A DNA stretch of 64,000 bases from a plasmid. Of this stretch, positions 1 to 64,000 are shown one piece after another. The notes under the pieces were generated by a model. It ran no database searches. It was given only the letters and a program-made list of their open reading frames with translations, and was not told where the DNA came from. Both the position numbers and the translations under genes were made by a program. The stretch lies in the sequence record NZ_CP139428.1; one strand, given 5' to 3'. Within the stretch, counting starts at the first letter, position 1. The number at the start of each line of letters is the position of its first letter.

Positions 1-4
1 AGAC

Positions 5-541
5 GTGACCTACCGGCCCGGCGATCGCCGCCGCGCCACGCGCAAGGAAGACTATATCGACGCGCTCGACATCCTGATTGCCAGCCGGGGGGAGCACTGT
101 TATTCCCCGTTGCCGGGCGACACCCGTGACACGCTGTTCCCGGAAGTGAACCGCCGCCGCCGACAGCGCTTCGAACACCGGCTGACGATGAAACACACCC
201 GTCAGGCGCGCATCGATGCCACACTCCGGCGGCACAAGCGGCGACGTTACCAGGTGCGGCTGGCGCAGGCGGAAGTCGAGCTGGCGTTCATCACGCCGGG
301 CGAGCTTGACCGCTGGGTACGGCGTGCGCAGCAGCAGGGACTTGCCGAGGATGATTTGAGCGGGCTGGTGATGGCGTGGACGGCGCGGTTTCCGTGCCTT
401 GCCGAATTGGATCGTTATCTTTGGGCTGACATGCCGTTCTGGGAGGCGCGTCTTCAGGTCAGTCTGATCAGCGCGGAGTTGTCCGCTGAAGCGCATATCG
501 ATAACGCGGCGCGGCTGCCGAATCGCCTGGTACGCCGCTAA
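5..541 (+). CDS. PsiA-like plasmid SOS-inhibition protein, C-terminal part (ORF probably begins upstream of window)
   Basis: Position ~5.8 kb from oriT matches psiA in F. Motifs LPLPGD, LFPEV, RRHKRR, AQAE and a WxARFP block recall the PsiA family from memory. ORF reaches the window edge. Confidence 0.4.
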   Translation: MTYRPGDRRRATRKEDYIDALDILIASRGEHCYSPLPGDTRDTLFPEVNRRRRQRFEHRLTMKHTRQARIDATLRRHKRRRYQVRLAQAEVELAFITPGELDRWVRRAQQQGLAEDDLSGLVMAWTARFPCLAELDRYLWADMPFWEARLQVSLISAELSAEAHIDNAARLPNRLVRR

Positions 542-599
542 ACCCCGGACAACAGGCTGCAGTGGCTGCGCCACTGCGGCTTGTTGCTCTCTGATCCCT

Positions 600-1100
600 G
601 TGCCAGGCCTGTCTCTGCTTTCAGCAGGGGAGACGGTTCCTGTTGATAGAGTCACGGTGACTGTTGGGCATGAATGTGCCGCTTCTAAACGACTTGCCTG
701 GCGAAACGATGCGGCGCTGGGCGTCCGGGCGCGCTGTCGTGCTGCGCATGGCGCCGGCAAGCCGTCGCCCCCCTGCGGGCGTCCATCGCTGACGCGAAAT
801 ACACGCTTGCAGCCGGCGGTGCCGGCGCCGCTTCTCACTGTTCCTCGCCCTGGCGAGGAACGCTAAGGTCGCCACGGCTTATCGCCGCGTCGGGTGTGTT
901 CCTGCTCATCTCACCGGTGGTTATCTCTCATCGGCCCTTACGCGGCCGCTTTTGTAGCACCGTCACCCGCGTGCCGCAAGGGTGAAATGCACGCCGCAAG
1001 CGGCGCCCTTGCGTTCCCCCGTTCGCCGTCGCTACGTCAGCTTTTTTGCCGCGAAAGGTTCCGACGAGAGATAAATCAACCACCGAAGAGGGATGCCAGC
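600..1100. repeat. Leading-region structured repeat copy A (Frpo/ssi-like single-strand promoter candidate)
   Basis: ~450 bp non-coding, GC-rich, hairpin-rich. Homologous to 3400-3890 (e.g. ctgtcgtgctgcgca...gcgaggaacgctaaggtcgcc shared). Ends at the start codon of an MNTQNVN gene. Confidence 0.5.
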
Positions 1101-1565
1101 ATGAACACACAAAACGTCAACGTCAACACCGCCGCTCAGGAACGCTCTGAAAGATATGGGAAAAGATCCACTGTTACCGGATCGTCTGATGATTGGGATG
1201 TAAAAGCCTGCCTGTTCGTTACGCAGGCGATCGGCCGCTTTTCCGTCAAATTCTCGGCGCCCTGCATCGGGGGCACGGTGAACCTCAATTGCAGCCACAT
1301 CACCAACGCCTGCAATCCGTTTGATGCCGTAATGCGATTTGCGCGCGAAACCCGCGCGCAGGGATGCACGGTGTACGCCGTGGAACAGGTCGAGCCTGTG
1401 CGCCCCGTTTGCCTGAGCACAACCGGGTATCGCTTTATGCAAAAAGGCTTCATCTGGCTGTGTCTTGATACCGGCGTTTTCGTCGAGGTGTCAGACGATG
1501 GCCGGATGCGGCGCGGGGACGATGGCCGTACGTTGCCTTGCTACGGCACGTTAACCCGCATTTAA
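1101..1565 (+). CDS. hypothetical leading-region protein (N-terminus MNTQNVN shared with 3891 gene)
   Basis: ORF directly after repeat copy A. Start context is conserved with the second copy. Confidence 0.5.
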   Translation: MNTQNVNVNTAAQERSERYGKRSTVTGSSDDWDVKACLFVTQAIGRFSVKFSAPCIGGTVNLNCSHITNACNPFDAVMRFARETRAQGCTVYAVEQVEPVRPVCLSTTGYRFMQKGFIWLCLDTGVFVEVSDDGRMRRGDDGRTLPCYGTLTRI

Positions 1566-1601
1566 CCGGTGGCAAGCCACCCTAACCGAGGAGAAAAAAC
1601 G

Positions 1602-1949
1602 ATGTATCAGACCGAAATCAGCACCGAAAACCGCATGGCGTGGGATGCGAGCACCGAGGCCGCGTACTGGCAACGGCGCGAGCAGCAGGCACGCAGCGAC
1701 GTGGAAGAAATCACGCTGGCGGCGTTTATGGATGCCATCGCAGTGATGTACCCGAAAGACTGGGAGGGCGACGCACATAGCGAAACTTTCAAGCTGGCCG
1801 AAATGTACTGCGGGGACGTTGCCTACATTTTTGCAAAAGTCGGCGATCGCTATTTTAAGTTCCGCGATGTGGTGACGTTATCGCACAGCGCCATTCTGGC
1901 GCGGATCAATAAGGAGGTGTTAAGCCGGGAGACGCAAGCCCGTAAATGA
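1602..1949 (+). CDS. hypothetical leading-region protein
   Basis: GAGGAG RBS 7 nt upstream of ATG. Compact ORF in a co-directional array. Confidence 0.5.
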   Translation: MYQTEISTENRMAWDASTEAAYWQRREQQARSDVEEITLAAFMDAIAVMYPKDWEGDAHSETFKLAEMYCGDVAYIFAKVGDRYFKFRDVVTLSHSAILARINKEVLSRETQARK

Positions 1950-2038
1950 AAAAAGCAGCGTTTCCGCTGCTTCCTCATGCCGGTTTACCCCTAGGAAAGT
2001 TAGACCGGCGTTCTATCAAACTACATGGAGTCTCAACC

Positions 2039-2302
2039 ATGAAATCAACAGACCCAAGCATCATGACAGTAACCGACGAGTATGTAAAGCGCCTGCAGGC
2101 TGAGTGCGAGCAGGTGAAACGCCAGCGGCGGATCGCGCGCGGCGATATAGCCGCCGCCGACGTCGATCCGGATCTACGGTCGTTCGGGCGTCATATCGCC
2201 GGATGTGTTCGAAAGGGCAAATCGGTGCGGGTGCCGTCGATGCGGGGCAGTGAGTGGGGGCACGTTCTGCGTGCGCTGGAGTTAACGCGGGCGATGGCCT
2301 GA
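2039..2302 (+). CDS. hypothetical small protein
   Basis: ORF in the same orientation. Start is uncertain (alternative 1946). Confidence 0.3.
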   Translation: MKSTDPSIMTVTDEYVKRLQAECEQVKRQRRIARGDIAAADVDPDLRSFGRHIAGCVRKGKSVRVPSMRGSEWGHVLRALELTRAMA

Positions 2303-2353
2303 TAACGCGAGCCGCCCCGTATCGGGGCGGCTATTCACTGACCCGGAGGTTAA

Positions 2354-3154
2354 TTGATGTCACAACTCTCTTTTGATGCCCTGTTTTCCGTGCCCGTCGA
2401 TGCGGTGCGCCCGGCGGAAAAGAACGTCAGGGCTGATGCGGTCGAACCTTCAAAACCCGCCGACCCTGTACCGGGACGGAAGCGGACAATCACCGGCGAT
2501 GATCCGCGCAAGGCGTTTTTGAGTACGTTTCGTGAAACGGCGCGTTATCACCATCGCTACGAAGTGTTCAGCGATTTTGTGAAACTGACGGCCTGTGCGC
2601 TGGAAAATCTGCTGTTAAAGTCGCCGGACATCGAGGCGGAGTATCTGGCCACCATCCAGCGCTATGAAAAAGCCGACCAGCAGCGCATGGCGCAGTTGTA
2701 TTCATGGCTGATCATCGGGCTGGATCAGGACATGGGGGATTTTCTCGGATCGCTGTTTATGGAGCTGGAGCTGGGCAGCGGCAACATCGGCCAGTTTTTC
2801 ACGCCGTTCCATCTCTCCGAACTGATGGCGGGACTGGTAGCCGGTGATCGGCTGGCGGCGTTGGACAATGAGCCGTATATCACGCTGTCCGAACCGACCT
2901 GCGGCGCGGGCGGGATGGTGATCGCGTTTGCCAAAGTGATGCTGGCGCGCGGATATAACCCGCAAACGCAGCTGCGCGCCGACTGCGTGGACATCGATCC
3001 GGTGGCGGCGCGGATGTGTTACATCCAGTTGTCGCTGCTGGGTATACCGGCGCGCGTGGTGATCGGCAACAGCCTGACACTGACCTATCAGCGCGAGATG
3101 TATACGCCGTTCTGGTATCGCGTGACGTCCACGCGCTGGCCGATGTATCGCTAA
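2354..3154 (+). CDS. HsdM-like N6-adenine methyltransferase domain protein, truncated before the catalytic NPPF/Y motif (leading-region orphan MTase-like)
   Basis: Motif X-like GQFFTPFHLSELMAGLV, motif I EPTCGAGGMV, motif II-like CVDIDPVAARMCYIQLSL. The ORF stops where motif IV would be. Confidence 0.6.
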   Translation: MMSQLSFDALFSVPVDAVRPAEKNVRADAVEPSKPADPVPGRKRTITGDDPRKAFLSTFRETARYHHRYEVFSDFVKLTACALENLLLKSPDIEAEYLATIQRYEKADQQRMAQLYSWLIIGLDQDMGDFLGSLFMELELGSGNIGQFFTPFHLSELMAGLVAGDRLAALDNEPYITLSEPTCGAGGMVIAFAKVMLARGYNPQTQLRADCVDIDPVAARMCYIQLSLLGIPARVVIGNSLTLTYQREMYTPFWYRVTSTRWPMYR

Positions 3155-3399
3155 CACCCGAGGCGGGCAGGGCGATCCTGCCCGATAACGCATGGCAGAA
3201 AACGACACGTTGCCGTTACCGGGCGAATTTACCGATCGGGGCGGAAACACGGGGCGTTTGATGACGACGCCGTGTGCTACCTGGAAACGGTGGCTACGGT
3301 CAGCACCGCGCGGTAAAAGACGAACAGAATGAAAGGCCGGTGCCTGCGGCACCGGCCATTCTTTCCCTTCTCGCACACTGTCAAAAAGACCTGGTGGCG

Positions 3400-3890
3400 G
3401 TTTTTCTACCTCTCCCTCGCCGGCTGCCGGTATTTCTGCGGTGAACCGGGTTTTCGCATGATGCCTGGGCGTGCCCTTCGGGCCCGGCTGTCGTGCTGCG
3501 CAGGGAGCCGGCACGCCGTCTCCCCCCTGGCGGGCTTCCATCCGTCACGCGATGGGCACGCTTGCAGCCGGCGATGCCGGCGCCGCTTTTCACTGTCCCT
3601 CGCCCAGGCGAGGAACGCTAAGGTCGCCCCGGCTTGTCGCCGTGTCGGCCGTGTTCCTCCTCGCTGCGTTTCCGGTGCGCCATCGGACGGCCGTTCCCCG
3701 GCGGAGGGCTGTTCGTAGCACCGTCGCGTCGCCCCGCAAGGGGTGAAATGCACTTCACCGAAAACTTTTTCCAGGTAAAAACTTTTCGTCTCGCCCCTTG
3801 CGTGTCTCCTTACGCCGTTGCTCCGTCGCCCTTTGCCGCCAGGGAACTCACCGAACGATGGAATAACCACCAGAGAGGAGCAAGAGCAGG
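3400..3890. repeat. Leading-region structured repeat copy B (Frpo/ssi-like candidate)
   Basis: Homologous to 600-1100. Ends at the ATG of the second MNTQNVN gene. Confidence 0.5.
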
Positions 3891-4262
3891 ATGAACACGC
3901 AAAACGTCAACACCGCCACCAAAGAATCTTCCAAACGATGGGCGGGAAAATACCCCGATGCGGAAAACATCATGATCCGTCAACTGGCATTGATGGAGGA
4001 ATTACACGGCGTGTATTTGTCCCCTGACGAACTGGCGCAATCGCTGTATGAAATTTTTAACACGATGACGGATCGGGTGGTGTTTAACGGCGTCGATAAC
4101 TCGCCGTCCGATAAACCGAAAATTGCGTATGCCGTCGCGCAACATTGGATTAAGGCGCAGCGTCTGGCCGGTACGTATTTTGGCGAGACCGGCATCGTTG
4201 CCTGGGAACATGCGCGTTATCGGCTGCACCTTCAGCTGGCTATCAATCACTCATACCGTTAA
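3891..4262 (+). CDS. hypothetical leading-region protein (MNTQNVN start)
   Basis: ORF with an AGAGGAG RBS directly after repeat copy B. Confidence 0.5.
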   Translation: MNTQNVNTATKESSKRWAGKYPDAENIMIRQLALMEELHGVYLSPDELAQSLYEIFNTMTDRVVFNGVDNSPSDKPKIAYAVAQHWIKAQRLAGTYFGETGIVAWEHARYRLHLQLAINHSYR

Positions 4263-4318
4263 TTCATCGCCGGTCTAAAAAAAGTGTCCGGCATTACTCA
4301 AAGAGAAAGGAGAATATC

Positions 4319-5146
4319 ATGCGTCTGACTTCCCGTTTTGGCCGTTATAACGCTATCCGTAAAGACCGTCCATTAACCAACGACGAATTAATGAACGTGG
4401 TGCCGAGTGTGTTTTCAGAAGATAAACACGATTCGCGCAGTGACCGCTATACGTATATTCCCACCATTACGCTGCTGGATAAATTACGCGAGGAAGGTTT
4501 TCAGCCGTTTTATGCCTGCCAGACGCGCGTCCGGGATGAAAGCAAACGCGGCCATACCAAACACATGCTGCGGCTGCGTCGGGAAAATATGATTGTCTCC
4601 GGCAATAAGGAAGTCCCCGAAATCGTATTATTGAACAGCCACGACGGGAGCAGCAGTTACCAAATGATCCCGGGGATGTTCCGCTATGTCTGTGCTAACG
4701 GAATGGTATTTGGTCAATCGTTCGGTGATGTTCGTGTGCCGCATAAAGGGGATGTGGTCGGGCAGGTGATTGAGGGCGCCTATGAAGTGCTCGGCATATT
4801 TGACCGCGTCGATAATGACCTCGATACCATGAAATGCATTTCACTGACCGAGCGCGACCAGGAATTATTTGCGCGGGCGGCGTTAAGTTATCGCTACGAG
4901 TATGAAGATAAATCCCCGATCACGCCATCGCAAGTTTTGCGTCCGCGTCGGCGTGAAGATTACGGCAATGATTTATGGACGACATTCCAGCGCGTTCAGG
5001 AAAACATGATTAAAGGCGGATTACCCGGTAAAAGCGTGACCGGTAAAAATACCCGTACTCGGGCGGTCAACGGTATCGATGGCGATATAAAACTGAACCG
5101 TGCGTTATGGCTGATTGCGGATGAATTCAAAAACCGAATGAAGTAA
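4319..5146 (+). CDS. YafZ/YfjQ-family (DUF932) protein typical of plasmid leading regions and prophage-like islands
   Basis: 275 aa. Blocks RYTYIPTITLLDKLREEGFQPF, LLNSHDGSSSYQMIPG, IEGAYEV, DIKLNRALW match the YafZ/YfjQ family. Confidence 0.75.
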   Translation: MRLTSRFGRYNAIRKDRPLTNDELMNVVPSVFSEDKHDSRSDRYTYIPTITLLDKLREEGFQPFYACQTRVRDESKRGHTKHMLRLRRENMIVSGNKEVPEIVLLNSHDGSSSYQMIPGMFRYVCANGMVFGQSFGDVRVPHKGDVVGQVIEGAYEVLGIFDRVDNDLDTMKCISLTERDQELFARAALSYRYEYEDKSPITPSQVLRPRRREDYGNDLWTTFQRVQENMIKGGLPGKSVTGKNTRTRAVNGIDGDIKLNRALWLIADEFKNRMK

Positions 5147-5247
5147 CAGGTTGCCCCGGTAATGACGCCCATCAATACCGGGGCCGAACACTGCTACAGA
5201 ACGTACAGTTAATACAACGCGGACAGTATGAAATAACGAGGTGAAAG

Positions 5248-5544
5248 ATGCAAACGGAAAATTTACGGGTATGCAGTACGGCACATTTTACATCGGAAGA
5301 TAACGAGCTGTTAGCGACAATGGCAGGGCAGGCGGGTCTTAGTTCCTGGGTGGTTAACATCCAGTACGGTTATATTCTGGTGCTGACGGATTATCGCTGG
5401 CGGCTGCGGGTATTAAAGTCGCAAGGAGCGTCAAAACCGCTGAGGCGGTTTCTAATTCACCAGATAAAATATCACCGTACAGGCTACATCCATTTTGATT
5501 GTGATGCATCCATTCTTGCCGGCCACGAGGTTTTTGAGTGGTAG
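5248..5544 (+). CDS. hypothetical protein
   Basis: 98-aa ORF with an RBS. Confidence 0.35.
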   Translation: MQTENLRVCSTAHFTSEDNELLATMAGQAGLSSWVVNIQYGYILVLTDYRWRLRVLKSQGASKPLRRFLIHQIKYHRTGYIHFDCDASILAGHEVFEW

Positions 5545-5831
5545 CGCGCTGATAAGAGTCGTCCCCATCGAGGGGGCGTCTCTTATTCTCCCCGCCCGCC
5601 CAGCGGGAAATAAATTTCCCGCTCCCGCTGCCCCAAAGGGGCGCCCTGGTTAGCACCCAAAAAACGGTAACGTTTTTTGGTGGTGTTCGTTAACTTTGCG
5701 ATCCGCTTACCCACATCTACACAATCGACGTTATTTCACCTTGCCCCGGTGAAATAACCGCTCCCGTTCGTTTCCCATTAAGGGGAATGGGAAACCTCAC
5801 TGGCTTTGTCTTATGTGCATATGTGGATAAA

Positions 5832-6302
5832 CTACGGGTTCTGGACGAGGAGGGGTTGCTGCTTGCTGGCTTTTATCGCCCGGTAGGTCTTTTCGATTTT
5901 GCGTGCATACTTATAACGTCGTTGCGCCTGCTTAGGCGAATCTTTAAATCCTGCATTATAAGCCCCCACTGCCTGCCAGGTCGCTCCCCACTTCTTAAAG
6001 GCAATCGCGAGATAATAAGCACCGGTGTAGATGTTCATGCACGGATCTTGCTTCAGGTGACGTTCTGAAACCCCAATCGATGAGAGCGAGTTAAAGTGCT
6101 GGGAGTCAATTTGCATTAACCCGACGCCGTACCCTGTTGTAGGATTTGGGCCGATAGCCACGGGATTAAACCGTGACTCGTTCCATGAAATAGCACGCAG
6201 CAGATCCGGGTCGATGTGATAATCACGACCCGCCATGTCAAAACAATCAGCCATAGCGGCCGTTGAACTGAATAGCATTAACGCTGCGATGAGGTTCTTC
6301 AT
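5832..6302 (-). CDS. lytic transglycosylase (SLT domain; F geneX/orf169-like) adjacent to oriT
   Basis: Signal peptide. SLT motifs [11 protein letters not shown] and GLMQI. Sits where F has its oriT-adjacent orf169. Confidence 0.8.
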
Positions 6303-6721
6303 GGTATCCTTAAAATCCCTAGCCCTGGTGAAAATCTAGCCTTTTCGGGATCTCGAGTCAACAAATTCGCGCTCTTTGGGGTAACAGCATCACACCCCAC
6401 GCAAAATTGTATTTTTCAGAATTATTATTTTAAAACAGTTGGTTACGCGCTTTAAGTTGTTGTTGTATTTTTACATGGCAAGAGATTAGAGTTGTAAAGG
6501 ACTCTAACTAGAGTCGTTATTCAAGTTTATACACAACTCTACATAGAGTTATCACTAAATTTCAAATAGATAAACAGACTCGACCCTAGAGGCGAGTTGT
6601 ATTTTTTTGCTTTTATAGTTATCATTAGACTCGCAATTAGAGTCGGATTTGATTCGTGCATGCCAACTCAAAATACATACAGATTATCTGTCAGCTAATA
6701 ATGTCATGGAGTAAAAATTAT
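6303..6721. promoter_or_regulatory. oriT: oriT region: F-type nic motif on minus strand (rc TTTGCGTGGGGTGT|GATG, ~6388-6405) plus TAGAGT/ACTCTA repeat clusters (candidate TraM/TraY/IHF sites and traM promoters)
   Basis: 6388-6405 catcacaccccacgcaaa is the reverse complement of the F/R100 nic core TTTGCGTGGGGTGTG. Repeats at 6486-6520, 6536-6556, 6582-6604, 6628-6655. Confidence 0.7.
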
Positions 6722-7120
6722 ATGGCAAGAATTCAAGCATATGTCAGCAAGGAGGCGGTTGAAAAGATTCATGCAATTGTTGAACAGCGCCGTCAAGAAG
6801 GGGCTGCTGAAACTGAAGTAAGTACATCTAGTGTTATTTCTATGCTTCTTGAACTCGGTCTCAGAGTCTATGAGGCACAGATGGAAAGAAAAGATGACCC
6901 TTTTAATCAGACGGAGTTTAACAAAACTCTTTTGGAAAACGTATTGAAAACTCAACTTGCAATGGCAAAGGTTCTTGGTGCAAGTACTCTAGCTCCACAT
7001 GTTGCAGATAAACCAAAACTTAATAACTATCAGCAGATCATTTCAGAAATAAACGAATCTGTTAATGATAAGTTAGAGAGATTTTTTATTGGTGTTGATT
7101 CAGATAGTACTAACGAATGA
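6722..7120 (+). CDS. traM: TraM relaxosome accessory protein
   Basis: MARIQAYVSKEAVEKIHAIVEQRRQEGA...MLLELGLRVYEAQMERK aligns closely with F TraM. Confidence 0.9.
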   Translation: MARIQAYVSKEAVEKIHAIVEQRRQEGAAETEVSTSSVISMLLELGLRVYEAQMERKDDPFNQTEFNKTLLENVLKTQLAMAKVLGASTLAPHVADKPKLNNYQQIISEINESVNDKLERFFIGVDSDSTNE

Positions 7121-7186
7121 ACTATCATCAATAACTTAATTACCTCATGCCTCCTTTGGGAGTGAGGTAATTATGCTTGCTGATTT

Positions 7187-7549
7187 CTATTTGTTTAGAC
7201 AGTCAATTATTTCAATTGCTAGTCGTTTGGCATCTTCAACTTTTTTAGCTAATTTTTTCTCTTCTATTACTGAACTGTAGAATTTATTTTTGGAGGGATT
7301 TGTTCTGTTTCTATGCATTTCAAGAAGATCTGTCGCTAAATCATCATCTATCGTATAGAAGTAATACTCTGGGTAATCCAATAAGTTGGCTATTTTTACT
7401 ACTAAGCTGAAAGGTGGTTCTGTTCTGCCGACTTCGTAACTTGACAGTCTTGAGCTTGAATTGGCCCCTTGTATACCTACAAGTTCAGCTAACTGCTCCT
7501 GTGTATAACCACTTGATATTCTGGCATCTTTTAGTCTTTTTGGTATCAT
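7187..7549 (-). CDS. XRE-family HTH transcriptional regulator (Cro/CI-type), divergent from 7721 gene
   Basis: N-terminal HTH RLKDARISSGYTQEQLAELVGI. AT-rich. Confidence 0.7.
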   Translation of the reverse strand: MIPKRLKDARISSGYTQEQLAELVGIQGANSSSRLSSYEVGRTEPPFSLVVKIANLLDYPEYYFYTIDDDLATDLLEMHRNRTNPSKNKFYSSVIEEKKLAKKVEDAKRLAIEIIDCLNK

Positions 7550-7720
7550 GGTCCCCTCCTTTATTATGATTTTACATAGTGTTAGGAGGTGAAAAATCCA
7601 CATAATCAAGAACTGTTGATAATGTGTAGTTCATGCTGTGCTATGTTTATTTCATCATCTGATGTCTTTCATGTATCATCTTTTGACTAACCATCACTAT
7701 TATTTGATCATGAGTATGCC

Positions 7721-8317
7721 ATGAATAATACCGAGATAATAAAAAAGAATATAAATTACCTTCTTTCTTCGAGAAAGGAAACACAAGTTTCTTTGAGTGA
7801 TGGTGCCGGTGTTAATCGAACTACTATATATAAGATCCTTGAAGGTAGGGTAGAGCGCGTTCAAGAAAATACTCTTCGAAAAGTAGCCGGATTCTTTGGT
7901 GTTTCATTTAAAGAAATTCAATCTGTTGATTTACAAGAAAAGGAGTTATCTAATAAGTTAGTAACCATTGATGGTAACATGAACCCGTTGGCGGTTCCGA
8001 TTATTAAAGATACAACTATACTCTCAGCAGTAAATGCAAAAATTGGACGGTTAGTTATGTCGTCACCTATAACTTATTTCTTCGGTGAAGGTCCTAATGT
8101 AGTTGGAATACTTCTAACAAAAGAGATAAAAGGATACTATAATAAAGGTGATGTGATCATCGTTCGCCGTGAGGCTATCATTCATGAGGCAAATGTTCTT
8201 GTGGTTACTTCAAGCAAAAGTTTAAAGGTGATTGATGGTAGTTCGGCTCATTTAGTTGCTGAGGATGTTGTTGGTACAATAATCGAGGAAAGGTATGGAA
8301 GCGAATATAAAATATAA
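7721..8317 (+). CDS. CI/LexA-like repressor: N-terminal XRE HTH plus C-terminal S24-peptidase-like domain (catalytic Ser-Lys not evident)
   Basis: HTH block VSLSDGAGVNRTTIYKI. C-terminal KGDVIIVRRE...LVVTSSKSLKV resembles the LexA/UmuD beta-domain, but no GxSM motif is seen. Confidence 0.6.
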   Translation: MNNTEIIKKNINYLLSSRKETQVSLSDGAGVNRTTIYKILEGRVERVQENTLRKVAGFFGVSFKEIQSVDLQEKELSNKLVTIDGNMNPLAVPIIKDTTILSAVNAKIGRLVMSSPITYFFGEGPNVVGILLTKEIKGYYNKGDVIIVRREAIIHEANVLVVTSSKSLKVIDGSSAHLVAEDVVGTIIEERYGSEYKI

Positions 8318-9152
8318 GCTAATTGGATTTGATATCCTCAATGGAAAAGCTAACGTTATGGTGTTGAATACTGGGCGGGTTATGTCAATGCCATACGAAA
8401 GACTACTATCTTCAGAGGTGATTGATGATTTTAACGCTAGAGAAGTGTCGGCGGTTTGTCGAAAAATATATAGCTCTGGTGAAAGTGTTAAAACTGAATA
8501 TGAGTTTAAAGATAGAAATGAAAAGCAGTGGTTAACTTATGTTGCTTTTTGTTTGGTTATTAGTGTTTGTTATATATTTAGTAATATAGCTGCAGTCAAA
8601 CCAGTTCACATACAATACTTTGATCTTATCATTACGCCTGGTACTTTTGTTTACCCGTTTACATTCTTAGTAGTAGATCTTCTGAATGAATTTTATGGAT
8701 TTAGGCTGGCAAGAAAAGCCATCTATATGTGTGTTGTTGCTAATGCGGCAATATTAGGGTTGCTTTATGTTTCTCTGAAGTTACCTGTTATACCTGAATG
8801 GATATTCAATGGTCCATATAATAGCCTTATTAATCAAATACAATCAACATTTCTTGCATCAACTATAGCATTTCTTACCTCCGAGCTGGCTAATTCATAT
8901 GTGCTTTGTAAAATCAAAGAACTGACTAATTCTCGCTACTTATATATAAGGATTCTTTCCAGTATATTCGTGGCCTCTGTTATAGATAGTGTTGTCTTTT
9001 GTTTCATAGCTTTCAGTGGTTTGATGACAAACGAACAAATAATAGGAATTATCGCCGTTCAAGTAATAATTAAGTTAGCGTATGCACTTGTTAATGTTTT
9101 TCCTGCGTATGGAGCAAGGTATCTATTTAATAAATACCTCACTCAAGAATAA
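8295..9152 (+). CDS. yhhQ: YhhQ/DUF165 (Vut-family) queuosine-precursor (preQ0/preQ1) transporter with ~80-aa N-terminal soluble extension
   Basis: PGTFVYPFTFLVVDLLNEFYG and multi-TM profile match the YhhQ family. Overlaps the upstream repressor gene by 23 nt. Confidence 0.7.
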   Translation: MEANIKYKLIGFDILNGKANVMVLNTGRVMSMPYERLLSSEVIDDFNAREVSAVCRKIYSSGESVKTEYEFKDRNEKQWLTYVAFCLVISVCYIFSNIAAVKPVHIQYFDLIITPGTFVYPFTFLVVDLLNEFYGFRLARKAIYMCVVANAAILGLLYVSLKLPVIPEWIFNGPYNSLINQIQSTFLASTIAFLTSELANSYVLCKIKELTNSRYLYIRILSSIFVASVIDSVVFCFIAFSGLMTNEQIIGIIAVQVIIKLAYALVNVFPAYGARYLFNKYLTQE

Positions 9153-9163
9153 TATTTAATTAG

Positions 9164-9865
9164 TCATAAGGCCTGTTTTTTTTGCAGGCTTTTTTTTATT
9201 TCTTCTTTGTTTTGTACGTATTCATTAAACCCTCTCAATCGTAGAAAACATGCGTCGCATTTCCCACACCCAAAACTTTTAACTCCATTGTAACAAGTTA
9301 AAGTTTCATCTCTGATGAGTTCCAAACATCCCATATTGTCTGCTAATGCCCATGTTTCAGCTTTGTTTAATGACATTAGTGGCGTTACAAACTTGATATC
9401 TCTTCCTATTCCTAAACTTACTGCGTGGTTTAACGCTTTCACAAAAACATCACGGCAGTCCGGGTATCCTGAAAAATCAGTCTCACAAACACCTGTTATT
9501 ACGTCTTTCGCATTTACTTGAAATGCATAGATGGCGGCAAGGGTAAGGAATACGATGTTTCTGCCAGGAACAAACGTTGATGGTATTCCATCCGAATCAG
9601 CATTTTTGTGCTCGGGCACTTCAATCTCATTTCTAGTCAAACTACTTATTGCTAACTCATTGATTACATTAACATCTAGAATTTTATGTGAGCTTACGTT
9701 TAGCTTCTTTGCAAGTTGCTCCGCTATTTTAATTTCTTCACTGTGGCGCTGGCCGTAGTCGAAGGTTAAACAGTGCACGGAGTCATACTCAGCGAGAGCC
9801 TTCACTAAGCATGTAGTTGAATCTTGACCTCCACTGAATACAACTACTGCTGTTTTTCCTGACAT
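9164..9865 (-). CDS. queC: 7-cyano-7-deazaguanine synthase QueC
   Basis: [59 protein letters not shown]-terminal Zn Cys cluster [16 protein letters not shown]. ~65% identity to E. coli QueC from memory. Confidence 0.9.
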
Positions 9866-10248
9866 ATAAACTCCTTATTATTCAATTCGATGAAATTAAA
9901 AAGCATCATATGGTGCGTTTTGTGTTGCTTTGTTGTTGGATGTATTCTACAGTTTCATTGTTTTAGTTCAATCAGTCAAACCATTGGTAGCTGTAGAAGG
10001 TCATCTCGTAGAACAAATACATCACACTCATACCGCGAGATTAAGCTTTAATCTAATGATTTTATTGTTTTTTTTTGTGATTTGACTTCAGGTGGTTACA
10101 TCAAAAACAGCTTATTTTTTATCAAAATATCTTTAATTTTCATAATGTAAGGGGGTGCTTCCAACTGTTCAAATAATCTCATTTCATACTAAGCCAAGGA
10201 TGTTTCTCTATTGCATCCAAAGATTTACCTCATTCAAGGATAATTTAA

Positions 10249-10617
10249 ATGAATGCTTCATTAAGCGCTCAGGGGCCTTCTGTTGCCCAACGTCAGGGAT
10301 TTTCACTTCGTAAGCTGTTTTCTCGGCAACGCGTCGTGAATTTCCTCAAGGTGATCCTGCCGTTTGCCGTACTGGCCTCGTTCTTCCCGGAAGTGGCTCT
10401 CGCCGCCGGTGCTGGCGGTAAGGATATGCTGAAATCCGGCGATGCCGATGTGAAGGCAACGGCAGGCTCCGGTTCCACCATGGTCAAATGGATCGTCCTG
10501 GTCGAAGTGTTGGTTGGTGCCGTGATGTATATGGCCACCAAAAACCTTAAATACCTCTCCGGCTTCATCGTGGTCTCTGTTCTGATCGCGGTGGGGATGA
10601 AAGTCGCCGGGTATTAA
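10249..10617 (+). CDS. traA: F-type propilin TraA
   Basis: 122 aa. Leader plus mature pilin [21 protein letters not shown] aligns with F TraA. Confidence 0.9.
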
Positions 10618-10628
10618 TCGGGGGCGGT

Positions 10629-10934
10629 ATGTCGGGAAACGATCTGAATAAATACCGTTTCCCGAAAACACTGAGAACACAAGACCGCTGGTTTGGGTTT
10701 TGTCTTGATGAATTAATCCCCGTGGCTATTACTGGCGGCTGGTTTATCTGGCAGCAGAAATATATCACGGGGATTATTTTGGCGGCGCTGGTGTTCTGGG
10801 CCATTCACAAAGCCAAAAAGGGGAAGGGCAGTAGCTGGCTGCGTGACCTTGCATATTGGTATTTACCGACCTCGCTCGGCAAAGGTGTCTACAAGGTCGT
10901 CCCTGAATCGTGTTTTCGGAAATGGATAAAATAG
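10629..10934 (+). CDS. traL: TraL pilus assembly protein
   Basis: MSG...RFP...FC.DE..PV...YLPTSL...VPESCFR matches TraL. Confidence 0.85.
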
Positions 10935-10944
10935 GCAGGCGATA

Positions 10945-11508
10945 ATGGAACACTCAGCACGTCTCAACTCAAATCGTATTATTGCCATCGGCTTTATTGT
11001 CATGGCGCTGTTGATTGCTGCGCTGACGGTGGCCGTCATTATCATGGCTATCAACAACTATCGCCTGCAGAACGAAAAACAGGTGGTGGCAGTTCCCATG
11101 TTGTTCAAGGCGCCGTTCGGCGTCTCTCAAAACAGCGCTGATGCATCGTATCTCGAGCAAATGGCGCTCTCCTTTGTCGCGTTACGTCTCAATGTGACCC
11201 CTGAGACGGTCAACGCCTCACATTCCACCCTGCTCATGATGGTCAAGCCGGCGGCGCAAAACGCCCTCAAAATCGTCCTGGCAGAAGAAGCCAACCGTAT
11301 CCGAGCCAGCAACGTCAATGCGGCTTTCTTCCAGACCAGCGTGAAAGTCTATCCCGCCCAGGGGCGTGTTGATATTCGCGGTGAGCTGCGTACCTGGATC
11401 GGTGACAGCGCCCCGGAAAAAGCCCTCAAGCACTACTCCCTTTATATCGATCGCAGCGAGGGTGTGACCTGGCTGGCCAAGTTCGTCGAGGTAAACGATG
11501 AAAACTAA
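10945..11508 (+). CDS. traE: TraE pilus assembly protein
   Basis: Position in the F gene order, size, N-terminal TM. Confidence 0.8.
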   Translation: MEHSARLNSNRIIAIGFIVMALLIAALTVAVIIMAINNYRLQNEKQVVAVPMLFKAPFGVSQNSADASYLEQMALSFVALRLNVTPETVNASHSTLLMMVKPAAQNALKIVLAEEANRIRASNVNAAFFQTSVKVYPAQGRVDIRGELRTWIGDSAPEKALKHYSLYIDRSEGVTWLAKFVEVNDEN

Positions 11509-12226
11509 ACGTCGCTATGCGCTGATGGTTGTCGCTCTGATGGCCTGCTTCGGCGCCCAGGCCGGCACGGTGGATGCGCCGGTCACTATCCCACTGCAGA
11601 ACGGCAGTCAGGCGCATGTTTCACTTAGCAACAGCGAACCCAACCTGTTCAACGTCCCCGGCGATCGCGTGACGTTCGTCAGCGGCGTGGATGAAAGCCT
11701 GGTGAATTATGAGCCGGCGGCCAACGGGGGGCTGGTGCTGAGTACGCTCAATAAAAAACCGTTCAGTTTTGTGATCGAAACCGAGCGGGGTATGAACTAT
11801 TCCATTCGCGCCGTACCGCGTGCCGGTGTCGGCCGCACGTTCTCACTGGTGGGGGAGAGCCAGGGCGTTTCTGTGGCTGCCAAAGGCTGGGAAGAGGGTC
11901 AGCCCTACGAGTCCATGCTGGTCTCGCTCAACAAGTCATTGATGGAGGGCCGGTTGCCGGCCGGCTATGGGCAGATGCCGGTCACGCGGGAAGCGCTGGC
12001 CGCACCTTACGGTTTGCGGGCGCAGGCGCAGCAGGTCTGGACAGGGCATCACCTGAAGGTGGTTCGCTTTGAGGTCAGCAATCCCGGCAGTGCCAGCCAG
12101 TGGGTCAACGAACACGACTTCTGGCAACGGGGTGTGCGGGCGGTGATGTTCGATACGCCTACCCGGCAGATTATCGGCGGCGGTCGCATGAGCGTGTGGA
12201 TCACCTTGTCCGAGGGAGGCCGCTGA
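11498..12226 (+). CDS. traK: TraK (secretin-like T4SS core)
   Basis: Signal peptide. Synteny with F. Confidence 0.8.
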   Translation: MKTKRRYALMVVALMACFGAQAGTVDAPVTIPLQNGSQAHVSLSNSEPNLFNVPGDRVTFVSGVDESLVNYEPAANGGLVLSTLNKKPFSFVIETERGMNYSIRAVPRAGVGRTFSLVGESQGVSVAAKGWEEGQPYESMLVSLNKSLMEGRLPAGYGQMPVTREALAAPYGLRAQAQQVWTGHHLKVVRFEVSNPGSASQWVNEHDFWQRGVRAVMFDTPTRQIIGGGRMSVWITLSEGGR

Positions 12227-13620
12227 TGGCGAACATCAATGTGCTGGTCAAGCGCAAGCAATATCTCTGGCTGGGCGCGGTCGCGCTGGCGGTCGCCGCG
12301 GCCATCGGCGGCGGTTACTACTTCTCGCAGGATGCGGAGCTGGAGACACAGCAACTTGCCGAACCGGCTCCCGACCTGACCGGGGTGGTCGACAATACCT
12401 TTGACGATCGCGTGCAGCAGCATGCCATCACCCAGACGCAGGCCGCGCAGGCCGAGATCAACAAGCAATTTACCGCCCTGCGTCAGGAAATCGACCTGCT
12501 GAATAAATCGCGTCTGGAAGATCAGAAGCGCATGCAGGTGCTGGAAGACGAAAACAACAAGCTTAAACAGTTTGGCGGACCGGGGGCGCAAACAACACCA
12601 GGGAACCCGGCCCCCGGTTCCGCCGCCTCCTTACCACCGCTGGTTAACGGCGTGACGCCCGAAGGCGAACCAATGCCAACACAGTTCCCGCCGGCACCGG
12701 GCGGCGCGGTTCCGCCGCCGACGGCGTTCTATCCGGGCAAGGGCGTTACACCGCCACCGAGCGTTGACTACAAGCCTATCCCGGTGCCCGGCCGTCTCTA
12801 TCGCAAGTCACTGGTGCCGGCGGAGACCGGCCCCAGGAAAAAGAAGTACCCCTATATCCCAACCGGCAGCTTTGCCAAGTCCATCCTGATTGAGGGGGCG
12901 GATGCCAACGCCTCGGTAACCGGGAACACGGCCACGGTGCCGATGCAGGTGCGGTTGACCGGCCGGATCGAGATGCCGAACAGCAAGACCTATGACGCCA
13001 CCGGCTGTTTTATCAGCATGGAAGCCTACGGTGACGTCTCCAGCGAACGCGCCATCGTGCGCACCCGCAAAATCAGCTGCATTCGCGGTGACGACATTAT
13101 CGATCAGGACATCGACGGCCACGTTTCCTTTATGGGCAAGAACGGCGTCAAGGGCGAGGTGGTGATGCGCAACGGCAAGATCCTCGGCTTTGCCTGGGGC
13201 GCCGGGTTCCTTGACGGGTTGGGCGAGGGTGCCGGCCGGGCGGCGCAGCCGACCGTTGGTCTTGGGGCAACGGCCAGCATGGGCGCCGGCGATATTGCCA
13301 AATCGGCCATCGGCGGGGGGGCCAGTAAAGCCGCTTCAACGCTCAGCGACTATTACATCAAGCGGGCTGAGCAGTATCACCCGGTGATTCCGATCGGCGC
13401 CGGTAACGAAGTCACGGTGGTGTTCCAGGAGGGCTTCCAGATGAAAACCATCGAGGAAGTGGCGGCGGAAAAAGAGAGCCGTCAGCAGGGGCAGACCGAA
13501 GGGAGCGACCAGCCTAAATCCGGGCAAAGCCTGAACGGGTTCAACACCGATCAGATGCTGAACCACCTCGGCAAGCTTGATCCGGCTCAGTTCGGAATCG
13601 GTAAAGGGAGTGGCCAGTGA
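12226..13620 (+). CDS. traB: TraB (VirB10-like)
   Basis: MANINVLVKRKQYLWLG matches the F TraB N-terminus. Pro-rich linker. TGATG start/stop overlap with traK. Confidence 0.85.
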   Translation: MANINVLVKRKQYLWLGAVALAVAAAIGGGYYFSQDAELETQQLAEPAPDLTGVVDNTFDDRVQQHAITQTQAAQAEINKQFTALRQEIDLLNKSRLEDQKRMQVLEDENNKLKQFGGPGAQTTPGNPAPGSAASLPPLVNGVTPEGEPMPTQFPPAPGGAVPPPTAFYPGKGVTPPPSVDYKPIPVPGRLYRKSLVPAETGPRKKKYPYIPTGSFAKSILIEGADANASVTGNTATVPMQVRLTGRIEMPNSKTYDATGCFISMEAYGDVSSERAIVRTRKISCIRGDDIIDQDIDGHVSFMGKNGVKGEVVMRNGKILGFAWGAGFLDGLGEGAGRAAQPTVGLGATASMGAGDIAKSAIGGGASKAASTLSDYYIKRAEQYHPVIPIGAGNEVTVVFQEGFQMKTIEEVAAEKESRQQGQTEGSDQPKSGQSLNGFNTDQMLNHLGKLDPAQFGIGKGSGQ

Positions 13621-14216
13621 TGGACATTAAAGAGCAGAAGTCCACGTTGAAGGCGTTATTGCATCTGTCAGAAGTTTATTCGCGGTTTGGAAACATTCCA
13701 CATTTCAGCGTCGTGGGCTGGTTGGTGATGGGGGCTGTCATCGCGGTGGTGGAGTGGTTTTGGTTTTCATTGGGCGGTGGGTTGCTCTCTGGGACGCTGA
13801 TATTTGCTCTGATTTTAATTGTGCATTGGGAGCTTACCCGGTTCACCCGCTCCTCTGTCTTGCAGGAAATATCGCGGTTGTTGGCGCGTTATCCAGCCCG
13901 GCTGCAATACGAATACCAGTCTTTACTCCGGGATATTGGCGCAGGGACGCCAGAACTTCCAGCGGCGATAAGCGGCTTTCACGACAGAGTCCTTATCCAA
14001 ATATGGGGCTGTAAGTTAAGAGACTGGGCTTGTGAGGAATATGCCCTTCTGGGACATGGATGCACGCAGAACTCACATGACGCTGTGGGGCAGTCAAATG
14101 AGGCTCATGCCGATGCCGCCCGCTTCTTGAGAATACCCACCACAAGGTGGTGGCGTTCCGCAAACCCGGCTCCGTTCAACAGGAAGATGAAGATAAGGAG
14201 ACAGACCGATGAATAA
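13617..14216 (+). CDS. traP: TraP-like inner-membrane protein
   Basis: Position and TM content match F traP. Confidence 0.6.
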   Translation: MMDIKEQKSTLKALLHLSEVYSRFGNIPHFSVVGWLVMGAVIAVVEWFWFSLGGGLLSGTLIFALILIVHWELTRFTRSSVLQEISRLLARYPARLQYEYQSLLRDIGAGTPELPAAISGFHDRVLIQIWGCKLRDWACEEYALLGHGCTQNSHDAVGQSNEAHADAARFLRIPTTRWWRSANPAPFNRKMKIRRQTDE

Positions 14217-14427
14217 CAACGACAAACCCACTATCTGGTATTTCGATGACTTTCCCTTCATGGGTGTCGCTTCTGCAGAAATCGGGAACCGTGTCGTCTG
14301 CGGCCGAACCGGTGCGGGGAAAACGACGCTGATGCAGTCCATCGTGGATAAATACAGCGCGGATGCCGTGCGGCAGGGCATTTCTATTGCACCGACACCG
14401 CCTTCTGAGGATGAGGCCAAATCATGA
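14209..14427 (+). CDS. trbD: TrbD-like small protein
   Basis: 72 aa. Position matches F trbD. Confidence 0.5.
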   Translation: MNNNDKPTIWYFDDFPFMGVASAEIGNRVVCGRTGAGKTTLMQSIVDKYSADAVRQGISIAPTPPSEDEAKS

Positions 14428-14810
14428 CTGAACGAAAAATGACGGGGCTATATGTCTTTTTATTGCTGACCTGGTGGGGCGGCTGGCTTGCGCTCGATAT
14501 GTGGCGCATTGAGCACCTGCTGACAGATGCCGACAAGTGGGCCGGTTTTCGGCGTGACATTCTCTGGTGTGCGGGGTCGGCGGCGCTCTCTTTATTTTTC
14601 TTAATGACGGGTACCAACAAAAAATCATCTGCTTACGCACTGTCGGTATGCCTGGCACTGATAGTGCCCATCTCGGTCGCAATCGTTGCCGGGAGTTCTT
14701 TCATTCACTGGGAATTTGATGTCCCGATGTTCTTGATGATGCATACGTGCGCCGGATGGGTAATGACCCTCGTTGTACCGTTAATGACTTTTTTCTCGGC
14801 CAGGTTTTAA
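14424..14810 (+). CDS. trbG: TrbG-like membrane protein
   Basis: Position in the F order. TM helices. Confidence 0.5.
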   Translation: MTERKMTGLYVFLLLTWWGGWLALDMWRIEHLLTDADKWAGFRRDILWCAGSAALSLFFLMTGTNKKSSAYALSVCLALIVPISVAIVAGSSFIHWEFDVPMFLMMHTCAGWVMTLVVPLMTFFSARF

Positions 14811-14819
14811 GGAGACTTT

Positions 14820-15374
14820 ATGAAAACGCACATCATGAAATCACTGCTTTTACTCCCCGCCTTGGGTGGCGTGCTGCTGCTGGCCGGTTGTGCCGGCGTT
14901 AGCAGCGAGTTCGGCTGTAACGCCACCACCTCCGACAGCTGCATGACGATGGAGCAGGCTAACGAGAAAGCCAAGTCGCTGGAAGAGGGCAGCGAAGCAA
15001 AGCCGGCTGCGGCCGCATTGCCTCGCCTGGCTGACGGCGACTTTGCGGCAGTGGGGCGAGATACCGGCCCCGTCCCTGTCTCAGCCGGCAGCACTTCCCG
15101 TTTGTTGCCTCGTCAGGGGGCCGCATCCCCGGCGCCGGCAGTGCCGGCGTCTCCGACGATTGCGGCGCCGTCCGCCATCGTGACGACCGTCAGTACCTGC
15201 ACGTTGCCGCGCTGTGCCGGTGTCGGCAGCACCCGACCGGCCCGCCAGGCTGAGCAGACCGCGCAGCTGTGGATCGCGCCCTGGATTGACAGTCAGGACG
15301 TCTATCACCAGCCGGGCAAGGTACTGTTCGTGGTTAAACCCGCCGTCTGGGGCAAGCCCCAGTCCGTCTATTAA
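14820..15374 (+). CDS. traV: TraV outer-membrane lipoprotein
   Basis: Lipobox LLLAGCAG. Pro/Ala-rich. Confidence 0.85.
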   Translation: MKTHIMKSLLLLPALGGVLLLAGCAGVSSEFGCNATTSDSCMTMEQANEKAKSLEEGSEAKPAAAALPRLADGDFAAVGRDTGPVPVSAGSTSRLLPRQGAASPAPAVPASPTIAAPSAIVTTVSTCTLPRCAGVGSTRPARQAEQTAQLWIAPWIDSQDVYHQPGKVLFVVKPAVWGKPQSVY

Positions 15375-15384
15375 GGAGAGTGTA

Positions 15385-15708
15385 ATGCAGGGAATATGTG
15401 CTGTACCGGTTGAGCGCGACGCGCAGGGATTCTGGACCCATCCGGCGATGCTGCAGGCAAACCTTGAGACATCGGCAGAGATGACCTATTGGCTGCGGTC
15501 GCGCGGCCTGGAGTGCTGGGTGATGTTTATGCGGGATGAAGACCCTGAGGCCTTTCTTGCGGGGTTTGATGAGGACTGTCCGGATGCCCGTGGCTGGAAC
15601 CCTTCGCCGCCGCCGGGGGAGTGCTGGTTCATCGGCTCCATTTATGACAACGAGGACGGGCCTATGTGCTTGTGGTTTAGGGCGGCCACTCGCGAGGTTG
15701 ACGCATGA
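15385..15708 (+). CDS. hypothetical protein in traR position (not obviously DksA-type)
   Basis: AAGGAGAG RBS. 107 aa. Confidence 0.45.
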   Translation: MQGICAVPVERDAQGFWTHPAMLQANLETSAEMTYWLRSRGLECWVMFMRDEDPEAFLAGFDEDCPDARGWNPSPPPGECWFIGSIYDNEDGPMCLWFRAATREVDA

Positions 15709-18335
15709 ATCTGATCGATAAAGTCACCCATACTGCCAACAGCCTGCTGTCGGCGCTGAAAATGCCGGATGAAGCTGCCGCCGCCAACAAGGTGTTGGGT
15801 GACATGAACTTTCCCCAGCTGAGCAGCGTGCTGCCCTACCGCGACTACGACGAAGAGAGCGGGCTGTTCATCAATGCCGGCTCCATCGGCTTTGTGCTGG
15901 AAGCGCTGCCGTTGGCCGGCGCCAACGAGCAGGTGGTTCTGACGCTCGAAAGTCTGCTGCGCACCAAGTTACCGCGCGGGATCGCGTTGTCCGTTCACCT
16001 GATGGCCAGCAAGCGCGTCGGCGATCTGGTGGAGTCTGGCCTGCGTGACTTCTCCTGGTCGGGCAAGGACGCGGACAAATTCAACGCCATCACGCGGGCC
16101 TTCTACCTGATGGCGGCAGAAGGTCGCTTTTCCCTGCCGCCGGGCGTCGATATGCCGCTGACGCTGCGTAACTATCGCGTATTCATCTCCTACTGCGTCA
16201 AGAGCAAGCGCCGCAACAAGGCGCTCATCACCGAGCTGGAGAACCTGGTCAAGGTGCTGCGTGCGTCGCTGATGGGGGCGAAAATTCCGACAGAGTCGCT
16301 TAATGACGAAGACTTTATCAACGTCGTGGGCGAAATCATCAACCACGATCCGAGCCAGCTGTACAACAAACGTCGCAAACTCGACCCGCTCAAAGACCTG
16401 AATTTCCAGTGCATCGACAACGGGTTTGGCATGGACGTCTATCCCGACTGCGTCAAAATCAACCTGCGTGATGCCGGCAGCAAGAAAGGCAGCGTGGCGC
16501 GGGTGATGAATTTCCAGCTCGAGCAGAACCCGGAGATGGCCTTCCTGTGGAACACCGCCGACAACTACGGCAACCTGCTGTACCCCGAGCTGTCGATCGC
16601 CACGCCGTTCATTATTACGCTGACGCTGGTCGTTGAAGAGCAGACCAAGACCTCTTTCGAGGCGAACCGCAAGTACATCGATCTGGAGAAAAAATCCCGT
16701 ACCTCCTACGCCAAATTCTTCCCCGGCACGCTGGAGGAGATGAAGGAATGGGGCGATCTGCGCCAGAGTCTGGCGTCCAACCAGACGGCGATCGTTTCCT
16801 TCTTCTATAACGTGACGGTGTTTTGCGAAGACAACGACAGCGTGGCGCTGCGCTGCGAGCAGGACGTCATCAACAGCTACCGCAAGAACGGTTTCGACCT
16901 GATATCGCCGCGCTTCAAGCAACACTGGAACTTCCTGGCCTGCCTGCCATTTATGGCCGAGCACGGCGTCTTCCAGGATTTGGCGATGCATGGCGCGGTG
17001 CATCGTGCCAAGACCCTGAATGTGGTCAACCTGATGCCGATCGTCGCCGACAACCGTTTGGCGCCGTCCGGTCTGCTGGCACCCACCTACCGCAACCAGC
17101 TGGCGTTTATCGACATCTACTCCGAAGTGATGCGCAACACCAACTACAACATGGCGGTATGTGGGACCTCTGGCGCGGGTAAAACCGGTCTTATTCAGCC
17201 GATGCTGCGCAGCGTGCTGGATACCGGTGGCGCCGCCTGGGTGTTCGACATGGGCGATGGTTACAAGAGCCTGTGCGAAAACATGGGCGGGGTTTACATC
17301 GACGCCCAGACGCTGAAGTTCAACCCGTTCGCCAACGTGAAGGACATCAACCTGTCGGCGACGCAGATCGCCAACCTGATTTCGGTGATGGCCAGCCCCG
17401 ATGGCAACCTGGACGAAGTTCATGAGAGCCTGCTGGAGATGGCGGTCAAGGCAGCCTGGTTGAGCAAGCAAAAGAATGCCCGTATCGATGATGTACGTGA
17501 CTTTCTGCGCGACGCAATGGATGAGGAGGTCTATCGCGATTCGCCGACCATCCGCAACCGCCTGCATGAAATGACCATCCTGCTGGATAAATACTGCTCC
17601 GACGGCACCTATGGTGAGTTCTTCAACTCCGACGAACCGTCGCTGCGCGATGACGTCAACATGGTGGTGCTGGAGATGGGCGGCCTTAAAAACCGCCCTG
17701 ACCTGCTGGTTGCGGTGATGTTCTCGCTGATGATCTACATCGAGGGACGGATGTACCAGACATCGCGTCAGAGCAAGAAGCTGTGCGTTATCGACGAAGG
17801 CTGGAAGCTGCTCAACTTCAAGAATGCCAAGGCGGGCGAGTTTATCGAAGAGGGTTACCGTACCGCGCGCCGTCACCGCGGGGCGTACATCACCATTACC
17901 CAGAACATCAAGGACTTTGACTCGGACACCGCCAGCTCGGCCGCGAAAGCCGCCTGGGGGAACTCCTCCTACAAGATCATCCTGATGCAGGACGCCTCCG
18001 AGTTCAAAACCTATCTGCAGAAAAACCCGGACAACTTCACCCAGCTGCAGCAGGACATGATCGGGAAGTTCGAATCGGCCAAAGACCAGTGGTTCAGCTC
18101 CTTCATGCTGATGGTCTCCGGCAAGGTCAGCTGGCACCGCCTGTTTGTCGATCCGCTGAGCCGCGCCATGTACTCCTCCCAGGGCCAGGACTTCGAGTTC
18201 ATGCAGGCCCGGCGCGAACAGGGGGTATCGGTGCATGACGCCGTGTATGAGCTGGCGCACCGCAACTTTGGCGAGGAGATGGCGCGTATCGAGCGCTGGG
18301 TGGAAGAAAACTACACAGGGAGGGCGGCCGCATGA
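15705..18335 (+). CDS. traC: TraC (VirB4-like ATPase)
   Basis: 876 aa. Walker A GTSGAGKT. F synteny. Confidence 0.9.
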   Translation: MNLIDKVTHTANSLLSALKMPDEAAAANKVLGDMNFPQLSSVLPYRDYDEESGLFINAGSIGFVLEALPLAGANEQVVLTLESLLRTKLPRGIALSVHLMASKRVGDLVESGLRDFSWSGKDADKFNAITRAFYLMAAEGRFSLPPGVDMPLTLRNYRVFISYCVKSKRRNKALITELENLVKVLRASLMGAKIPTESLNDEDFINVVGEIINHDPSQLYNKRRKLDPLKDLNFQCIDNGFGMDVYPDCVKINLRDAGSKKGSVARVMNFQLEQNPEMAFLWNTADNYGNLLYPELSIATPFIITLTLVVEEQTKTSFEANRKYIDLEKKSRTSYAKFFPGTLEEMKEWGDLRQSLASNQTAIVSFFYNVTVFCEDNDSVALRCEQDVINSYRKNGFDLISPRFKQHWNFLACLPFMAEHGVFQDLAMHGAVHRAKTLNVVNLMPIVADNRLAPSGLLAPTYRNQLAFIDIYSEVMRNTNYNMAVCGTSGAGKTGLIQPMLRSVLDTGGAAWVFDMGDGYKSLCENMGGVYIDAQTLKFNPFANVKDINLSATQIANLISVMASPDGNLDEVHESLLEMAVKAAWLSKQKNARIDDVRDFLRDAMDEEVYRDSPTIRNRLHEMTILLDKYCSDGTYGEFFNSDEPSLRDDVNMVVLEMGGLKNRPDLLVAVMFSLMIYIEGRMYQTSRQSKKLCVIDEGWKLLNFKNAKAGEFIEEGYRTARRHRGAYITITQNIKDFDSDTASSAAKAAWGNSSYKIILMQDASEFKTYLQKNPDNFTQLQQDMIGKFESAKDQWFSSFMLMVSGKVSWHRLFVDPLSRAMYSSQGQDFEFMQARREQGVSVHDAVYELAHRNFGEEMARIERWVEENYTGRAAA

Positions 18336-18751
18336 CACTGCCTGCCATTATCACGCCGCCAAACAGCCCGGCACAGAAACGCGCCATTGTGCTGTGGGGT
18401 ACGGTCTGCGTGCTGATTGCCGTCCTGCTCAGTGTGGGGGCCACGCTGTGGCTGCTGCATCGTCAGCCGGCGATCGTCACCTTCGACATGAAACAGACCA
18501 TGGAGGCGTTCTACGAGAGCGCCGCCAAACAATCCCTGCCGCCGGAGCGCAGCAAGCTGCTGGCCGAACGGTTTACCGGCGCGCTGCAAACCAGCATCAC
18601 GCAATACCAGCAGCGCAACAACGTGATCATCCTGGTCTCGCCGGCGGTGGTGGGAGGGGCAAAGGATGTGACGCGCGAGCTGCAGCGGGATATTGCTGCC
18701 CGAATGCAGCGAGGCAATACCGTCAGCGTTGATAAGGATAATCAGCCATGA
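18332..18751 (+). CDS. trbI: TrbI
   Basis: Single N-terminal TM. Position after traC. Confidence 0.7.
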   Translation: MTLPAIITPPNSPAQKRAIVLWGTVCVLIAVLLSVGATLWLLHRQPAIVTFDMKQTMEAFYESAAKQSLPPERSKLLAERFTGALQTSITQYQQRNNVIILVSPAVVGGAKDVTRELQRDIAARMQRGNTVSVDKDNQP

Positions 18752-19716
18752 ATCGAAATACCCGAGATATTATGAAAAAGCGTCGAACTCGCATAAATAC
18801 GGTGTTTTTTCTGGCCGCTATTGCTCTATTCCCTGTGACTGCCGCCATTGTTGCCCTTCAATTCTTACCGTCGAAGAACAAGCAGCCAGTGGCCGCGACG
18901 CCGACGCCCCCCCAGGCTCACAGGGAGGCACCTCGACTGCGTGGCATCGATTATCCACCGACGTTACCGTCCGTTAACGCCTTACCCGATCCGAGTCCGG
19001 CGTTTACTCCGGCGCAGCAGGAGGCCATCGGCACTCTTGCCCGCGATTACCTGCTGGCGCACCCGGACATCCTGCTGCAGATGAGCGAGAAGCTGGAGGC
19101 GCAGCAGCAGACCTTGGCCAATCGCACGGTGCAAACCGCGTTGACCACGCAGCTGGAACTGCAGGCGACGTTATTGCACGATCCGGCGACGCCGGTTGTG
19201 CATCCTGACGGCGGCGTGACCGTGGTGCAGTTTTTTGACTATCAGTGCATCTGGTGCGCGCGTATGGCGCCGGTGGTGGCCGACTTTGTGCGGGACAATC
19301 CCGATGTGCGTTTCGTGTTCAAGGAATTCCCCATTTTCGGCAGTCGCTGGCCGATGTCGGTGCAGGCGGCACGCACCGGCCTGACGCTGTGGCACCTTAA
19401 GGGTGGTGACGCCTATCTGGCCTACCACAATGCGGTGTTTGCCTCCGGTGAGAACGAAGGTCGGTTGTCGCAACCCACGCTTAATGCGGCACTCCTGGCG
19501 GCCGGCACCGCGCCGATGACCGTACTGCCCGAGACGGAGAAAACGCTGCTGGCCACACGCGAGCTGGCCCAGCAGCTGAATATCAGCGGCACCCCCGCCT
19601 TTATTGTTATGCCGACCCGTGATGCGCGGGCGGAGCAGGTGACGCCGCTGTACGGCGCCGTGGATGTGAAGGCGTTGCAGTCTGCGGTCGCACAGGCAAA
19701 AGCAGGAGGCCACTGA
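18748..19716 (+). CDS. DsbC/DsbA-like periplasmic thiol:disulfide interchange protein (CIWC active site)
   Basis: VVQFFDYQCIWCARMAPVV thioredoxin fold. Extra relative to the classical F order. Confidence 0.7.
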   Translation: MNRNTRDIMKKRRTRINTVFFLAAIALFPVTAAIVALQFLPSKNKQPVAATPTPPQAHREAPRLRGIDYPPTLPSVNALPDPSPAFTPAQQEAIGTLARDYLLAHPDILLQMSEKLEAQQQTLANRTVQTALTTQLELQATLLHDPATPVVHPDGGVTVVQFFDYQCIWCARMAPVVADFVRDNPDVRFVFKEFPIFGSRWPMSVQAARTGLTLWHLKGGDAYLAYHNAVFASGENEGRLSQPTLNAALLAAGTAPMTVLPETEKTLLATRELAQQLNISGTPAFIVMPTRDARAEQVTPLYGAVDVKALQSAVAQAKAGGH

Positions 19717-20351
19717 TGCGCGTTGTCTGCCTGGTGTTCTCCTTATCACTGCTGCCTTGCATGGCGGTGGCCAAAGACTTCGGCACCTGGGGCGACCTGT
19801 ACCCGGTTACCGAGCCGGACATGCTGCAGACCATTCACGAACGGCTGACCGAATTGCAGCGCAGCGGCCGTTGGGATGAGGAAATGACGGCGTTCAAAGC
19901 GCGCACCGTGAAGCACAGCCAGCGGCCTGAGCCGGTCGCCGGCATCGGAAAAACCGAGCGCTATGCCGAACGCTTCTTCGACCCGAGCGTGCAGCTCTCT
20001 TCTGACCTGAAAGACGACAAGGGGCGCGTGTTTGCTCGCAAGGGCGACGTTATCAACCCGCTGGCCACAGTGCCGTTCGCGCAGACGCTGTATTTCATCG
20101 ACGGCGACGATCCGCAGCAGGTTGCCTGGATGAAGGCGCAGCAGCCGGAGACCCTGATGGTGAAGGTCATTCTGGTCAACGGCGACATTCCCAAGACATC
20201 TGCCGCGCTCGACAGCCGTATCTACTTCGATCAGGGCGGGGCGCTGTCGCGGCGGTTCGGGCTGACGACGGTGCCGGTGCGCATCACGGCGGCGCCGAGC
20301 GGCCTGCGGCTGCGTATCGAATCCATTCCTGCCGCCGGCAGCGCGAACTGA
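19716..20351 (+). CDS. traW: TraW
   Basis: Signal peptide. Synteny. Confidence 0.75.
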   Translation: MRVVCLVFSLSLLPCMAVAKDFGTWGDLYPVTEPDMLQTIHERLTELQRSGRWDEEMTAFKARTVKHSQRPEPVAGIGKTERYAERFFDPSVQLSSDLKDDKGRVFARKGDVINPLATVPFAQTLYFIDGDDPQQVAWMKAQQPETLMVKVILVNGDIPKTSAALDSRIYFDQGGALSRRFGLTTVPVRITAAPSGLRLRIESIPAAGSAN

Positions 20352-20362
20352 AGGGGACCAGT

Positions 20363-20740
20363 ATGTTTGTGACACGTAAACGTTTTATTGCGACCGAGAA
20401 TCAGCTGCAGAGCTGTCGCCAATTGCTGGCCGCGTGCCACGGCGAGTTGATGGCCATCCGCCAGGCGGCGTCGGCAAAGGGTGGGATCTACAAATGCATT
20501 CTCGAGTGCCGTGAGGTCGCCCACGAGCTGCGTGAACAGCTGCCTGCCGATCAGGACGGTCACAGCCCTTATTTGTTCGACAAGCTGGCGCTTATCGACA
20601 GTCTGCTGAGCACCCTGGCGGCGTTATTACCGCCGCAGGATGAGGCACGTCCCACCGCCCGGATGGTTGCCGCCGGTGATGTGCAAGAGATTTACCGGGG
20701 AACGCAGTGGGCGGCGCATTGCCAGGAGCGTCGCGCATGA
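20363..20740 (+). CDS. hypothetical protein
   Basis: ORF between traW and traU. Confidence 0.35.
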   Translation: MFVTRKRFIATENQLQSCRQLLAACHGELMAIRQAASAKGGIYKCILECREVAHELREQLPADQDGHSPYLFDKLALIDSLLSTLAALLPPQDEARPTARMVAAGDVQEIYRGTQWAAHCQERRA

Positions 20741-21735
20741 CCCGGTGCTGGCTCTCGGCATTGCTGGTCGTGGCAGGCCTGTTTTCGGCACCGTCTCAGG
20801 CGGCGGATGCGGCCTGTCAGGGGCGCTTTGTTAACCCGATCACCGATATCTGCTGGCGCTGCATCTTCCCGCTTTCGATTGGGAGCATTCCGGTCGGCAA
20901 GGGGGATTTGCCGGATACCAGCAATCCGGGCAGCCCTATTCAGTTTTGCCCGGCACCGCCGCCGATTTTTCAGCGTATCGGGATGGCGATGGGGTACTGG
21001 GAGCCGATGGCCATGACTGACGTGACCCGTTCGCCGGGCTGCATGGTCAATCTGGGCGGCTTTAGTATCAATCTCGGCAAGATTGGCACCGGCACGGGTG
21101 GCAGCAGTGGCAAAGGGGACGTGACCACCGCGTTCTATCACGTCCACTGGTACAAGTACCCGCTGACCTACTGGCTGAACATCATCACGTCAGTGGGCTG
21201 CCTGCAGGGTGGCGACCTGGATATTGCCTATCTGTCGGAAATCGACCCGACCTGGGTCGACAGCAGCCTGACCACCATTCTCAACCCAGAGGCGGTGGTC
21301 TTTGCCAACCCGCTGGCGCAGGGCGCCTGCGCGGCCGACGCCATTGCCAGCGGCTTCCATCTGCCGCTCGACGCATTGTTCTGGTGCGCCGGCAGTCAGG
21401 GGTCGATGTACCCGTTCAACGGCTGGGTCGCGAAGGAAATCAGTCCGCTGCAGTCGTCAGTTCTGGTCTCGGAAAAGATGGCGTTCAAACTGCACCGTCA
21501 GGGGCAAATCATGGAATCCATCGGCAAAGACCGGGCGGTCTGCTTCGAATACCCGTCGCCGATCATGCCGAAAGAGCGCTGGCGTTATCAGATGGTGAAC
21601 ATGTACCCGGACAGCGCTCGCTGTCACCCGATGGGGCGCAGCGTGATGCGCTGGGAAGTGGGCCACAACTCGCCGGCCAGCAAGAAGAACTTCGGCTATG
21701 TCATGTGGCGCAAGCGCAACTGCGTCTTTTTATAG
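20737..21735 (+). CDS. traU: TraU
   Basis: Signal peptide. Cys-rich periplasmic protein. Synteny. Confidence 0.85.
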   Translation: MTRCWLSALLVVAGLFSAPSQAADAACQGRFVNPITDICWRCIFPLSIGSIPVGKGDLPDTSNPGSPIQFCPAPPPIFQRIGMAMGYWEPMAMTDVTRSPGCMVNLGGFSINLGKIGTGTGGSSGKGDVTTAFYHVHWYKYPLTYWLNIITSVGCLQGGDLDIAYLSEIDPTWVDSSLTTILNPEAVVFANPLAQGACAADAIASGFHLPLDALFWCAGSQGSMYPFNGWVAKEISPLQSSVLVSEKMAFKLHRQGQIMESIGKDRAVCFEYPSPIMPKERWRYQMVNMYPDSARCHPMGRSVMRWEVGHNSPASKKNFGYVMWRKRNCVFL

Positions 21736-21745
21736 GGGAACGCCC

Positions 21746-22135
21746 ATGTTTTCTGAACGTATTTCAATTTTCTATCCGCTGAGTTGGGCAGTATTTCTTG
21801 GGTTAGGGGCGGTTTCGTTGGTATCCGATTCCCAAGAGCAGACCTTTTTGAATTGGCCTTTATGGATTGGTCTATGCGTGTTGGGAGCTTTCCTCATTAC
21901 GTTGTGGGTGCTGGTTTTCGAACCCAATGACACCTCACCTGGTCCTTATGCCTCTGGCTTGGTCATTTGCGTTGCCTGGATCTTGTGGCTCGTGATTTGG
22001 CTATTCGGAATGGCGGTGCAAGGGGGCGATTTCTGGCCACCTATGGAAGCGTTGCTATTGCTTAATGCGCTGACTGTCGGTCTCGCTTCGTTTTTCTTCC
22101 TGTATTTCTTGATCATTGAGGGTGGTGTCTTGTGA
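21746..22135 (+). CDS. hypothetical 4-TM membrane protein
   Basis: Strongly hydrophobic. Confidence 0.45.
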   Translation: MFSERISIFYPLSWAVFLGLGAVSLVSDSQEQTFLNWPLWIGLCVLGAFLITLWVLVFEPNDTSPGPYASGLVICVAWILWLVIWLFGMAVQGGDFWPPMEALLLLNALTVGLASFFFLYFLIIEGGVL

Positions 22136-22164
22136 AGGAGATAAACAGCAACGAAGGTACCGCT

Positions 22165-22839
22165 ATGATTAAAAAGAATTTTTTTGCTCTGGTGCTGACG
22201 CTTTCAGCGTCTTGTATGGCAAGCAGTTGGGCTGCAGGCAGCGCTGCGCCTGCCGGCGAGGTGACGATTGCGCAGCAACAGGCGGCAGGCCTGGTGGACA
22301 GCAACCGGGCATGGCTGCGCGAGCAGGAAAAGCGCTCGGCTGACCTGCACCAAAACACCCCGGTGCCGGAGTTCCTGCGTAATCAACCGCCGCGTTCGCT
22401 GCCCCAGGACGACCAGTCCTTTATTGACCAACTGGCCGCGAAGCAGCGTCAGGATGCCGCCGAGCAACCGGCCGAGGGGGCGCTGTACTTCGTGTCCTTC
22501 GCTATTCCCGAAGAGGGCATGCGTCGCATGCTGCAAGAGGCGCGTCGATTCGGCATTCCGGCTACGTTGCGCGGCATGGTGAATGGCGACATGCGCGAAA
22601 CGATGCAGCGGGTGCAAAAACTGGTGGAAGCCGGCGGCATCGACGGCGTGCAAATCGATCCGCAGCCCTACACACAGTACGACGTGACCGCCGTGCCGGA
22701 GTTGGTCGTGCGCTGCGCGGCCGGCTTCGATGTGGTGCGCGGCAACCTGCTGATGGCGCAGGCGCTGAAGAAGGTCGCCAAAGACGGCGACTGCGCCGCC
22801 ACGGCTCAGGCATTACTGGATAAGGCCGGTGTGAAATGA
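22165..22839 (+). CDS. trbC: TrbC
   Basis: Signal peptide. Position. Confidence 0.7.
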   Translation: MIKKNFFALVLTLSASCMASSWAAGSAAPAGEVTIAQQQAAGLVDSNRAWLREQEKRSADLHQNTPVPEFLRNQPPRSLPQDDQSFIDQLAAKQRQDAAEQPAEGALYFVSFAIPEEGMRRMLQEARRFGIPATLRGMVNGDMRETMQRVQKLVEAGGIDGVQIDPQPYTQYDVTAVPELVVRCAAGFDVVRGNLLMAQALKKVAKDGDCAATAQALLDKAGVK

Positions 22840-22984
22840 ATACCGAAGCGAAGCTCTACCTTCTTAAATTAGTTTTGGGACTTCTGACCTGGGGGTTTTT
22901 GATGTGGCATTTGCTCGATCTCAGTGATTTTTTCAGGGATTTAATGCCGAAAAAAAACAATAAAAAAAGCGGGAGGAAGGACAA

Positions 22985-24889
22985 ATGACCCACCTGGTGA
23001 AGTCTCTGCCCGGTCTGCTGGCGACACATGCCCTGGTGCTGGGGACGTTTATCTTCGCCACCGGCGATTGTCGGGCGGAAGGTGATGACGTGTTCCAGAC
23101 GGGCAGCGAGTTTGCCAAACAGATCGCCGGTCAGGGCACGGGGACGCTGCAGAACACCAACCCGGCCAACGTGCTGCCGAACTACACCGATAACCCGAAA
23201 GAAAAAGGCTATTACGGCGGCGTGACGGCCGGGGATGCCAACAATCTCAAGACAGACGGCGGCACGGCCTGGGGCCAGACCGAGGTCGGGCAGGCGGTGA
23301 CTGATTCGGTGCTCAAGAACCCCAAGGAGCCGATTTCGCACGATGCGCCCTTTATCCAGGCCGGCAAGGAGATTGAAGGCAAGGCCGAGAGCATCGTCGG
23401 CAAGACCGGCCCGGACTGCAAGGCCGAACAGGTGACGCGCAGTGAGTTCACCCGCCATGTGTGCGAGCGCGATACGGCGGTGATGCGCACCTGCGAGCGC
23501 GCCACCGACATCGGTGGCCACTATGAGACCCGCTATGAAGACCGTAACGCACACATCGATAAATCGATGATCCGTTGGTGGAAAGAGGGCAACCGCATTC
23601 ACGGCATCTTTACCGCACCGTTTACCGGCAAGCTCACTACGGGGTCGATATACCTCGAGCTGCAGGACGATCTGCACAGTTATGGCGTGCCGCTGGCCTT
23701 TTCACTGCTGGGGAATGACGTGCGCTATGGCCGTCAGGACTGGGGCAGCCGGCCGCTGAACGTCGGTAACGTCACGCTCACGCAGGGGCAGCAGGTCGAT
23801 ATTTTCCTCACCATGGACCCCGGTGGCCATCTGGATACCTTTCTGGATGCGATGGTCAGGCAGTTGAGCGGTGGCGGGGGCGGCTCGCCGATGGTGTTCT
23901 ACGTGAAGTTCGACGGCAGTTCGTCGGTGCAGGTCTGGGTGCCGACCACATCGACACCGGCCGACTGTCCACTGGCGCAGGAGGCCGGGGCGGTGAAGGT
24001 CAATACCGTTTGCAGTGAGCCGGGCGGCGAGAGAACCGTTACGGTCAACGGCCAGACCTACCCGGTGTGGGCCAGCTGCTGGCGCTTTACCGACACCTAT
24101 CGGCTGCAGGAGGCCGGCCAGGGCAGCTGCGAAGCCTATGCCAACAATCCGGCCTGCACTATTGCCACGCACGGCTGTGCCTTCTCCGATGAGTATGGCC
24201 AGTGCCTGCACGAGAACGTGACCTACTCCTGCGAAACCCGCACCACCGGGAATGTGATGTTGTGCGGTGGCCAGATGTACTGCCTGGACGGGGAGTGCGA
24301 CAAGGCGCAGAAGGGCACCCAGGGCAACGACTTTGCGCACGCCGTTTCCGAGCTGGCCGCGGTGGCGGCCGCCGGCAAGGACGTGGCGGCGCTGAACGGC
24401 ATCGATGTGCGCGCCTTCACCGGTAAGGGACAGTCCTGCCGCAAGGCGTTTGCCGGTTTCAGCGACTGTTGCAAGGACTCCGGGTGGGGTAACAGCGTCG
24501 GGCTGGCGCACTGCGACAGCGAAGAGAAGGCGCTGGGCAAGGCGAAAGAGAACAAATTGACCGTCAGCGTCGGCGAATACTGCAGCAAGAAAGTGCTGGG
24601 TGTCTGCCTGCAGAAGAAGCGCAGCTACTGCCAGTTCGACAGCAAGCTGGCGCAGATTGTTCAGCAGCAGGGGCGCGCGTGGCAGCTGGGTATCGGCTTT
24701 GGCGACGCAAAATCCCCCGACTGCCGGGGCATTACCGTAGACGAGCTGCAGCGCATCAACTTTGACCAGCTGGACTTTGCCAATTTCTATGAAGACCTGA
24801 TGAAAAACCAGAAGGTGCCCGAAGACGCGGCACTGCTGGAGAAGGTTAAGCAGCAAATCGCACAACGTATGCAGGAGGCAGCCAAGTGA
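22985..24889 (+). CDS. traN: TraN mating-pair stabilisation protein
   Basis: 634 aa. Cys-rich C-terminus. Confidence 0.85.
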   Translation: MTHLVKSLPGLLATHALVLGTFIFATGDCRAEGDDVFQTGSEFAKQIAGQGTGTLQNTNPANVLPNYTDNPKEKGYYGGVTAGDANNLKTDGGTAWGQTEVGQAVTDSVLKNPKEPISHDAPFIQAGKEIEGKAESIVGKTGPDCKAEQVTRSEFTRHVCERDTAVMRTCERATDIGGHYETRYEDRNAHIDKSMIRWWKEGNRIHGIFTAPFTGKLTTGSIYLELQDDLHSYGVPLAFSLLGNDVRYGRQDWGSRPLNVGNVTLTQGQQVDIFLTMDPGGHLDTFLDAMVRQLSGGGGGSPMVFYVKFDGSSSVQVWVPTTSTPADCPLAQEAGAVKVNTVCSEPGGERTVTVNGQTYPVWASCWRFTDTYRLQEAGQGSCEAYANNPACTIATHGCAFSDEYGQCLHENVTYSCETRTTGNVMLCGGQMYCLDGECDKAQKGTQGNDFAHAVSELAAVAAAGKDVAALNGIDVRAFTGKGQSCRKAFAGFSDCCKDSGWGNSVGLAHCDSEEKALGKAKENKLTVSVGEYCSKKVLGVCLQKKRSYCQFDSKLAQIVQQQGRAWQLGIGFGDAKSPDCRGITVDELQRINFDQLDFANFYEDLMKNQKVPEDAALLEKVKQQIAQRMQEAAK

Positions 24890-25680
24890 AAACGCGCGGG
24901 ACTTCAAATGTCAATTTGGCGGCACGCGGGTTGGCCAACCGCAGGGCGGCAGCGCTGTTGGGCCTGAGCCTGCTTGGCGCGGCGTTCACCGCGCAGGCCG
25001 GCGGCTGGCAGTGGTATGAACGGGAGGCCAACCCCGCTGACGACGATATGCCACCGCAGGCTGTAGCCCCGGCCGCGCCGGCCGGCGCACTGCAAAAGTT
25101 GCAGCTGCTGCAGCAGTCGCTCAAGGAGCGGCTGGCAGACGCCATCCTGTACCCCAGCACGGAGAACTTCGTGAAGTTCTTCCAGATGCAGAACTACTTC
25201 ACCCAGCAGGCGGGGCTGTTTGAGCGCTCTGCGCAGCGGGCGTTTCTGGCGCACCCGGAGCTGGACTACAACCTGAAGCACAGCCACTACAACGGCACGG
25301 TGAAAAGCCAGCTGGCCGCCGACTTTGCCGCGCAGCGCGAGGCCATCGGCAAAATGGCGCAGCAGTACGGGCTGATGCTGTTCTATCGCGGCGCGGAGCC
25401 GATCGACGGTCAGCTGGTGAGCGTGGTGAAGGGCTTTCGGGACAGCTACGGGCTGTCGGTGGTGCCGGTGACTATCGACGGGGTGGTCAACCCTGCGATG
25501 CCGGAGAGTCGGCGCGATGCGGGACAGTCACAACGGCTGGGCATCAGCCACTTCCCGGCACTGGTGCTGGTTGACCCGCGCAGCGGCGCGGTCAAGCCGC
25601 TGGCCTATGGCTTTATCAGCCAGGACGATCTGGCCAAACAGTTCCTGAACGTCTTTACCGACTTCAAACCCAATTATTAA
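24886..25680 (+). CDS. traF: TraF (thioredoxin-like, no CxxC)
   Basis: Synteny. Signal peptide. Confidence 0.8.
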   Translation: MKTRGTSNVNLAARGLANRRAAALLGLSLLGAAFTAQAGGWQWYEREANPADDDMPPQAVAPAAPAGALQKLQLLQQSLKERLADAILYPSTENFVKFFQMQNYFTQQAGLFERSAQRAFLAHPELDYNLKHSHYNGTVKSQLAADFAAQREAIGKMAQQYGLMLFYRGAEPIDGQLVSVVKGFRDSYGLSVVPVTIDGVVNPAMPESRRDAGQSQRLGISHFPALVLVDPRSGAVKPLAYGFISQDDLAKQFLNVFTDFKPNY

Positions 25681-25691
25681 CGGAGCGTTGA

Positions 25692-26006
25692 ATGCGTAAA
25701 TTTAAATTCCCTGACATCGACGCGACCGGCGGTTGGGTCGCGGCCTTCGGGATCTGGTTCCATATTGTGGCCGGCCTGGTGCACCGGGCGCCGGACATGG
25801 CGGTGACGCTGGCCGAGTTTATCGCGCTCACCCTGACGGTGTTCGGCGGCTACAAAATCCTCGATGAGCTGGCGCGCGTCCCCAAACGGCAGCGTGAGGA
25901 GGCGGAAAAGCAGGCCTATATCGCGGCACATCGTGAACAGGCGCCGTCGCCGGCGACCACAGACGAACAGCACGGGGCCGGGGAGGTGCAGAATGCGGAT
26001 CGTTAA
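25692..26006 (+). CDS. hypothetical membrane protein (trbA/traQ-like position)
   Basis: TM ORF. Confidence 0.4.
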   Translation: MRKFKFPDIDATGGWVAAFGIWFHIVAGLVHRAPDMAVTLAEFIALTLTVFGGYKILDELARVPKRQREEAEKQAYIAAHREQAPSPATTDEQHGAGEVQNADR

Positions 26007-26532
26007 CATCGCCTGGCTGGCGCTGCTGTTAACCGGGCTGGCACACGGCTCCACAATTGATGAGATAGCTGCGCTGCAGAAAAACGCCGGCGTCAATCTG
26101 GCGCAATCAGCGACGTCCGTCCCCGCTCCGCGGCCGGCGGCAGCGCCACGCTGGTTTACGCTCAGCAACGGCGCGCGCGTCAACCTCAATGACTGGAAGG
26201 TGGTGCTGTTTATGCAGGGGCATTGCCCGTACTGCCACCAGTTTGATCCGCTGCTGAAATCGCTGTCGGAGCGGGTCGGCTTTTCCGTGTTCGCCTACAC
26301 CTTCGACGGCCAGGGCGATGCCACGTTTCCGGAGGCCATCCCGGCTCCGCCGGAGGTGATGCGCACCTTCTTCCCCGGCCTGCCGGTGGCGTCGCCGACA
26401 ACGTTTTTGGTGAACGTCAATACGCTGGCGACCTACCCGATGATCCAGGGGGCCAGCGACGAGCGCGGCTTTATGGCGCGTCTGGATACCGTGTTACAGG
26501 AAGCGACGTTAAGAGGAGACCATCGTGAATAA
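25993..26532 (+). CDS. trbB: TrbB thioredoxin-like disulfide isomerase (CPYC)
   Basis: WKVVLFMQGHCPYCHQFDP. Confidence 0.75.
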   Translation: MRIVNIAWLALLLTGLAHGSTIDEIAALQKNAGVNLAQSATSVPAPRPAAAPRWFTLSNGARVNLNDWKVVLFMQGHCPYCHQFDPLLKSLSERVGFSVFAYTFDGQGDATFPEAIPAPPEVMRTFFPGLPVASPTTFLVNVNTLATYPMIQGASDERGFMARLDTVLQEATLRGDHRE

Positions 26533-26938
26533 ATCAGGGCGTCACATCATTACTGTCGAGCAGGGCGCAGTGTCTCCCGAACAGCGTATTGCCAGCGCGC
26601 GTGCGGAATACAAGCGCGAGAGCGCGCGGCTTATGATTTTTCTTCATCTGATGGTGCTGTTTTTTGTGGCGGCCGTCGCACTCTGGATGGTCAGCCACTG
26701 GTGGTTTGGGCATGCATTTGTCAAAGAGTACGCTGCGGACACTCGTGAGTTTCATATGATGACTATGTGGAACGTACTGATGTACTTCATGCCTGGCATG
26801 TTTGCCGCGCTGTCCGCCGGGTGCCTCGCGGTCGCACTGGTCTTTGAGAGTCTGGGGCTGTTTAGCCTTTATACCACCCTGCTGTGGCAAAAGTGCTGCA
26901 TGTACCGCCAGTCTCGCCTGAACCGGGAGGATGCATGA
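26525..26938 (+). CDS. hypothetical membrane protein (trbJ/trbF-like position)
   Basis: GTG start. TMs. Confidence 0.4.
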   Translation: MNKSGRHIITVEQGAVSPEQRIASARAEYKRESARLMIFLHLMVLFFVAAVALWMVSHWWFGHAFVKEYAADTREFHMMTMWNVLMYFMPGMFAALSAGCLAVALVFESLGLFSLYTTLLWQKCCMYRQSRLNREDA

Positions 26939-28302
26939 AATTACGAGCCCTCTTTATCGGCCTGACGCTGGGGCTGGCGACCGTTGCACCGGCCGTGGCC
27001 GACATGAACAGTGACATGAACCAGTTTTTTGACAAGCTGGGGTTTGCGTCCAACACCACGGCACCGGCGGTCTGGCAGGGGCAGGCGGCCGGGTATATCT
27101 CGGGCGGGTCGATTTACGCCCGCACCGGCGTGAAGCAAATCCAGCTGATCTCGATGTCGTTGCCGGATATCAATGCCGGCTGCGGCGGCATCGATGCGTA
27201 CCTGGGGGCATTCAGCTTTATCAACGGAGAGCAGCTGCAGCGCTTCACCAAACAGATCATGTCCAACGCTGCAGGCTACTTCTTCGATCTGGCTTTGCAG
27301 ACCACCGTGCCGGAGCTGAAAGACGCCAAAGACTTCATCCAGAAAATGGCCAGCGATATCAACAGCATGAACATGAGCAGCTGCCAGGCGGCGCAGGGCA
27401 TTGTCGGCGGGCTGTTCCCGCGCACGCAGGTCTCTCAGCAGAAGGTCTGCCAGGACATTGCCGGCGAATCCAACATCTTTGCAGACTGGGCTGCCTCGCG
27501 GCAGGGCTGCACGGTGGGTGGCAAAGGTGACTCGGTGCGTGACCGGGCAGGAGAGAAGGATAAGGAGCGTATCTCCAAGAACATCAACATCATGTGGGAT
27601 GCGTTATCCAAAAACCGGATGTTCGACGGCAACAAGGAGTTGAAGGAGTTCGTGATGACGCTGACCGGCTCACTTGTGTTCGGCCCCAACGGCGAAATCA
27701 CGCCGCTGCCGCCACGCACTACAGATCAGAGCATCATCAAGGCGCTGATGGAAGGAGGCGCGGCCCGCGTTTATCACTGCAACGACAGCGACAAGTGCCT
27801 GAAGGTGGTAGCCGACAGCACCACGACGATAAGTCCGGACAATGCCCTGAAAGGGCAAATCAAGAAGATGCTGCTGAGCATCGAGAGCAAGGCGCGCAAC
27901 GACGAGCGGCTGACGGATGCGGAGAAAGGGCTGATTTCCAGCACGCATGTGCCGTTGCTGACTTACCTGACCGACCCGCAAATGCTCGGCGTGTCAAGCG
28001 CAATGGTGCACCAACTGGCCGACTACGTGGGTTACGACATCCTGATGCAGTACCTGCAGGAGCTGATGGGCGGCGCGCGCGCCATGCTGGCGACCGGCAA
28101 CTACCCGGAGGCTACCGTTGAGCAAATCAACAACAACTTCACGCAGGCCGGGCAGCTTATTTCCTCCCTGCAATCGCGCGTACAGGTGCAGACCGATGCC
28201 CTGCTGGTCGTCGAGCAGCAGATGCGTTACATGCGCCAGCAAGTGTCGGCACGCCTGCTGACGCGTTACCAGAACAACTATCAGTTCGGGGAGGCGCAAT
28301 AA
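26935..28302 (+). CDS. traH: TraH
   Basis: Signal peptide. Synteny. ATGA overlap with the preceding ORF. Confidence 0.85.
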   Translation: MKLRALFIGLTLGLATVAPAVADMNSDMNQFFDKLGFASNTTAPAVWQGQAAGYISGGSIYARTGVKQIQLISMSLPDINAGCGGIDAYLGAFSFINGEQLQRFTKQIMSNAAGYFFDLALQTTVPELKDAKDFIQKMASDINSMNMSSCQAAQGIVGGLFPRTQVSQQKVCQDIAGESNIFADWAASRQGCTVGGKGDSVRDRAGEKDKERISKNINIMWDALSKNRMFDGNKELKEFVMTLTGSLVFGPNGEITPLPPRTTDQSIIKALMEGGAARVYHCNDSDKCLKVVADSTTTISPDNALKGQIKKMLLSIESKARNDERLTDAEKGLISSTHVPLLTYLTDPQMLGVSSAMVHQLADYVGYDILMQYLQELMGGARAMLATGNYPEATVEQINNNFTQAGQLISSLQSRVQVQTDALLVVEQQMRYMRQQVSARLLTRYQNNYQFGEAQ

Positions 28303-28303
28303 C

Positions 28304-31135
28304 ATGACGGAAATCTATGTCATTGGCGGCTCGGAGTGGCTGGCGCAGAACCTTAACGCGGTCGCGGCCTTCATGCAGACCGATACCTGGGACTGGATAC
28401 GGAATTTTGCGGTGGCCATCAGCGTGTTGGTGCTGGCTGCGCGGTATACCGCCCGCCGCGATCTGATGGATATCCTGGGCTGGGTGTTTGTGCTGGTGTT
28501 CTCCTCGGCGTTGCTGACCAAGGCGCAGCCGGTGCAAATTATCGACCTGTCCAATCAGCGTTCGATTCAACGGGTGGCCAATGTACCGCTGGGGATTGTG
28601 CTGCCGGCAACCATCATCACCCGCATCGGTTACGCCATGGTACTGGGTTACGAAATGGTGTTCAGCCAGCCGGATGCGGTGACCTACAGCAAGACCGGCA
28701 TGCTGTTCGGCTCCTCACTGGTGTCCCGAAGCACCGACTTCACCGCCCAGAACCCGGAGCTGGCCAACCTGTTTGCCGACTATGTACAGAACTGTGTGGT
28801 GGGCGACATGCTGCTCAATCACAAGTACAGCTTTGAGGAGCTGATGCATTCCGAAGATCCGTATGCGCTGATCTTCCGCCAGCCGAGTCCGCTTCGCGGT
28901 GTGTTCAACAAGGACGGCCGTTTCCAGACCTGTGAAGAAGCCGCGATGCCGCTGAAGAATATGCTGGGCCTGGAAGCGAAAACCGGCAGTCCGACCTACA
29001 GCTATTATGCGCGGCGCATTCTTGGCGGTCGCCCGGATCGCGATCTGCTGTTCGGGCAGCTGCTGGGGAACAGCTACCAGTATTTTTACCAAAACCAAAA
29101 GACGGCCAGCGACATCATCAAGCAGAACATCGTCATGAACGGCCTGCGCAGCGGCATCATGAGCTACTCGGCGCGCAGCGGTGACACCGCGGGCATGCTC
29201 AACATCGCCAGCACGTCGGCCATCGAGAAGCAGCGTCTGTCCCAGGCGACGCTCGGGCAGGTGATGATGCGCTCCTTGCCGCTGCTGCAGGTCATCCTGA
29301 TCGGCATGATGATGGGGATGTTCCCCATTCTGGTGGTGATCGGCATGGTTAACCAGGGCAAGGAAGTGGCCAAAGCCTACGTGTTCGGCTGGCTGTGGGT
29401 GATGAGCTGGCCGCTGTTGTACGCCATTCTCAACAGCGCGATGGCCTTTTACGGCCAGAAGGCCGGCTCGCCCGTGGTGCTGAGCAATCTGTCTACGGTG
29501 AAGCTGAACTACTCCGATCTGGCCAATACCGCCGGCTATATCTCCGGCATGATCCCGTTTATCTCCTGGTATATCGCCAAAGGGCTGGGGCAGGGGCTGA
29601 TGAGCGTCAGCCACAGCATGACCGGCGCCTACCAGAGTTCGGCGGCGTCGGCGGCGATGAGCGTGTCGGATGCCAACTACAGCTTCAACAACATGCAAAC
29701 CGACAACGTGCAGGGAAACACCTGGGATACCAACAGCAGCGTGCGTGCCGGCCAGATGACCGCGCAACTGCCGACCGGTGGTACACAGACCCGCACGGGC
29801 GATGGCAGCAGCGTCTGGGATGCGAGCGGCGCGATGTCCAAACTGCCGGTAGATATCGGCGTGACGAAGCAGATTGCGACCGCGCAGCAGGAAATGGCGC
29901 GGGAAGCCGAGACCCAGGCGCAGACATCCATGCAGGGCTTCAACAGCAATATCAGCAGCGCCTGGACGCAACTGTCGCAGTTTACCGGCCAACGTGGCAG
30001 CAGCGACAGCATGACCCACGGTGCCGACACGGCGCAAAACAGCCAGTCCAGCATCGCGGCGCACAAAATGGCGAGCGCGGTGGAAAGTTATGCCAAGGCC
30101 AACAATGTCAGCAAAGAGCAGGCAACGCAGGAGTTGGCGTCGAGAGCCGTTACTGATACCGCGGGCTTTAATACGCGAGCTGGTGTTTCCGCAAGTGGTG
30201 GATTGAAAGTGTTGGGGAATGGTGTAACGGCAGAAGGATATATGGGCGTAAGTTACGACAAAAGAGGGAGCGACACAGATTCTCATTCTGCTAGTAGCGG
30301 CACGCGTGGCAGTCAGGATGCGCGTCACGACCAGAGCGCCCAGGCCGCTGCTGACTTTAAGGAAGGGATGGACTACCTGACCAGCCAGCGCACCAGTCAG
30401 TCCGGCAGTCATACGGATAACAATGCGGACTCGCGCATTGATCAGCTTTCTTCGTCCTTGTCAGGCGCCAAGAGCAGCTACGAACAATACAGTAGTGCAC
30501 ATACCCGCAGCCAGGAGCTGTCACAGCAGGCTTCTCGTACCGAGAGTCTCAGTGGCGATATGCGCGAGAACCTGAGCCAGCAGTTTGCGCAGTACGTGAT
30601 GGACAAGGCACCAAACGATGCCGGCAACATTTTGACCGGTCAATCGCAGGACGCCGTTGCCGCGCGTCAGTCGCTGGCGCGTGATTTTGTGCGTGAACAG
30701 GTGGCGCCGCAGGTGGATGCACAATATCAGTCCAGCAGCGGTACGCTTGGCGCCGGCATGGGGTCTGTTGGTGGCGGAAGCTCCGGCCAGGATATTCAGG
30801 CTGATTATAACAATCACCAGAGCGCGATTGAAAAAAGAACAGCACAGGCCGGAATACGTAATGATGTAGGGGCTCAGGTTAATGGTATGGTTGATAATAA
30901 CCAAACAGCCCAACAAAAAATTCAGACAGATATTCATAGCCAACAGCAAAATGTTGAAGGGCAGAGAAACGAACTGCAGCAAAATCATTCATCAGCACGA
31001 ACTGCACAAAATTTAAAATATAATCTTGAAAAAGAGAAGCAGGAAGGTATACCAGGTGCAAGTAGTCAAGATGAAATGATGGCACAGGCACAAGCCATGC
31101 AAGATAAATTCAATAAAGAGCGGGGTGGTAAATGA
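28304..31135 (+). CDS. traG: TraG (pilus assembly/mating-pair stabilisation/entry exclusion)
   Basis: 943 aa. Multi-TM N-terminus. Gln/Ser-rich C-terminus. Confidence 0.85.
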   Translation: MTEIYVIGGSEWLAQNLNAVAAFMQTDTWDWIRNFAVAISVLVLAARYTARRDLMDILGWVFVLVFSSALLTKAQPVQIIDLSNQRSIQRVANVPLGIVLPATIITRIGYAMVLGYEMVFSQPDAVTYSKTGMLFGSSLVSRSTDFTAQNPELANLFADYVQNCVVGDMLLNHKYSFEELMHSEDPYALIFRQPSPLRGVFNKDGRFQTCEEAAMPLKNMLGLEAKTGSPTYSYYARRILGGRPDRDLLFGQLLGNSYQYFYQNQKTASDIIKQNIVMNGLRSGIMSYSARSGDTAGMLNIASTSAIEKQRLSQATLGQVMMRSLPLLQVILIGMMMGMFPILVVIGMVNQGKEVAKAYVFGWLWVMSWPLLYAILNSAMAFYGQKAGSPVVLSNLSTVKLNYSDLANTAGYISGMIPFISWYIAKGLGQGLMSVSHSMTGAYQSSAASAAMSVSDANYSFNNMQTDNVQGNTWDTNSSVRAGQMTAQLPTGGTQTRTGDGSSVWDASGAMSKLPVDIGVTKQIATAQQEMAREAETQAQTSMQGFNSNISSAWTQLSQFTGQRGSSDSMTHGADTAQNSQSSIAAHKMASAVESYAKANNVSKEQATQELASRAVTDTAGFNTRAGVSASGGLKVLGNGVTAEGYMGVSYDKRGSDTDSHSASSGTRGSQDARHDQSAQAAADFKEGMDYLTSQRTSQSGSHTDNNADSRIDQLSSSLSGAKSSYEQYSSAHTRSQELSQQASRTESLSGDMRENLSQQFAQYVMDKAPNDAGNILTGQSQDAVAARQSLARDFVREQVAPQVDAQYQSSSGTLGAGMGSVGGGSSGQDIQADYNNHQSAIEKRTAQAGIRNDVGAQVNGMVDNNQTAQQKIQTDIHSQQQNVEGQRNELQQNHSSARTAQNLKYNLEKEKQEGIPGASSQDEMMAQAQAMQDKFNKERGGK

Positions 31136-31662
31136 TGGTTACTCATAAGATAATAAAAGATGAGGCTGCACAGTTGAAAGAACTGATGGATGAACAACTT
31201 GAGATACCATCATTCTTTTCTTGTGTTAAACCTGCAATACTAATGGAAGTCTGGATGGTTTTATGCCCACTGGTTAGTTTCTTTTTGGCTGATCAAAGGG
31301 ATTCGGAATTACTCATTGCAACAGGAATGAGTGCGTTTCTTGGTTTTTTAATATCAGTAAGCATTGTCAATGGACGGAGCTTGTATCTCTCACTACCAGT
31401 TCAATTGAGAGAGAGTTCGCAGGTGTTGGAGTTATTAAGTAAAAAAGTAAAAAGCTACGCGATGGTATTTTTATTACTGGTGCTGATATTATCAGTTTTG
31501 GCGGCGAATAGTGCTTTAGGTTCTATGGCATATATCATACCGCTTATTTTCTTCACAGTAATGATGGTGTTCATTTTTAATATGGATATTGGCCGCTATC
31601 GTCTTTCAGCATTTACCGCCGCTCTGGAGCTTATCAAATCCCGCAAACAGGGAGGTGAGTAA
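31132..31662 (+). CDS. traS: TraS-like entry-exclusion membrane protein
   Basis: 176 aa. 4 TM. Position after traG. Confidence 0.55.
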   Translation: MMVTHKIIKDEAAQLKELMDEQLEIPSFFSCVKPAILMEVWMVLCPLVSFFLADQRDSELLIATGMSAFLGFLISVSIVNGRSLYLSLPVQLRESSQVLELLSKKVKSYAMVFLLLVLILSVLAANSALGSMAYIIPLIFFTVMMVFIFNMDIGRYRLSAFTAALELIKSRKQGGE

Positions 31663-31664
31663 CG

Positions 31665-31874
31665 GTGGCTAAGATCTCTGCCAAAACGCATACCACCACC
31701 CTGCGACTCGATGACGGTACGTTTGGGCGCCTGCAGCGTATGGTGGCTGAGAACCCCCTCTACAGCCCTTCTCATGTGATGCGCGGTGCCCTGCTGGCTC
31801 TCAGTCGATTAACCGACAGTGAACGTGAAGCCTGCATTCTGGCCGTAGCAAAGGGAGGTGTGGATGAGCTTTAA
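31665..31874 (+). CDS. small ribbon-helix-helix-like DNA-binding protein
   Basis: 69 aa. GTG start. Lies where traT normally is. Confidence 0.35.
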
Positions 31875-34062
31875 CGCTAAGGACATGACGCAGGGCGGGC
31901 AGATCGCCTTTATGCGCCTGCGCATGTTCACGCAGATCGGCAACCTGATTTTCTACTGCCTGTTTATCGCCTTCTTCCTGGTGGCGATTTGCACGCTGTT
32001 GTGGCGCGTGTCCATCCAGAACCTCACGAACGGCCTGATTTATTGGTGGGTCTGGATGGTGGAAGGCTGGCCGAGCATATCGCCGTCAGAGACCCTCTAC
32101 CACCTGGATTATTACGGCAAGACGCTGACCTACACCGCCAAACAGGTGCTGCTCGACAGTTACGTCTCCTACTGCGGTCAGCTGATTTGGCGTGAAGGGA
32201 TCTTTGCCTGCATCGTGGCGGCCGTTGCGTGTGTGACGGGATTCGTGGTCACCGTGTGGATACTTGGCCGTCAGGGCAAGCAACAGAGCGAGGATGAAAT
32301 AACCGGCGGGCGAACACTCACCGATAACCCTGCGGTGGTGGCCAACATGCTCAAACGCGATGGTATGGCGTCCGATATCATTATTGATGGGCTGCCGCTG
32401 CTAAAAAACAGCGAGGTCAAAAACTTCTGCGCCATGGGCAGCGTCGGTACGGGTAAGTCACGGCTGTATCGCAAGCTGATGGACTATGCACGCAAACGCG
32501 GTGACATGGTTATCGTCTACGACAAGTCCTGTGATTTTGTCAAAGACTACTACGATCCGCAGCACGATAAAATCCTCAACCCGCAGGATGCACGCTGCGT
32601 CGGCTGGGATTTATGGTCGGAATGTCTGACACTGCCGGACTTTGAGAACGTCGCCGATATCCTTATCCCCATGGGCAGCAACGAAGATCCGTTCTGGCAG
32701 GGGTCGGCCCGCACCATCTTTGTGGAAGCGGCCTACCGCATGCGCAATGACGAAGACCGCAGCTACGCCAAGTTGCTCAATACGCTGTTGTCCATCGATC
32801 TGCCGCGTCTGCGCGCTTATCTGGAGGGCACGCCGGCGGCCAACCTGGTGGACGGCAAAATCGAGAAGACCGCCATCTCCATTCGCAGCGTGCTGACCAA
32901 CTATGCCAAGGCACTGCGTTACATGCAGGGCGTAGAGAAACTGGGGGCACCGTTCACCATCCGTGACTGGATGCGCGGCGTGAAGGACAACGGCAAAAAC
33001 GGCTGGTTGTTCCTGACCTCCGATTCAGCCAGCCACAAGGCGCTCAAACCGCTGATCTCCATGTGGCTCTCTATCGCCTCACACAGCTTGTTATCAATGG
33101 GCGAGAACCCGGACCGCCGCGTCTGGATTTTTGCCGATGAATTACCCACCCTGCACAAGCTGCCGGACCTGGTGTCCATCGTGCCGGAAGCGCGCAAGTT
33201 CGGCGGATGCTTTGTGTTGGGATTCCAGACCTACTCTCAGCTTGAAGATATTTACGGCGTCAAGGCGGCGGCCACCCTGTTCGGGGTGCTGCGCACTCGA
33301 TTCCTTTTCAGCGTACCGGATCGCGTGGGTGCCGAGTTCGCCGCCGGCGAAGTCGGTGAAAAAGAGTATCGCAAGGCCTCCGAGCAGTTTTCCTACGGGG
33401 CCGACCCCGTCAGGGACGGGGTGTCCGTCGGCAAGGATTTGGAGCGCATGCAACTGGTGAGCTACAGCGACATCCAGACGCTGCCTGATTTGTGCTGCTA
33501 TGTGACGCTGCCGGGGCCGTATCCGGCCGTCAGGCTGCAGATGGTATACAAAAAAGTCAGGCAGGTTGCGCATCCCTATGAACCTCGCAAGATGGATGCC
33601 GCTGCCGATGGGCGGCTTATATCGGCGATCGAAATGCGGGAAGCCGAGACCGGCAATATGGATACCTTGTTCGCTGCTACCCCTATCCTGCCGGCGGCAA
33701 GTGCGAACGAAACCGCTGATGCCCCTGTCGCTACCGTGAGCACAGTGCTGACAGAGACCTCCGTCAGTGATGTGCCTGTCGAGTCAGCTGCTGCCACCGC
33801 GACAGGGGGGCAGGAGGCGGAACTGAAACAGAAACCGGCGCCCGGTGATGATGATGCAGAACGGGGGGAGCTGCCCCCCGGTATCAGTGGCGACGGCGAA
33901 GTGGTGGACATTGCGCAATATGAAGCCTGGCAGGCGCAGCAGCAGGCCATGGGGCAGCAAGCCATGCAGCGCCGGGAAGAGACCAACATCAATATCGACA
34001 GGCATCGGCGCGAACTGGCCGAAGTTCATCATGGGGACAGCGAACCGGGAGATGAATTCTGA
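31858..34062 (+). CDS. traD: TraD type IV coupling protein
   Basis: [15 protein letters not shown]...Walker A GSVGTGKS. Near-collinear with F TraD including the C-terminal PPGISxxGEVVD. Confidence 0.95.
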
Positions 34063-37000
34063 TGATGAGCATTGGCCAGGTCGGCCCCGCCGGTAAAGCC
34101 GGCGACTACTACACCCATCAAGACAACTACTACGTGCTGGGCAGCATGGACGAACGCTGGGTGGGCCAGGGCGCGGAAGCCCTGGGCCTGTCTGGCAAGG
34201 TGGACGTTAAAGATTTCGTAGCCGTGCTGGAAGGCAAGTTGCCGGACGGCAGTGACCTGACCCGGATGGTCGGTGGCGAGAATAAGCACCGCCCCGGCTA
34301 TGACCTGACGTTTTCGGCGCCCAAAAGCGTTTCCATCATGGCGATGTTGGGCGGCGATAAACGCCTTATTGCCGCGCATAACCACGCGGTAGAAGTCGCG
34401 GTGCGGGAGGTCGAGAAACTGGCCTCAACCCGCAGCATGACCGAGGGTGTCTCCGAGACCAGGCTGACCGGCAACCTGGTGGTGGCGCTGTTTAACCACG
34501 ATACCTCACGCGACCTTGACCCACAAATGCACACCCATGCAGTGGTGGCCAACGTCACGCAGCATGACGGGAAATGGCAGACGCTGTCCTCAGATACGGT
34601 CGGCAAGACCGGGTTTATCGAGAGCGTGTATGCCAATCAGGTGGCTTTCGGGCAGATATACCGCCATGTGCTGCGTCAGGATACGGAAGCCATGGGGTAT
34701 CAAACCGAGAACGTCGGGCCGCACGGCATGTGGGAGTTTAAAGGTATGGAGAACGTAATTGACGTGTTCTCTAAACGCAACCATGCCATCGACGCCGCCG
34801 CTGGCCCAGATGCCTCACTCAAATCACGCGATATGGCGACGCTCGACACCCGCAAAGCCAAGGTCGCCAGCGATCCGGCTGCCCTGGCGGTCGAGTGGCT
34901 GCAGGAAATGAAGTCCGCCGGCTTTGATGCCAAAGCCTATCTGGCCGAGGCGCAGTCTCGCACGATGGTGACGCAGTCCCCGACGCCGCTGGAGGCGGGG
35001 GGCGACGTGCTTGTCGACCAGGCCGTGGGGCAGGCCATTTCAGCGCTCTCTGACCGGCAGGTCAACTTCACGCACAACCAGGTGGCCAACAAGGCCATCA
35101 GCTACCTCTCCGGGGAGCCGGGCATGCTGGACGCGGTGCGTGACGGCATCGACCGCGCCATCGAACGCGAGCAGCTTATTCCGCTCGACAAGGAGAAGGG
35201 CGTCTTTACCTCCGATATTCATCTGCTCGATGAGCTGAGTGTGGCGCAGCTCAGCCGCACGCACCTTGACGAGAGCGCGGTGGTGATAGGTGCGCCAAAG
35301 TCTGACCCGCGCACCGGAAGCCACCCGGCCTACAGCGATGCCGTGCAGACGCTTGCGCAGCATGCACCGGCGATGGCGGTGTTGTCGGGCATTGGGGGGG
35401 CATCGGTAAACCGTTCCCGCGTGGCGGAAGTGGTGGAGCTGGCGCGTGAGCAGGGCCGCGACGCCACCGTGCTGACCGTTGATCGGCAGTCACAGCAGTA
35501 TCTGCAGCAAAGCGTCCATCTCGATGAAGACCGCGTGGTGACGCGTGCCGCGCTCGGCAGCGAGGCGCTGTTTGCGCCGAACAGCACGCTGGTCGTTGAC
35601 CAGGCAGAGAAATTGACGCTCAAGGAGACCGTGGCGCTGCTGGATGGCGCCGTGCGTAACAACGTGCAGCTGGTGCTGATGGATACCGAAAAGCGCAAGG
35701 GAACGGGCAATGCCCTCGCCGTCATGAAAGAGGCCGGTGTACCCCGCTATCAGTTCAGTGGCTGTCAGGCGGTGGTGGCAGAAGTGGTGAGCGAGCCGGA
35801 CAAGGCGCAACGCTTCGGCCAGCTGGCCAAAGGCGTGGTGCAGGCATTTGTCGAAGACCGGCCGGCGGTGGCACAGGTGAACGGCCCGGCCGACCAGCGG
35901 ATGTTGACGGCCATGATCCGTGACGAGCTGAAAGATGCCGGGCTGCTGGGACGGGAAGAGACCACCGTGACGACGCTGACACCGGTATGGCTGGACAGCA
36001 AAAATCGGGGCGCCATCGATACCTACCGGGAAGGCATGGTGATGGAGCGCTGGGATGCGGAGAGCCGGCAGCGCGAGCGGTTCGTTATCGACCGGGTCGG
36101 TTCGCAAACGCGCAACCTGGTGTTGCGTAACGCCGAGGGTGAAAAGCACACGCTGGCCGTCAAAGAGGTGGACAAGGACTGGTCGTTGTTCCGGGCCGGT
36201 ACGATGGGTGTTGCCGACGGCGAACGCCTGCGGGTGCTGGGTCAGGAAGGACGGGGCAAGGATGCGCTGAAGGCCGGCACGGCGCTGACGGTTGTTCGTG
36301 CCGGCGCCGGCGAGCTGCAGGTGCGCGTGGCCGGCGAGCCGGATGCGACGCAGAAGCCGGCGGACCGAGCGCTTGCGGTCGGCAGCGATGTTTTCAGCGC
36401 CGTCAAGGTGGCGCCGGCGTATGTGGAAAGCCTCGGCGCATCGGTGAGCAGTACGGCGGCGGTCTATGCCGCGGTGAAGAAAAACGAGCTTAACAGCGCC
36501 ACGTTGAGTGGCATTGCCCGCAGTGGCGGACACATCACCCTGTATTCAGCGCTCGATGCGCGCAAGACGCAGGAGAAAGTGGCCCAGCATCCGGCGTACC
36601 GTCTGGCAGGCGAGCAGGTCAAACAACTGGCCGGTGAGGAGGGGCTTGATGCCGCGATCGCCGGGCAAAAATCATCACTGTTTACCCCGGCACAGCAGGC
36701 CATTCATCTGGCCATTCCGACGCTGGAAGGGGATAGCGTCGCGTTTGGTCAGGCCAAACTGCTCGCCGGCAGTCTCGGTTTTGCGGCCAAAGGCGTGTCG
36801 ATGGAGGCCATCCAGACGGAAATCGAGGCGCAGGTCAAACGCGGGGAGCTGCTGAAAGTGGATGTTGCATCCGGCGTCGGGGCGGACTTGCTGGTCTCGC
36901 GCGCCAGCTTCGAGGCGGAGAAAAGCATTATCCGACTGATCGCCGACGGTAAGGACAGCCTGCCGCCGTTGGTAACAACCAGTAGCAAAACCCACAACGA

Positions 37001-39368
37001 GGACGGCCCCGGTCAGCGGGAGGGAAAGGTGGCTCCGTACCTGACCCAGGGACAGCGGCAGGCTGTCGACCTTATTTTAAACACAACCGACCGATTTGTG
37101 GCAATACAGGGCTATGCGGGGGTGGGGAAAACCACCCAGTTCAAGGCGGTGCTCGCCGGGATAGAGCAGTTGCCTGAAAGCGAGCGGCCGCGCGTCGTGG
37201 GGCTGGCGCCAACGCACCGTGCGGTGGGGGAAATGCAGGCGGCCGGCGTCGATGCCCAAACGCTGGCGTCGTTCCTGCACGATGAGGGGCTGAAGGTCGC
37301 CGGCGGCGAGAAACCGGACTACCGCAACACGCTGTTTGTGGTGGATGAGAGTTCGATGGTGGGCAACAGCGACATGGCGCGCACCTACGCGTTGATTGCC
37401 GAGGGCAACGGCCGCGCGGTGATGAGCGGTGACGAAGCCCAGCTGGAAGCGATTGCGCCGGGCGCGCCGTTCCGGCTGGCGCAGGGGCGTAGTGCCATCG
37501 ACATGGCGGTCATGAAAGAGATTGTGCGCCAGACCCCCGAGCTGAAACCGGCGGTGTACAAGATGATTGATAATGATGTGCCCGGCGCGCTGGACGTGGT
37601 GCGCGCCGTGGCGCCGGCCAACGTGCCCCGACAAGCCGATGCCTGGGTGCCGGCGCAGTCGGTCGTTGAATATCCCGCCAAGGGGCCGGATGACATTCAT
37701 GCCGCGATTGTCAGCGATTACCTGGGACGCACCGAGGCGGCCCGGCGCGATACGCTCATTATCACCCACCTTAATGCCGACCGGCACATCATCAATGCCG
37801 GCATTCACCAGGAACGTAAATCGGCGGGCGAGCTGAAGGGGGCGTCCGTCAGTCTGCCCATCCTTGAGAGCGCCAATATTCGTGACGGCGAGCTGCGCAA
37901 GCTGGACACCTGGGCGCGTCACCGGGACGCCGTGGTCCTGCTGGATAACACCTACTACCGGATGGCCGACATCGACAGTCAGTCCCGTACCGTCAGCCTG
38001 CAGGACAGTGAGGGTAATACCCGGCAGTTTTCCCCGGCCAGTGCGGTGCGCGAAGGCGTCACGCTGTACAACCCGCGCACCATCGAGGTGAACGTGGGCG
38101 ACCGCATGCGCTTCTCCAAATCGGACGTCGAACGCGGGCATGTGGCCAACAGCGTCTGGACGGTCGAGGCGATAAAAGGTGACATGGTCACGCTTTCCGA
38201 TGGGCAACAGACCCGTACCGTCAATCCCCGCGAGCAGCAACACGACCGGCACGTCGATTTGGCCTATGCCATCACCGCCCACGGTGCCCAGGGGGCCAGC
38301 GAACGTTTTGCCATCACGCTCGAGGGTGTGGAAGGCGGGCGTGAGCCGCTGGTCAACCGGGCGTCGGCCTATGTGGCGCTCTCGCGCGCCAAGGAGCACG
38401 TGCAGGTGTACACCGATAACGAAGCCGGGTGGCTGAACGCCATCGGCAAGGCGAAGGCGCGCACCACGGCCCATGATGCGGTGCTGGGGATGACGCCGGG
38501 CAGCCAGAAAGCGGCCGCCGACCTCTACGGCAAAGCGGTCCCTTTATCCGACAACGCGCTGGGGCGCGCGGTGCTGCGCGGGAGCCAACTTACCGGCGAC
38601 ACGCTGGCGCACTATGTGTCGCCGGGCAAGAAATACCCGCAGCCCCACGCCATGCTGCCGATGTATGACGCCAACGGCAAACCGGCCGGCGCCTGGCTGG
38701 CACCGCTGGCGGATATCCAGGGGAAAAGCGTTGGCGGACTGCCGACGCAGGGGCGAGTGTTCGGCAGTGACAGCGCGCAGTTCGTGGCGCTGCAGGGGAG
38801 CCGCAACAACGAGACCAGGCTGGCCGGGACGATGCAGGACGGTATCCGGCTGGCGGCACGCTATCCCGACAGTGGCGTGGTGGTACGCCTGCAGGGTGAC
38901 GGCGTGCCGTTCAACCCTCAGGCGATGACCGGTGGCAGGGTGTGGGTGAACGACGAGACGCTCAAGGCCACTGCACGGGAGAGCGTCGCGTCCGACAGTG
39001 TCATCACATTGCCGGAGAGTCCGGAAGAACGCCTGCAGCGTGAACTGCAGACGCAGGCCGACAAACTGGGCCGCGAGAAGACCACCCCTGGCTCGCAGCG
39101 GCTGGCCGGGCTTAACGACGAACAGCTGCGTGCGTTGCTTGCGCGCGGCGAACTGCGCGCCGAGGACGTGAAAGCGCGTCTGCCGGAGGCGGTCATGCGG
39201 GAGGTGATGGGTCAGGATGCGGCACTGCGGGTCGATGCCGCTGTCCGGCAGGTGGCGCGCGAGCCGGTATCAACACGCAGCCGGCTGCAGCAGGACGAAC
39301 AGAATCTGGTGCGCGATACCCATCCCGAGCGGGAACTGAACAAAGAGAAAACCCTGGGCGGCGACTAA
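34062..39368 (+). CDS. traI: TraI relaxase-helicase
   Basis: 1768 aa. TrwC-type relaxase N-terminus (HTHAVVAN) and helicase Walker A GYAGVGKT. Confidence 0.95.
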   Translation: MMSIGQVGPAGKAGDYYTHQDNYYVLGSMDERWVGQGAEALGLSGKVDVKDFVAVLEGKLPDGSDLTRMVGGENKHRPGYDLTFSAPKSVSIMAMLGGDKRLIAAHNHAVEVAVREVEKLASTRSMTEGVSETRLTGNLVVALFNHDTSRDLDPQMHTHAVVANVTQHDGKWQTLSSDTVGKTGFIESVYANQVAFGQIYRHVLRQDTEAMGYQTENVGPHGMWEFKGMENVIDVFSKRNHAIDAAAGPDASLKSRDMATLDTRKAKVASDPAALAVEWLQEMKSAGFDAKAYLAEAQSRTMVTQSPTPLEAGGDVLVDQAVGQAISALSDRQVNFTHNQVANKAISYLSGEPGMLDAVRDGIDRAIEREQLIPLDKEKGVFTSDIHLLDELSVAQLSRTHLDESAVVIGAPKSDPRTGSHPAYSDAVQTLAQHAPAMAVLSGIGGASVNRSRVAEVVELAREQGRDATVLTVDRQSQQYLQQSVHLDEDRVVTRAALGSEALFAPNSTLVVDQAEKLTLKETVALLDGAVRNNVQLVLMDTEKRKGTGNALAVMKEAGVPRYQFSGCQAVVAEVVSEPDKAQRFGQLAKGVVQAFVEDRPAVAQVNGPADQRMLTAMIRDELKDAGLLGREETTVTTLTPVWLDSKNRGAIDTYREGMVMERWDAESRQRERFVIDRVGSQTRNLVLRNAEGEKHTLAVKEVDKDWSLFRAGTMGVADGERLRVLGQEGRGKDALKAGTALTVVRAGAGELQVRVAGEPDATQKPADRALAVGSDVFSAVKVAPAYVESLGASVSSTAAVYAAVKKNELNSATLSGIARSGGHITLYSALDARKTQEKVAQHPAYRLAGEQVKQLAGEEGLDAAIAGQKSSLFTPAQQAIHLAIPTLEGDSVAFGQAKLLAGSLGFAAKGVSMEAIQTEIEAQVKRGELLKVDVASGVGADLLVSRASFEAEKSIIRLIADGKDSLPPLVTTSSKTHNEDGPGQREGKVAPYLTQGQRQAVDLILNTTDRFVAIQGYAGVGKTTQFKAVLAGIEQLPESERPRVVGLAPTHRAVGEMQAAGVDAQTLASFLHDEGLKVAGGEKPDYRNTLFVVDESSMVGNSDMARTYALIAEGNGRAVMSGDEAQLEAIAPGAPFRLAQGRSAIDMAVMKEIVRQTPELKPAVYKMIDNDVPGALDVVRAVAPANVPRQADAWVPAQSVVEYPAKGPDDIHAAIVSDYLGRTEAARRDTLIITHLNADRHIINAGIHQERKSAGELKGASVSLPILESANIRDGELRKLDTWARHRDAVVLLDNTYYRMADIDSQSRTVSLQDSEGNTRQFSPASAVREGVTLYNPRTIEVNVGDRMRFSKSDVERGHVANSVWTVEAIKGDMVTLSDGQQTRTVNPREQQHDRHVDLAYAITAHGAQGASERFAITLEGVEGGREPLVNRASAYVALSRAKEHVQVYTDNEAGWLNAIGKAKARTTAHDAVLGMTPGSQKAAADLYGKAVPLSDNALGRAVLRGSQLTGDTLAHYVSPGKKYPQPHAMLPMYDANGKPAGAWLAPLADIQGKSVGGLPTQGRVFGSDSAQFVALQGSRNNETRLAGTMQDGIRLAARYPDSGVVVRLQGDGVPFNPQAMTGGRVWVNDETLKATARESVASDSVITLPESPEERLQRELQTQADKLGREKTTPGSQRLAGLNDEQLRALLARGELRAEDVKARLPEAVMREVMGQDAALRVDAAVRQVAREPVSTRSRLQQDEQNLVRDTHPERELNKEKTLGGD

Positions 39369-39446
39369 CGCGCTGCGCTTGTCCAACGCCGTGCGAGACA
39401 GGTGACGAGCCCCTGTCCCGCACGGCATTACCTAAAGGAAGCACGG

Positions 39447-39665
39447 ATGAACACAACTCAAAACGTATCAACGACGCAGGGCGTCTTGTTAACCACTGCG
39501 GTCTTGCTGTCCGGGGCCGCGACGCTATGGGGATATGTGCAGTGGGACGTGCTGAGCGACCTGCCGCTGTATTGGCGCAATGCGCTTGTCCCGTTGCCGC
39601 TGCTGGTCTTCATGAGCTTGAAGCACCTGCAGGCGCGGCTGAACAGGGCGGACAAGCATGAGTAA
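39447..39665 (+). CDS. small membrane protein
   Basis: AAAGGAAG RBS. Starts MNTTQNV. Confidence 0.4.
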   Translation: MNTTQNVSTTQGVLLTTAVLLSGAATLWGYVQWDVLSDLPLYWRNALVPLPLLVFMSLKHLQARLNRADKHE

Positions 39666-40212
39666 GGCACCGCGACTCCCCGCCCGCGTGCTTGGCGTTG
39701 CCGCCCTGGTGCTCAGCGGCTGGCTACCGGCATCGCCCCTGTTGGCGGCGCCGGCGGTACAGGTGGGGTTTTCACCGGAAGGGTCGGCGCAGCAGCTGGT
39801 ACTGAGCGTTATCGGTGAGGCGCAGCGCGATATTCGCCTGATGGGGTACGCCTTTACCTCGCCGGAGGTGGCGCGGGCGCTGATTGCGGCGCACCGGCGC
39901 GGCGTGACTGTCGGGGTGGTGGTCGATGCGAAGGCCAACCAGAATGGCGCCGGCCGGGCGGCATTGAACCTGCTGGCCAACGCCGGCGTGAACGTCAGGA
40001 CGGTCAACAGCTATAAAATTTTGCACGACAAGGTGATCGTCGTGGATGGCGTGACGACCGAAACGGGAAGCTTTAATTTCAGCCGATCGGCACATCGCGC
40101 CAACTCAGAAAATGTGGTGGTGCTGCGCGACATGCCGGAGGTGGCCAAACAGTACCTGGCGCACTGGCAATCCCGCTGGGCGCAGGGCCAGGACTGGCAG
40201 TCGACTTACTAA
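39658..40212 (+). CDS. nuc: PLD-family periplasmic endonuclease (Nuc-like, HKD motif)
   Basis: Signal peptide. ILHDKVIVVDG HxK(x)4D motif. Confidence 0.8.
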   Translation: MSKAPRLPARVLGVAALVLSGWLPASPLLAAPAVQVGFSPEGSAQQLVLSVIGEAQRDIRLMGYAFTSPEVARALIAAHRRGVTVGVVVDAKANQNGAGRAALNLLANAGVNVRTVNSYKILHDKVIVVDGVTTETGSFNFSRSAHRANSENVVVLRDMPEVAKQYLAHWQSRWAQGQDWQSTY

Positions 40213-40225
40213 GAAAGGAAATCGG

Positions 40226-41008
40226 ATGGCGATGTTTGATCCGCACAGCGGAAAACTGCAGCAGGTGCGCGAAGTGGTGCACTTCACCCCGTTGCAGCAG
40301 GACGTACTGAAATTTTTGGCGCTGGTGCTGATGGTGTTCGACCACGCCAACCGGGCGCTGGGGCTGCATGAGCCGGTGCTGTTGCTGCTGGGGCGCGGGG
40401 CGTTTCCGCTGTTCGCCCTGCTGTGGGGGTACAATCTGGCCTCGCGGCCTGTCCGGCAGGCGCAGGCGACCCGGCTGTGGATATGGGCCGTGGTTGCCCA
40501 GCCGGGCTACTGGCTGGTGATGCGTCATGACGGGCGTGAATTTTTTGATCCGAACATTCTTTTCTTGTTCGCCGTGGTAACGCAAGCGCTTGTGCTGACT
40601 TCACGGCCAATGAGCAAAGGTTCACCTAACCCGTTGTTGGTCGGTGTCGTTCTGTTGGCTTTGTGGGGTGTTTATGGCGCTACAGACGGTACTTACGGTA
40701 CTGCCGGCGTTCTGTTGCTGTTGGCCAGTTATGGGCTGTGCGTTTCCCTGCCGGGGTACGTGACGGCCGTCTGGCCGGTGCGCGGGCTGGCGATCGTGGC
40801 CTGGCCGCTCTTGGTACTGATGCTCAATGCCGAGCTGGGCGGCACGATGATGCTGGCCGGGTTATTGTTGCCGGCACTGCTCATCCTGGGGACGCTGCCG
40901 CTGGCGACGGCGTTCAATCAACGGCGCCTGTTGCCGCGGGGGTTTTTCCTGCAGACCTACGTGGCGCACCTGCTGGCGCTGGGGCTGGCCGGCGTGTTTT
41001 TACACTGA
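40226..41008 (+). CDS. traX: TraX pilin acetylase
   Basis: VLMVFDHANRALGL. Multi-TM. Position after traI. Confidence 0.75.
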   Translation: MAMFDPHSGKLQQVREVVHFTPLQQDVLKFLALVLMVFDHANRALGLHEPVLLLLGRGAFPLFALLWGYNLASRPVRQAQATRLWIWAVVAQPGYWLVMRHDGREFFDPNILFLFAVVTQALVLTSRPMSKGSPNPLLVGVVLLALWGVYGATDGTYGTAGVLLLLASYGLCVSLPGYVTAVWPVRGLAIVAWPLLVLMLNAELGGTMMLAGLLLPALLILGTLPLATAFNQRRLLPRGFFLQTYVAHLLALGLAGVFLH

Positions 41009-41018
41009 GTCGCCGCTG

Positions 41019-41279
41019 ATGTTACTAACCGCTTCGCACTTTGCCCAGGCCTCGTTACTTGACCAGGTGACGATCGCCACGGCCGCGGGGCGCGTTGTCC
41101 GCTTTACCGATATGATGGCTTTTGGTAGAGTGGGAAAAATTTTGCATTCGATGGTTGTCCACGCCAGAAGGTGGACGGGATGGAGCGGAGCTCCAGACGC
41201 AAAAACCCCCGGATTACGCATGAACTTTGGTCGGTACGCGCGTAAATCCGGGGGTCACAAGCAGGCCTGCCGCCTGTAA
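41019..41279 (+). CDS. hypothetical protein (not FinO)
   Basis: 86-aa ORF. Confidence 0.25.
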   Translation: MLLTASHFAQASLLDQVTIATAAGRVVRFTDMMAFGRVGKILHSMVVHARRWTGWSGAPDAKTPGLRMNFGRYARKSGGHKQACRL

Positions 41280-41329
41280 GGAAGTATACTGTATGCGTAT
41301 CCTACGTCAATCCCCCCTGCCGACCCTAA

Positions 41330-42430
41330 GTGCAGGGGAACGTGCATAGTCAAAATGCCGCGCAGGTAAATCCTGTAAAATCAACCATTTCACGCCGTGG
41401 TGCCAATAATGCGCAGCGGCGCGGGCAACAAAAAATTCATCGTCGTTACACCCCAAACCTGTGCTGCCGGGTGCCGAAGGGCATGGCGAGCAAGGTGGTG
41501 GCGCGCATGAGCAGCCACGACTGGCGGCGCAATGATGACCTGATCGGCCTGCGCCGGCAGGGTTATATCCCTTATACCCAACGCAACAATCCGGACTACC
41601 GTCCCAAACCGATGCGTATTGCTGCGCGTTCGGAAAGCCGCGAGGCGCTGACGGTGCTCTCGATGGTGCTGGGCGCCAACTGCGACTACAACCCGGACAG
41701 CGACTACCCGTTCGAGATCATGCTGCCGTTCGAGGACGTGGCCAAAGCGATGGGGGTGCTGCACGTCTACGAAAGCGGCCGCAAGGCGTATGACGTGGCG
41801 TTGCATGCGCTGTCGGTGCTCGAGCAGCTGGACTACCTCATCGTGTCGCGCGGGCAGGATACTGACACCGGTCAGAACAAGCCACTGCGCATCTGGTTGA
41901 CGGAGAACTTCTTCACCAGTCGCGGCATCCAGGTGGACGAAATTCGCCAGTGGCTGAATCAGTACCGGCTGTGGGCGATTAAAAACGGCCTGACCGAAAC
42001 GCTCAGGCAAAAATACGAGCGCCACCTGGTGCGCATCGCGCATCTGGGGATCGACATCGAGCGCAAGCACTCGCTGAAAAACCGGCTGAAAAAGATCCGG
42101 CGCTGGGTAGTGAGCCCCGATCTGCAAAACCTCAAGCGCAACGCGGAGCAGGTGATTGGCAACGAACTGGCCAGGCGGCAGCAGAACGAGCAGCGGTTGG
42201 ATACGTTGCTGGATGACACCGCTGCCGGCATCAAAAAACTGGCCACCGCCCGGCGCCAGAAGCAGAACGGCTTTTATCAGGCCTGGGTGCAGTGGACGAT
42301 GGGCAGCTCGCCGCTGAAGGCGATGCAGCTGGAGAATACGCTCAAGCATGAACAGCCCGGACTGCTGAACAGCGATCCGGAGGCGTTCTATCGCTTGCTG
42401 CTGGAGCGCGCCGGCGCTATCCCCGCCTAA
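41330..42430 (+). CDS. repA: IncFII-type RepA-like replication initiator (start codon uncertain)
   Basis: Position downstream of traX as in F-like replicons. Architecture and basic C-terminus resemble RepA1. Confidence 0.5.
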   Translation: MQGNVHSQNAAQVNPVKSTISRRGANNAQRRGQQKIHRRYTPNLCCRVPKGMASKVVARMSSHDWRRNDDLIGLRRQGYIPYTQRNNPDYRPKPMRIAARSESREALTVLSMVLGANCDYNPDSDYPFEIMLPFEDVAKAMGVLHVYESGRKAYDVALHALSVLEQLDYLIVSRGQDTDTGQNKPLRIWLTENFFTSRGIQVDEIRQWLNQYRLWAIKNGLTETLRQKYERHLVRIAHLGIDIERKHSLKNRLKKIRRWVVSPDLQNLKRNAEQVIGNELARRQQNEQRLDTLLDDTAAGIKKLATARRQKQNGFYQAWVQWTMGSSPLKAMQLENTLKHEQPGLLNSDPEAFYRLLLERAGAIPA

Positions 42431-42609
42431 CTTCCTCCCACATACAGAATTGTTACCCTGCCTGACCCGCGGGGGTTTTGTGCTGCCTGTTTCCCGCCGC
42501 TGATGCCAGGTTGGCCATTCGGCCGGGGTGTTTCGGCTGATGTCGGCGTGATTTTCACGGCCGCCGACGGCGATCCGGGGCGTTGCTAACATCGATCGGC
42601 AACGAATAA

Positions 42610-42690
42610 ACCCTTAACTTCGACATTAACTTCGTAGGCAGTATTAACTTCGAAATATCACTCGGAGAGATGCTTAATTTCGAAGGTTGT
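42610..42690. repeat. iteron-like direct repeats TTAACTTCG x3 plus a TTAATTTCG variant
   Basis: Seen at 42614-42687. Confidence 0.5.
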
Positions 42691-43440
42691 TTCTGAACAA
42701 ACTAAGCCCTTTAAATAAAGGGAGTCACTCAGCGCACCGGCTTTCGCCGTTGCTGTTGAGTACCTCCCTCACTTTGTTCGGGCAAAAAACAGAGCCTTAC
42801 TCAGTTCCATGCCTCTCTTAACAAAAACCTGATGTAGCACCTGCAGTCACGACTGCAGGCAAAAGGACCTGCACCCACGCCGGAACCGCCGAAATTTCCC
42901 AACCAATGAAATTAGCCAACCTTAGCCCCACAAACCTCCTCACCACCGCTGAAAAGCGGCCCCGCCCCCCGGCCAAAGGCCGGGGAACTGTGTCGCTTTT
43001 AATGATGGATGTTGTAACTAGCATTTAAATCGCTGTCAGAAGTGTTGCTGAACGTTCTTCTTACACGCCCGTAAGCGGCCCTACGGCCCGCTAACGCGGA
43101 GATACGCCACAGCTGCGGCTACGCCTTGCTGTGACCACTCCGACGGCGCACACAACGATGCACAACGCGTTTAGCGGAACTGGTCTTGCAGGGCGAGGGA
43201 TGGGATAGGTGAAATCTATCAAAACAGGGCGGCTTCGCCGCGTCTCCGGCGACCCTGACCAAATGGTGTTCTCTTACCGCGCGGCTGTCGCCTCCATGCG
43301 CTGAAGCGCATACAGGGGCGATGTTGTGAGGACTATGGAACAACACGGGCTAATCGCTGTAACGGTATCGACTGGGTAAATTACTGGTTGTGCATACAGT
43401 TGTCTGCGCTGCCTATTTAATCGCAAAGAGGAGATACGTT

Positions 43441-44157
43441 ATGAGTGGAACCCCACATAACAACAAAGTAACCTATGACGGCTTCAACTGTAACGGCGGT
43501 AAGCCGCCCGAAGCCAATACCAGTTGGAGCCATGTAACCAATGCATGGGAATGGAACGACCTGAAATTAAATCCCGGCTCGATATCTGACTGGTTTCCTG
43601 AAGAAGTAAAAGAAGCACTCGAAAATAACATATGTATCATTTGTGGGGAAAAGAACTGTCCCTATATTAAAAATAACAGAGACTACCAAAATCTCATCAA
43701 TTCCCTGAAAAGTGGGAACGTGGAAGAAGCAAAAAAAGTTTATAGAACAAAGTTTGCACAACTTCGGAAAATACACAAAGCGGAAGTGATGAAAGGACTA
43801 CAAAAGGCCCGCGATGCAAGAAACAATGGTGTTTGTACCGTGCCTTATACCGGTCCAATTCAACATAAACGCGCCATCGCTACGCCTGGTGTATGGAGTG
43901 AGTGGATTGAGTTATTAAATTCCTTTGCTAACGAAACTTCCCCTAATGTTTATACCGTCAGTTTTAATCCTTCGTCGAATATGGAGTCTTCTTTTGATGT
44001 GGAGATAAAATATCCAGAAGCTAATGGAATGAAAACCATTAACACAATGGGGCCCGGTTCATATACAATCAAAGCTACAGGGATCGGAAATACATACATC
44101 AGGGTAAAATCACACTCAAGCCCTGTGACTGTTACCTTTGAATTCCCTGATAAATAA
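43441..44157 (+). CDS. hypothetical protein (AT-rich islet)
   Basis: Strong RBS AAAGAGGAG. ~38% GC against a 60% GC backbone. Confidence 0.55.
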   Translation: MSGTPHNNKVTYDGFNCNGGKPPEANTSWSHVTNAWEWNDLKLNPGSISDWFPEEVKEALENNICIICGEKNCPYIKNNRDYQNLINSLKSGNVEEAKKVYRTKFAQLRKIHKAEVMKGLQKARDARNNGVCTVPYTGPIQHKRAIATPGVWSEWIELLNSFANETSPNVYTVSFNPSSNMESSFDVEIKYPEANGMKTINTMGPGSYTIKATGIGNTYIRVKSHSSPVTVTFEFPDK

Positions 44158-44212
44158 CGCTTCAGTTGAGCGGAGCCACCTTAACTTGGTGGCTCAAGCA
44201 CTTGATAGGTAG

Positions 44213-44596
44213 TCATGGCTTATTATATGACGACAAAATATCATCAAGGATTTCTTTGTTTGGGATCATTTGCCTGTATCCATTCTCAGTCTTTAGGCTG
44301 CTGGCCACATGAGATTTCATAACTAAATTTGAATTGTAGTAAATGAATAAATCTCTGCCAACACTTTTAGAAATAAGCACATTGAGTTTATTTGCACATG
44401 CTATATCATTTTTTAATTTTATGGCTAATGCATAGTCATTTTCCGCGCTTTTTTTAATTGGTGATATTTCCTCGATACACTTTTTATCCAAGATAAATTG
44501 AAGATTATTGCTTTCATATACAAGTTTATTTTTTTTACTATCCACACACCCTACTGAAGTGACGCAAAGAGCAGTAATTAATATAAATTTAAGCAT
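44213..44596 (-). CDS. hypothetical lipoprotein
   Basis: Lipobox LCVTSVGC. Confidence 0.5.
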   Translation of the reverse strand: MLKFILITALCVTSVGCVDSKKNKLVYESNNLQFILDKKCIEEISPIKKSAENDYALAIKLKNDIACANKLNVLISKSVGRDLFIYYNSNLVMKSHVASSLKTENGYRQMIPNKEILDDILSSYNKP

Positions 44597-44897
44597 ATTT
44601 TCAATCCACGATGTCATGCTAATAATTATTTAGACCACCATCGATAACACTCAACCCATGTTTAGTCCAACTTTTGAGCGCATTGGTTGCAGTGGCCATT
44701 CCTTTCACACTGGAAACGGTAGTGTTTTTAAGTTGCCAACACAGCTCTTGTTTGCATCCGGCTTGTCCTTTTCAAAGTGATATGCCCCTATGATGGTAGC
44801 ATTACAGGGGGAGTATTCCAATGAAAGTGATAATCAATATCATTAACAGCTTTTCACGTTTTTCTCATTGAACTACGTGTTGCAGTGAAATCGCGCG

Positions 44898-46172
44898 TTA
44901 TTTCAGTTGCACGACAGGCACATCGTTCAGCCGCGTGGTCCAGGCCGGCGACAGGCGCTGCCGTTTCATCTTCCAGCCGTCGGCCCGATCGGGAATACCC
45001 TGCCCGGCAAACCACACCGGCGCCCGGCCGTCCTGATTGAGGCTGTCGAGCAGCTGCATCAGACGATCGCCGTTTTTGCGCGGCGGCGCGTCGTCAAACA
45101 GGCCGAACTGCGCCACGCGTTCGCTGGTGAAGTCGCCCAGCATCACGCCGCAGCGATGATAGCGGTGGCCGGCGATGAAGATCCGTTCGAGCGCCCGCCG
45201 GGCGGCCTGAATGATGTCACGGCTGTCCTGAGTGGGCGTCGCCAGTCGGGTGGTGGCCTGGTTGCCATAATAGGTCTCGCCGGCGGCGAACGGACTGGTG
45301 GCAACGAACACCGAGATGTGCCGGCAGAACTGCCGCTCGCCACGCAGCTTTTGTGCCGCGCGCTCGGCATGTGCGCAGACTGCCTGACTGACGCTGTCCA
45401 GCTCGGTGGGCTTGTCGCCGAACGAGCGGGAGCAGACGATTTGCTCCTTCGGCGCCGCAAATTCCTCCAGGCCCAGGCAGACGATGCCGTTCAGCTCGCG
45501 CACCGTGCGCTCGAGCACCACCGAGAACTGACGGCGCGCCGCGGCCGCCGGCATGTCGGCCAGCTGCAGCGCGGTGCTGATCCCCATCGTCGCCAGCCGG
45601 CGGGCAATCCGCCGGCCAACGCCCCACACTTCCTCTACCGGCACGTGCGCCATCAGGCGACGTTGACGCGCCGGCGCGCTCAGGTCGACCACACCGCCGG
45701 TCTTGTGCCAGGTCTTGGCGGCGTAGTTGGCCAGTTTGGCCAGCGTCTTGGTCGGCGCGATACCGACGCCGACCGTCAGGTGGGTTCGGCGCCGCACCTC
45801 TTCACGCAGCCGGCGACCGAGTGATTCCAGCTGCGCGGCCGGGATACCGGTCAGATCGCAGAAACATTCATCGATTGAATATACTTCCAGTCGCGGCGTC
45901 AGCTGGCCAAGGATGGCCATCACCCGATGCGACATGTCGGCGTAGTAGGCATAATTCGACGAAAACGCCACTACGCCCTGCCGCTCGGCGTCCCGGGCGA
46001 TTTTGAACCAGGGCTCCCCCATCTTGATGCCGCAGGCTTTCGCCTCGCGGCTGCGCGCGACGACGCAGCCGTCATTATTGGACAGCACCACCACCGGCCG
46101 GCCGCGCAGATCGGGGCGAAAGACGGTTTCGCAGGAGGCGTAGAAGCTGTTGACGTCAACCAGGGCAAACAT
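44898..46172 (-). CDS. umuC: UmuC / DNA polymerase V catalytic subunit (Y-family)
   Basis: [15 protein letters not shown]...[13 protein letters not shown], the canonical Y-family N-terminus. Confidence 0.9.
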
Positions 46173-46226
46173 GGCGGGGTTCTCCGGGCTTTGCGGAATG
46201 GGCAGATGGCGATAACCGGGGTCGGG

Positions 46227-46304
46227 TTACAGCGTGTGAATGGCGTGGCGCACCACGCCGAAGATCACGGTTTCGATGTCGTCGCCGAGCGGAATGGGCG
46301 CAAA
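46227..46304 (-). pseudogene. umuD: umuD C-terminal fragment (separated from N-part by transposon)
   Basis: Reverse-complement translation FAPIPLGDDIETVIFGVVRHAIHTL* matches the UmuD C-terminus. Abuts the IR. Confidence 0.75.
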
Positions 46305-46493
46305 GGGGGAACCGCAGAATTCGGAAAAAATCGTACGCTAAGCTAACGGTGTTCTCGTGACAGCTCTTTGACTAGGCTTTCTAAGGCCATTCTGATAGCC
46401 CTGACTTCCTGAAAAGCCATGGCTAAAATTTGTGCGGCTAAAAGGGATAACCGATGGTAAAGTAAGTTATCCCTGTCGAGATACTGAAAAGCG

Positions 46494-47539
46494 TTATCCT
46501 CGTTTTTCCCAAAACTGTTTTGCCAGTTCGCTCAGAGCGCTAGTTAACTGAGCGACAGATTTCGCACTTTGCAAATTATTCTGCCCGGTCTGTACATTGG
46601 TATCAGCAGCATCGCGTATATTGATAATACTGCGGTTTATGTCTTCACTTACTGCTCCCTGCTGCTCGACCGCAGTCGCTATTTGCGCGTTCATGTCGGT
46701 AATTTCGTTAACGCGTTGGCCAATTCCATCAAGAGCTGTAGCTGCTTCCTCTGCGTGAGCTACACTCGTGTGCGCTTGCCGACTACTTTGCTCCATGACT
46801 GTAACAGCGGATTGCGCTCGCTCTTGTAGAGCGCTGATCATGCTTTGAATATCCGTTGTCGATTGCTGTGTGCGAGCAGCAAGACTGCGAACCTCATCGG
46901 CGACAACAGCAAAACCACGCCCCTGCTCACCAGCACGCGCGGCCTCAATTGCTGCGTTGAGTGCCAACAAATTCGTTTGCTCGGCGATCCCTCGTATAAC
47001 GTCAAGAACTTTTGATATCTCGTTACTTTGACCTTCAAGCTCATGAATAACCTGAGTGGCTTGCCTAATTTCACCTTCAAGGGCAGTGATTGACTGGCTT
47101 GTGTGGGCTACCAGACGCTGGCCAGATGCCGTCTCAGTGTCTGCTCTTCCGGCCGCATCTGCAGCATGCTGTGCATTGCTCGCAACCTCTTGAATGCTTG
47201 CCACCATTTGGTTTACTGCCGTTGCTATTTGATCTGTCTCTGCCTGCTGCTCAACTGTAAGTACATTGCTTGACTCAATATCCTTTAGTAGGCCTCGGGT
47301 GTGTTCGCTAAGCCGATTTGATGCATCACCTATGCGACCTACTATGGCGCCTGTTTCAGCTTGCATCATTCGTAAAGCAAACTCTATTTGGCCAAACTCA
47401 TCGGTGCGCCCAGTGTAGAGGGATTGACTTAATGGGTTATTGGAAATATTCCTGGCTCTTTCAACCAGTCTTCCAAGAGGAGAGAGAATAGCCAAAACAC
47501 TAACAGAGCTTAAGCTTCCTGACATTAAAGTGGCTAACA
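46494..47539 (-). pseudogene. mcp: methyl-accepting chemotaxis protein (Tn1721 orfI-like mcp), C-terminal portion cut by ISEcp1
   Basis: MCP signalling domain. Reading frame ends at the ISEcp1 IRL. Confidence 0.7.
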
Positions 47540-49195
47540 CCTAGATTCTACGTCAGTACTTCAAAAAGCATAATCAAAGCCTTGATAAATATGCATTCCT
47601 TCGAAATTCAGCTTTCACCCATTGGGTGAAAGAAAAGTGCTCAAAAATATGTTAAATTATCAGCTTTTATGACTCGATATATGGTAAAATAATAGTAAGA
47701 AAAGTAGTAAAAAGGGGTTCTAATTATGATTAATAAAATTGATTTCAAAGCTAAGAATCTAACATCAAATGCAGGTCTTTTTCTGCTCCTTGAGAATGCA
47801 AAAAGCAATGGGATTTTTGATTTTATTGAAAATGACCTCGTATTTGATAATGACTCAACAAATAAAATCAAGATGAATCATATAAAGACCATGCTCTGCG
47901 GTCACTTCATTGGCATTGATAAGTTAGAACGTCTAAAGCTACTTCAAAATGATCCCCTCGTCAACGAGTTTGATATTTCCGTAAAAGAACCTGAAACAGT
48001 GTCACGGTTTCTAGGAAACTTCAACTTCAAGACAACCCAAATGTTTAGAGACATTAATTTTAAAGTCTTTAAAAAACTGCTCACTAAAAGTAAATTGACA
48101 TCCATTACGATTGATATTGATAGTAGTGTAATTAACGTAGAAGGTCATCAAGAAGGTGCGTCAAAAGGATATAATCCTAAGAAACTGGGAAACCGATGCT
48201 ACAATATCCAATTTGCATTTTGCGACGAATTAAAAGCATATGTTACCGGATTTGTAAGAAGTGGCAATACTTACACTGCAAACGGTGCTGCGGAAATGAT
48301 CAAAGAAATTGTTGCTAACATCAAATCAGACGATTTAGAAATTTTATTTCGAATGGATAGTGGCTACTTTGATGAAAAAATTATCGAAACGATAGAATCT
48401 CTTGGATGCAAATATTTAATTAAAGCCAAAAGTTATTCTACACTCACCTCACAAGCAACGAATTCATCAATTGTATTCGTTAAAGGAGAAGAAGGTAGAG
48501 AAACTACAGAACTGTATACAAAATTAGTTAAATGGGAAAAAGACAGAAGATTTGTCGTATCTCGCGTACTGAAACCAGAAAAAGAAAGAGCACAATTATC
48601 ACTTTTAGAAGGTTCCGAATACGACTACTTTTTCTTTGTAACAAATACTACCTTGCTTTCTGAAAAAGTAGTTATATACTATGAAAAGCGTGGTAATGCT
48701 GAAAACTATATCAAAGAAGCCAAATACGACATGGCGGTGGGTCATCTCTTGCTAAAGTCATTTTGGGCGAATGAAGCCGTGTTTCAAATGATGATGCTTT
48801 CATATAACCTATTTTTGTTGTTCAAGTTTGATTCCTTGGACTCTTCAGAATACAGACAGCAAATAAAGACCTTTCGTTTGAAGTATGTATTTCTTGCAGC
48901 AAAAATAATCAAAACCGCAAGATATGTAATCATGAAGTTGTCGGAAAACTATCCGTACAAGGGAGTGTATGAAAAATGTCTGGTATAATAAGAATATCAT
49001 CAATAAAATTGAGTGTTGCTCTGTGGATAACTTGCAGAGTTTATTAAGTATCATTGCAGCAAAGATGAAATCAATGATTTATCAAAAATGATTGAAAGGT
49101 GGTTGTAAATAATGTTACAATGTGTGAGAAGCAGTCTAAATTCTTCGTGAAATAGTGATTTTTGAAGCTAATAAAAAACACACGTGGAATTTAGG
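47540..49195 (+). mobile_element. ISEcp1 (IS1380 family)
   Basis: IRL CCTAGATTCTACGTCAGTACTTCAAAAAGC at 47540. IRR ...ACACACGTGGAATTTAGG ends 42 bp before the bla start codon. Confidence 0.85.
47726..48988 (+). CDS. tnpA: ISEcp1 transposase
   Basis: 420-aa IS1380-family transposase. AT-rich. Confidence 0.9.
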   Translation: MINKIDFKAKNLTSNAGLFLLLENAKSNGIFDFIENDLVFDNDSTNKIKMNHIKTMLCGHFIGIDKLERLKLLQNDPLVNEFDISVKEPETVSRFLGNFNFKTTQMFRDINFKVFKKLLTKSKLTSITIDIDSSVINVEGHQEGASKGYNPKKLGNRCYNIQFAFCDELKAYVTGFVRSGNTYTANGAAEMIKEIVANIKSDDLEILFRMDSGYFDEKIIETIESLGCKYLIKAKSYSTLTSQATNSSIVFVKGEEGRETTELYTKLVKWEKDRRFVVSRVLKPEKERAQLSLLEGSEYDYFFFVTNTTLLSEKVVIYYEKRGNAENYIKEAKYDMAVGHLLLKSFWANEAVFQMMMLSYNLFLLFKFDSLDSSEYRQQIKTFRLKYVFLAAKIIKTARYVIMKLSENYPYKGVYEKCLV

Positions 49196-49219
49196 GAATA
49201 CTGATGTAACACGGATTGA

Positions 49220-50113
<894 letters not shown>

Positions 50114-50115
50114 CT

Positions 50116-51172
50116 GGTTTTGTTGAATAAATCGAACTTTTGCTGAGTTGAAGGATCAGATCACGTATCTTCCCGACAACGCAGACCGTTCCGTGGCAAA
50201 GCAAAAGTTCAAAATCACCAACTGGCCCACCTACAATAAAGCCCTCATCAACCGTGGCTCCATAACTTTCTGGCTGGATGATGAAGCTATTCAGGCCTGG
50301 TATGAGTCAGCAACACCTTCTTCACGAGGCAGACCTCAGCGCTATTCTGACCTTGCCATCACGACTGTGCTGGTCATTAAACGCGTATTCAGGCTGACCC
50401 TGCGCGCTGCGCAGGGCTTTATTGATTCCATTTTTTCTCTGATGAACGTTCCGCTACGCTGCCCGGATTACAGCTGTGTCAGCAGGCGGGCAAAGTCGGT
50501 TAATATCAGTTTCAAAACGCCCACCCGGGGTGAAATCGCACACCTGGTAATTGATTCCACCGGGCTGAAGGTCTTCGGTGAAGGCGAGTGGAAAGTCAAA
50601 AAGCATGGCCAGGAACGCCGTCGTATATGGCGTAAGCTGCATCTGGCAGTTGACAGTAAAACACATGAAATCATCTGCGCTGACCTGTCGCTGAACAACG
50701 TTACGGACTCAGAGGCCTTCCCCGGGTTAATCCGGCAAACCCACCGGAAAATCAGGTCAGCCGCCGCCGATGGAGCTTACGATACCCGGCTCTGTCACGA
50801 TGAACTGCGGCGTAAGAAAATCAGCGCGCTTATCCCGCCCCGAAAAGGTGCGGGTTACTGGCCCGGTGAATATGCAGACCGTAACCGTGCAGTGGCTAAT
50901 CAGCGAATGACCGGGAGTAATGCGCGGTGGAAATGGACAACAGATTACAACCGTCGCTCGATAGCGGAAACGGCGATGTACCGGGTAAAACAGCTGTTCG
51001 GGGGTTCACTGACGCTGCGTGACTACGATGGTCAGGTTGCGGAGGCTATGGCCCTGGTACGAGCGCTGAACAAAATGACGAAAGCAGGTATGCCTGAAAG
51101 CGTGCGTATTGCCTGAAAACACAACCCGCTACGGGGGAGACTTACCCGAAATCTGATTTATTCAACAAAGCC
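50116..51172. mobile_element. IS903 (IS5 family), 1057 bp
   Basis: Terminal IRs GGTTTTGTTGAATAAATC / GATTTATTCAACAAAGCC. Confidence 0.85.
50148..51116 (+). CDS. tnpA: IS903 transposase
   Basis: 322-aa IS5-family DDE transposase. Confidence 0.9.
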   Translation: MKDQITYLPDNADRSVAKQKFKITNWPTYNKALINRGSITFWLDDEAIQAWYESATPSSRGRPQRYSDLAITTVLVIKRVFRLTLRAAQGFIDSIFSLMNVPLRCPDYSCVSRRAKSVNISFKTPTRGEIAHLVIDSTGLKVFGEGEWKVKKHGQERRRIWRKLHLAVDSKTHEIICADLSLNNVTDSEAFPGLIRQTHRKIRSAAADGAYDTRLCHDELRRKKISALIPPRKGAGYWPGEYADRNRAVANQRMTGSNARWKWTTDYNRRSIAETAMYRVKQLFGGSLTLRDYDGQVAEAMALVRALNKMTKAGMPESVRIA

Positions 51173-52270
51173 ACGCGCTGGACACACCACGATGACAGCG
51201 GTTTTATCCCTTACGCCATCACCACCGGCCTTGATTACGAGGCGATGACCGAACAGCGCAAAGGCTATGAGAACTTTGTTTATCAGAACGGCGTTTACGA
51301 TCTCGGCACCAAAGGTGATATGCGACGTAACGAACGTAACCTGATGTGGAACCTCGATCCCTACATTCAAACGCACTGGCAGCTCACCTCAGCCCTGGGG
51401 CTGGACGCCGGGGCGCGCTATAGCTCGGTATGGTTTGATTCCAACGATCGTTATGTTGTAGGTAAAAATGGTGATGATAGCGGCGAAGCGAGCTATCACA
51501 AGTGGCTTCCGGCGGCAGCGCTGAAGTATGCCATGACGCCGCAGTGGAACGTTTACCTCTCTGCCGGGAGGGGATTTGAAACGCCGACCATTAACGAGCT
51601 GTCCTATCGTCCCGATGGTCAGTCCGGGCTTAACTTTGCTCTGCAACCGGCCACTAACACCACCGTTGAAGCAGGCAGTAAATGGCAGGTGGGCACCGGG
51701 ATGGCGAGCCTGAGCGTCTTCAATACGGACACGAAAAATGAAATTGTCGTTGCCGCCAGCGACAATGGCCGTACGTCCTATCAGAACGCGGGCAAGACGC
51801 GCCGCCGCGGGGTCGAACTGGGATGGGATCAGCAATTTGCGCCCGCCTGGCGCGCCAAACTGGCGTGGACGCTGCTGGATGCGACCTACCGTGAAAACGC
51901 CGGCGATGCTATTCAGAGCGGCAATCGGATCCCGGGGATTGCACGTAATAGCGCCTATGCCTCCTTTGGCTGGGTGCCGGAAGAGGGATGGTACGCTGGC
52001 GCTGAAGTCCGCTATATGAGCGATATTCAGGTCAACGATGCCAATAGCGAGCAGGCTCCAGCCTATACGGTGACGGCACTGAATACCGGCTATAAATATG
52101 TGCTAGATAACTGGACCGTCGACCTCTATACGCGCGTTGATAACCTGTTTGATAAGCGCTACGTCGGCTCTGTTATCGTCAACGAGAGCAACGGACGCTA
52201 TTATGAACCGGCGCCGGGCCGTAACTATGGCGTTGGGCTATCGGTCAGCTATCAGTTTGATTCGCTGTAA
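51173..52270 (+). pseudogene. iroN: truncated TonB-dependent siderophore receptor (iroN-like 3' fragment)
   Basis: C-terminal beta-barrel ending ...SYQFDSL. No N-terminal plug or signal. Usual partner of ISEcp1-blaCTX-M-14-IS903. Confidence 0.7.
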
Positions 52271-52289
52271 CAATACGGCTGCCGGAGAG

Positions 52290-52874
52290 TGCTATTGAGG
52301 TGAGGCTCCGGCAGCGGGTAAAGGCGTTGATTCCTGGTAACAATAAGCTGCTTATTGATGTATCAGTAAGCATGCCGGCAGCCATTGCGCTTGATATAAT
52401 ACTACCCCATATGAGCAAGAGTATTTTCACGGAAAAGCTAGCAGCCAATTTCGGCCTCGCGGCCTTCCCGCTTCTCAATTGAGCATATAATTTTTCCGCA
52501 GCCAAAACCTGCTCAGGTTCAGGCTTGGTCCTTACAGACTGGTATTCAACAATCGAACCATTCTTAGCTATTGGCGTTACATAAGCACTTACCCAATAGT
52601 GGTCGCCATTTTTACAGCGATTTTTTACTAGCCCCATCCATGAGCGGCCAGATTTTAATGTACTCCACATATGCTCAAATGCAGCAGGCGGCATATCTGG
52701 GTGTCTTACGATGTTGTGAGGCTGGCCTAATAGTTCTTCCTCAGTGAAACCACTGATTTTAATGAAGTCAGGATTAACGTACGTGATATGGCTTTGAGGG
52801 GAGGTAGTCGAAAGAATATTGGCATCTTTTGGGAGTTCTAAGTTTCGACCCGTCACTGGTAAATTCTGGCGCAT
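52290..52874 (-). pseudogene. mcp: mcp N-terminal PAS-domain portion (Aer-like), 3' end lost to the ISEcp1 unit
   Basis: HITYVNPDFIKISGFTEEELLGQPHNIVRHPDMP is an Aer-type PAS domain. The 3' boundary is approximate. Confidence 0.65.
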
Positions 52875-52899
52875 AAGAACCTCAAGGGTTGGCTGTTTT

Positions 52900-53183
52900 A
52901 TTTTATTGTTTTCGGCATTAAGCCCAATTTCTTGAGCGTTACGATAAAGCTAGCATGGAAACGATAGGTGCAAGCAAGTTAAGGGTTGCATCGCGCATGT
53001 CAATCTAGGCTATACCCTAACTTGATGTCAGGCAGGGCCGCGCCGCTTCGTCAGAATAGAGTCTGCTTTCCCATTTTTTGACACATGCCCGCGAAGGTTA
53101 TAGATTTCAGCCTGACAGAAATGGGCTTTGAGGCACAACGGAACAGAAAGTGCACTTAAGCCGCCTTCAACCAAGGAGACATC
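52900..53183. promoter_or_regulatory. probable res site / divergent promoters between mcp and tnpR
   Basis: Position by analogy to Tn21/Tn1721. Subsites not mapped. Confidence 0.4.
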
Positions 53184-53744
53184 GTGCAGGGGCACCGCAT
53201 CGGCTACGTCCGGGTCAGCAGCTTTGACCAGAACCCGGAACGCCAGCTGGAACAAACCCAGGTGAGCAAGGTGTTCACCGACAAGGCATCGGGCAAGGAC
53301 ACCCAGCGCCCCCAGCTCGAAGCGCTGCTGAGCTTCGTCCGCGAAGGCGATACAGTGGTGGTGCACAGCATGGATCGGCTGGCCCGCAACCTCGATGACC
53401 TGCGTCGCTTGGTACAGAAGCTGACTCAGCGCGGCGTGCGCATCGAGTTCCTGAAGGAGGGCCTGGTGTTCACTGGCGAGGACTCGCCGATGGCCAACCT
53501 GATGCTGTCGGTGATGGGGGCCTTCGCTGAGTTCGAGCGCGCCCTGATCCGCGAGCGGCAGCGTGAGGGCATCGCCTTGGCCAAGCAGCGTGGCGCGTAC
53601 CGGGGCCGCAAGAAAGCCCTGTCCGATGAGCAGGCTGCTACCCTGCGGCAGCGAGCGACGGCCGGCGAGCCCAAGGCGCAGCTTGCCCGCGAGTTCAACA
53701 TCAGCCGGGAAACCCTCTACCAGTACCTCCGCACGGACGACTGA
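53184..53744 (+). CDS. tnpR: Tn3-family serine resolvase TnpR
   Basis: GYVRVSSFDQNPERQ catalytic Ser. C-terminal HTH. Confidence 0.9.
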   Translation: MQGHRIGYVRVSSFDQNPERQLEQTQVSKVFTDKASGKDTQRPQLEALLSFVREGDTVVVHSMDRLARNLDDLRRLVQKLTQRGVRIEFLKEGLVFTGEDSPMANLMLSVMGAFAEFERALIRERQREGIALAKQRGAYRGRKKALSDEQAATLRQRATAGEPKAQLAREFNISRETLYQYLRTDD

Positions 53745-53747
53745 CAC

Positions 53748-56714
53748 ATGCCGCGTCGCTTGATCCTCTCGGCCACGGAGCGGGACACCCTGCTTGCGCT
53801 GCCGGAAAGCCAGGATGACCTGATCCGCTACTACACCTTCAACGACTCCGACCTGTCGCTGATCCGCCAGCGACGCGGCGACGCCAACCGCCTCGGCTTC
53901 GCCGTGCAGCTCTGCCTGCTGCGCTACCCCGGTTACGCGCTGGGAACCGACAGCGAGCTGCCCGAGCCGGTCATCCTGTGGGTGGCGAAGCAAGTCCAGG
54001 CCGAGCCGGCGAGCTGGGCAAAGTACGGCGAGCGCGACGTGACCCGTCGCGAGCATGCCCAGGAACTGCGCACCTACCTGCAACTGGCCCCGTTCGGCCT
54101 GTCCGACTTCCGCGCCCTGGTGCGCGAGCTAACCGAGCTGGCCCAGCAGACCGACAAAGGCTTGCTGCTGGCCGGTCAGGCCCTGGAGAGCCTACGGCAG
54201 AAACGACGCATCCTGCCGGCGCTGAGCGTGATTGACCGGGCCTGCTCGGAAGCCATTGCGCGAGCCAATCGGCGGGTCTACCGCGCCCTGGTCGAACCAC
54301 TCACGGACTCGCATCGGGCCAAGCTGGACGAGCTGTTGAAGCTCAAGGCCGGCAGCAGCATCACCTGGTTGACCTGGCTGCGCCAGGCACCGCTGAAACC
54401 CAACTCTCGGCACATGCTGGAACACATCGAGCGGCTGAAGACATTTCAGTTGGTGGACTTGCCCGAAGGCCTGGGCCGGCACATCCACCAGAACCGCCTG
54501 CTCAAGCTGGCCCGCGAGGGTGGGCAGATGACGCCCAAAGACCTCGGTAAGTTCGAGCCGCAGCGCCGCTACGCGACCCTGGCCGCCGTGGTGCTGGAGA
54601 GCACCGCGACCGTGATCGATGAGCTGGTCGATCTGCATGACCGCATCCTGGTCAAGCTGTTCAGCGGCGCGAAGCACAAGCATCAGCAGCAGTTCCAGAA
54701 GCAGGGCAAGGCGATCAACGACAAGGTGCGCCTGTACTCCAGGATCGGCCAGGCGCTGCTGGAAGCGAAGGAAAGCGGCAGCGACCCCTATGCCGCCATC
54801 GAGGCGGTGATTCCCTGGGACGAGTTCACCGAGAGCGTCAGCGAGGCCGAGCTGCTGGCCCGGCCGGAAGGCTTCGACCACCTGCACCTGGTCGGCGAGA
54901 ACTTCGCCACCCTGCGCCGTTACACGCCGGCCTTGCTGGAGGTGCTGGAACTGCGCGCCGCGCCGGCCGCGCAAGGCGTGCTGGCAGCCGTGCAGACCCT
55001 GCGTGAGATGAACGCCGACAACCTGCGCAAGGTGCCGGCCGATGCACCCACGGCCTTCATCAAGCCGCGCTGGAAGCCGCTGGTGATCACCCCGGAAGGC
55101 CTCGACCGGAAATTCTACGAAATCTGCGCCCTGTCCGAGCTGAAGAACGCCCTGCGCTCCGGCGACATCTGGGTCAAGGGCTCGCGGCAGTTCCGCGACT
55201 TCGACGACTACCTGCTGCCGGCCGAGAAGTTCGCCGCACTCAAGCGCGAGCAGGCCCTGCCCCTGGCGATCAACCCGAACAGCGACCAGTACCTGGAAGA
55301 GCGTTTGCAGCTGCTGGACGAGCAGTTGGCCACCGTCACCCGCCTGGCCAAGGACAACGAGCTGCCCGATGCCATCCTCACCGAGTCAGGGCTGAAAATC
55401 ACCCCGCTGGATGCGGCGGTGCCGGATCGGGCGCAGGCGCTGATCGACCAAACCAGCCAGTTACTGCCGCGCATCAAGATCACCGAACTGCTGATGGACG
55501 TGGACGACTGGACGGGCTTCAGCCGCCACTTCACCCACTTGAAGGACGGGGCCGAGGCCAAAGACAGGACGTTGCTGCTGTCCGCAATCCTCGGTGATGC
55601 GATCAACCTCGGGCTGACCAAGATGGCCGAGTCGAGCCCCGGCCTGACCTACGCCAAGCTGTCCTGGCTGCAAGCCTGGCACATCCGCGACGAAACCTAT
55701 TCGGCGGCCTTGGCCGAGCTGGTCAACCACCAGTATCGCCACGCCTTTGCCGCCCACTGGGGCGACGGCACGACCTCATCCTCCGATGGCCAGCGCTTCC
55801 GCGCGGGTGGCCGGGGCGAGAGCACCGGGCACGTCAACCCGAAGTACGGTAGCGAGCCGGGACGGCTGTTCTATACCCATATCTCCGACCAGTACGCGCC
55901 GTTCAGCACCCGCGTGGTGAATGTCGGCGTCCGCGATTCCACCTATGTGCTCGACGGCCTGCTGTACCACGAGTCCGACCTGCGGATCGAGGAGCACTAC
56001 ACCGACACGGCCGGCTTCACCGATCACGTCTTTGCCCTGATGCACCTGCTAGGCTTCCGCTTCGCGCCGCGCATCCGCGACCTCGGCGAAACCAAGCTGT
56101 ACGTGCCGCAGGGCGTGCAAGCCTACCCGACGTTGCGCCCGCTGATCGGCGGCACCCTGAACATCAAGCACGTGCGTGCCCACTGGGACGACATCCTGCG
56201 CCTGGCCAGCTCGATCAAGCAGGGCACCGTCACCGCCTCGCTGATGCTGCGCAAGCTCGGCAGCTACCCGCGCCAGAACGGACTGGCCGTGGCCCTGCGC
56301 GAGCTGGGCCGGATCGAGCGCACGCTGTTCATCCTGGACTGGCTGCAAAGTGTTGAACTGCGCCGCCGCGTGCATGCCGGCCTGAACAAAGGTGAGGCGC
56401 GCAACTCGCTGGCCAGGGCGGTGTTCTTCAACCGCCTTGGGGAAATCAGGGATCGGAGCTTCGAGCAGCAGCGCTACCGGGCCAGCGGCCTCAACCTGGT
56501 GACGGCGGCTATCGTGCTGTGGAACACGGTGTACCTGGAACGCGCCACCCAGGGGTTGGTCGAGGCCGGCAAGCCGGTGGACGGCGAGCTGCTGCAATTC
56601 CTGTCGCCGCTGGGCTGGGAGCACATCAACCTAACCGGCGATTACGTCTGGCGGCAGAGCCGCAGACTGGAAGACGGGAAGTTTCGGCCCTTACGGATGC
56701 CCGGAAAACCTTAG
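53748..56714 (+). CDS. tnpA: Tn3-family transposase TnpA
   Basis: 988 aa. Ends in the IRR. Confidence 0.9.
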
Positions 56715-56747
56715 CGTACGATTTTTTCCGAATTCTGCGGGCTCCCC

Positions 56748-57058
56748 GCAAAGGCCGGATTGGCCGGCATCAGCATCGGCCGGGGCAGCAGCTGCAGGCG
56801 CTTGCAGGTGAACTCGCCGTCGACGGTGGCGATGACGATGTCGCCGTGCTGCGCCCGGTAGAAACACTCCACGACCAGCAGGTCGCCGTCGAGGATACCT
56901 GCGTCCTGCATCGATTGCCCCTCGGCGCGCACCAGGTAGGTGCTTTCCGGGTGGCGGATGCAGATGTCGTCCAACGACAGGCGCTGCTCGAGGTAGTCCT
57001 GCGCCGGCGACGGAAACCCGCAGGGCACGCCGGCGTCATAGAAGCGTACCGGCATCAC
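56748..57058 (-). pseudogene. umuD: umuD N-terminal part (S24 peptidase region), fused in frame into transposon IR
   Basis: CGFPSPAQDYLEQ...AEGQSMQDAGILDGDLLVV...TCKRLQL = UmuD Ser/Lys dyad region. The frame runs into the IR (..[11 protein letters not shown]). Confidence 0.8.
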
Positions 57059-58164
57059 ACGGCCTCCGGCGCGCTCTGCCAGGCATCGTCATCCGGGGGC
57101 GTGTCCGCGTCGGCTGAAGCCGCGGCCGGCAGCGCCGCCTGCAGGTAGTGCGTGCGCAGCTGCGCGGTCAATGTGGCCACCACGTCGGGACGGTCACGCA
57201 GCCAGCCGGCGGCCTTCTCGCGCCCCTGGCCGATTTTCTCCCCCTGATACTCGTACCAGGCGCCGGTCTTGAGGATATATTTGGCGTCGACGGCCAGATC
57301 CAGCACTTCGCCCTCGAGAAAGATGCCGGCGCCGAACAGCAGCCGGAACTGCGCCTGGCGGAACGGCGGCGAGACCTTGTTCTTGACCACTTTCACCTTG
57401 GTATCCCGCCCGATGATGGTCTCCCCTTCCTTGACGTTGCCGGCGCCGCGCACGTCGAGACGCACCGAAGCGTAGAACTTGAGGGCGTTGCCGCCGGCGG
57501 TGGTTTCGGGGTTGCCGAACATCACGCCGATCTTCATGCGCAGCTGGTTGATGAAGATCACCACCGTGCGGGTGGTGTTGATGCTGCCCTTCAGCTTTCG
57601 CATCGCCTGGCTCATCATGCGGGCCTGCAGCCCCATCTGGGCGTCGCCGATCTCCCCTTCCAGCTCGTTTTTCGGCACCAGGGCGGCGACGGAATCAACC
57701 ACCACCACGCCGACGGCGCCGGAACGCACCAGGGCGTCACAGATTTCCAGCGCCTGCTCGCCGGTGTCGGGCTGGGAGATGAGGAGTTCACCGATATCGA
57801 CGCCCAGCTGCTGCGCGTAACGCGGATCGAGCGCGTGCTCGGCATCGATAAAGGCGCACTGCAGTCCGGCGCGCTGGGCGCAGGCAATGACCGACAGGGC
57901 GACGGTGGTCTTGCCGGACGACTCGGGGCCGTAGATTTCGGTGATGCGGCCGACCGGCAGGCCGCCGCCGAGTGCGATGTCGAGGCCGAGCGAGCCGGTC
58001 GGGATACGTTCGACAGCCATGCCATGGTTGTCGCCCAGGCGCATGATGGCGCCCTTGCCGAACGCCTTTTCGATGGCGGTGATGGCGCTTTGCAGGGCTT
58101 TAGCGCGACTTTCCTGTGTGCCGGCCGAGTCCTGCGGGGTGCGGGGGCGTGATACGTTGCTCAT
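57055..58164 (-). CDS. recA: RecA recombinase (plasmid-borne, high-GC orthologue)
   Basis: [26 protein letters not shown], complete L1/L2 regions. ~65% identity to E. coli RecA. Stop overlaps the umuD start. Confidence 0.9.
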
Positions 58165-58209
58165 CTTGTGTTCTCCTCTGGTCGTAAACCGAATGCGTTA
58201 TTATAATTA

Positions 58210-58229
58210 TACTGTATGCATAACCAGTA
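58210..58229. promoter_or_regulatory. LexA (SOS) box TACTGTATGCATAACCAGTA upstream of recA-umuDC
   Basis: Matches the TACTGT-N8-ACAGTA consensus at 17/20 positions. 46 bp upstream of the recA ATG. Confidence 0.6.
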
Positions 58230-58529
58230 TAATATAAATCTGAGGGGGAATGACAAGCGATAGGGCGCGACTTTCAGCTCTTAGAGGAACAACTCGCTCA
58301 TTTTGCAGTGGATTTTTTTCTGTCTCTCAACTGTTGCTATTTCGCACGATTTCAGAGGGGCTGATCGCTATCTGCCATGTAGCTCCGGGAGACACAAGAT
58401 GTTGTGTCTAATTCAGCTGAATGAGGTACTAAATGCTGTGTTTCCAGGCGTGATTGTCACTTGCTACTGGCGTCATTGTTTGCCAAACTGCATTAAAGTA
58501 ATATGACAAAATGACACATTTTAGGGGCG

Positions 58530-58766
58530 GTGATGACGGGATTTGAGCTGAAACTATGGCGAACGGGACTGGGATGGACACAGGAACGGGCGTCAAAGGA
58601 GTTTGGGATTTCGATGCGTACCTACATCCGCTATGAGCATGCTGATCCACCGAGGGCGATTGAGTTGGCCATTCAGGCGCTGTCTTTGGCGGCGCTGTTA
58701 CCGGAGATTGATGCTCTTCCTGCAGAAACGTTACGACAACGCGTCAGGATGCTGGTAATTAAATGA
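58530..58766 (+). CDS. small XRE-type HTH protein
   Basis: LGWTQERASKEFGISMRTYIRYE. Confidence 0.5.
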   Translation: MMTGFELKLWRTGLGWTQERASKEFGISMRTYIRYEHADPPRAIELAIQALSLAALLPEIDALPAETLRQRVRMLVIK

Positions 58767-58823
58767 ATAGATATTTTAGGATGAATCAACCCCGATGACA
58801 GGGACTAACAGGGAGGTGATATT

Positions 58824-59015
58824 TTGGACATAATACGTTTGGGTGTATTTTCCGCGCTGCTATTTGTGATGGCTGCTGTTTTTTTAATGATGTTCATGGC
58901 GCAGGGTATGCAAACCGAAAACAGGACATCCATTCCCGCTTTAGTTTTCAGTGTTGTCAGTGTTATTGCTGGGGCGCTAACTTTATTAAGTTATATTTTG
59001 TCAGGTCGGAAGTAG
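58824..59015 (+). CDS. small 2-TM membrane protein
   Basis: 63-aa hydrophobic ORF. Confidence 0.3.
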   Translation: MDIIRLGVFSALLFVMAAVFLMMFMAQGMQTENRTSIPALVFSVVSVIAGALTLLSYILSGRK

Positions 59016-59080
59016 CGACGATTTTTTGCCGACTCGTCTCGGTTTAACGAGCCGGCAGTGGAAAGCTTGGTGGCGCTCTA

Positions 59081-60025
59081 TCAGTGGTGAATGTGCGCCA
59101 GGTCGTCGGCCGTCAGCCCGGTCATTTTCATTACCGACTCGCGATCGAGCCCGCTGGCCAGCATGGCGCGGGCGATTTTCAGCGCCGCATCGCGCTCGCC
59201 TTCCTGGCGCCCTTTTTCTTCGCCAAGTTGCAGCCCCTCGATTCGTCCTTCCTGACGTCCTTTCTGGCGCCCTTCTTCTCTCAACTTTTCTGCAATCGTC
59301 ATCAGCGTGTCCTCGTGTTCCGGCACCCGTGATGCCAGGGTTGATAGTAATTCGCCCGGGTTGCGGGTTTCACCAACCTGCAGCATGTAATGCATCAGTG
59401 ATGTCAGCTGCTCCTGAGTAGTGTAACCGGCCAGCAGCAACGTGACCAGCTGTTCCAGCAAATCGGCCAGGTCACGCTGGCGAACGTGTTTTTGCAGCAG
59501 CTCCAGAATGGCGACGCGGCGATGCTGCATGATTTGATCGTCCGGAATGACCGTGACGTCAACGAGTGGAAAATCGCCCCCGTACAACTGGCCGGCCAGC
59601 GCCGGATCACTGAAGCCCTGCAACCAGTTCATCGGATACGGGTAGGGGGTTACCTGACCATGATAGAACAGGACGGGGATCACCAGCGGCAGCTGTTCAT
59701 TGCCGGCAGCCAGATGTCGTTGCATGGCGGCAATGGCATACCGCATCAACCGAAACGCCATGTTTTTGTCCGGCGTCGATTGGTGCTCGATGAGGGCGTA
59801 AATATAGCCGTCGCCTTGCCCGGCCTTCAGCGAATAAAGCACGTCTGAGTAGTACGCACGCAGGTCGTCCTCGACGAATGAGCCGGATTCCAGACGCAGG
59901 GTGCTCAGGTCGCACGCCTGGCGCAACGCCGGCGGCAGGTGTGCGTCCAGAAAGTCGCGGGCGGTTTCCGGATGCGTCAAAAACTGTTTGAACAGCGCGT
60001 CGTGCGCGGTGGGTGTCGTTTTCAT
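59081..60025 (-). CDS. Rpn/YhgA-like recombination-promoting nuclease (PDDEXK_7 transposase_31 family)
   Basis: N-terminal DALFKQFL...YSDVLY, then the ERD/EGR repeat C-terminus typical of Rpn proteins. Confidence 0.7.
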   Translation of the reverse strand: MKTTPTAHDALFKQFLTHPETARDFLDAHLPPALRQACDLSTLRLESGSFVEDDLRAYYSDVLYSLKAGQGDGYIYALIEHQSTPDKNMAFRLMRYAIAAMQRHLAAGNEQLPLVIPVLFYHGQVTPYPYPMNWLQGFSDPALAGQLYGGDFPLVDVTVIPDDQIMQHRRVAILELLQKHVRQRDLADLLEQLVTLLLAGYTTQEQLTSLMHYMLQVGETRNPGELLSTLASRVPEHEDTLMTIAEKLREEGRQKGRQEGRIEGLQLGEEKGRQEGERDAALKIARAMLASGLDRESVMKMTGLTADDLAHIHH

Positions 60026-60116
60026 CGTGGTATCGTAGCATGATCCCTCATTTCGCCCTACTCTCGGTGAAGCGGCTGATATCCTCACCGTTCCTGAACC
60101 GGCGCCGGCCCAGCGA

Positions 60117-61259
60117 CTATCTCTTTTTAGCATTGAGAAATGCATCAGCCATGGATGAGGATATTTTTGTGGCCAAGCTGCCTATCTGTTCCTCTAATGA
60201 ACGTTCTCGTTTCTTTCTATGAAGTACCATTGGACGGGGAGCCGGTTTTTCGTTGTGTGTCGACTGTACGCGGGGCAAGCTGTCCGCGAGTTTCTTTTTT
60301 ACGAAACTGACATTGAATGTTTTTTCTGTGCCACCGATTTTATTAGGAAATACCAGGGTTATTTCATCTTCAGAGTCTTTGACAAAGCAGGTTGTGATGC
60401 GGGTTTCTTTCTTATTATTCTCTAATTCTGACAACAGTTCATTGATTTTCTCATACTCGAGAAGAAGATAGCTTACGCGAAAACGTTTATTAAGATTACC
60501 GTTAACGATAGCCGTCATGTTTTCCTTTTCATCAACAACCAATTCAATGTTTCTTATTGTTAACGTGCCCACAATATGCGGGGTTGATACGGAGGAAATG
60601 GGGGCTTGTGTGGCGGTGGATGTATTTTTCTCTGCGGGATATATCGACATTAAATCGGGCGTGACGTGAGTATCTCGGTGGACATTATCATTATCTTCCT
60701 TTTCTGATACAAGCTCGTAGCGACAGGTGAACGTTCTTTTGCCGTTGTGCGTCTCTACCTTGTTTCTCTCCATGGCGGCAAACACAATGAGATTTTTTAC
60801 ATCCTTTATGTCAACGTGCATTTTTAAAAAATCAGTTGCTCCGAACGTAAATCTGATTGTCGCGCCACGGGTTTCCCCTTGTATCCGTAATGCGCCACTG
60901 GATGTGATGACGCCTTTTTCAATTAAAACGGGTTCCCATCCCGGCGCGCTTGCCAGTTTCATTTGTTTTTTCAATACCGGTTCTGAATGATAACACGGAT
61001 GAATTGGCCAGGGGGGACCTAAGGCATCAAAGAGTACCCGTGAACCGTATGAATTCTCATAATAGAAAACATCCTTGCCACATTTATTGCAAGTGGCATT
61101 GGGCACAGTGAACGAGGTGAAAGAGTCAAATTTATTCGTGGTTGCCTTATGTTTCGGTGTTTTTTTATAGTCATGAGACTCGTATTTTGAAGCATGCTCT
61201 TCATCAACGGTGAGGGGAACAATGCGACCTCTCATTTTTCTGAATATTGTGATACTCAT
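60117..61259 (-). CDS. hypothetical 381-aa protein with N-terminal CxxC...HPCYH zinc-ribbon-like motif
   Basis: GGGAGG RBS. AT-rich. Downstream of the NTase gene. Confidence 0.5.
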   Translation of the reverse strand: MSITIFRKMRGRIVPLTVDEEHASKYESHDYKKTPKHKATTNKFDSFTSFTVPNATCNKCGKDVFYYENSYGSRVLFDALGPPWPIHPCYHSEPVLKKQMKLASAPGWEPVLIEKGVITSSGALRIQGETRGATIRFTFGATDFLKMHVDIKDVKNLIVFAAMERNKVETHNGKRTFTCRYELVSEKEDNDNVHRDTHVTPDLMSIYPAEKNTSTATQAPISSVSTPHIVGTLTIRNIELVVDEKENMTAIVNGNLNKRFRVSYLLLEYEKINELLSELENNKKETRITTCFVKDSEDEITLVFPNKIGGTEKTFNVSFVKKKLADSLPRVQSTHNEKPAPRPMVLHRKKRERSLEEQIGSLATKISSSMADAFLNAKKR

Positions 61260-61497
61260 TGTTCTGGCCTCCCTTGGCAAAAATTACTGCGGTAGTGGTC
61301 GTGATGAGGTGACAACTGTTGCCGGCCACTTCCGGTATGCTCCGAACTGGATGGAGGAAGTATAGCGTTTGCATTGTGTTTCGGTAAAACGCCATTCTGC
61401 CGAGTCAACATAAAAAAGGCCGTCTACAACGGGACGGCCTAAGCGTGAAGCTGGATACGATTTTTCAGCTGAGTAAACCTATAAAAAGATGATCATA

Positions 61498-62625
61498 CTA
61501 ATCAACTTTTGAGTTACTTAAATATTCTCTCATACCCTCATCTATGGAATCCTTATGAAAAAGGGAATTCATTTCGTTGTGAACGGCTGTCAATATTGTA
61601 TCGACTTGCAATGACAGTTTTAGCAGCTCACCCTTTTTTTCATCTGTGTCAAATATCATTCTAGTGCCGTCAGGTACTTCCAGTTTCTTTGCTTCGTCAA
61701 AGTTACGCCATAACCAGTCAAGCCAGCGCTGAGTTTCACCTAGTATTGCAAGCTCGTAGAAGTGGCCTCTTAAGAGGTTGCCCATATCAGCATGATACAT
61801 AATAGAAGCAATATCGAAACTGCTGAGGTTTATTTCTACGCCTTCCTCATGCGCATCTGCTTTAATGTTTTTAAGTAATCTTATTGACTTCCTTAATCCG
61901 CCTAGCGTTGTGTCGCAGCGCCTCTCAATATAATCAATGTGAAGAAATGGCGTATTATAAATACGCTGATTATTCTTTATATTTAGAATTGCAACGCCTC
62001 TGTCAACTTCATTGCCTGTATCCTGATATCTGGCATTATTCCACCAAACAGCCGGGACTACATCCACATCTCTGGCTAAAGAGCCTCCAGTTATTTTTAC
62101 TGCTTTGGAGTTTTCAGTGTGAACCTTTGCAGCCGGGAACGCAGCCCTGAGACTATCTTCAATTTCTTCCCGTAAGATCTGAAGTACATCAACAGCTTGT
62201 TTCTTGGATATAATATAACTGCTTGCTTTACTTCCTTCGTTTGAAAAAATGAATAGCTGTTCATCAATAGTAAGAATGTCTACATCGCTAACGCCTTTGA
62301 TATGGATGTTAAGCGGCACAGAACCCTGCAAACGAAATGAAGCCGTAATTTCCTTTTTTTCCAGTCGGTTAGCAAGCTGGTTTTCTATTCTCTTCCCTGT
62401 TTCGATGCTAACCTTTGTATAAACTGGATCAACTTCCTGCATGGCACCTAATGCATATTTTGTAGCTGATTTCCCGGATGCCCTGCTCTCCCAGGCTTCT
62501 TGTTGCCGGGATTTCTCCAGTAAGATCTCTCTGCTTTCAAGTCCGCTGTCCATTGCAAATATTTCATTTATCCCTCTTCTTCGCGTTCTCAAACGTTCGA
62601 TTCGTGATGAAAAGTTATCGGCCAT
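61498..62625 (-). CDS. cGAS/DncV-like nucleotidyltransferase (CD-NTase/SMODS-type)
   Basis: GS-x9-SDVD motif (QGSVPLNIHIKGVSDVDIL) and second acidic motif RDVDVVPAVW. ~375 aa. Confidence 0.55.
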   Translation of the reverse strand: MADNFSSRIERLRTRRRGINEIFAMDSGLESREILLEKSRQQEAWESRASGKSATKYALGAMQEVDPVYTKVSIETGKRIENQLANRLEKKEITASFRLQGSVPLNIHIKGVSDVDILTIDEQLFIFSNEGSKASSYIISKKQAVDVLQILREEIEDSLRAAFPAAKVHTENSKAVKITGGSLARDVDVVPAVWWNNARYQDTGNEVDRGVAILNIKNNQRIYNTPFLHIDYIERRCDTTLGGLRKSIRLLKNIKADAHEEGVEINLSSFDIASIMYHADMGNLLRGHFYELAILGETQRWLDWLWRNFDEAKKLEVPDGTRMIFDTDEKKGELLKLSLQVDTILTAVHNEMNSLFHKDSIDEGMREYLSNSKVD

Positions 62626-62626
62626 G

Positions 62627-63250
62627 TTATAATTTCCTTAGCTTCATTGTCCCAAAGGTATTCCGACCTCTGCCATTAAAATACTCACCATCAGCAGTTG
62701 TCAGGTTCTTATCAAAAGTTAATTCTGCAAACCCCATATGTGGGCTTAACTCTTTTTCGTTTATTCTCGGATCATTTCTGTAGTTGTAAACTAACCGATA
62801 ACCTATTTCGCCATCATATATGATAGAGGCAGCTATACTGTCAGAACCTGACTGTGAGGTTTGCAACCGTATATGAACCTTATCCCATGACTGGAATATG
62901 TTGATCTTAGCTTTCCATGAAAAAACGTCTCCTTCCTTGTTTTCGCCGCGCCCTTCACAATCCCACTCTCCCGACAGATCCGGGACGTTAATAATTCTTG
63001 AAATTAACTTCCACTTCCATAACCTTGAGTCAAAAATCCAGTAGAGAACTAGATACATTGTCCCTGCACTAACGAGTGAGGATACTGTTGGGGTCATTAC
63101 AGATTTCGCTTCAATATAAGAATGGCTTTCAAGGTAACTTAAAATAAAAAAGACCAGAAGCCCTGATATTAGAGAAGCCAAGGAGCCAATTATTTTACCT
63201 ACCTTGCTCCTGTTAAAACCGCTTATAACAATATATTCATGGCTTTTCAT
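62627..63250 (-). CDS. 2-TM membrane protein with beta-rich C-terminal domain (Cap15/SLATT-like putative effector)
   Basis: Two N-terminal TM helices plus ~120-aa soluble domain. 1-nt gap to the NTase gene. Confidence 0.45.
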   Translation of the reverse strand: MKSHEYIVISGFNRSKVGKIIGSLASLISGLLVFFILSYLESHSYIEAKSVMTPTVSSLVSAGTMYLVLYWIFDSRLWKWKLISRIINVPDLSGEWDCEGRGENKEGDVFSWKAKINIFQSWDKVHIRLQTSQSGSDSIAASIIYDGEIGYRLVYNYRNDPRINEKELSPHMGFAELTFDKNLTTADGEYFNGRGRNTFGTMKLRKL

Positions 63251-63460
63251 ATGATTCCTGAAAGTATGAAAGTGATAGATGCACCGCTAAGTTTCGCCTG
63301 AAACATATAACATTATCTTATAGGAATCATTCTAATGCCACAGGGTTGCAGAATTTTCGTTCAAATCCAGGCTTTGCTTTCAGTTGCATCAAGTCTGCTT
63401 GCCGGTTTTACCAATAGAGTTGGTAATTCGGTAAAACGCCTATTCCACCGAACCGCCGCA

Positions 63461-63483
63461 CTTATCCACCGTTTCTGTGGATA
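63461..63483. promoter_or_regulatory. inverted pair of DnaA boxes (TTATCCACC / TTATCCACA rc)
   Basis: Read directly. Upstream of the recombinase gene. Confidence 0.45.
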
Positions 63484-63722
63484 ACGCTACATCTTGTGCC
63501 TGAGCGTACCGTTTGAGCTACTACATGTTGTATCGGTTTGCTCAGCGGTCGGCACCGTCAGGCCCCCGGCGTCAGGTCTGGCGTTCGTCGCCGATTCGGT
63601 TAAACTTCCATTCAGGATGATTTAACCGAACCGCGGCCTGCGCCACAAAAATTATTGTGAGCGATCACCCGGCGCGGTTGCGGCAAAATAGAGACTGAAA
63701 GTCACTGATTGCGGATCACGAA

Positions 63723-64000
63723 AAAATGCGCCCTGCCCTCCTGCAAAACTCTCAGATTTTACGTAGCGCGATCGGCGGCGATCTGCTGGCCGGCGATGAC
63801 CGCTATGTGCGAGCGCTTACCCTGCGCAACCGCGCCGCGTTGCATGGCGATCTGCCCTACTACCTGCTGCCGCCGGAAATCGCTGTCTTACTGTCCTGCT
63901 GCCACGACCTGGAAAAGCGCACGCTGTTCGAGTTTTTGTGGAACACCGGCGCACGGATCAATGAGGCACTGGCGGTACGTCCGGCGGACGTGGAATTTGA
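63723..64000 (+). CDS. tyrosine site-specific recombinase, N-terminal part (ResD/XerC-like; runs off window)
   Basis: Core-binding-domain-like LRSAIGG...RNRAALH...LLSCCHDLEKRTLFEFLWNTGARINEAL (ARINEAL box). Confidence 0.55.

Follow-up and report, generated by a model that had tools for sequence, protein, structure and literature searches.

Leading region and the duplicated module

The window analyzed here is a 64-kb stretch of an F-like Serratia plasmid, and the two repeats under study, copies A and B, are located in its leading region. Along this region we found psiA, copy A, three small ORFs, an N6 methylase gene, a terminator and copy B, followed by a small ORF, DUF932, DUF5983, an SLT gene, oriT and traM. 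F has its genes in the same order and orientation, with Frpo1 ahead of ygeA-ygeB (DUF932). Between the SLT gene and traM the minus strand carries an F-like nic motif, TTTGCGTGGGGTGT/GATGC. This position of the nic-like site makes the minus strand the transferred one, entering 5' to 3' toward position 1, in agreement with the earlier note, which had taken it as the T-strand. Copy B is 2.5 kb and copy A 5.3 kb away from this site, and the genes downstream of both copies are on the plus strand, i.e., they are templated by the transferred strand. The features of the region are as follows.

557..595, plus strand: terminator-like hairpin GCAGTGGC-TGC-GCCACTGC and then a T-containing tail, after psiA (read from the sequence)
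720..893, minus strand: distal module of copy A (86% identity to copy B), with small GC-rich hairpins d3 (812-826), d4 (840-861) and d5 (~866-892)
894..1110, minus strand: long imperfect hairpin of copy A, 217 nt, candidate single-strand promoter (MFE -66.4 kcal/mol, z = -8.1)
1101..1160, plus strand: start codon and leader codons MNTQNVNVNTAAQERSERYG of ORF 1101-1565
3335..3357, plus strand: intrinsic terminator at the end of the methylase operon, before copy B (10-bp GC stem, then ATTCTTTCCC)
3467..3647, minus strand: distal module of copy B, with d3 (3567-3581) and d4 (3595-3616)
3648..3900, minus strand: long imperfect hairpin of copy B, 253 nt (MFE -72.3 kcal/mol, z about -6.7)
3891..3946, plus strand: start codon and leader codons MNTQNVNTATKESSKRWA of ORF 3891-4262
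6384..6405, minus strand: oriT nic-like site CAATTTTGCGTGGGGTGT/GATGCTGT, cut between the two (F-like motif and F-matching gene order)

The hairpin at 557..595 would end the operon upstream of copy A, a tentative assignment since the terminator scan did not flag it. The promoter scan detected no canonical duplex sigma-70 promoter in either repeat or between the upstream terminators and the repeats. No Rfam covariance model matched at E <= 1 in window positions 1-8000, nor over the equivalent elements of six related loci.

The existence of two homologous repeats, proposed in the earlier note, was confirmed by direct-repeat search and pairwise alignment (78% identity overall, 86% in the distal part). 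The best conserved segments are 768-907 with 3523-3662 (86%) and 724-775 with 3478-3529 (85%), while weaker blocks extend up to and past both ATGs. Within the 64-kb window there is no third copy. The proposed limits (~600-1100 and ~3400-3890) had to be shifted. The stretches 600-720 and 3400-3467 lie outside the homology and, because the homology reaches about 20 codons into the ORFs, the 3' ends run further; we have therefore reset the copies to ~720-1165 (A) and ~3467-3955 (B). The remaining description held: all three identical blocks quoted there were found, each in the distal part (where the conserved blocks of copy A include ctgtcgtgctgcgca and cctgcgggcgtccatc), both regions are rich in GC (0.62-0.71) and contain many inverted repeats, and the MNTQNVN start is present in both as ATGAACAC.CAAAACGTCAAC at 1101 and 3891. 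Each copy follows one plan, a distal block of small GC hairpins, a long imperfect hairpin with the start codon within its base, and about 20 conserved leader codons.

ORFs of 84-154 amino acids traverse the repeats on both strands, and RefSeq relatives occasionally have a “hypothetical protein” annotated at this place, so that the repeats might be taken for coding sequence or decayed gene remnants. However, the crossing ORFs are short and overlapping and contain no Pfam family at E <= 0.1, and the copies are separated by indels of 1, 2, 5, 14, 23, and 28 nt, none of them a multiple of three, so that no frame is preserved between them. In addition, substitutions track base-pairing and not codons. 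We have consequently rejected the coding potential of these ORFs, give practically no credence to a coding origin and consider the two copies, as had been claimed, a duplicated non-coding module.

Fold of the long hairpin and its conservation

Folding of the minus strand, the first check suggested by the earlier note, produced a long stable hairpin in each copy, with the z values given above. The whole repeat regions, folded as minus-strand DNA, were also more stable than their shuffles (z = -4.4 for A and -5.7 for B). The apex is short and GC in copy A, lacking the A+T-rich tip of F and copy B, and A+T-rich and F-like in copy B. With a plain MAFFT alignment of 53 hairpins, RNAalifold found no more than the basal stem plus a pair of short helices, as arm indels put the pairing partners out of register. 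For this reason we used two other tests, an alignment-free comparison of native and chimeric arms and a test of strand asymmetry, both on 25 representatives sharing less than 85% identity. Duplexes of native arms had a mean energy of -59.7 kcal/mol vs. -40.2 for the chimeric ones, indicating that the arms co-evolve. The transferred strand folded better than the sense strand in all 25 (mean difference -11.9 kcal/mol, p = 6e-8) and contained 3.5 times more G-T pairs (133 vs. 38). The sense strand folds too (means of -52.6 kcal/mol as DNA and -101.6 as RNA), and the RNA can adopt the same hairpin, less stably. The fold is thus under selection on the minus strand and not on the mRNA strand.

At the base of the hairpin, ATGAACACAC pairs with the far end and compensatory changes are present in this stem, which bears out the suggestion that the repeat includes the translation start. 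An alternative helix, in which the box in the coding region would pair with the base of the 3' arm, had a weak effect (-8.4 vs. -7.2 kcal/mol) and is not claimed here.

The distal module is found in more than 4000 plasmid records and is homologous to the DNA upstream of F Frpo1 and Frpo2 (E = 3e-14 and 3e-11). Its hairpin d3 shows compensatory changes in seven of nine pairs, and for 21 of 23 relatives the minus strand of the module has a slight advantage in folding stability over the sense strand.

Candidate promoter elements, leader and interpretation

On the 3' (non-template) arm of each hairpin the elements of a putative promoter can be placed as follows, together with the box that is repeated on both sides of the start codon.

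983..992 (copy A) and 3744..3753 (copy B), minus strand: bulge GTGCATTTCA, 10 unpaired nt on the 3' arm, immediately next to the -35-like box on its 5' side
974..979 (copy A) and 3734..3739 (copy B), minus strand: candidate -35-like hexamer TTGCGG, non-template arm
951..956 (copy A), minus strand: candidate -10-like hexamer TACAAA preceded by TGc (extended -10), 17-nt spacer
3712..3717 (copy B), minus strand: candidate -10-like hexamer TACGAA preceded by TGc, 16-nt spacer
1044..1050 (copy A) and 3830..3838 (copy B), plus strand: predicted transcription start on the template arm, from the hairpin geometry (5' UTR of ~55 nt in copy A)
1061-1076 (UTR) and 1145-1160 (ORF), plus strand: repeated box of copy A
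3847-3864 (UTR) and 3929-3946 (ORF), plus strand: repeated box of copy B

The bulge motif is also found in F and ColIb (GT.CAT.TC), and the predicted -35-like box aligns with their TGGAC(A/T). TTG is present at this position in 37 of the 53 relatives, and the spacer is 16–18 nt long in all 53. In both copies an internal loop coincides with the -10-like hexamer; in copy A, TAC is paired while AAA faces GAC within the loop. F has a mismatch bubble at the corresponding position. Of the 53 relatives, 42 have the putative A(-11) mispaired, the base itself being fixed by the pattern with which they were collected. Likewise, the invariance of CGGTGCTAC and CATTTCACCC in this set is partly circular, since the exact collecting pattern contains them. 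Among relatives independent of the pattern, TGnT is retained in most, although absent from F Frpo1 and Frpo2, and the -10 hexamer is variable. The candidate boxes match the consensus weakly, with just TTG at -35 and no T at -7 in TACAAA or TACGAA. Other placements were considered and rejected. If the -10 were put in the conserved bulge and the -35 in the apex, copy A and other short-apex members would have no room for the latter, and F and ColIb have no conserved -35 at that distance. A promoter reading from base to loop on the 5' arm was discarded because no conserved hexamers are found there.

The leader comprises about 20 codons, MNTQNVN(VK)TAAxESSERWG, and closes with the box that repeats the one in the 5' UTR. 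It is conserved as nucleotides rather than as protein, the box being kept in two reading frames and the segment being non-coding in F. In related elements the leader continues in frame into no fewer than 12 cargo proteins that appear unrelated to one another, among them ArdC and anti-restriction proteins of the ArdB/KlcA type, and at one locus it stands as a separate, coupled ORF of 24 codons. The leader DNA is present in 1455 plasmid records, with Klebsiella, Enterobacter, Citrobacter, and Serratia as the main sources. While Frpo-type elements are an expected feature of such plasmids, the shared leader attached to them is unexpected. We tentatively put forward, as one possibility, that the repeated unit is a portable single-strand expression cassette made of hairpin promoter, standard RBS and ~20-codon leader. 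If so, leader and box would do something in their own right: they might standardize translation initiation or coupling whatever the cargo, help to form a persistent primer RNA-DNA hybrid, or provide a junction at which cargo is exchanged.

The Frpo homology detailed below, the co-evolution of the arms and the bias toward the transferred strand in 25/25 representatives support the earlier interpretation. Both repeats are probably single-strand DNA promoters of the Frpo/ssi family, class 1 (ssp1), with promoter activity as a prediction. After nicking at oriT, the minus strand would enter the recipient with its 5' end first, and copy B (~2.5 kb in) and then copy A (~5.3 kb in) would each fold into a hairpin of more than 200 nt whose stem imitates duplex promoter DNA. 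The 3' arm would offer a TTG-type -35 and, 16–17 nt further on, a TGn-TAC extended -10 with its downstream half within the mismatch bubble. Host sigma-70 RNA polymerase could then initiate some 55 nt ahead of the ATG, on the 5' arm. Before the complementary strand exists, it would transcribe the operon from ORF1101 to the methylase at copy A and, at copy B, the operon of ORF3891, DUF932 and DUF5983. Synthesis of the complementary strand would remove the hairpin and turn the promoter off. RNA reading through from upstream would contain both arms, with RBS and ATG buried, so that presumably just the hairpin-initiated transcripts would be translated efficiently.

The hairpins might instead serve mainly in DNA processing, as ssi sites priming the complementary strand or as roadblocks that delay duplex conversion. 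Frpo was originally isolated for its priming activity, and DNA synthesis is primed by its transcripts (PMC7690428; bioRxiv 10.64898/2026.01.09.698686), F ssp2 is a replication roadblock (bioRxiv 10.64898/2026.01.09.698686), and the small GC hairpins of the distal module, followed by CTGCAAGC, have no obvious role in transcription. However, priming and expression are not exclusive, the same elements of F drive early protein production, and each hairpin adjoins an RBS and ATG in the correct orientation, with the start codon within its base; a predominantly processing role is therefore unlikely in our opinion. A role in recombination, with the folded strand or the ~400 bp of homology swapping cargo genes and promoter function being secondary, would agree with the joining of one leader and box to so many different proteins, with a junction immediately after a box that recurs ~78 nt upstream, with the tandem partial duplication of this unit in F and with a mini version that adjoins two tyrosine recombinases. 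Yet the elements lack a consistently linked recombinase, the shuffling can be accounted for by ordinary homologous recombination between repeats, and the conserved spacer length, the bubble and the strand bias suit a promoter, making this explanation very unlikely. Finally, the repeats could be structures of the sense-strand 5' UTR, transcribed from a duplex promoter and controlling translation or mRNA stability. The sense strand does fold and the fold spans RBS and ATG, but the minus strand was always the more stable, and in the mRNA its excess of G-T pairs would turn into C-A mismatches. From the upstream terminators to the repeats there is no sigma-70 promoter of the duplex type, and the elements, without any Rfam match, are homologous to Frpo. 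We regard this as highly improbable.

Single-strand promoters, the preferred reading, set which plasmid genes act first, within minutes of conjugative entry. Most of these genes serve anti-defence or SOS control, and through them the promoters bear on the establishment of resistance plasmids in new hosts. The branch described here is common outside E. coli and until now was just a low-certainty prediction; the comparative evidence (Frpo homology, co-evolving arms, fold of the transferred strand) lifts it to a well-supported family, with concrete positions for candidate boxes and starts of transcription. Since one leader is shared by unrelated cargo, it could aid the discovery of new leading-region genes and also be used as a design for early expression from conjugatively delivered DNA.

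Relation to known single-strand promoters

We built a family profile from 53 relatives (335 model positions) and searched plasmid F with nhmmer. The only matches were Frpo1 (E = 3e-22) and Frpo2 (E = 9e-18), over model positions 19-314 of 335, a homology of the whole hairpin that confirms the kinship proposed before. By BLAST, copy B and F Frpo1 are ~60% identical over 537 nt (E = 5e-19). Frpo1 (ssiD, ssp1a) and Frpo2 (ssp1b) have the same leading-region position and orientation as the copies, copy B occupying the place of Frpo1 directly before the small ORF and DUF932, and the homology spans distal module, hairpin and leader region. Common to all are the bulge GTGCATTTCA followed by CCCC and a mismatch bubble ~17–18 nt after the -35-like box; the A+T-rich apex is shared by F Frpo and copy B, but not by copy A. 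On the other hand, F and the copies share only ~60% identity and their outer stems cannot be aligned by eye; where F has TGGACT at the -35 position, the copies have TTGCGG, and the bubble starts with TGTCTT in F and TAC in the copies. Moreover, the hairpin ends at the start codon in the copies, whereas in F it runs on through a leader-like segment that is non-coding (AGG for ATG) and is followed by a second RBS-ATG unit.

The IncI1 Frpo homologues ssi1-3 of ColIb-P9 are likewise dispersed repeats upstream of leading-region operons. In the comparison with them suggested in the earlier note, the likeness seen by eye is limited to the core (apex, bulge and CCCC-TGGAC), and BLAST gave no match to the window copies at E <= 1e-3. 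On the transferred strand they, too, have small GC hairpins on the 3' side of the long one. The classes of single-strand promoters and their mapped transcription starts have been described (PMC12672017), and classes 2 (ssp2) and 3 (ssp3) of pESBL and F share the concept, large hairpins before early-expressed leading-region operons. F ssp2 (L004:7342-7756, upstream of ardB/klcA) had just a 19-nt match (L004:7344-7362, E = 4.4), and the F region upstream of the M.EcoGIX-type methylase operon (L004:2927-5167), F DNA that stood in for the published ssp3, had no significant similarity. At the minus-strand origin of the filamentous phages M13/f1, sigma-70 RNA polymerase reads -35/-10-like sequences presented by a hairpin in SSB-coated ssDNA. 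What this phage element yields is just a short primer, and neither an RBS nor an ORF is coupled to it.

Sequence matches also link the copies to published Frpo* candidates (sequences in PMC11541004, Supplementary Table 2). Copy B is 74% identical over 350 nt (BLAST, E = 2e-61) to Salmonella Frpo*5, and copy A 66% over 326 nt to Frpo*2 of an insect metagenome. These candidates (AAEPNF010000010.1 and OFEI01000013.1, respectively) come from another host and plasmid, and show the same two apex types. The copies belong with them to a divergent branch of the class-1 single-strand promoters. Samuel et al. (2024) proposed Frpo* from resemblance in structure and hexamers only and, because of deviant -35 and -10 elements, graded these relatives as low-certainty. 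To this branch the present work adds the analyses of covariation, strand bias and leader.

Position of the repeats in the leading region

The window opens with the leading region (1-7120) of an F-like (MOBF/MPF_F) Serratia plasmid. Its genes, named from Pfam and from the annotation in relatives, are arranged as follows around the two repeats (copy A, ca. 720-1165, and copy B, ca. 3467-3955):

5-541, psiA
Copy A, between psiA and the ORF at 1101-1565
1101-1565, ORF after copy A, followed by two small ORFs
2357-3154, N6 methylase
3335-3357, terminator, between the N6 methylase and copy B
Copy B, between the terminator and the ORF at 3891-4262
3891-4262, ORF after copy B
4319-5146, DUF932
5248-5544, DUF5983
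5832-6302, minus strand, SLT transglycosylase
6384-6405, minus strand, F-like oriT nic motif CAATTTTGCGTGGGGTGT/GATGCTGT (compare the F nic region, TTTGCGTGGGGTGT/GGTGCTTT)
6656-7120, traM, with oriT between the SLT gene and traM

Gene order and orientation are the same as in plasmid F, where ygeA-ygeB (DUF932) follow Frpo1, one of the two class 1 (ssp1) hairpin promoters of F. The nic-like motif is read on the minus strand, indicating that this is the transferred strand, as the earlier note had it; it would enter 5' to 3' towards position 1, templating all the plus strand genes.

Copies A and B are 78% identical overall, 86% in the distal part (768-907 vs. 3523-3662) and ca. 68% in the gene-proximal part, and their homology extends ca. 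20 codons inside the downstream ORFs. They had been described as homologous, structured and non-coding, and all of this holds: the ORFs crossing them belong to no Pfam family and the indels between them break the reading frame. No third copy was found in the 64-kb window. The best match for copy B was in S. marcescens NZ_MT039168 (100%) and for copy A in S. ureilytica pJBIWA004_1 (98%). Two Serratia relatives (L001:4087-4365 and L084:6995-7276) have a third, more F-like copy before a ParB-like/psiB/psiA operon, i.e., at the Frpo2 position, which in this plasmid would fall just left of position 1 of the window. The ORFs 1101-1565 and 3891-4262 have no Pfam family, and the names given to their counterparts in L001 (NZ_CP074169), “protein TraE,” “dehydrogenase” and “ribulokinase,” look spurious. 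After traM there is a low-GC block (6300-10200, 0.31-0.40 vs. ca. 0.6 in the leading region), where two ORFs (7187-7609, minus; 7721-8317, plus) look by eye like XRE-/LexA-type regulators and sit where F has traJ.

A long hairpin and the strand on which it folds

Each copy has three parts, a distal module, one long imperfect hairpin and a leader of ca. 20 codons:

720-893 (A) and 3467-3647 (B), distal module with three small GC hairpins; the one called d3 is at 812-826 (A) and 3567-3581 (B)
894-1110 (A), long hairpin of 217 nt, -66.4 kcal/mol, z = -8.1
3648-3900 (B), long hairpin of 253 nt, -72.3 kcal/mol, z = -6.65
1061-1076 (A) and 3847-3864 (B), box of ca. 15 nt in the 5' UTR
1101-1160 (A) and 3891-3946 (B), leader codons, conserved at the nucleotide level
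1145-1160 (A) and 3929-3946 (B), the same box repeated inside the ORF

Folding of the minus strand, the check proposed in the earlier note, gave a stable hairpin in both copies. Its base is formed by GTGTGTTCAT paired with ATGAACACAC, with compensatory changes in this basal stem, which places the start codon and codons 2-4 inside it, in agreement with the suggestion that the repeat includes the translation start. The apical stem of copy B is A+T-rich (GAAAAGTTTTT/AAAAAGTTTTC), as in F, while in copy A, by a 28-nt difference, a short GC stem capped by a tetraloop takes its place; both types of apex recur in the family. If the A+T-rich apex were an upstream activating element, copy A could, speculatively, be the weaker promoter.

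Relatives were gathered, one genome per species, by the pattern GTAGCACCG N8-24 GGGTGAAATG, which yielded 86 loci, ca. 65 of them true relatives, in Pantoea, Enterobacter, Erwinia, Rahnella, Kosakonia, Serratia and others. The distal module occurs in over 4000 plasmid records, and F has it upstream of both Frpo1 and Frpo2. Among 23 relatives, seven of the nine pairs of d3 show compensatory changes, and the transferred strand of the module folds slightly better in 21; after d3 on this strand comes a conserved CTGCAAGC. Between copies A and B the module is more similar (86%) than the long hairpins, and in many Enterobacter and Pantoea relatives a “version 2” module (containing GGGTCTGATGGCGAAGGTCAA) replaces it.

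A structure just before a gene might be an ordinary 5' UTR structure instead of a single-strand DNA element. Two tests, both independent of the alignment and of the collecting pattern, argue against this. Over 25 representatives less than 85% identical, DNA duplexes of the native 5' and 3' arms had a mean of -59.7 kcal/mol vs. -40.2 with the arms of other members, i.e., the arms have diverged in complementary fashion. In addition, the transferred strand folded better than the sense (plus) strand in all 25 (mean difference -11.9 kcal/mol, p = 6e-8), with 133 G-T pairs vs. 38 on the sense strand. Since G-T pairs become C-A mismatches on the opposite strand, it is on the transferred strand, and not in the mRNA, that the fold has been maintained. 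A single-strand DNA element would be expected to show both strand asymmetry and arm co-evolution.

The shared leader and its repeated box

After the hairpin, 60 of the 78 instances collected read ATG AAC/CAC ACA CAR AAC GTC AA..., by a filter that fixed the first 14 nt only. Of 56 complete ORFs, 55 have the leader, MNTQNVN(VK)TAAxESSERWG, joined in frame to a cargo; inspected past ca. residue 20, the cargo sequences sort into at least 12 groups that look unrelated. Pfam identified ArdC (domain from residue 30), an ArdB/KlcA-type anti-restriction protein and DUF905; several cargo proteins have no Pfam family, and one group resembles F YgeA by sequence. The window ORFs 1101-1565 and 3891-4262 are likewise alike over their first ca. 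20 residues only. At one locus (L088) the leader forms a 24-codon ORF of its own, overlapping the next start (TGATG). The terminal box, which contains CCGAAAGATGG, persists in either of two frames, encoding ESS-ERW or, where 1 nt has been inserted, ESS-RKM, and the whole leader segment is present in F but non-coding. It is thus the nucleotides that are conserved. In all, 1455 plasmid records contain the leader DNA, of which no mention was found in the literature searched.

The box in the 5' UTR recurs ca. 78 nt downstream in the ORF; the two boxes vary in step across the family, reflecting either function or concerted evolution. F (L004:15009-15064) appears to carry the unit box-RBS-ATG-leader partly duplicated in tandem. 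An alternative helix of the coding box with the 3' arm was weakly supported.

Candidate promoter elements and relation to Frpo

No canonical promoter was detected in either repeat by a duplex scan. Followed from the loop down to the base, the 3' arm of every member's transferred-strand hairpin has an unpaired bulge GTGCATTTCA and then CCC(C), followed by a hexamer that begins with TTG in 37 of 53 (in both window copies, TTGCGG). Next come a spacer of 16-18 nt, which is paired, and TGc; the hexamer after that begins with T (TACAAA for A, TACGAA for B), has its downstream part within an internal loop of 6-8 nt, and precedes (C)AGCCC. We read this as a putative -35 box separated by a spacer from an extended -10 box, the bubble being already open; the 3' arm would then be the non-template strand and the 5' arm the template. 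Predicted transcription starts would be at ca. 1044-1050 (A) and 3830-3838 (B), ca. 55 nt before each ATG. The constancy of CGGTGCTAC/CATTTCACCC in the set is partly circular, as these bases are part of the collecting pattern. In members found without it TGnT is mostly kept (it is absent in F Frpo1 and Frpo2) and the -10-like hexamer varies (TACGAC, TAAAAG, TGTTAT, TTGTCT, TGTCTT). The putative A(-11), fixed by the pattern so that its constancy is not independent evidence, has G or A opposite it instead of T in 42 of the 53.

Nothing else in the family is as well conserved as the bulge GTGCATTTCA (983-992 and 3744-3753, minus strand, 10 nt), which is found from F and ColIb through to the mini versions of other proteobacteria; as it is unpaired, its conservation must be sequence-specific. 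These compact core hairpins outside Enterobacterales (L010, L021, L029 and L063, from Gallionella, Chromatiales, Ectothiorhodospiraceae and Thiodiazotropha MAGs) combine a short GC apex with the bulge, CCC, TTGACG, ca. 15 nt and TGC-TACTCT; that of L029 adjoins two tyrosine recombinases and a RelE/HTH pair.

Three classes of single-strand promoters with mapped transcription starts have been described in pESBL (PMC12672017), and Frpo transcripts can also prime complementary-strand synthesis (PMC7690428; bioRxiv 10.64898/2026.01.09.698686). Samuel et al. (2024, Supplementary Table 2; PMC11541004) tabulated established Frpo/ssi sequences along with new candidates. Of these, copy B matched the Salmonella “Frpo*5” (74% identity over 350 nt, E = 2e-61) and copy A the insect-metagenome “Frpo*2” (66% over 326 nt, E = 8e-23), both rated by that study as low-certainty candidates owing to their deviant -35/-10 elements. 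Neither F ssp2 nor the DNA preceding the F methylase operon showed similarity to the copies. For the comparison with F Frpo called for in the earlier note, a profile of 53 distinct hairpins matched plasmid F at Frpo1 (E = 3e-22) and Frpo2 (E = 9e-18) only, over model positions 19-314 of 335, so that the copies are true, although divergent, class 1 homologues. F and ColIb differ in having TGGAC(A/T) where the window copies have TTGCGG. As far as sequence analysis goes, Frpo homology, hairpin and strand asymmetry support the Frpo-type interpretation, with copies A and B as members of a divergent branch, widespread and previously proposed only tentatively, of such single-strand promoters.

Follow-up and report, generated by a model that had tools for sequence, protein, structure and literature searches.

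How is the pilus operon controlled in an F-like plasmid that carries none of the F regulators at their usual place? The switching on of conjugation has been worked out in a few model plasmids, and to our knowledge the regulator of F-like plasmids outside the classical TraJ/FinOP group is mostly not known. The question is raised by a Serratia F-like plasmid (NZ_CP139428.1), of which a stretch of 64,000 nucleotides, here called the window, was analysed. The slot between traM and traA holds XRE120, HTH198, VUT285 and queC, and this arrangement is common to eight Serratia plasmids (variant A, to which SCBI_Pl and pSERAS01 belong). A first-pass annotation of the locus had listed divergent HTH regulators, an extended YhhQ-type protein coupled to one of them and a genuine queC, and our analysis agrees with that gene content. 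The features are as follows.

6722-7120, plus strand: traM, relaxosome protein (Pfam Tra_M, 2.8e-51; NCBIfam PRK13713, 173 bits)
7064-10236: swappable low-GC segment, 3.17 kb (BLASTN breakpoints against L002 and L003)
7137-7173: inverted repeat with perfect 11-nt arms (100% complementary) between traM and XRE120, which converge (repeat search)
7187-7549, minus strand: XRE120, small Cro/C-protein-like HTH regulator (Pfam HTH_3, 8.5e-12; PADLOC 'control protein', 1e-21)
7550-7720: XRE120/HTH198 divergent control region, 171 bp, with promoter-like hexamers and short direct repeats
7622-7663: 21-nt tandem repeat (repeat search)
7683-7711, plus strand: promoter-like site (promoter/terminator scan)
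7721-8317, plus strand: HTH198, N-terminal Cro/C1-type HTH and conserved beta-rich C-terminal domain
8295-9152, plus strand: VUT285, YhhQ/QPTR-family (COG1738) membrane protein, 23-nt overlap with HTH198
8295-8534, plus strand: VUT285 N-terminal soluble domain, ~75-80 aa, three beta strands and two helices (conserved alignment columns; AF2 pLDDT 75-88)
9164-9865, minus strand: queC, canonical 7-cyano-7-deazaguanine synthase, convergent with VUT285 (NF008317, 390.9 bits, cutoff 378)
9168-9192: GC-rich hairpin with a T run after it, spanning the 3' end of the queC ORF and just past the VUT stop (promoter/terminator scan)
9866-10248: queC-traA spacer, 383 bp, AT-rich (31% GC), no coding potential
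9971-9944, minus strand, and 10119-10146, plus strand: promoter-like sites in the queC-traA spacer (promoter/terminator scan)
10249-10617, plus strand: traA, F-type pilin (Pfam TraA, 2.4e-32; TraL and TraE downstream)

The absence of traJ, finP and traY between traM and traA, which had been claimed from the first reading, was confirmed by several routes. No TraY match was found in the slot by tblastn and no FinP between traM and traA with Rfam, each ORF of the slot belongs to a family other than TraJ or TraY, and neither traJ nor traY is annotated in the relatives. Six-frame translation of the 383-bp spacer gave no RHH-like ORF that could be TraY, and relatives show indels there. No preQ1 riboswitch, FinP or other known RNA was detected in 5500-11000 or in 11 related loci, and the searches for TraY, FinP and a riboswitch left no other candidate tra regulator in the slot. 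The locus shares with the F plasmid, where TraJ, FinP-FinO and TraY control the PY promoter, an AT-rich traM-traA slot that varies between plasmid groups, as with TraJV and EntFR (PMC5102898). It differs from the F circuit in that its regulators are XRE/Cro-C1 HTH proteins, with no homologue of TraJ, TraY or FinP, and in that the block includes a membrane transporter and a queuosine enzyme.

Similarity to variant B and C plasmids stops at 7053-7063, at the 3' end of traM, and the last ~60 nt of traM fall within the variable segment. Breakpoints against L002 and L003 lie at 7053/7063 and at 10236/10237, the latter 12 nt 5' of the traA ATG (BLASTN). GC content is 35.1% in 7064-10236 compared with 59% in traL-traB. 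The segment contains all regulatory and accessory genes of the slot, plus whatever promoter drives traA, the first gene of a pilus/Mpf operon that continues with traL, traE, traK and traB. The inverted repeat at 7137-7173 is probably the terminator for both traM and XRE120.

XRE120 belongs to a family of regulators that lie at T4SS operon heads. In pMET-1 and pRHBSTW-00464_3, relatives with 54-60% identity are divergent to NusG-like-virB1-virB2-virB3/4 operons, and the likeness is thus to the XRE proteins of pMET-1-type plasmids, whose VirB operons are headed by XRE and NusG/RfaH-like (PrfaH/ActX-type) genes. Unlike these, XRE120 has no adjoining NusG paralogue in the window and faces HTH198 rather than a T4SS operon. 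In an Enterobacter relative, a NusG-like gene lies directly after the HTH-VUT cassette.

XRE120 (minus strand) and HTH198 (plus strand) diverge around the conserved 171-bp spacer, the gene layout of a CI/Cro-type switch. The spacer is 96.4-100% conserved across variant-A plasmids, above the adjoining coding DNA, and contains TCCACATAAT, which is also present in the spacer of one XRE relative. The search for shared operators turned up no perfect palindrome and nothing beyond weak direct and inverted repeats, and across 15 cassettes no conserved palindrome was found upstream of the HTH genes. The locus resembles phage CI/Cro immunity regions and SXT SetR-type repressors in its divergent HTH genes flanking a conserved control region, and in the swapping of a regulator along with its own promoter/operator between otherwise identical backbones. 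It differs from them in that no operator array was identified and in that neither an S24 domain nor a Ser/Lys dyad could be detected in HTH198. The first-pass description of HTH198 as a CI/LexA-like repressor holds for its N-terminal half, a DNA-binding HTH of CI type, but not for a LexA/CI-type Peptidase_S24 half. PF00717 gave no match, the hhalign alignment to lambda CI covers the HTH alone, and in a wider family alignment neither a Ser nor a Lys is invariant across the C-terminal half. The variant C regulator, which is distantly related to HTH198, has a Peptidase_S24 domain (6e-7). Ligand binding by the C-terminal domain of HTH198 is conjecture, since the domain has no fold assignment.

The reported 23-nt overlap is exact, HTH198 ending at 8317 and VUT285 starting at 8295. 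VUT285 scores above the cutoffs of Vut_1 (PF02592; 127.7 bits, cutoff 27.2) and TIGR00697 (98.6 bits, cutoff 50.95) and falls far below that of the E. coli-type YhhQ equivalog NF008406 (42.6 bits against 252). It represents a subfamily distinct from E. coli-type YhhQ, marked by its N-terminal extension. Its membrane domain has a well conserved ECF S-component-type transporter fold. In this fold, in its Vut_1 and TIGR00697 matches and in the genomic linkage of its family to queuosine genes it is like the E. coli YhhQ/QPTR preQ0/preQ1 importer (COG1738, PF02592; PMC5372724, PMC11130926). It differs in bearing a conserved cytoplasmic N-terminal domain of ~75 aa not found outside its subfamily, in that the extended VUT is always co-translated with a CI-type HTH protein of ~198 aa (80 species-level loci), and in that the extended VUT locus has no preQ1 riboswitch. 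Among 1.84 billion representatives, the N-terminal domain had 23 matches, nearly all of them N-termini of VUT-type proteins or their fragments, with one weak outlier, and it was not found in other protein architectures. A 162-aa hypothetical protein of variant C was considered as a free-standing copy of the domain and ruled out (hhalign probability 0.2%). A literature search found no source paper for the Pfam name 'VUPS'. VUT285, HTH198 and XRE120 are all under strong purifying selection, with dN/dS of 0.015, 0.049 and 0.066, respectively.

The plasmid QueC is 64.5% identical to 2PG3 and scores 273.5 bits against TIGR00364. Both the PP-loop motif (SGGQDS) and the Zn-binding Cys cluster (CGKCDAC) are intact. 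Two 'frameshifted' queC copies owe their label to 1-nt insertions that fall within the final ~70 nt, past the catalytic motifs. As these may be sequencing errors they were not used as evidence, and the idea that queC is dispensable on plasmids was dropped.

The hairpin at 9168-9192 is terminator-like for the HTH-VUT transcript. The queC-traA spacer has indels among relatives and no conserved ORF, and up to 10236 it is unique to variant A. The queC promoter must lie in it and so, by elimination, must the promoter of the variant A tra operon. HTH198 is not next to the traA promoter, since queC lies in between. The first-pass annotation had placed the switch and que genes directly upstream of the pilin promoter; the block does adjoin traA, but queC and the hairpin separate HTH198-VUT285 from it, and that the switch drives tra is a reading rather than an observation.

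The HTH and the extended VUT form an obligate, translationally coupled pair: in all 80 species-level loci the HTH gene (78 full length) directly precedes the VUT gene in the same orientation. A full-length convergent queC is present in 58 of the 80, and queF takes its place in Serratia JSRIV006, Arsenophonus, Cedecea and a Vibrio chromid. Dozens of Pseudomonas chromosomes carry the low-GC three-gene cassette HTH-VUT-queC away from any T4SS, and HTH+VUT lies amid plain metabolic genes, without T4SS neighbours, on Pseudomonas, Xenorhabdus and Vibrio chromosomes. Within 8 kb, no F-type Tra or VirB4/TrbE gene accompanies any of the 80 loci. The cassette occurs mainly on chromosomes, as a pre-existing unit rather than one that arose on plasmids. 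Its basic function thus needs no conjugation, and the lack of T4SS genes near chromosomal copies points to regulated uptake of a 7-deazaguanine precursor as its basic role. Linkage to guaD was also seen. Even if it were cargo on plasmids, the combination of HTH, extended QPTR and QueC or QueF is a previously undescribed, widespread and horizontally mobile 7-deazaguanine unit.

In every case examined of a plasmid with transfer genes, HTH+VUT headed the pilus/T4SS operon. The F-type cases are variant A, variant B, pE13, JSRIV006 and an Enterobacter IncFII contig in which the HTH gene overlaps the stop codon of traM. The Trb-type cases are Vibrio ED002 p2, V. owensii and V. parahaemolyticus pVPSD2016-4, and the VirB-type cases Arsenophonus paNv_CAN7, Arsenophonus paNv_CH4 and pE36_3. 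S. symbiotica has HTH+VUT at the remnants of a type IVB pilus operon. This recurrence at the pilus operons of several unrelated plasmid types hints that the pair helps control conjugation.

The alleles at this position are also exchanged. Sister Serratia plasmids carry a divergent HTH+VUT allele and traY between the same breakpoints, with backbones 92-97% identical on either side and HTH+VUT alleles only ~20% identical. In Vibrio Trb plasmids the flanks are 93-98% identical, and the swapped part is exactly the ~170 bp promoter region, the HTH and the VUT, the exchanged VUT proteins being 22% identical. The replacement resembles that of phage immunity regions. Relatives with traJ-traY in the slot had been named as grounds against the first interpretation. 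traY does occur there in near-identical sister backbones, but traJ never does, and the HTH+VUT module is present too. The recurring element is thus HTH+VUT and not a replacement of traY.

The suggestion of a preQ-responsive control of transfer gains comparative support from the F-, Trb- and VirB-type operon heads and from the XRE120 relatives beside NusG-like-virB genes, but a shared operator was not found. K-mer sharing revealed no convincing motif common to the XRE-HTH spacer and the queC-traA spacer, and footprinting across 58 Pseudomonas cassettes none common to the regions upstream of the HTH and of queC. A literature search found no published link of the HTH-VUT cassette or of queuosine precursors to conjugation control, and experimental transfer of a variant-A plasmid is not established in PMC12890329.

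We propose, with about even confidence, that the 7064-10236 block is an exchangeable control module in which a salvage cassette has been recruited as a ligand-gated regulator of transfer. The block would have two parts, XRE120, a small Cro/C-protein-like regulator with relatives at T4SS operon heads, and a mobile 7-deazaguanine cassette made up of HTH198, the coupled importer VUT285 and a canonical QueC. VUT285 would bind and import a queuosine precursor (preQ0, preQ1 or a related 7-deazaguanine), and HTH198 would be the cognate ligand-responsive repressor of its own operon, sensing the ligand via its own beta-rich C-terminal domain, via the N-terminal domain of VUT285, or via the two together. 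Chromosomal copies would be merely a substrate-regulated salvage unit, whilst on conjugative plasmids the unit would have been recruited to the pilus-operon head, tying T4SS transcription to the same signal. In the window the link would run through the XRE120/HTH198 divergent control region, acting as a two-repressor switch, with XRE120, instead of TraJ, FinP and TraY, acting on a tra promoter within the 383-bp spacer before traA. Gene content, the obligate pairing, the link to queC or queF, the place at T4SS operon heads, the exchange of alleles and purifying selection are observed; the ligand, the DNA sites bound and any influence on transfer are inferred. Control of conjugation by an imported signal has parallels in opine transport with AccR/OccR on Ti plasmids and in PrgX with pheromone import on enterococcal pCF10. 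Those protein families are unrelated to the present ones, the signal proposed here is a 7-deazaguanine base, and the coupling of HTH+VUT to tra is drawn from gene position.

The regulatory reading competes chiefly with passenger cargo, which we consider a real prospect that falls short of an even chance. Here HTH198-VUT285-queC would be a self-regulated salvage cassette of metabolic benefit, inserted in an AT-rich, non-essential and recombination-prone traM-traA gap that tolerates insertions, with tra under XRE120 alone, under host factors or constitutive. The plasmid position could then reflect permissive AT-rich promoter-proximal DNA. The chromosomal copies among metabolic genes fit this explanation, as do the linkage to queC, queF and guaD, the failure to find a shared operator, and the fact that HTH198-VUT285 is not divergent from traA, with queC and a terminator-like hairpin intervening. 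There is also precedent in the que genes that are plain cargo on Mesorhizobium symbiosis ICEs (PMC8627217). Random placement does not, however, predict that some dozen independent plasmids, spanning three or four T4SS types, would carry it at the first Mpf gene, nor the precise swap for ~20% identical alleles at fixed breakpoints in two unrelated plasmid families, nor co-transcription with traM in the Enterobacter contig. Furthermore, Enterobacterales generally possess chromosomal yhhQ and queC, so the metabolic gain is presumably small, and yet VUT285 has the low dN/dS given above.

Two further explanations are very improbable. The cassette might boost preQ0 for a DpdA/TGT-like enzyme encoded elsewhere, so that 7-deazaguanine in plasmid DNA served as anti-restriction; the plasmid family does carry several anti-restriction and methyltransferase genes, and 7-deazaguanine DNA modification systems use QueC and preQ0 (PMC6884629). 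The locus is like Dpd/phage modification systems and QatABCD in having a QueC-family enzyme on a mobile element, but it has no DpdA/TGT and no Qat partner, and its QueC is of the canonical tRNA-pathway type. The large unassigned ORFs of the window contain no TGT/DpdA homologue, as originally stated, and neither they nor the annotation of a complete 87-kb relative include folE, queD, queE or TGT/DpdA. Many copies of the module carry either queF, a step leading away from preQ0, or no que gene, none of 50,697 phage records contains the extended VUT, and PADLOC gave no Dpd or Qat match. The earlier idea of precursor supply for DNA modification thus found no support. Alternatively, the HTH and the membrane protein might act as a pair in abortive infection or in the manner of a toxin-antitoxin system, and QueC might modify proteins as a QatC/Cap-like enzyme. 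XRE-HTH/membrane-protein pairs are common in defence islands, PADLOC finds CBASS elsewhere on the plasmid, and QueC-family proteins are repurposed in Qat and type IV CBASS systems (PMC13082051). Against such a role, QueC passes the canonical equivalog cutoff and fails the QatC model NF041925 (17 bits, cutoff 280), PADLOC matches it with a generic QueC model only, and no QatA, QatB or QatD neighbours were seen. PADLOC had no match for VUT285 and only a marginal HTH-domain match for HTH198 (E = 3.9e-4), and the membrane domain is a conserved transporter fold under strong purifying selection.

A stronger form of the regulatory reading can be put forward only tentatively, and we think it rather unlikely. 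The extended QPTR and its CI-type HTH would be a portable import-and-sense switch that makes pilus/T4SS expression depend on extracellular 7-deazaguanine. It would serve plasmids of F, Trb and VirB type as the master regulator of transfer, with immunity-like allelic specificity, and in it the N-terminal domain of the transporter would signal directly to the repressor. The cassette may take a substrate other than the known ones; speculatively, this could be CDG or ADG, imported and then converted by QueC.

If the module gates pilus expression, it would be the missing regulator of a family of Serratia plasmids with KPC and CTX-M resistance and insect-virulence genes, and likewise that of Vibrio AHPND-type and Arsenophonus plasmids. 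A shared tRNA-modification precursor would then join opines, peptide pheromones and quorum signals as a new class of cue, and a vitamin-type transporter fold would have been put to use in signalling.

The window is part of an F-like (MOBF/MPF_F) plasmid of Serratia, and 21 Serratia plasmids were its best matches. The E. coli genomes searched with it gave no match. The entire 6600-10700 arrangement was common to eight of the 21, at 87-99% identity. Our analysis confirmed the first-pass observation that regulators, a preQ transporter and queC replace traJ and traY between traM and traA, with the ORFs positioned as first read:

6722-7120, plus strand: traM (Pfam Tra_M, 2.8e-51)
7187-7549, minus strand: XRE120, an HTH regulator (HTH_3, 8.5e-12)
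7721-8317, plus strand: HTH198, a second HTH regulator (Cro/C1-type HTH_26, 5e-6)
8295-9152, plus strand: VUT285, a YhhQ/QPTR-type membrane protein (Vut_1, 6e-37; TIGR00697, 98.6 bits, cutoff 50.95)
9164-9865, minus strand: queC (NF008317 equivalog, 390.9 bits, cutoff 378)
10249-10617, plus strand: traA (TraA, 2.4e-32), followed by traL, traE, traK and traB

The reading frames of HTH198 and VUT285 share 23 nt. These parts belong to known families (QPTR/YhhQ, canonical QueC and XRE/Cro-C1 HTH); VUT285 itself fell outside the E. coli-type YhhQ equivalog. The encoded QueC was 64.5% identical to a solved chromosomal Pectobacterium QueC, with PP-loop and zinc-cysteine motifs intact. The GC content of queC was 39%; the 35% first assigned to it is that of the whole segment. 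HTH198, initially described as CI/LexA-like, does carry an HTH domain, but neither the S24 domain nor the Ser/Lys dyad sought was found. In agreement with the reported absence of traJ, finP and traY, no TraY homologue was found anywhere in the 64-kb window, and neither FinP nor a preQ1 riboswitch at the locus.

Elsewhere in the window, the minus strand encodes a minimal two-gene CBASS (61498-63250), comprising a CD-NTase cyclase (PADLOC PDLC00772, 2e-147) and then a Cap15-type 2TM effector (Pfam Cap15_CD_rec, 1e-37; PADLOC Effector, 1e-82). A full-length RecA homologue (57055-58164, minus strand; Pfam RecA, 4.8e-131) adjoins an Rpn/YhgA-like Transposase_31 gene (59081-60145). A rep ORF (41330-42430) is preceded by an Rfam PK-repBA pseudoknot (41203-41327, 70.6 bits). 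Replication control of the IncI/B/K type is here combined with F-type transfer, which fits the 'IncI1' replicon type assigned to relatives. At about 46300-56750, a resistance island made up of ISEcp1, blaCTX-M-14, IS903B and TnAs1 matched plasmids of Klebsiella, E. coli and Raoultella at 100% identity; within or beside it are a truncated MCP gene (46494-47540) and a fragment of a TonB-dependent receptor (51245-52270).

Comparison of sister Serratia plasmids shows that the traM-traA slot is a cleanly swappable segment. In these plasmids identity to the window was 92-97% as far as 7053-7063, within the 3' end of traM, and resumed at 10236-10237, where the traA ATG is 12 nt away; the content between differed. 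Where the window carries variant A, variant B holds a divergent pair, HTH194 and VUT278, on the opposite strand, together with traY, and variant C a short VUT protein, a metallophosphoesterase, an S24-domain regulator, a hypothetical gene and traY. Of the normal traJ-traY that the first-pass annotation considered possible in relatives, traY was present in B and C and absent from the window's variant, and traJ was in none. VUT278 was a full-length homologue of VUT285, including the N-terminal domain, despite only about 21% identity, and the recurring element of the slot is therefore an HTH regulator with a VUT membrane protein. The traM-to-spacer block also accompanied traA/traL alleles only 74-80% identical, and so is transferred by recombination as one piece. 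The traJ slot is known to differ between F-like groups (PMC5102898), a source in which HTH/VUT/queC-type content is not described. In the variant C plasmid PWN146p1 (6595-9144), a 220-aa VUT without the N-terminal domain and the metallophosphoesterase lie downstream of traM, and divergent from traY are a CI-like repressor with an S24 domain, encoded separately, and an unknown protein of 162 aa. Variant C resembles a SetR-like, possibly SOS-responsive, form of the slot.

In comparison with the S. proteamaculans plasmid, the most divergent of variant A, dN/dS was 0.015 for VUT285, 0.049 for HTH198, 0.066 for XRE120 and 0.069 for traM. Five plasmids encoded an identical HTH198 protein although their genes showed 3-8 synonymous changes. 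In two relatives queC carried single-base insertions near its 3' end, after the catalytic motifs, which may be sequencing errors. The 171-bp spacer between XRE120 and HTH198 was 96-100% conserved among variant-A plasmids, more than neighbouring coding DNA.

The N-terminal extension of about 75 aa was conserved across a large VUT subfamily (412 proteins at E <= 1e-10, plus alignment). Among 1.84 billion representative proteins, it was nearly confined to the N-terminal ends of VUT-type proteins or their fragments. We surveyed its genes using one genome per species and analysed the best 80 of 155 loci (66 Pseudomonas, 12 Xenorhabdus, one Serratia rubidaea and one Sodalis). In all 80 an HTH gene of about 198 aa lay immediately upstream of the extended VUT and co-oriented with it, the two forming an obligate unit; a full-length convergent queC came next in 58. 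No F-type Tra or VirB4/TrbE gene was found within 8 kb in any of these 80. In Pseudomonas the three-gene cassette was a 40% GC islet amid metabolic genes of 60-65% GC. queF replaced queC in Serratia JSRIV006, Arsenophonus, Cedecea (with guaD too) and a Vibrio chromid, and no que gene adjoined the pair in Xenorhabdus or the Vibrio Trb plasmids. Given this consistent queC/queF link, together with the fold of the transporter and the family to which it is assigned, uptake of 7-deazaguanine precursors is a sound baseline reading of the cassette. QPTR and QueC family papers yielded no description of it.

On the Cedecea neteri megaplasmid, HTH, VUT, queF and guaD (guanine deaminase) form four co-directional genes (5381-9149), a version of the cassette that suggests wider deazapurine or purine-analogue processing; another copy on the same replicon, this one with queC, is partly decayed. 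In Pseudomonas (loci L036-L101), 37 of 58 loci had a conserved motif around AATGCAGGAAGCA some 230 nt before the cassette queC, either ahead of the gene or at its start, and the motif was not shared with the HTH promoter region. It is a candidate promoter, leader or mis-set queC start codon.

On transfer-proficient plasmids, the HTH and VUT pair was positioned at the head of the pilus/T4SS operon:

F-type T4SS: the window lineage, variant B, pE13, Serratia JSRIV006 and an Enterobacter IncFII contig
Trb/P-type T4SS: Vibrio ED002 p2, V. owensii and V. parahaemolyticus pVPSD2016-4 (from AHPND-infected shrimp)
VirB-type T4SS: two Arsenophonus plasmids and Serratia pE36_3
Type IVB pilus remnants: S. 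symbiotica

Where plasmid or chromid copies did not adjoin a T4SS, as in Cedecea and on Vibrio chromosome 2, the megaplasmid or chromid had none nearby. The backbones of two Vibrio Trb plasmids were 93-98% identical, and the two differed precisely by an upstream region of about 170 bp, HTH and VUT, their VUT proteins sharing only 22% identity. This swap mirrors the Serratia A/B replacement.

XRE120 is a separate recruit; the cassette does not include it elsewhere. Its family occurred in 353 plasmid records, and its HTH domain matched the R-M 'control protein' profile (1e-21). In pMET-1-type plasmids, relatives 54-60% identical to it lie divergent from a NusG/RfaH-like gene that has virB1, virB2 and virB3/4 after it. 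The Enterobacter asburiae IncFII contig (7017-11224) carries traM, HTH196 overlapping the traM stop codon, VUT285 and convergent queC, with a second CI-like regulator (199 aa) preceding queC and divergent from a NusG/RfaH-like gene. It combines the cassette with a T4SS operon head of the XRE/NusG type. In Serratia JSRIV006, a borderline Rfam group II intron domain match between two traY-domain genes (3876-3951; 40.6 bits, cutoff 40) is probably spurious.

Our favoured model, to which we give about an even chance, is that a substrate-regulated 7-deazaguanine uptake cassette came to serve as a ligand-gated controller of transfer. A precursor would be imported or sensed by VUT285, HTH198 would respond to it, and the divergent HTH198/XRE120 pair would be the switch setting tra promoter activity in variant A. 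The tra promoter must lie in the 383-bp queC-traA spacer, unique to this variant. Promoter-like hexamers occur there (10119-10146) but carry little weight, as such sites were no more frequent in this region than in shuffled sequence. Gene content, the pairing, the operon-head position, allelic swapping and selection are established by the data; what the ligand is, which DNA is bound and whether transfer is affected are inferred, the functional link being suggested entirely by comparative genomics.

The main rival, to which we give roughly one chance in three, is that the cassette is self-contained cargo lodged in a permissive region. In its favour, chromosomal copies lack a nearby T4SS, and in the window queC and a terminator-like hairpin lie between the HTH-VUT pair and traA. 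No operator was found that the control region shares with the spacer next to traA, or that the HTH-upstream regions share with the queC-upstream ones. By contrast, allelic swapping is expected of a regulatory module that carries specificity, like a phage immunity region or traJ/finP alleles, and not of metabolic cargo. Precursor supply for DNA modification is highly unlikely; as initially noted for TGT/DpdA, neither tgt/dpdA nor queD/E was found among the window's other large ORFs or annotated in a complete 87-kb relative. A defence or addiction role seems just as improbable.

The proposed controller would share its logic with opine- or pheromone-gated conjugation and with phage immunity modules, although the components are not homologous. 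No description was found in the literature searched, and the association is of interest because it spans several T4SS types and is directly testable.

What the first reader, a model, noticed from the sequence alone, without database searches (positions are those of the whole stretch)
44898..58229. SOS-box-controlled recA-umuD-umuC operon on a plasmid (self-contained Pol V mutasome), inactivated by transposon insertion in umuD
- A full-length RecA (369 aa, all ATPase and L1/L2 motifs) is encoded immediately upstream of umuD. The recA stop overlaps the umuD start.
- umuD and umuC lie in the same orientation, so the operon reads recA-umuD-umuC.
- It is preceded by a near-consensus LexA box (TACTGTATGCATAACCAGTA).
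- Plasmid mucAB/umuDC/rumAB operons are known. A dedicated co-transcribed RecA is unusual and would give the co-protease and Pol V Mut cofactor in cis.
- The recA gene is ~65% GC and looks foreign to an enterobacterial backbone.
- The operon is broken: the Tn1721-like element splits umuD after PANPAF, so UmuD' cannot form.
Basis: partly seen in the sequence, partly recalled or inferred. Interest (0 to 1): 0.7.

Follow-up and report, generated by a model that had tools for sequence, protein, structure and literature searches.

The report
Plasmid recA-umuDC SOS operon, transposon-broken
A Serratia-type conjugative plasmid carries its own damage-inducible RecA gene in one operon with an error-prone DNA polymerase (UmuD/UmuC); here a resistance transposon has split umuD, and the RecA belongs to a little-studied family of RecA copies carried by plasmids, prophages and integrative elements.

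Summary
On the minus strand lie a promoter and LexA box (58256-58210), an intact recA (58164-57055, 369 aa), umuD split after codon 102/103, and an intact umuC (46172-44898). The splitting element is a 10,443-bp Tn1721/Tn1722-type transposon carrying ISEcp1-blaCTX-M-14-IS903B (46305-56747), with 38-bp inverted repeats and a 5-bp TTTGC duplication.

Empty-site plasmids (pSM22, LY1) show this is a simple insertion. The intact recA-umuD-umuC module occurs in 55 PLSDB records, about two dozen distinct Serratia plasmids. All three genes are under strong purifying selection (dN/dS 0.04-0.13).

The RecA is not a captured chromosomal gene. It is about 62% identical to housekeeping RecAs and falls in a 100%-bootstrap clade of RecAs from mobile elements of Enterobacterales. 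Every sampled member lies in a LexA-box-headed unit:
- Plasmid members sit next to umuDC, in two gene orders.
- Prophage members sit next to dinI or a LexA-like gene.

The most likely function is a LexA-repressed, self-sufficient Pol V module. That is inferred, not shown. I found no paper describing it. I rate it a new variant of a known kind, of moderate interest.

The parts
58229..58256 (-). Sigma-70-type promoter: -35 TTGTCA (58256-58251), 16-nt spacer, -10 TATTAT (58234-58229). A second TATAAT overlaps the 3' end of the LexA box.
   Evidence: 10/12 match; the only promoter-like site in 57900-58700. The same site occurs in pSM22 and is conserved in the alignment.
58210..58229 (.). LexA (SOS) box. 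Plus strand TACTGTATGCATAACCAGTA; minus strand TACTGGTTATGCATACAGTA.
   Evidence: 16/20 to consensus, best in the window; a box at -44 to -70 upstream of the 13 sampled mobile-element recA genes in which recA is the first gene; in Pantoea/Erwinia the box is upstream of umuD.
57055..58164 (-). recA, intact, 369 aa. It belongs to the mobile-element RecA clade: N-terminal extension of about 13 aa, deletion of E. coli A53, T76A, I225V.
   Evidence: TIGR02012 510 bits; clade bootstrap 100%; core dN/dS 0.02-0.04.
56748..57055 (-). umuD 5' fragment: codons 1-102 plus 2 nt. The ATG at 57055-57053 overlaps the recA stop. It contains the Cys12-Gly13 cleavage site, Ser48 and Lys85. The reading frame continues into the transposon repeat (...[18 protein letters not shown]).
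56748..56752 (.). Target-site duplication copy (TTTGC on the minus strand).
46305..56747 (.). Tn1721/Tn1722-type (TnAs1-family) transposon, 10,443 bp. Inverted repeats at 56710-56747 and 46305-46342; tnpR 53184-53744 (+); tnpA 53748-56714 (+). The mcp gene is split (52874-52245 and 47540-46494, minus strand) by ISEcp1 (47726-48988), blaCTX-M-14 (49238-50113), IS903B (50148-51116) and a TonB-receptor fragment (51245-52270).
   Evidence: (100% identical over 10.4 kb to Klebsiella, E. coli, Raoultella and Proteus plasmids, annotated TnAs1/ISEcp1/CTX-M-14/IS903B).
46300..46304 (.). Second target-site duplication copy (TTTGC on the minus strand).
46227..46299 (-). umuD 3' fragment: last 24 codons plus stop (...PIPLGDDIETVIFGVVRHAIHTL*).
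   Evidence: The reconstructed 126-aa UmuD has no internal stop and scores 145.9 bits on NF007621, cut-off 110.
44898..46172 (-). umuC, intact ORF, 424 aa. It is now 10.4 kb away from the only recognisable promoter.
   Evidence: NF002955 667 bits; no internal minus-strand promoter or terminator in the intact pSM22 operon.

Best explanation
The locus is a three-gene, LexA-repressed operon, recA-umuD-umuC. It is an old, conserved accessory module of pSM22-like F-type conjugative plasmids of Serratia.

**Proposed mechanism in the intact state**
1. DNA damage leads to LexA cleavage and de-represses the single promoter.
2. The plasmid RecA is made together with UmuD and UmuC. recA and umuD are translationally coupled.
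3. RecA filaments stimulate UmuD self-cleavage at Cys12-Gly13.
4. A RecA-ATP subunit completes the active polymerase (UmuD'2C-RecA-ATP). The plasmid therefore brings a matched activator for its own error-prone polymerase into any host.

**State in this window.** A Tn1722-like transposon carrying ISEcp1-blaCTX-M-14 inserted after umuD codon 102/103. This removes the last 23 residues of UmuD and cuts umuC off from the promoter. The polymerase part is dead, while recA and its operator remain intact.

**Shown:** gene content, order, overlap, operator and promoter sequence, insertion anatomy, conservation, purifying selection, and clade membership.

**Inferred:** LexA binding, co-transcription, and above all the dedicated RecA-Pol V partnership.
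For: **Anatomy:**

**Family scores above curated cut-offs:** RecA 510 vs 325, UmuD 146 vs 110, UmuC 667 vs 431.

**Catalytic and coprotease determinants retained:**
- RecA: Walker A, E96, L1, L2, G22, K23, G108, S117, M197, G204, G229.
- UmuD: the Cys-Gly site, Ser48 and Lys85, aligned to E. coli C24-G25, S60 and K97.

**Conservation:**
- The intact module is in 55 PLSDB records at 90-100% identity.
- dN/dS is 0.04-0.13 for all three genes and 0.02-0.04 for the RecA core.

**Single transcription unit:** the intact pSM22 operon has one LexA box, one promoter, and no internal minus-strand promoter or terminator.

**Linkage recurs in diverged lineages (identities):**
- A second Serratia lineage has recA(381-385 aa)-umuD(130)-umuC(423), with RecA 70% and UmuC 76% identical to the window's.
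- Pantoea and Erwinia plasmids have the other order, umuD-umuC-recA.
- All 6 sampled plasmid lineages have recA next to umuDC; in one of them umuD is cut down to a 35-aa remnant.

**Operator footprint:** conserved while upstream flanks diverge.

**Published biochemistry:**
- Pol V needs a RecA subunit contacted through RecA residues 112-117 (PMC4374754).
- A. baumannii Pol V variants needed co-expressed RecA in a recA-deleted E. coli (PMC13062779).
Against: - There are no experimental data on this module. I found no paper describing it.
- Members of the same RecA clade occur without umuDC in lambdoid prophages (next to dinI or a LexA-like gene) and in a Salmonella integrative conjugative element. 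The RecA cannot have evolved only to serve Pol V.
- From established knowledge: plasmid and ICE polymerases such as MucAB and RumAB work with the host's RecA. A private RecA is therefore not obviously needed.
- The RecA 112-117 surface is not used by RumA'2B (PMC4374754). The D112G/N113E changes seen here cannot be read as co-adaptation.
- The clade-wide I225V is a loss-of-function allele (recA142) in the E. coli background (bioRxiv 10.1101/2022.09.30.510415). Its meaning here is unknown.
Confidence: 0.6

Rival explanations
1. The RecA is a general-purpose mobile-element gene. It would boost or time the SOS response, recombinational repair or element induction for whichever element carries it. 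It sits with umuDC on plasmids only because both are LexA-controlled cargo that can share one operator. There would be no specific RecA-Pol V partnership.
For: - The clade is spread over plasmids, prophages and an ICE, always within a LexA-box-headed unit.
- Prophage copies pair with DinI or a LexA-like protein rather than a polymerase.
- Plasmid-borne recA of other lineages is fairly common without umuDC: 336 PLSDB records, 124 of them Pseudomonas.
Against: - In all 6 plasmid lineages sampled, the RecA is immediately adjacent to umuDC (in one, umuD is cut down to a 35-aa remnant). This holds in two different gene orders, with stop/start overlap in the Serratia forms.
- In pSM22, umuDC has no promoter or LexA box of its own.
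- In every context the neighbour is a client or modulator of the RecA filament, which argues for functional pairing rather than random co-location.
Confidence: 0.3
2. The RecA paralogue is a regulator or decoy rather than a working recombinase. For example, it could resist or titrate the plasmid's own PsiB or host RecX/DinI, or poison host filaments, so tuning SOS during or after conjugation.
For: - The same plasmid carries psiA at window 5-541, and by operon logic psiB lies just outside the window.
- The clade has consistent surface changes and an N-terminal basic extension.
- The pSM22 lineage has R227G and R243K. From memory, these residues lie in the secondary DNA-binding site.
Against: - All ATPase, DNA-binding-loop and coprotease residues are intact, and the core is under very strong purifying selection. 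That pattern is typical of a working enzyme.
- The gene is LexA-repressed and lies on the strand opposite to the leading-region genes. Early expression from incoming single-stranded DNA is therefore unlikely.
Confidence: 0.08
3. The locus is a chance capture of a chromosomal recA fragment next to a plasmid umuDC, with no selected function.
For: The GC content of the module (0.66) differs from the flanking accessory DNA (0.39-0.47).
Against: - No chromosomal RecA exceeds about 66% identity.
- The clade is monophyletic at 100% bootstrap and has shared indels.
- The module is conserved in dozens of plasmids and in diverged lineages.
- dN/dS is well below 1.
- No chromosomal flanking genes are present.
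Confidence: 0.02

Closest known systems
E. coli SOS mutagenesis system: chromosomal recA plus umuDC, Pol V Mut = UmuD'2C-RecA-ATP
   Same: It has the same three proteins by family, the same LexA-box type of control, the same UmuD Cys-Gly cleavage site and Ser/Lys dyad, and the same RecA residues known to matter for coprotease and Pol V activation (S117, M197, G204).
   Different: - In E. coli, recA and umuDC are separate LexA-controlled loci. Here they form one operon with a single operator and recA first.
- The RecA is only 62.5% identical to E. coli RecA. It carries an N-terminal extension, lacks A53, and has D112G/N113E on the Pol V activation surface.
- UmuD has a 12-residue rather than 24-residue N-terminal arm.
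Plasmid and ICE Pol V operons: mucAB (pKM101), impCAB (TP110), samAB, rumAB (R391), rulAB
   Same: These are mobile-element-borne, LexA-regulated umuDC homologues. They often mark the boundary of the plasmid leading region (PMC11541004). From memory, impCAB is also a three-gene operon whose first gene (impC) is a small DinI-like modulator of RecA.
   Different: To my knowledge none of these includes a recA; they rely on host RecA. Here the first gene is a complete RecA.
imuA-imuB-dnaE2 mutagenesis cassette
   Same: It is a LexA-regulated translesion cassette that carries its own RecA-fold protein (ImuA) alongside a polymerase.
   Different: ImuA is a truncated, divergent RecA-like protein. The present protein is a full RecA (ImuA model 39 bits vs cut-off 150; RecA model 510 bits). 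The polymerase here is a Y-family UmuC, not DnaE2/ImuB.
Plasmid-encoded extra RecA of Deinococcus deserti, and recA genes of Pseudomonas megaplasmids
   Same: These are natural plasmids carrying a full recA in addition to the chromosomal one (PMC2669436).
   Different: They are different RecA lineages (56-64% identity). In one search the annotated features under the Pseudomonas megaplasmid matches are recA alone or recA plus a hypothetical protein; adjacency to umuDC beyond the match was not examined.
Prophage recA-dinI pairs of Citrobacter and Enterobacter, and recA-LexA-like pairs of Raoultella (same RecA clade)
   Same: They belong to the same monophyletic RecA clade, have the same LexA box 44-70 nt upstream, and share the same indels and substitutions.
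   Different: The partner gene is DinI or a LexA-like DNA-binding protein, not UmuDC. The carrier is a lambdoid prophage.

Membership tests
RecA recombinase (TIGR02012 / PF00154) | Full-length match above the curated cut-off | tested here: met
   510 bits vs cut-off 325.3, model positions 2-320 of 321. E = 4e-142 to E. coli RecA structures.
RecA recombinase (TIGR02012 / PF00154) | Walker A GPESSGKT, catalytic E96, DNA-binding loops L1 and L2 | tested here: met
   All are present. L2 is identical to E. coli except I195L and T210A. L1 has S162A and H163Q.
RecA recombinase (TIGR02012 / PF00154) | ATP-dependent filament formation, strand exchange and coprotease activity | not testable with these tools
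   Needs purified protein or complementation of a recA deletion.
UmuD (Pol V autoproteolytic subunit, NF007621) | Family match above cut-off, Cys/Ala-Gly cleavage site, Ser/Lys dyad | tested here: met
   Applies to the reconstructed 126-aa protein: 145.9 bits vs 110. C12-G13, S48 and K85 align to E. coli C24-G25, S60 and K97.
UmuD (Pol V autoproteolytic subunit, NF007621) | Uninterrupted coding sequence in this window | tested here: not met
   Split after codon 102/103 by the transposon at 46305-56747.
UmuC (Pol V catalytic subunit, NF002955) | Full-length match above cut-off | tested here: met
   667.4 bits vs 431, positions 1-422 of 422.
LexA (SOS) regulon of Gammaproteobacteria | CTGT-N8-ACAG-type 20-bp operator overlapping the promoter | tested here: met
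   16/20 match with a perfect CTG-N10-CAG core, one half-site CCAG. It is contiguous with the -10 element and conserved across lineages.
LexA (SOS) regulon of Gammaproteobacteria | LexA binding and damage-inducible transcription | not testable with these tools
   Needs EMSA, ChIP or expression data.
ImuA (RecA-like component of the imuA-imuB-dnaE2 cassette) | Match to NF033429 above cut-off | tested here: not met
   39.1 bits vs cut-off 150.
Tn3-family transposon of the Tn1721/Tn1722 (TnAs1) group | 38-bp terminal inverted repeats, tnpA and tnpR, 5-bp target duplication | tested here: met
   Repeats at 46305-46342 and 56710-56747, TTTGC duplication, 988-aa TnpA and 186-aa resolvase. Identical elements are annotated as TnAs1 family. 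The empty site is seen in pSM22 and LY1.
Mobile-element RecA clade of Enterobacterales (defined here) | Monophyly against housekeeping RecAs plus shared indels (N-terminal extension, loss of A53) and T76A/I225V | tested here: met
   - 200/200 NJ bootstraps on core positions 6-328.
- The indels are shared by all clade members displayed, except that the N-terminus of one (Salmonella Java, 352 aa) is not covered.
- T76A in 27/27 and I225V in 26/27 members.

The most novel reading that the evidence does not exclude
The mobile-element RecA clade is a specialised, 'private' SOS activator. It would be a RecA tuned for coprotease and mutasome-subunit functions rather than recombination.

Leads from the sequence:
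- Clade-wide I225V.
- In the pSM22 lineage, R227G and R243K in what I recall as the secondary DNA-binding site.
- An added basic N-terminal tail.

Such a RecA may be insensitive to the plasmid's own PsiB or to host RecX/DinI. It would serve the carrier element's own RecA-filament clients: UmuD/Pol V on plasmids, and DinI or LexA-like repressors on prophages. If so, plasmids could switch on error-prone synthesis independently of, or orthogonally to, the host's RecA regulation.
Probability: 0.2. Interest if true: 0.8.

Novelty: new variant of a known kind. Interest (0 to 1): 0.55.

Why it matters
**Open question it addresses.** Plasmid umuDC homologues are abundant at the edge of leading regions, and their role on plasmids is still called unclear (PMC11541004).

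**What this variant offers.**
- A polymerase hard-wired to its own RecA is a natural experiment on how specific the RecA-Pol V partnership is.
- It also bears on whether mobile elements can bring a host-independent mutagenesis switch into new bacteria, which is relevant to stress-induced evolution of resistance.
- The wider finding gives a defined, testable protein family for a question usually studied only with E. coli RecA mutants. Enterobacterial plasmids, prophages and an ICE share one distinct SOS-controlled RecA lineage, always paired with a RecA-filament client.

**This particular window.** The practical message is ordinary. The polymerase module has been knocked out by a blaCTX-M-14 transposon, and only recA is left functional.

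Tried and rejected
1. **Genome scan for close chromosomal relatives.** Universal RecA motifs saturated the hit list. It still showed that nothing above about 66% identity exists among the best 80, but it could not enumerate clade members. I used protein search plus contig look-ups instead.
2. **Literature searches.** I looked for any description of a plasmid recA-umuDC operon or an enterobacterial mobile-element RecA and found none. One search was swamped by 'recall' matches. Only open-access papers are searchable, so absence is not proof.
3. **Co-adaptation of RecA 112-117 with UmuC.** Positions 112-113 vary in all sub-lineages, with or without umuDC. With four linked lineages there is no statistical power, so I dropped this argument.
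4. **A. baumannii paper as proof that Pol V needs a cognate RecA.** On reading it, the host was recA-deleted. It shows RecA dependence, not species specificity, and I cite it only for that.
5. **The 1.58-kb insert next to umuC as a colicin/immunity pair like that in pET_H2.** No similarity was found and there are no Pfam hits.
6. **The 77-aa ORF after the Raoultella-type prophage recA as DinI.** It is unrelated in sequence.
7. **The exact transposon/umuD junction in PLSDB.** No record covers it. The source plasmid is therefore not in that collection, and the insertion looks specific to it.
8. **Not attempted.** Structure prediction and fold search were not used, because sequence evidence for all three families is unambiguous.


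Full report
**1. What is in the window**

The minus strand of 44898-58256 reads as follows.
- A sigma-70-type promoter: TTGTCA, 16 nt, TATTAT, at 58256-58229.
- A 20-bp LexA box at 58229-58210. The minus strand reads TACTGGTTATGCATACAGTA. It is the best SOS-box match in the 64 kb at 16/20, and only four sites reach 12/20.
- recA, 58164-57055, 369 aa.
- umuD, whose ATG (57055-57053) overlaps the recA stop codon by one base.
- After umuD codon 102/103 (...PANPAF), a 38-bp Tn1721-type inverted repeat.
- The last 24 umuD codons resume at 46299-46227, followed after 54 nt by umuC, 46172-44898, 424 aa.

The inserted element is 46305-56747 (10,443 bp), flanked by a direct TTTGC repeat. It is a Tn1722-like backbone of tnpA, tnpR and an mcp gene. 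The mcp gene is itself split by ISEcp1-blaCTX-M-14-IS903B and a TonB-receptor fragment. The element is 100% identical to copies on Klebsiella, E. coli, Raoultella and Proteus plasmids.

pSM22 (NC_015972) and the S. marcescens LY1 plasmid carry the uninterrupted target site, so this was a simple transposition. No PLSDB record contains this junction.

**2. Identity of the three genes**

| Protein | Model | Score (bits) | Cut-off |
|---|---|---|---|
| RecA | TIGR02012 | 510 | 325 |
| UmuD (reconstructed, 126 aa) | NF007621 | 146 | 110 |
| UmuC | NF002955 | 667 | 431 |
| RecA against ImuA | NF033429 | 39 | 150 |

- RecA keeps Walker A, E96, L1 and L2. It also keeps residues tied to coprotease and Pol V functions: G22, K23, G108, S117, M197, G204 and G229 (roles from PMC3164682, PMC4374754 and PMC13062779).
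- UmuD keeps the Cys-Gly cleavage site (C12-G13), Ser48 and Lys85, aligned to E. coli C24-G25, S60 and K97. Its N-terminal arm is only 12 residues.
- The insertion removes the equivalent of E. coli UmuD residues 116-139 and adds 11 transposon-encoded residues.

**3. A conserved plasmid module, not a capture**

- The backbone is a pSM22-like F-type conjugative plasmid. It carries traG, traD, traI and traX upstream, and an Rpn-family gene downstream of the module.
- The intact 2.9-kb recA-umuD-umuC unit is found in 55 PLSDB records at 90-100% identity. About two dozen are distinct plasmids of S. marcescens, S. ureilytica and Serratia sp. SCBI. Partial copies occur in S. liquefaciens, S. proteamaculans and Raoultella ornithinolytica plasmids. 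PGAP annotates the genes as recA, umuD and umuC.
- Pairwise dN/dS among four variants is 0.06-0.12 for recA (0.02-0.04 for the core), 0.04-0.12 for umuD and 0.04-0.13 for umuC.
- In pSM22 there is one LexA box, one minus-strand promoter, and no internal minus-strand promoter or terminator. This fits a single transcription unit. It also means that in this window umuC has lost its only recognisable promoter.
- An alignment of upstream regions from six plasmids shows the operator and the -10 region conserved while the sequence further upstream diverges.

**4. The RecA belongs to a distinct mobile-element clade**

- It is 62.5% identical to E. coli RecA and 62.3% to a Serratia housekeeping RecA.
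- The best chromosomal matches among one genome per species are 56-66%.
- A search of 5.8 billion proteins found a set of 352-385-aa RecAs at 64-78% identity from Serratia, Pantoea, Erwinia, Raoultella, Klebsiella, Enterobacter, Citrobacter and Salmonella.
- In a neighbour-joining analysis of core positions 6-328, these 27 sequences form a clade separate from 17 housekeeping RecAs in 200 of 200 bootstraps.
- The members displayed share a 13-16-residue, mostly basic N-terminal extension (the N-terminus of one, Salmonella Java, is not covered) and loss of A53.
- Clade-wide substitutions are L75V, T76A (27/27), I225V (26/27), K183N/S, N186K/R and K302R.
- The pSM22 lineage additionally has D112G, N113E, R227G and R243K.

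**5. Genomic contexts of the clade**

Twelve lineages were sampled besides the window's own pSM22-type lineage.

| Carrier | Arrangement | Where |
|---|---|---|
| Plasmid | recA-umuD-umuC | pSM22 type; a second Serratia type with RecA 70% and UmuC 76% identical to the window's. One copy (L089) retains only a 35-aa umuD remnant |
| Plasmid | umuD-umuC-recA | Pantoea and Erwinia, next to ArdA, YubE and a methyltransferase of the leading region |
| Lambdoid prophage | recA-dinI | Citrobacter koseri, Enterobacter asburiae and two metagenomic contigs |
| Lambdoid prophage | recA, unrelated 77-aa ORF, LexA-like DNA-binding protein | Raoultella type |
| ICE | recA alone | One Salmonella integrative conjugative element |

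- Every copy in which recA is the first gene has a LexA box of at least 14/20 (15/20 or better in all but one) at -44 to -70. In Pantoea and Erwinia the box precedes umuD.
- The background frequency of boxes scoring at least 15/20 in all fetched loci is 0.06 per kb.
- On every sampled plasmid or prophage the neighbour is a client or modulator of the RecA filament.

**6. How it most likely works**

- *Shown:* the items in sections 1-5.
- *From established knowledge:* LexA represses promoters overlapped by such boxes. RecA filaments trigger UmuD self-cleavage. Active Pol V is UmuD'2C-RecA-ATP, with RecA residues 112-117 at the interface in E. coli (PMC4374754).
- *Inference:* damage de-represses one promoter and delivers RecA, UmuD and UmuC together. 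The plasmid thus carries a matched activator and subunit for its own polymerase.

In this window only RecA, plus a truncated UmuD fusion, can still be made from that promoter.

The main rival is that the RecA is a general SOS or recombination asset of mobile elements and merely shares an operator with umuDC. The prophage and ICE members support that view. The invariable adjacency on plasmids, in two gene orders, and the lack of an independent umuDC promoter argue for real coupling.

A decoy or regulator role is less likely, given intact catalytic residues and strong purifying selection. Chance capture is excluded.

**7. Other context**

- The window starts inside psiA (5-541), followed by leading-region genes and traM. 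The plasmid therefore also carries the psiB/psiA anti-SOS module.
- recA-umuDC lies on the opposite strand to these genes. It is probably not expressed from the incoming single strand (inference).
- Module GC is 0.66 against 0.58-0.60 for the tra region and 0.39-0.47 for adjacent accessory DNA. This is a modest difference, not strong evidence of foreign origin.

**8. Comparison with what is known, and novelty**

- Plasmid and ICE umuDC homologues (mucAB, impCAB, samAB, rumAB, rulAB) are classical. To my knowledge none includes recA.
- The imuA-imuB-dnaE2 cassette carries a RecA-like protein, but not a true RecA.
- Extra plasmid recA genes exist: Deinococcus deserti (PMC2669436) and Pseudomonas megaplasmids (336 PLSDB records with a RecA hit overall). 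They belong to other lineages, and I did not examine their gene neighbourhoods.
- A recent survey notes umuDC at the boundary of leading-region anti-defence islands and calls its plasmid role unclear, without mentioning recA.
- I found no paper describing this operon or the clade.
- The genes are already annotated in GenBank, so the sequence is not new. The arrangement and the clade appear uncharacterised.

**Verdict:** a real feature, a new variant of a known kind, of moderate interest (0.55). The copy in this window is a transposon-inactivated example.

Noticed in passing
window 43382-43401 and 43441-44157 (+); insert 43312-44891: A second LexA-like box (TACTGGTTGTGCATACAGTT, 14/20) closely resembles the recA operator. 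It lies 40 nt upstream of an unknown 238-aa ORF with no Pfam hit. The ORF sits in a 1.58-kb low-GC (0.39) insert that is absent from pSM22. A convergent lipoprotein-like ORF lies at 44213-44617 (-). This may be another SOS-controlled cargo gene. It is not similar to the 'colicin' at the same position in pET_H2.
   Followed up: partly
window 5-541 (+), 2354-3154, 4319-5146, 5832-6302, 6656-7120: The window opens inside psiA, followed by an N6 methyltransferase, DUF932, an SLT transglycosylase and traM. This is the plasmid leading region and oriT side. The same plasmid therefore carries the anti-SOS psi module (psiB itself would lie just outside the window) together with an SOS-inducible recA.
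   Followed up: partly
window 46305-56747: A Tn1722-like transposon has its mcp gene split by ISEcp1-blaCTX-M-14-IS903B and a TonB-receptor fragment. The 10.4-kb element is 100% identical to copies on Klebsiella, E. coli, Raoultella, K. grimontii and Proteus plasmids, so it is a widely travelling ESBL unit.
   Followed up: partly
L083, L100, L101, L102 (prophage loci); L087, L095: Lambdoid prophages of Citrobacter, Enterobacter, Raoultella and related hosts carry a RecA of the same clade in their early or nin region behind a LexA box. It is followed either by DinI, or by an unrelated conserved 77-aa ORF plus a protein with a LexA DNA-binding domain.
   Followed up: partly
L085/L086 (Salmonella enterica contigs): A RecA of the same clade (376 aa) with a LexA box lies in an integrative conjugative element, next to a DoxD-like gene, a UvrD-type helicase, a TraI_2 relaxase and an integrase. 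No umuDC is nearby.
   Followed up: no
L089 (AP028481.1 2825-13970) and AP028481.1 79668-82561: One 133.7-kb S. marcescens plasmid carries two mobile-element recA genes. One is a 381-aa type followed by only a 35-aa remnant where umuD should be, with a Tn7-like or resolvase-bearing insertion downstream. The other is a complete pSM22-type recA-umuDC.
   Followed up: no
RecA alignment, E. coli positions 53, 75, 76, 183, 186, 225, 302 (window recA 57055-58164): Clade-wide signatures include I225V (26/27 members). In E. coli that change is the recA142 loss-of-function allele. The pSM22 lineage also changes R227 and R243. The meaning is unknown.
   Followed up: partly
window 59081-60145 (-); L093, L099: An Rpn/YhgA-like (Transposase_31) gene, and in other plasmids a DUF2913 gene, lie immediately upstream of recA in conserved synteny (Rpn-DUF2913-recA-umuD-umuC). 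DUF2913 is missing in this window, replaced by 0.9 kb of low-GC sequence with a small HTH ORF (58530-58766).
   Followed up: no
phage record MZ516527.1 (Hafnia phage yong2) 20136-21164: An isolated temperate phage encodes a RecA that matches the plasmid RecA from residue 1, including the N-terminal extension, at 63% identity. At least one cultured phage may therefore carry a clade member.
   Followed up: no

Follow-up and report, generated by a model that had tools for sequence, protein, structure and literature searches.

A probable two-gene type I CBASS (Cap15 and CdnE), carried on a plasmid as a putative cassette between direct 26-bp sites

The cap15-cdnE locus of plasmid record NZ_CP139428.1, analyzed here within a stretch of 64,000 nucleotides (the window), is very probably an ordinary two-gene type I CBASS, judged from sequence comparison, which is separate from the zinc-ribbon gene beside it and is carried on a mobile cassette. 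Nothing about the locus is new in terms of CBASS biology, and standard defence-finder models already recognize it. Its value lies in the mode of carriage, i.e., a discrete CBASS cassette between short sites, and the same sites organize other defence-gene arrays, plasmid-borne as well as chromosomal, in Klebsiella, Pantoea, Enterobacter, Serratia, and relatives. A preliminary description of this DNA had proposed a three-gene CBASS-like system; the three minus-strand open reading frames (ORFs) were confirmed in the window (Table 1), while the proposed third component dissolved on inspection.

Table 1. Positions of the features discussed, numbered along the window
Feature	Coordinates	Strand	Description and basis
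380-aa gene	60117-61259	-	Orphan, outside the CBASS; N-terminal CCHC zinc ribbon
Promoter-like site of the 380-aa gene	61388-61359		Consensus scan; hits no better than shuffle expectation
Left site copy	61380-61405	+	TTCGGTAAAACGCCATTCTGCCGAGT; boundary of the CBASS cassette and the promoter region of the 380-aa gene
Intrinsic terminator of cap15-cdnE	61407-61440	-	8-bp stem with 6 GC pairs, then TTTTTTATGTT
cdnE	61498-62625	-	375-aa cGAS/DncV-like nucleotidyltransferase, clade E-like; PADLOC, PDB, and motifs
cap15	62627-63250	-	207 aa; Cap15 membrane effector; Pfam, PADLOC, and PDB matches
Candidate sigma-70 promoter	63312-63341	-	GTGGCA-18-GATAAT, 9/12 consensus; upstream of cap15, within the cassette
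Right site copy	63427-63452	+	TTCGGTAAAACGCCTATTCCACCGAA; 176 nt upstream of the cap15 ATG
Inverted DnaA-box-like pair	63462-63484	.	TTATCCACC-N5-TGTGGATAA; adjoins the site; read from the sequence
Long palindromic variant site	63595-63631	.	TTCGGTTAAAC-N15-GTTTAACCGAA; inverted repeat I6
Tyrosine recombinase gene, 5' part	63726-64000	+	Xer/ResD-like; divergent from the cassette genes, leaves the window

The cap15 product matched the Pfam models Cap15_CD_rec (1.2e-37) and Cap15_TM (2.8e-9), both over the curated cut-off, and the PADLOC 2TM effector model PDLC00686 over its full length (9.8e-83). Its PDB match to Cap15 (7N34; 8e-38, 47% identity over 127 aa) took in residues 78-206, which is the whole solved domain, and the C-terminal part is accordingly predicted to be the minimal β-barrel with which this family binds cyclic dinucleotides. 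The two N-terminal transmembrane helices typical of Cap15 are indicated by Cap15_TM, spanning residues 16-79, and by hydropathy, with a single Kyte-Doolittle peak above 1.6 (windows from residues 17-24; maximum 2.35 around residues 20-38); the second helix was placed by eye at about residues 56-74. The 2TM architecture given in the preliminary description therefore stood, and of its "Cap15/SLATT-type" label the Pfam domains upheld Cap15 and not SLATT. That description had also named findings that would speak against a CBASS, namely a membrane protein that lacks a cyclic-nucleotide-binding fold and occurs apart from nucleotidyltransferases in other genomes. Instead, a Cap15 cyclic-dinucleotide receptor domain was found, and the protein was paired with this cyclase in every relative examined.

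For CdnE, the PADLOC model of CBASS cyclases PDLC00772 matched residues 1-374 (2e-147), and the top PDB matches were the CdnE structures 6WT9 (2e-31) and 6WT8 (9e-18). The nucleotidyltransferase signature that had been noticed in the 375-aa protein was intact, both as GS-x11-DVD (G101-S102, D114-V-D116) and as the downstream DVDVV (D186-V-D188). Since the Pfam SMODS model stayed under its gathering score (E 0.016), the CD-NTase assignment is based on PADLOC, the PDB CdnE matches, and PF26305 (CD_NTase_C), a precomputed call in most of 120 CdnE homologues among the matches listed. More than 1,172 homologues were found at E<=1e-10, and a contig search of genomes with the cyclase as the lone query gave one locus only.

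Only 1 nt separates the cap15 stop from the cdnE start on the same strand, as originally described. The position of the effector gene upstream of the cyclase had been called atypical, but Cap15 was directly upstream, overlapping or 0-4 nt away, in all the relatives whose gene order was checked, from Pantoea (L012/L027), Yersinia (L013), Pseudomonas (L014), Bradyrhizobium (L015), and Raoultella (L026), and this order is therefore normal in the subfamily. The terminator, 57 nt past the cdnE stop and inside the cassette, ranked top in the terminator scan, and the Raoultella copy has a terminator-like hairpin at the corresponding place. Promoter-like matches in the region were not above shuffle expectation, and the cap15 promoter is hence given as a candidate. 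The cassette (61394-63426) contains cap15 and cdnE only. It has the composition of a type I CBASS, with a CD-NTase carrying pol-β catalytic motifs, an adjacent effector in the same operon with a cyclic-nucleotide receptor (a pairing kept in five other genomes), and neither E1/E2/JAB (Cap2/Cap3), HORMA/TRIP13, nor a signature accessory. The Cap15 domain, the CD-NTase matches, and the co-occurrence thus fully support the earlier CBASS call for these two genes.

The CBASS pair forms a 2,047-bp insertion between direct copies of a 26-bp site, TTCGGTAAAACGCC-N6-ACCGAA, and the exact 14-mer of this site occurs twice in the 64 kb against 0.04 expected. Two plasmids aligned on both sides of the insertion, the Serratia plasmid L001 to 58001-61394 and 63426-64000 of the window and L002 to 58986-61393 and 63427-63642, and the 2-kb CBASS segment was absent from both. 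Homology to L002 stops exactly at the left site, and in L002 as well as L017 the flanks are joined by one site copy (empty site), while L001 has a different 554-bp cassette between two site copies, i.e., empty, occupied, and alternative states were found at one plasmid position. The CBASS cassette itself was recovered at 90% nucleotide identity from Raoultella, where it has other surroundings but is again flanked by these sites, and also inside multi-cassette arrays of Pantoea and of a metagenome contig (L068). The DnaA-box-like pair is kept in L001, L002, L017, L020, and some metagenome platforms, and the long palindromic site is the counterpart of a terminal site heading arrays elsewhere, with equivalents in about 20 loci. 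About 300 bp downstream of the CBASS-bearing site begins a plasmid tyrosine-recombinase gene; window 63426-64000 is 90% identical at the nucleotide level to L001 6033-6607, which covers the 5' end of an annotated tyrosine recombinase (6333-7148, 271 aa). This recombinase scored under the cut-offs of all named Xer/IntI families, and PF00589 was called in L024 and L025. With regard to base composition, the insert has 40.3% GC, the third gene 42.3%, and the window 55.5%, which replaces the earlier figures of 38% and 60%. The reported neighbours were as described, an Rpn/YhgA-like gene (PF04754, 1.6e-85) and, for the transposon, a 988-aa ORF (53748-56714) whose counterpart in CP053919 (L022) carries DDE_Tnp_Tn3.

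Outside the window, the 26-bp site (consensus aTTCGGTAAAACgCCnATtntaCCGAAt, n=102) was found in same-orientation arrays in Enterobacterales plasmids, chromosomes, and metagenomes, and many of the scanned cassettes matched anti-phage models (BstA, TIR, PsyrT-like, HEC-09, and PDC candidates). A scan of viral contigs for the site gave three loci only. At least 441 PLSDB plasmids, clinical Klebsiella ones included, carry the leader without annotation, and Rfam held no family for the leader or the locus. Searching the literature for the sequence of the site, or for cassette arrays of defence genes outside integrons, returned integron papers only, with no description of either. We tentatively suggest, as a reading that falls a little short of an even chance, that the 26-bp sites mark a cassette-capture platform of Enterobacterales that is not an integron and has so far gone undescribed. 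The parts of such a platform would be a long terminal site with a conserved ~300-bp non-coding leader, in many cases next to an Xer/ResD-like tyrosine recombinase gene and sometimes to a small serine recombinase gene, together with shuffled same-orientation cassettes having their own terminators and candidate promoters. The recognizable cassettes would be mostly anti-phage (CBASS, BstA, TIR/PDC-S35, PsyrT/ShosT-like, HEC-09, PDC-S31, and PDC-S67). It was also observed that the recombinase gene flanking a platform is of the tyrosine type in some cases and of the serine type in others.

The third ORF can be read from a TTG (60117-61280, 387 aa), while public assemblies call the protein at 380 aa from the ATG at 61259, and not at 381 aa as first given; the 217-bp gap reported between it and cdnE is correct to the TTG and becomes 238 bp to the ATG. 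The protein comprises a CCHC zinc ribbon, a small β-barrel domain, a variable C-terminal half, and a conserved C-terminal helix. The zinc-ribbon-like CNKC...HPC N-terminus had been recognized correctly, and in the family alignment C57/C60/H87/C89 are its invariant core. The family is large and unannotated (2,305 representative relatives, or ~2,300 clusters at 50% identity), and the protein had no match in Pfam, NCBIfam, PADLOC, PHROGs, or PDB sequences, nor by tblastn in 50,697 phage genomes. Foldseek searches of PDB and BFVD with a model of the N-terminal 195 aa (built from 103 sequences; pLDDT 73) gave nothing below E 0.08. As the preliminary description had it, the protein matches none of the CBASS accessory families E1/E2/JAB, HORMA/TRIP13, and SAVED. 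Homologues were found in Serratia plasmids, in Yersinia and Pantoea chromosomes, and in prophage immunity regions. A search for a decayed 26-bp site downstream of the gene, asking whether the gene is itself a cassette, gave only an unconvincing candidate with 4 mismatches at 60063. With the 380-aa protein, a big orphan family may have come to notice for the first time, whose members would be stand-alone genes for exclusion or defence, located in prophage immunity regions and defence islands.

Two other readings of the locus concern its gene content. It is very unlikely that the zinc-ribbon protein belongs to a three-gene CBASS-like system, as a new sensor, regulator, or second effector acting with CdnE and Cap15. 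The genes do adjoin on one strand with similar AT-richness (40% and 42% against 55.5% GC), and the 380-aa protein has no assigned function. Moreover, cassette and 380-aa gene are always adjacent in the few records of the sole lineage with the exact sequence (Serratia/Raoultella plasmids, CP139425), so that, on comparative data, functional interplay may exist in that lineage. However, the terminator and the cassette boundary lie between cdnE and the 380-aa gene, which has its own promoter-like site, lies outside the mobile unit, and keeps its place in plasmids whose site is empty or occupied by another cassette. The distributions are also independent. The 380-aa gene occurs without CBASS in the plasmids L001 and L002, pADAP (L003), Yersinia intermedia (L004), Pantoea (L010), and Providencia and Morganella prophages (L006-L009), and outside this lineage none of 12 loci with homologues (L001-L011 and the metagenome plasmid contig L067) had a CD-NTase or Cap15 beside them. 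Likewise, the same CBASS pair is found without the 380-aa gene in Raoultella (with 90% nucleotide identity), Pantoea, Yersinia, Pseudomonas, and Bradyrhizobium, and no homologue was present in flanks of ~3.5-10 kb at any of the five other Cap15-CdnE loci. Finally, sequence and fold comparison gave no SAVED, HORMA, E1/E2/JAB, or nuclease fold in the protein, and no nucleotide-sensor or effector domain (SAVED, STING, TIR, nuclease, phospholipase, or TM) was recognized in it. Given the intervening terminator and cassette boundary and its independent distribution, the 380-aa gene is, at the level of sequence, no component of the CBASS but a transcription unit of its own, belonging to the plasmid backbone or accessory region. 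It is still less probable that the remaining pair is not a CBASS, i.e., a toxin-antitoxin or aminoglycoside nucleotidyltransferase whose membrane-protein neighbour is unrelated, or a decoy-nucleotide system of the Panoptes kind with a Cap15-like effector. Such readings could draw on the sub-threshold SMODS score and on the Cap15-like β-barrel effectors that mCpol/Panoptes systems are also reported to have. Against them stand the full-length match to the CBASS cyclase model and the CdnE crystal structures, and the closest NCBIfam matches were CBASS cyclase models too, though below cut-off. The AbiEii/MNT and ANT families, which the preliminary description had named as the assignments that would overturn its proposal, were absent from all family scans of CdnE, and the synthase is a pol-β-fold CD-NTase rather than a Cas10-palm mCpol.

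The remaining alternative concerns how the two-gene CBASS came to its place. The 26-bp repeats could be regulatory or protein-binding motifs at a variable hotspot where the CBASS was swapped by homologous recombination, which we consider unlikely. It would fit with this reading that recombinase action on the site is presumed, that the neighbouring recombinase varies by locus (tyrosine or serine), and that the left site arm overlaps the -35 of the promoter-like site of the 380-aa gene. On the other hand, occupied, empty, and alternative states differ by exactly one site and one cassette, adjacent sites have the same orientation in 37 of 38 pairs (median spacing 902 bp), and cassettes recur with different neighbours in different arrays. 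The site is, moreover, an imperfect palindrome with a conserved, asymmetric centre, which is typical of core recombination sites. Insertion of the cap15-cdnE cassette most probably occurred by site-specific recombination at the 26-bp site.

How the CBASS pair may work is suggested by the characterized CdnE-Cap15 system of Yersinia aleksiciae, with which it should share membrane disruption in response to a uracil-containing cyclic dinucleotide (review PMC10419184). By analogy, CdnE would respond to phage infection by making a cyclic dinucleotide, most likely containing uracil, which would be bound by the C-terminal β-barrel of Cap15. Nucleotide-bound Cap15 would then form oligomers in the inner membrane and disrupt it, and the cell would die ahead of phage release. 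We infer the nucleotide product, the membrane killing, the phage protection, and the enzyme that moves the cassette.

If the sites do constitute a working exchange system distinct from integrons, this would explain the spread of compact defence systems among Enterobacterales plasmids, the unnamed cassettes could be mined for new defence genes, and a mechanistic question would be posed, that of the acting recombinase and its directionality. Second in interest is the orphan zinc-ribbon family, which could lead to a new single-gene exclusion function.

Compared with known systems, the locus resembles Y. aleksiciae CdnE-Cap15 (PDB 7N34/7N35) in that a clade-E-like CD-NTase and a 2TM/β-barrel Cap15 share a two-gene operon, and its receptor domain is 47% identical to the solved one. 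It differs in host lineage and sequence, and in that its operon travels in a mobile cassette bounded by sites. The 380-aa family invites comparison with lambda rexAB and P22 sieB, exclusion genes of the prophage immunity region that are expressed in the lysogen. Like these, its homologues are found directly downstream of a cI-like repressor on the same strand, behind one small ORF, and the Morganella prophages (L008/L009) have a SieB gene next to them. The 380-aa protein, however, resembles neither RexA/B nor SieB in sequence or fold, the plasmid copy lacks the small upstream partner ORF of the prophage homologues, and we know of no exclusion phenotype for the family.

The closest behavioural parallel to the arrays is the integron, including the chromosomal and mobile kinds that carry defence genes, with its one-orientation arrays of independently moving cassettes, but an integron was rejected on finding neither an IntI-type integrase with the integron-specific additional domain nor attC sites. 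The 271-aa recombinase scored 64.8 bits against TIGR02249 (IntI), where the cut-off is 265. Sites of the attC type are imperfect palindromes of 57-141 bp with R''/L''/L'/R' boxes and a GTTRRRY core, whereas the sites described here have 26 bp and no GTTRRRY in their consensus. Shared with integrons are co-oriented arrays of short cassettes (about 0.4-3 kb) with a repeated site between them, a special terminal site and leader by a divergent tyrosine recombinase gene in many loci, and the recurrence of cassettes, many with matches to defence models, in changed company. Unlike in integrons, the recombinase is Xer/ResD-like, of 250-270 aa, and far under the IntI models; on some platforms a serine resolvase gene takes its place or no recombinase gene is present, and the cassettes have their own terminators and candidate promoters, with genes in either orientation. 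Among other short sites, rfsF was discarded, since the F plasmid ccd-resD-oriV1 region has no related site. The arm geometry is presumably unlike that of dif, cer, and psi, and some half-site resemblance to dif, cer, psi, and hix/gix seems unconvincing as a sign of membership. Finally, like the pdif modules of Acinetobacter and other Xer-dependent modules, the platform has short core sites that bound plasmid gene modules, often near resolution functions; pdif sites, however, are XerC/XerD sites in alternating orientation, whereas those found here are direct repeats.

The 207-aa product of the first gene exceeded the curated cut-offs of the Pfam models Cap15_CD_rec (1.2e-37) and Cap15_TM (2.8e-9) and was covered end to end by the PADLOC 2TM CBASS effector model (9.8e-83). 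Its residues 78 to 206 aligned with the solved Cap15 receptor domain 7N34 (8e-38, 47% identity), and at the sequence level we assign it as a Cap15 effector. The 375-aa protein is likewise assigned as a CD-NTase: the PADLOC CBASS cyclase model spanned residues 1 to 374 (2e-147), the closest solved structures were the CdnE enzymes 6WT9 and 6WT8, and G101-S102, D114-x-D116, and D186-x-D188 are retained. Its family comprises more than 1,172 proteins at E ≤ 1e-10, with PF26305 (CD_NTase_C) on most of the 120 listed; the Pfam SMODS model alone was sub-threshold. No AbiEii/MNT or aminoglycoside nucleotidyltransferase model matched in any scan, and therefore the outcomes that the preliminary description had named as contradicting its proposal did not arise. 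We conclude that cap15-cdnE is a type I CBASS, a typical representative of a known class. Cap15 detects uracil-containing cyclic dinucleotides, oligomerizes, and disrupts the inner membrane (PMC10419184); going by this literature, the Cap15 of the window would sense a cyclic dinucleotide and act in the same way.

The placement of the effector upstream of the cyclase had been called atypical. However, five further genomes have Cap15 in this position, directly before the cyclase (Pantoea sp. IMH, L012/L027; Yersinia enterocolitica, L013; a Pseudomonas-like contig, L014; Bradyrhizobium, L015; and Raoultella, L026), with 45 to 79% Cap15 identity in four of them and 90% nucleotide identity in the Raoultella copy, and this order is normal. 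Genes directly downstream of cdnE were seen in Pantoea, Y. enterocolitica, and Bradyrhizobium, and these are better CBASS accessory candidates than the third gene of the window. A Metallophos phosphoesterase beside an HTH regulator adjoins the Pseudomonas Cap15-CdnE locus (L014, 413-1144), and such a pair again adjoins a member of the zinc-ribbon family in a Pseudomonas island that contains DISARM (L100, 3038-3766); it may mark a shared island type.

The preliminary observation largely held. All three proposed ORFs are real and lie on the minus strand, the first two one base apart as described. The third product is 380 aa long from the ATG at 61259, the length also called in public assemblies, rather than 381 aa, and the reported 217-bp gap behind the cyclase stop applies to a TTG start but becomes 238 bp to the ATG. 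With 40.3% GC in the CBASS segment and 42.3% in the third gene, versus 55.5% in the whole window, the region is therefore AT-rich, yet more mildly than had been stated. Both reported neighbors were recovered, namely the Rpn/YhgA-like gene (PF04754, 1.6e-85; 58.4% GC) and a transposon, whose 988-aa transposase-like ORF has a counterpart with DDE_Tnp_Tn3 in CP053919 (L022). A UmuD-like ORF and recA abut the end of this ORF, and because the related plasmid L001 has the order umuC-umuD-recA, umuC has seemingly been removed by the transposon. Comparison of window 59000-64000 showed a block of CBASS, zinc-ribbon, and Rpn genes that is 100% identical in CP139425.1 (L023), a chromosome-size record of 5.45 Mb that lacks a recombinase gene call and has Wzz and glycosyltransferase genes past the recombinase side; this copy may be an integrated plasmid segment.

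While the CBASS interpretation stands for the first two genes, four independent lines show that the third is not a component. A strong terminator separates it from cdnE, and a promoter-like site of its own lies at 61388-61359. Window 61394-63426 is an insertion relative to related Serratia plasmids, since L001 aligned to 58001-61394 and 63426-64000, and L002 to 58986-61393 and 63427-63642; both keep the third and Rpn genes in place, and in a further related plasmid, L017, the third gene aligns only in part. The third gene also occurs without CD-NTase or Cap15, both absent by tblastn in each case, in pADAP-type plasmids (L003), on a Yersinia intermedia chromosome, flanked by invasin genes (L004), in prophages of Providencia and Morganella (L006 to L009), and on a Pantoea chromosome (L010). 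Conversely, in the Raoultella contig the Cap15-CdnE pair has unrelated genes on both sides and the third gene is absent, and none of the other CBASS loci examined had a homologue.

The third protein begins with a β-hairpin and a CCHC zinc ribbon, in which C57, C60, H87, and C89 are invariant across 103 sequences, followed by a confidently modeled small β-barrel (residues ~108 to 185), a disordered linker, a variable second β domain, and a conserved C-terminal helix ending MADAFLNAKKR. Close relatives were confined to Enterobacterales, while the zinc-ribbon core family comprises 2,305 representative clusters at E ≤ 1e-3; no Pfam domain of its own was found among the members listed or scanned, a few members are fused to a cold-shock domain, and fold searches gave weak OB-like matches only. 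In three prophage immunity regions, homologues stand directly behind a cI-like repressor of the S24 type and a small ORF, a position like that of lambda rexAB, and SieB adjoins the homologue in Morganella prophages. A Pseudomonas chlororaphis member adjoins DISARM-like genes (PLDc_2, MZB, helicase), and another has a large serine recombinase as neighbor. These contexts are suggestive, not conclusive; our best guess, a tentative one, is that the protein could be a stand-alone, nucleic-acid-binding exclusion or defense protein.

Coordinates of features in the window and in compared loci (L numbers)
Feature	Location	Strand	Details
cap15 ORF	window 62627-63250	minus	207 aa
cdnE ORF	window 61498-62625	minus	375 aa
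Third ORF	window 60117-61280	minus	387 aa from TTG start
Strong intrinsic terminator	window, stem 61440-61417	minus	57 nt past cdnE stop; 6/8 GC pairs, then T-tract
Left site copy	window 61380-61405
Right site copy	window 63427-63452
Long palindromic variant site	window 63595-63631
Xer/ResD-like tyrosine recombinase gene beside platform	window, starts 63726	divergent
Xer/ResD-like tyrosine recombinase genes beside platform	L092, L093, L096, L038, L055, L045
Serine resolvase/invertase-type genes beside platform	L027 3645-4241; L058 5676-6344
Transposase-like ORF	window 53748-56714		988 aa
UmuD-like ORF	window 56711-57058		115 aa
Plasmid-borne recA	window 57055-58164
Site arrays	L027 4554-12483; L034 215-7365; L103 6296-8234; L104 9164-10885
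Orphan 3' of cdnE, Pantoea	L027 11231-11818; L028 1878-2465; L029 1887-2474		195 aa; inside same cassette
Orphan 3' of cdnE, Y. enterocolitica	L013 4803-5849		348 aa
Second protein 3' of cdnE, Bradyrhizobium	L015 5071-5661		Cap15_CD_rec only
Prophage segments with small ORF and homologue of third protein, Providencia/Morganella	L006 5704-7344; L007 5569-7344; L008 5645-7356		homologue 447-451 aa, after 87-132-aa small ORF

The noteworthy result, incidental to the question of the CBASS genes, is the cassette platform in which they lie. The site that recurs is imperfectly palindromic, spans 26 bp, and has the consensus aTTCGGTAAAACgCCnATtntaCCGAAt (n = 102; arms also given as TTCGGTAAAACGCC-N6-ACCGAA), and an exact 14-mer of it occurs twice in the window versus 0.04 expected by chance. 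The order is site (61380), terminator, cdnE, cap15, site (63427), DnaA-box-like palindrome, variant site, and recombinase. This duplicated site is single-copy in L002 and L017, and in L001 two copies enclose another cassette, of 554 bp, encoding a 125-aa orphan. Some part of a 4.1-kb query matched 1,261 plasmid records, mostly Klebsiella. The short plasmid matches displayed, from Citrobacter and E. coli, are explained by window 63427-63497 (right site plus DnaA-box-like palindrome), which in the E. coli example precedes a tyrosine recombinase gene by ~240 bp and has ccdAB ~1.3 kb away on the opposite side; this segment may be a plasmid multimer-resolution region.

Site arrays were found in Enterobacterales plasmids, chromosomes, and metagenomes, and many of the shuffled cassettes are anti-phage genes. 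The Pantoea sp. IMH chromosome has at least 8 same-orientation sites adjoining a serine resolvase gene, with cassettes encoding PDC-S67, PDC-S31/DUF2971, DUF2441, and Cap15-CdnE plus the extra 195-aa ORF. A metagenome scan for the site gave 66 loci, and 42 of these had two or more sites; adjacent pairs had the same orientation in 37/38 cases, at a median spacing of 902 bp. Cassette genes matched BstA (7e-112), a TIR protein (PDC-S35, 1e-60), PsyrT/ShosT-like proteins, and HEC-09, and 81 site-bounded segments fell into 48 clusters, the same cassettes recurring beside different neighbors. At the head of the arrays stand a ~300-bp leader, conserved and non-coding, and a long terminal site. Among PLSDB plasmids, 441 carry the leader (Klebsiella 253, Pantoea 82, Enterobacter 30), including Pantoea vagans pPant2 and a K. 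pneumoniae blaNDM-1 plasmid with an NYN-domain cassette (L103; sites at 6296, 7198, and 8234), as do 39 E. coli genomes; among the 40 records listed, the only annotation overlapping it is a single "hypothetical protein".

In several loci, the platform is adjoined by a tyrosine recombinase 40 to 55% identical to that of the plasmid, and in others by a small serine recombinase; the site consensus was the same with either. No description of this array system was found in the searchable literature, which is weak negative evidence. We conclude that cap15-cdnE forms a mobile cassette within a widespread, defense-gene-rich, and apparently undescribed cassette array system, whose recombinase is still at candidate level. 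Identity with integrons was considered and rejected, as the recombinase scored far below IntI models and the sites are not attC-like; the system is not an integron, yet it behaves like one.
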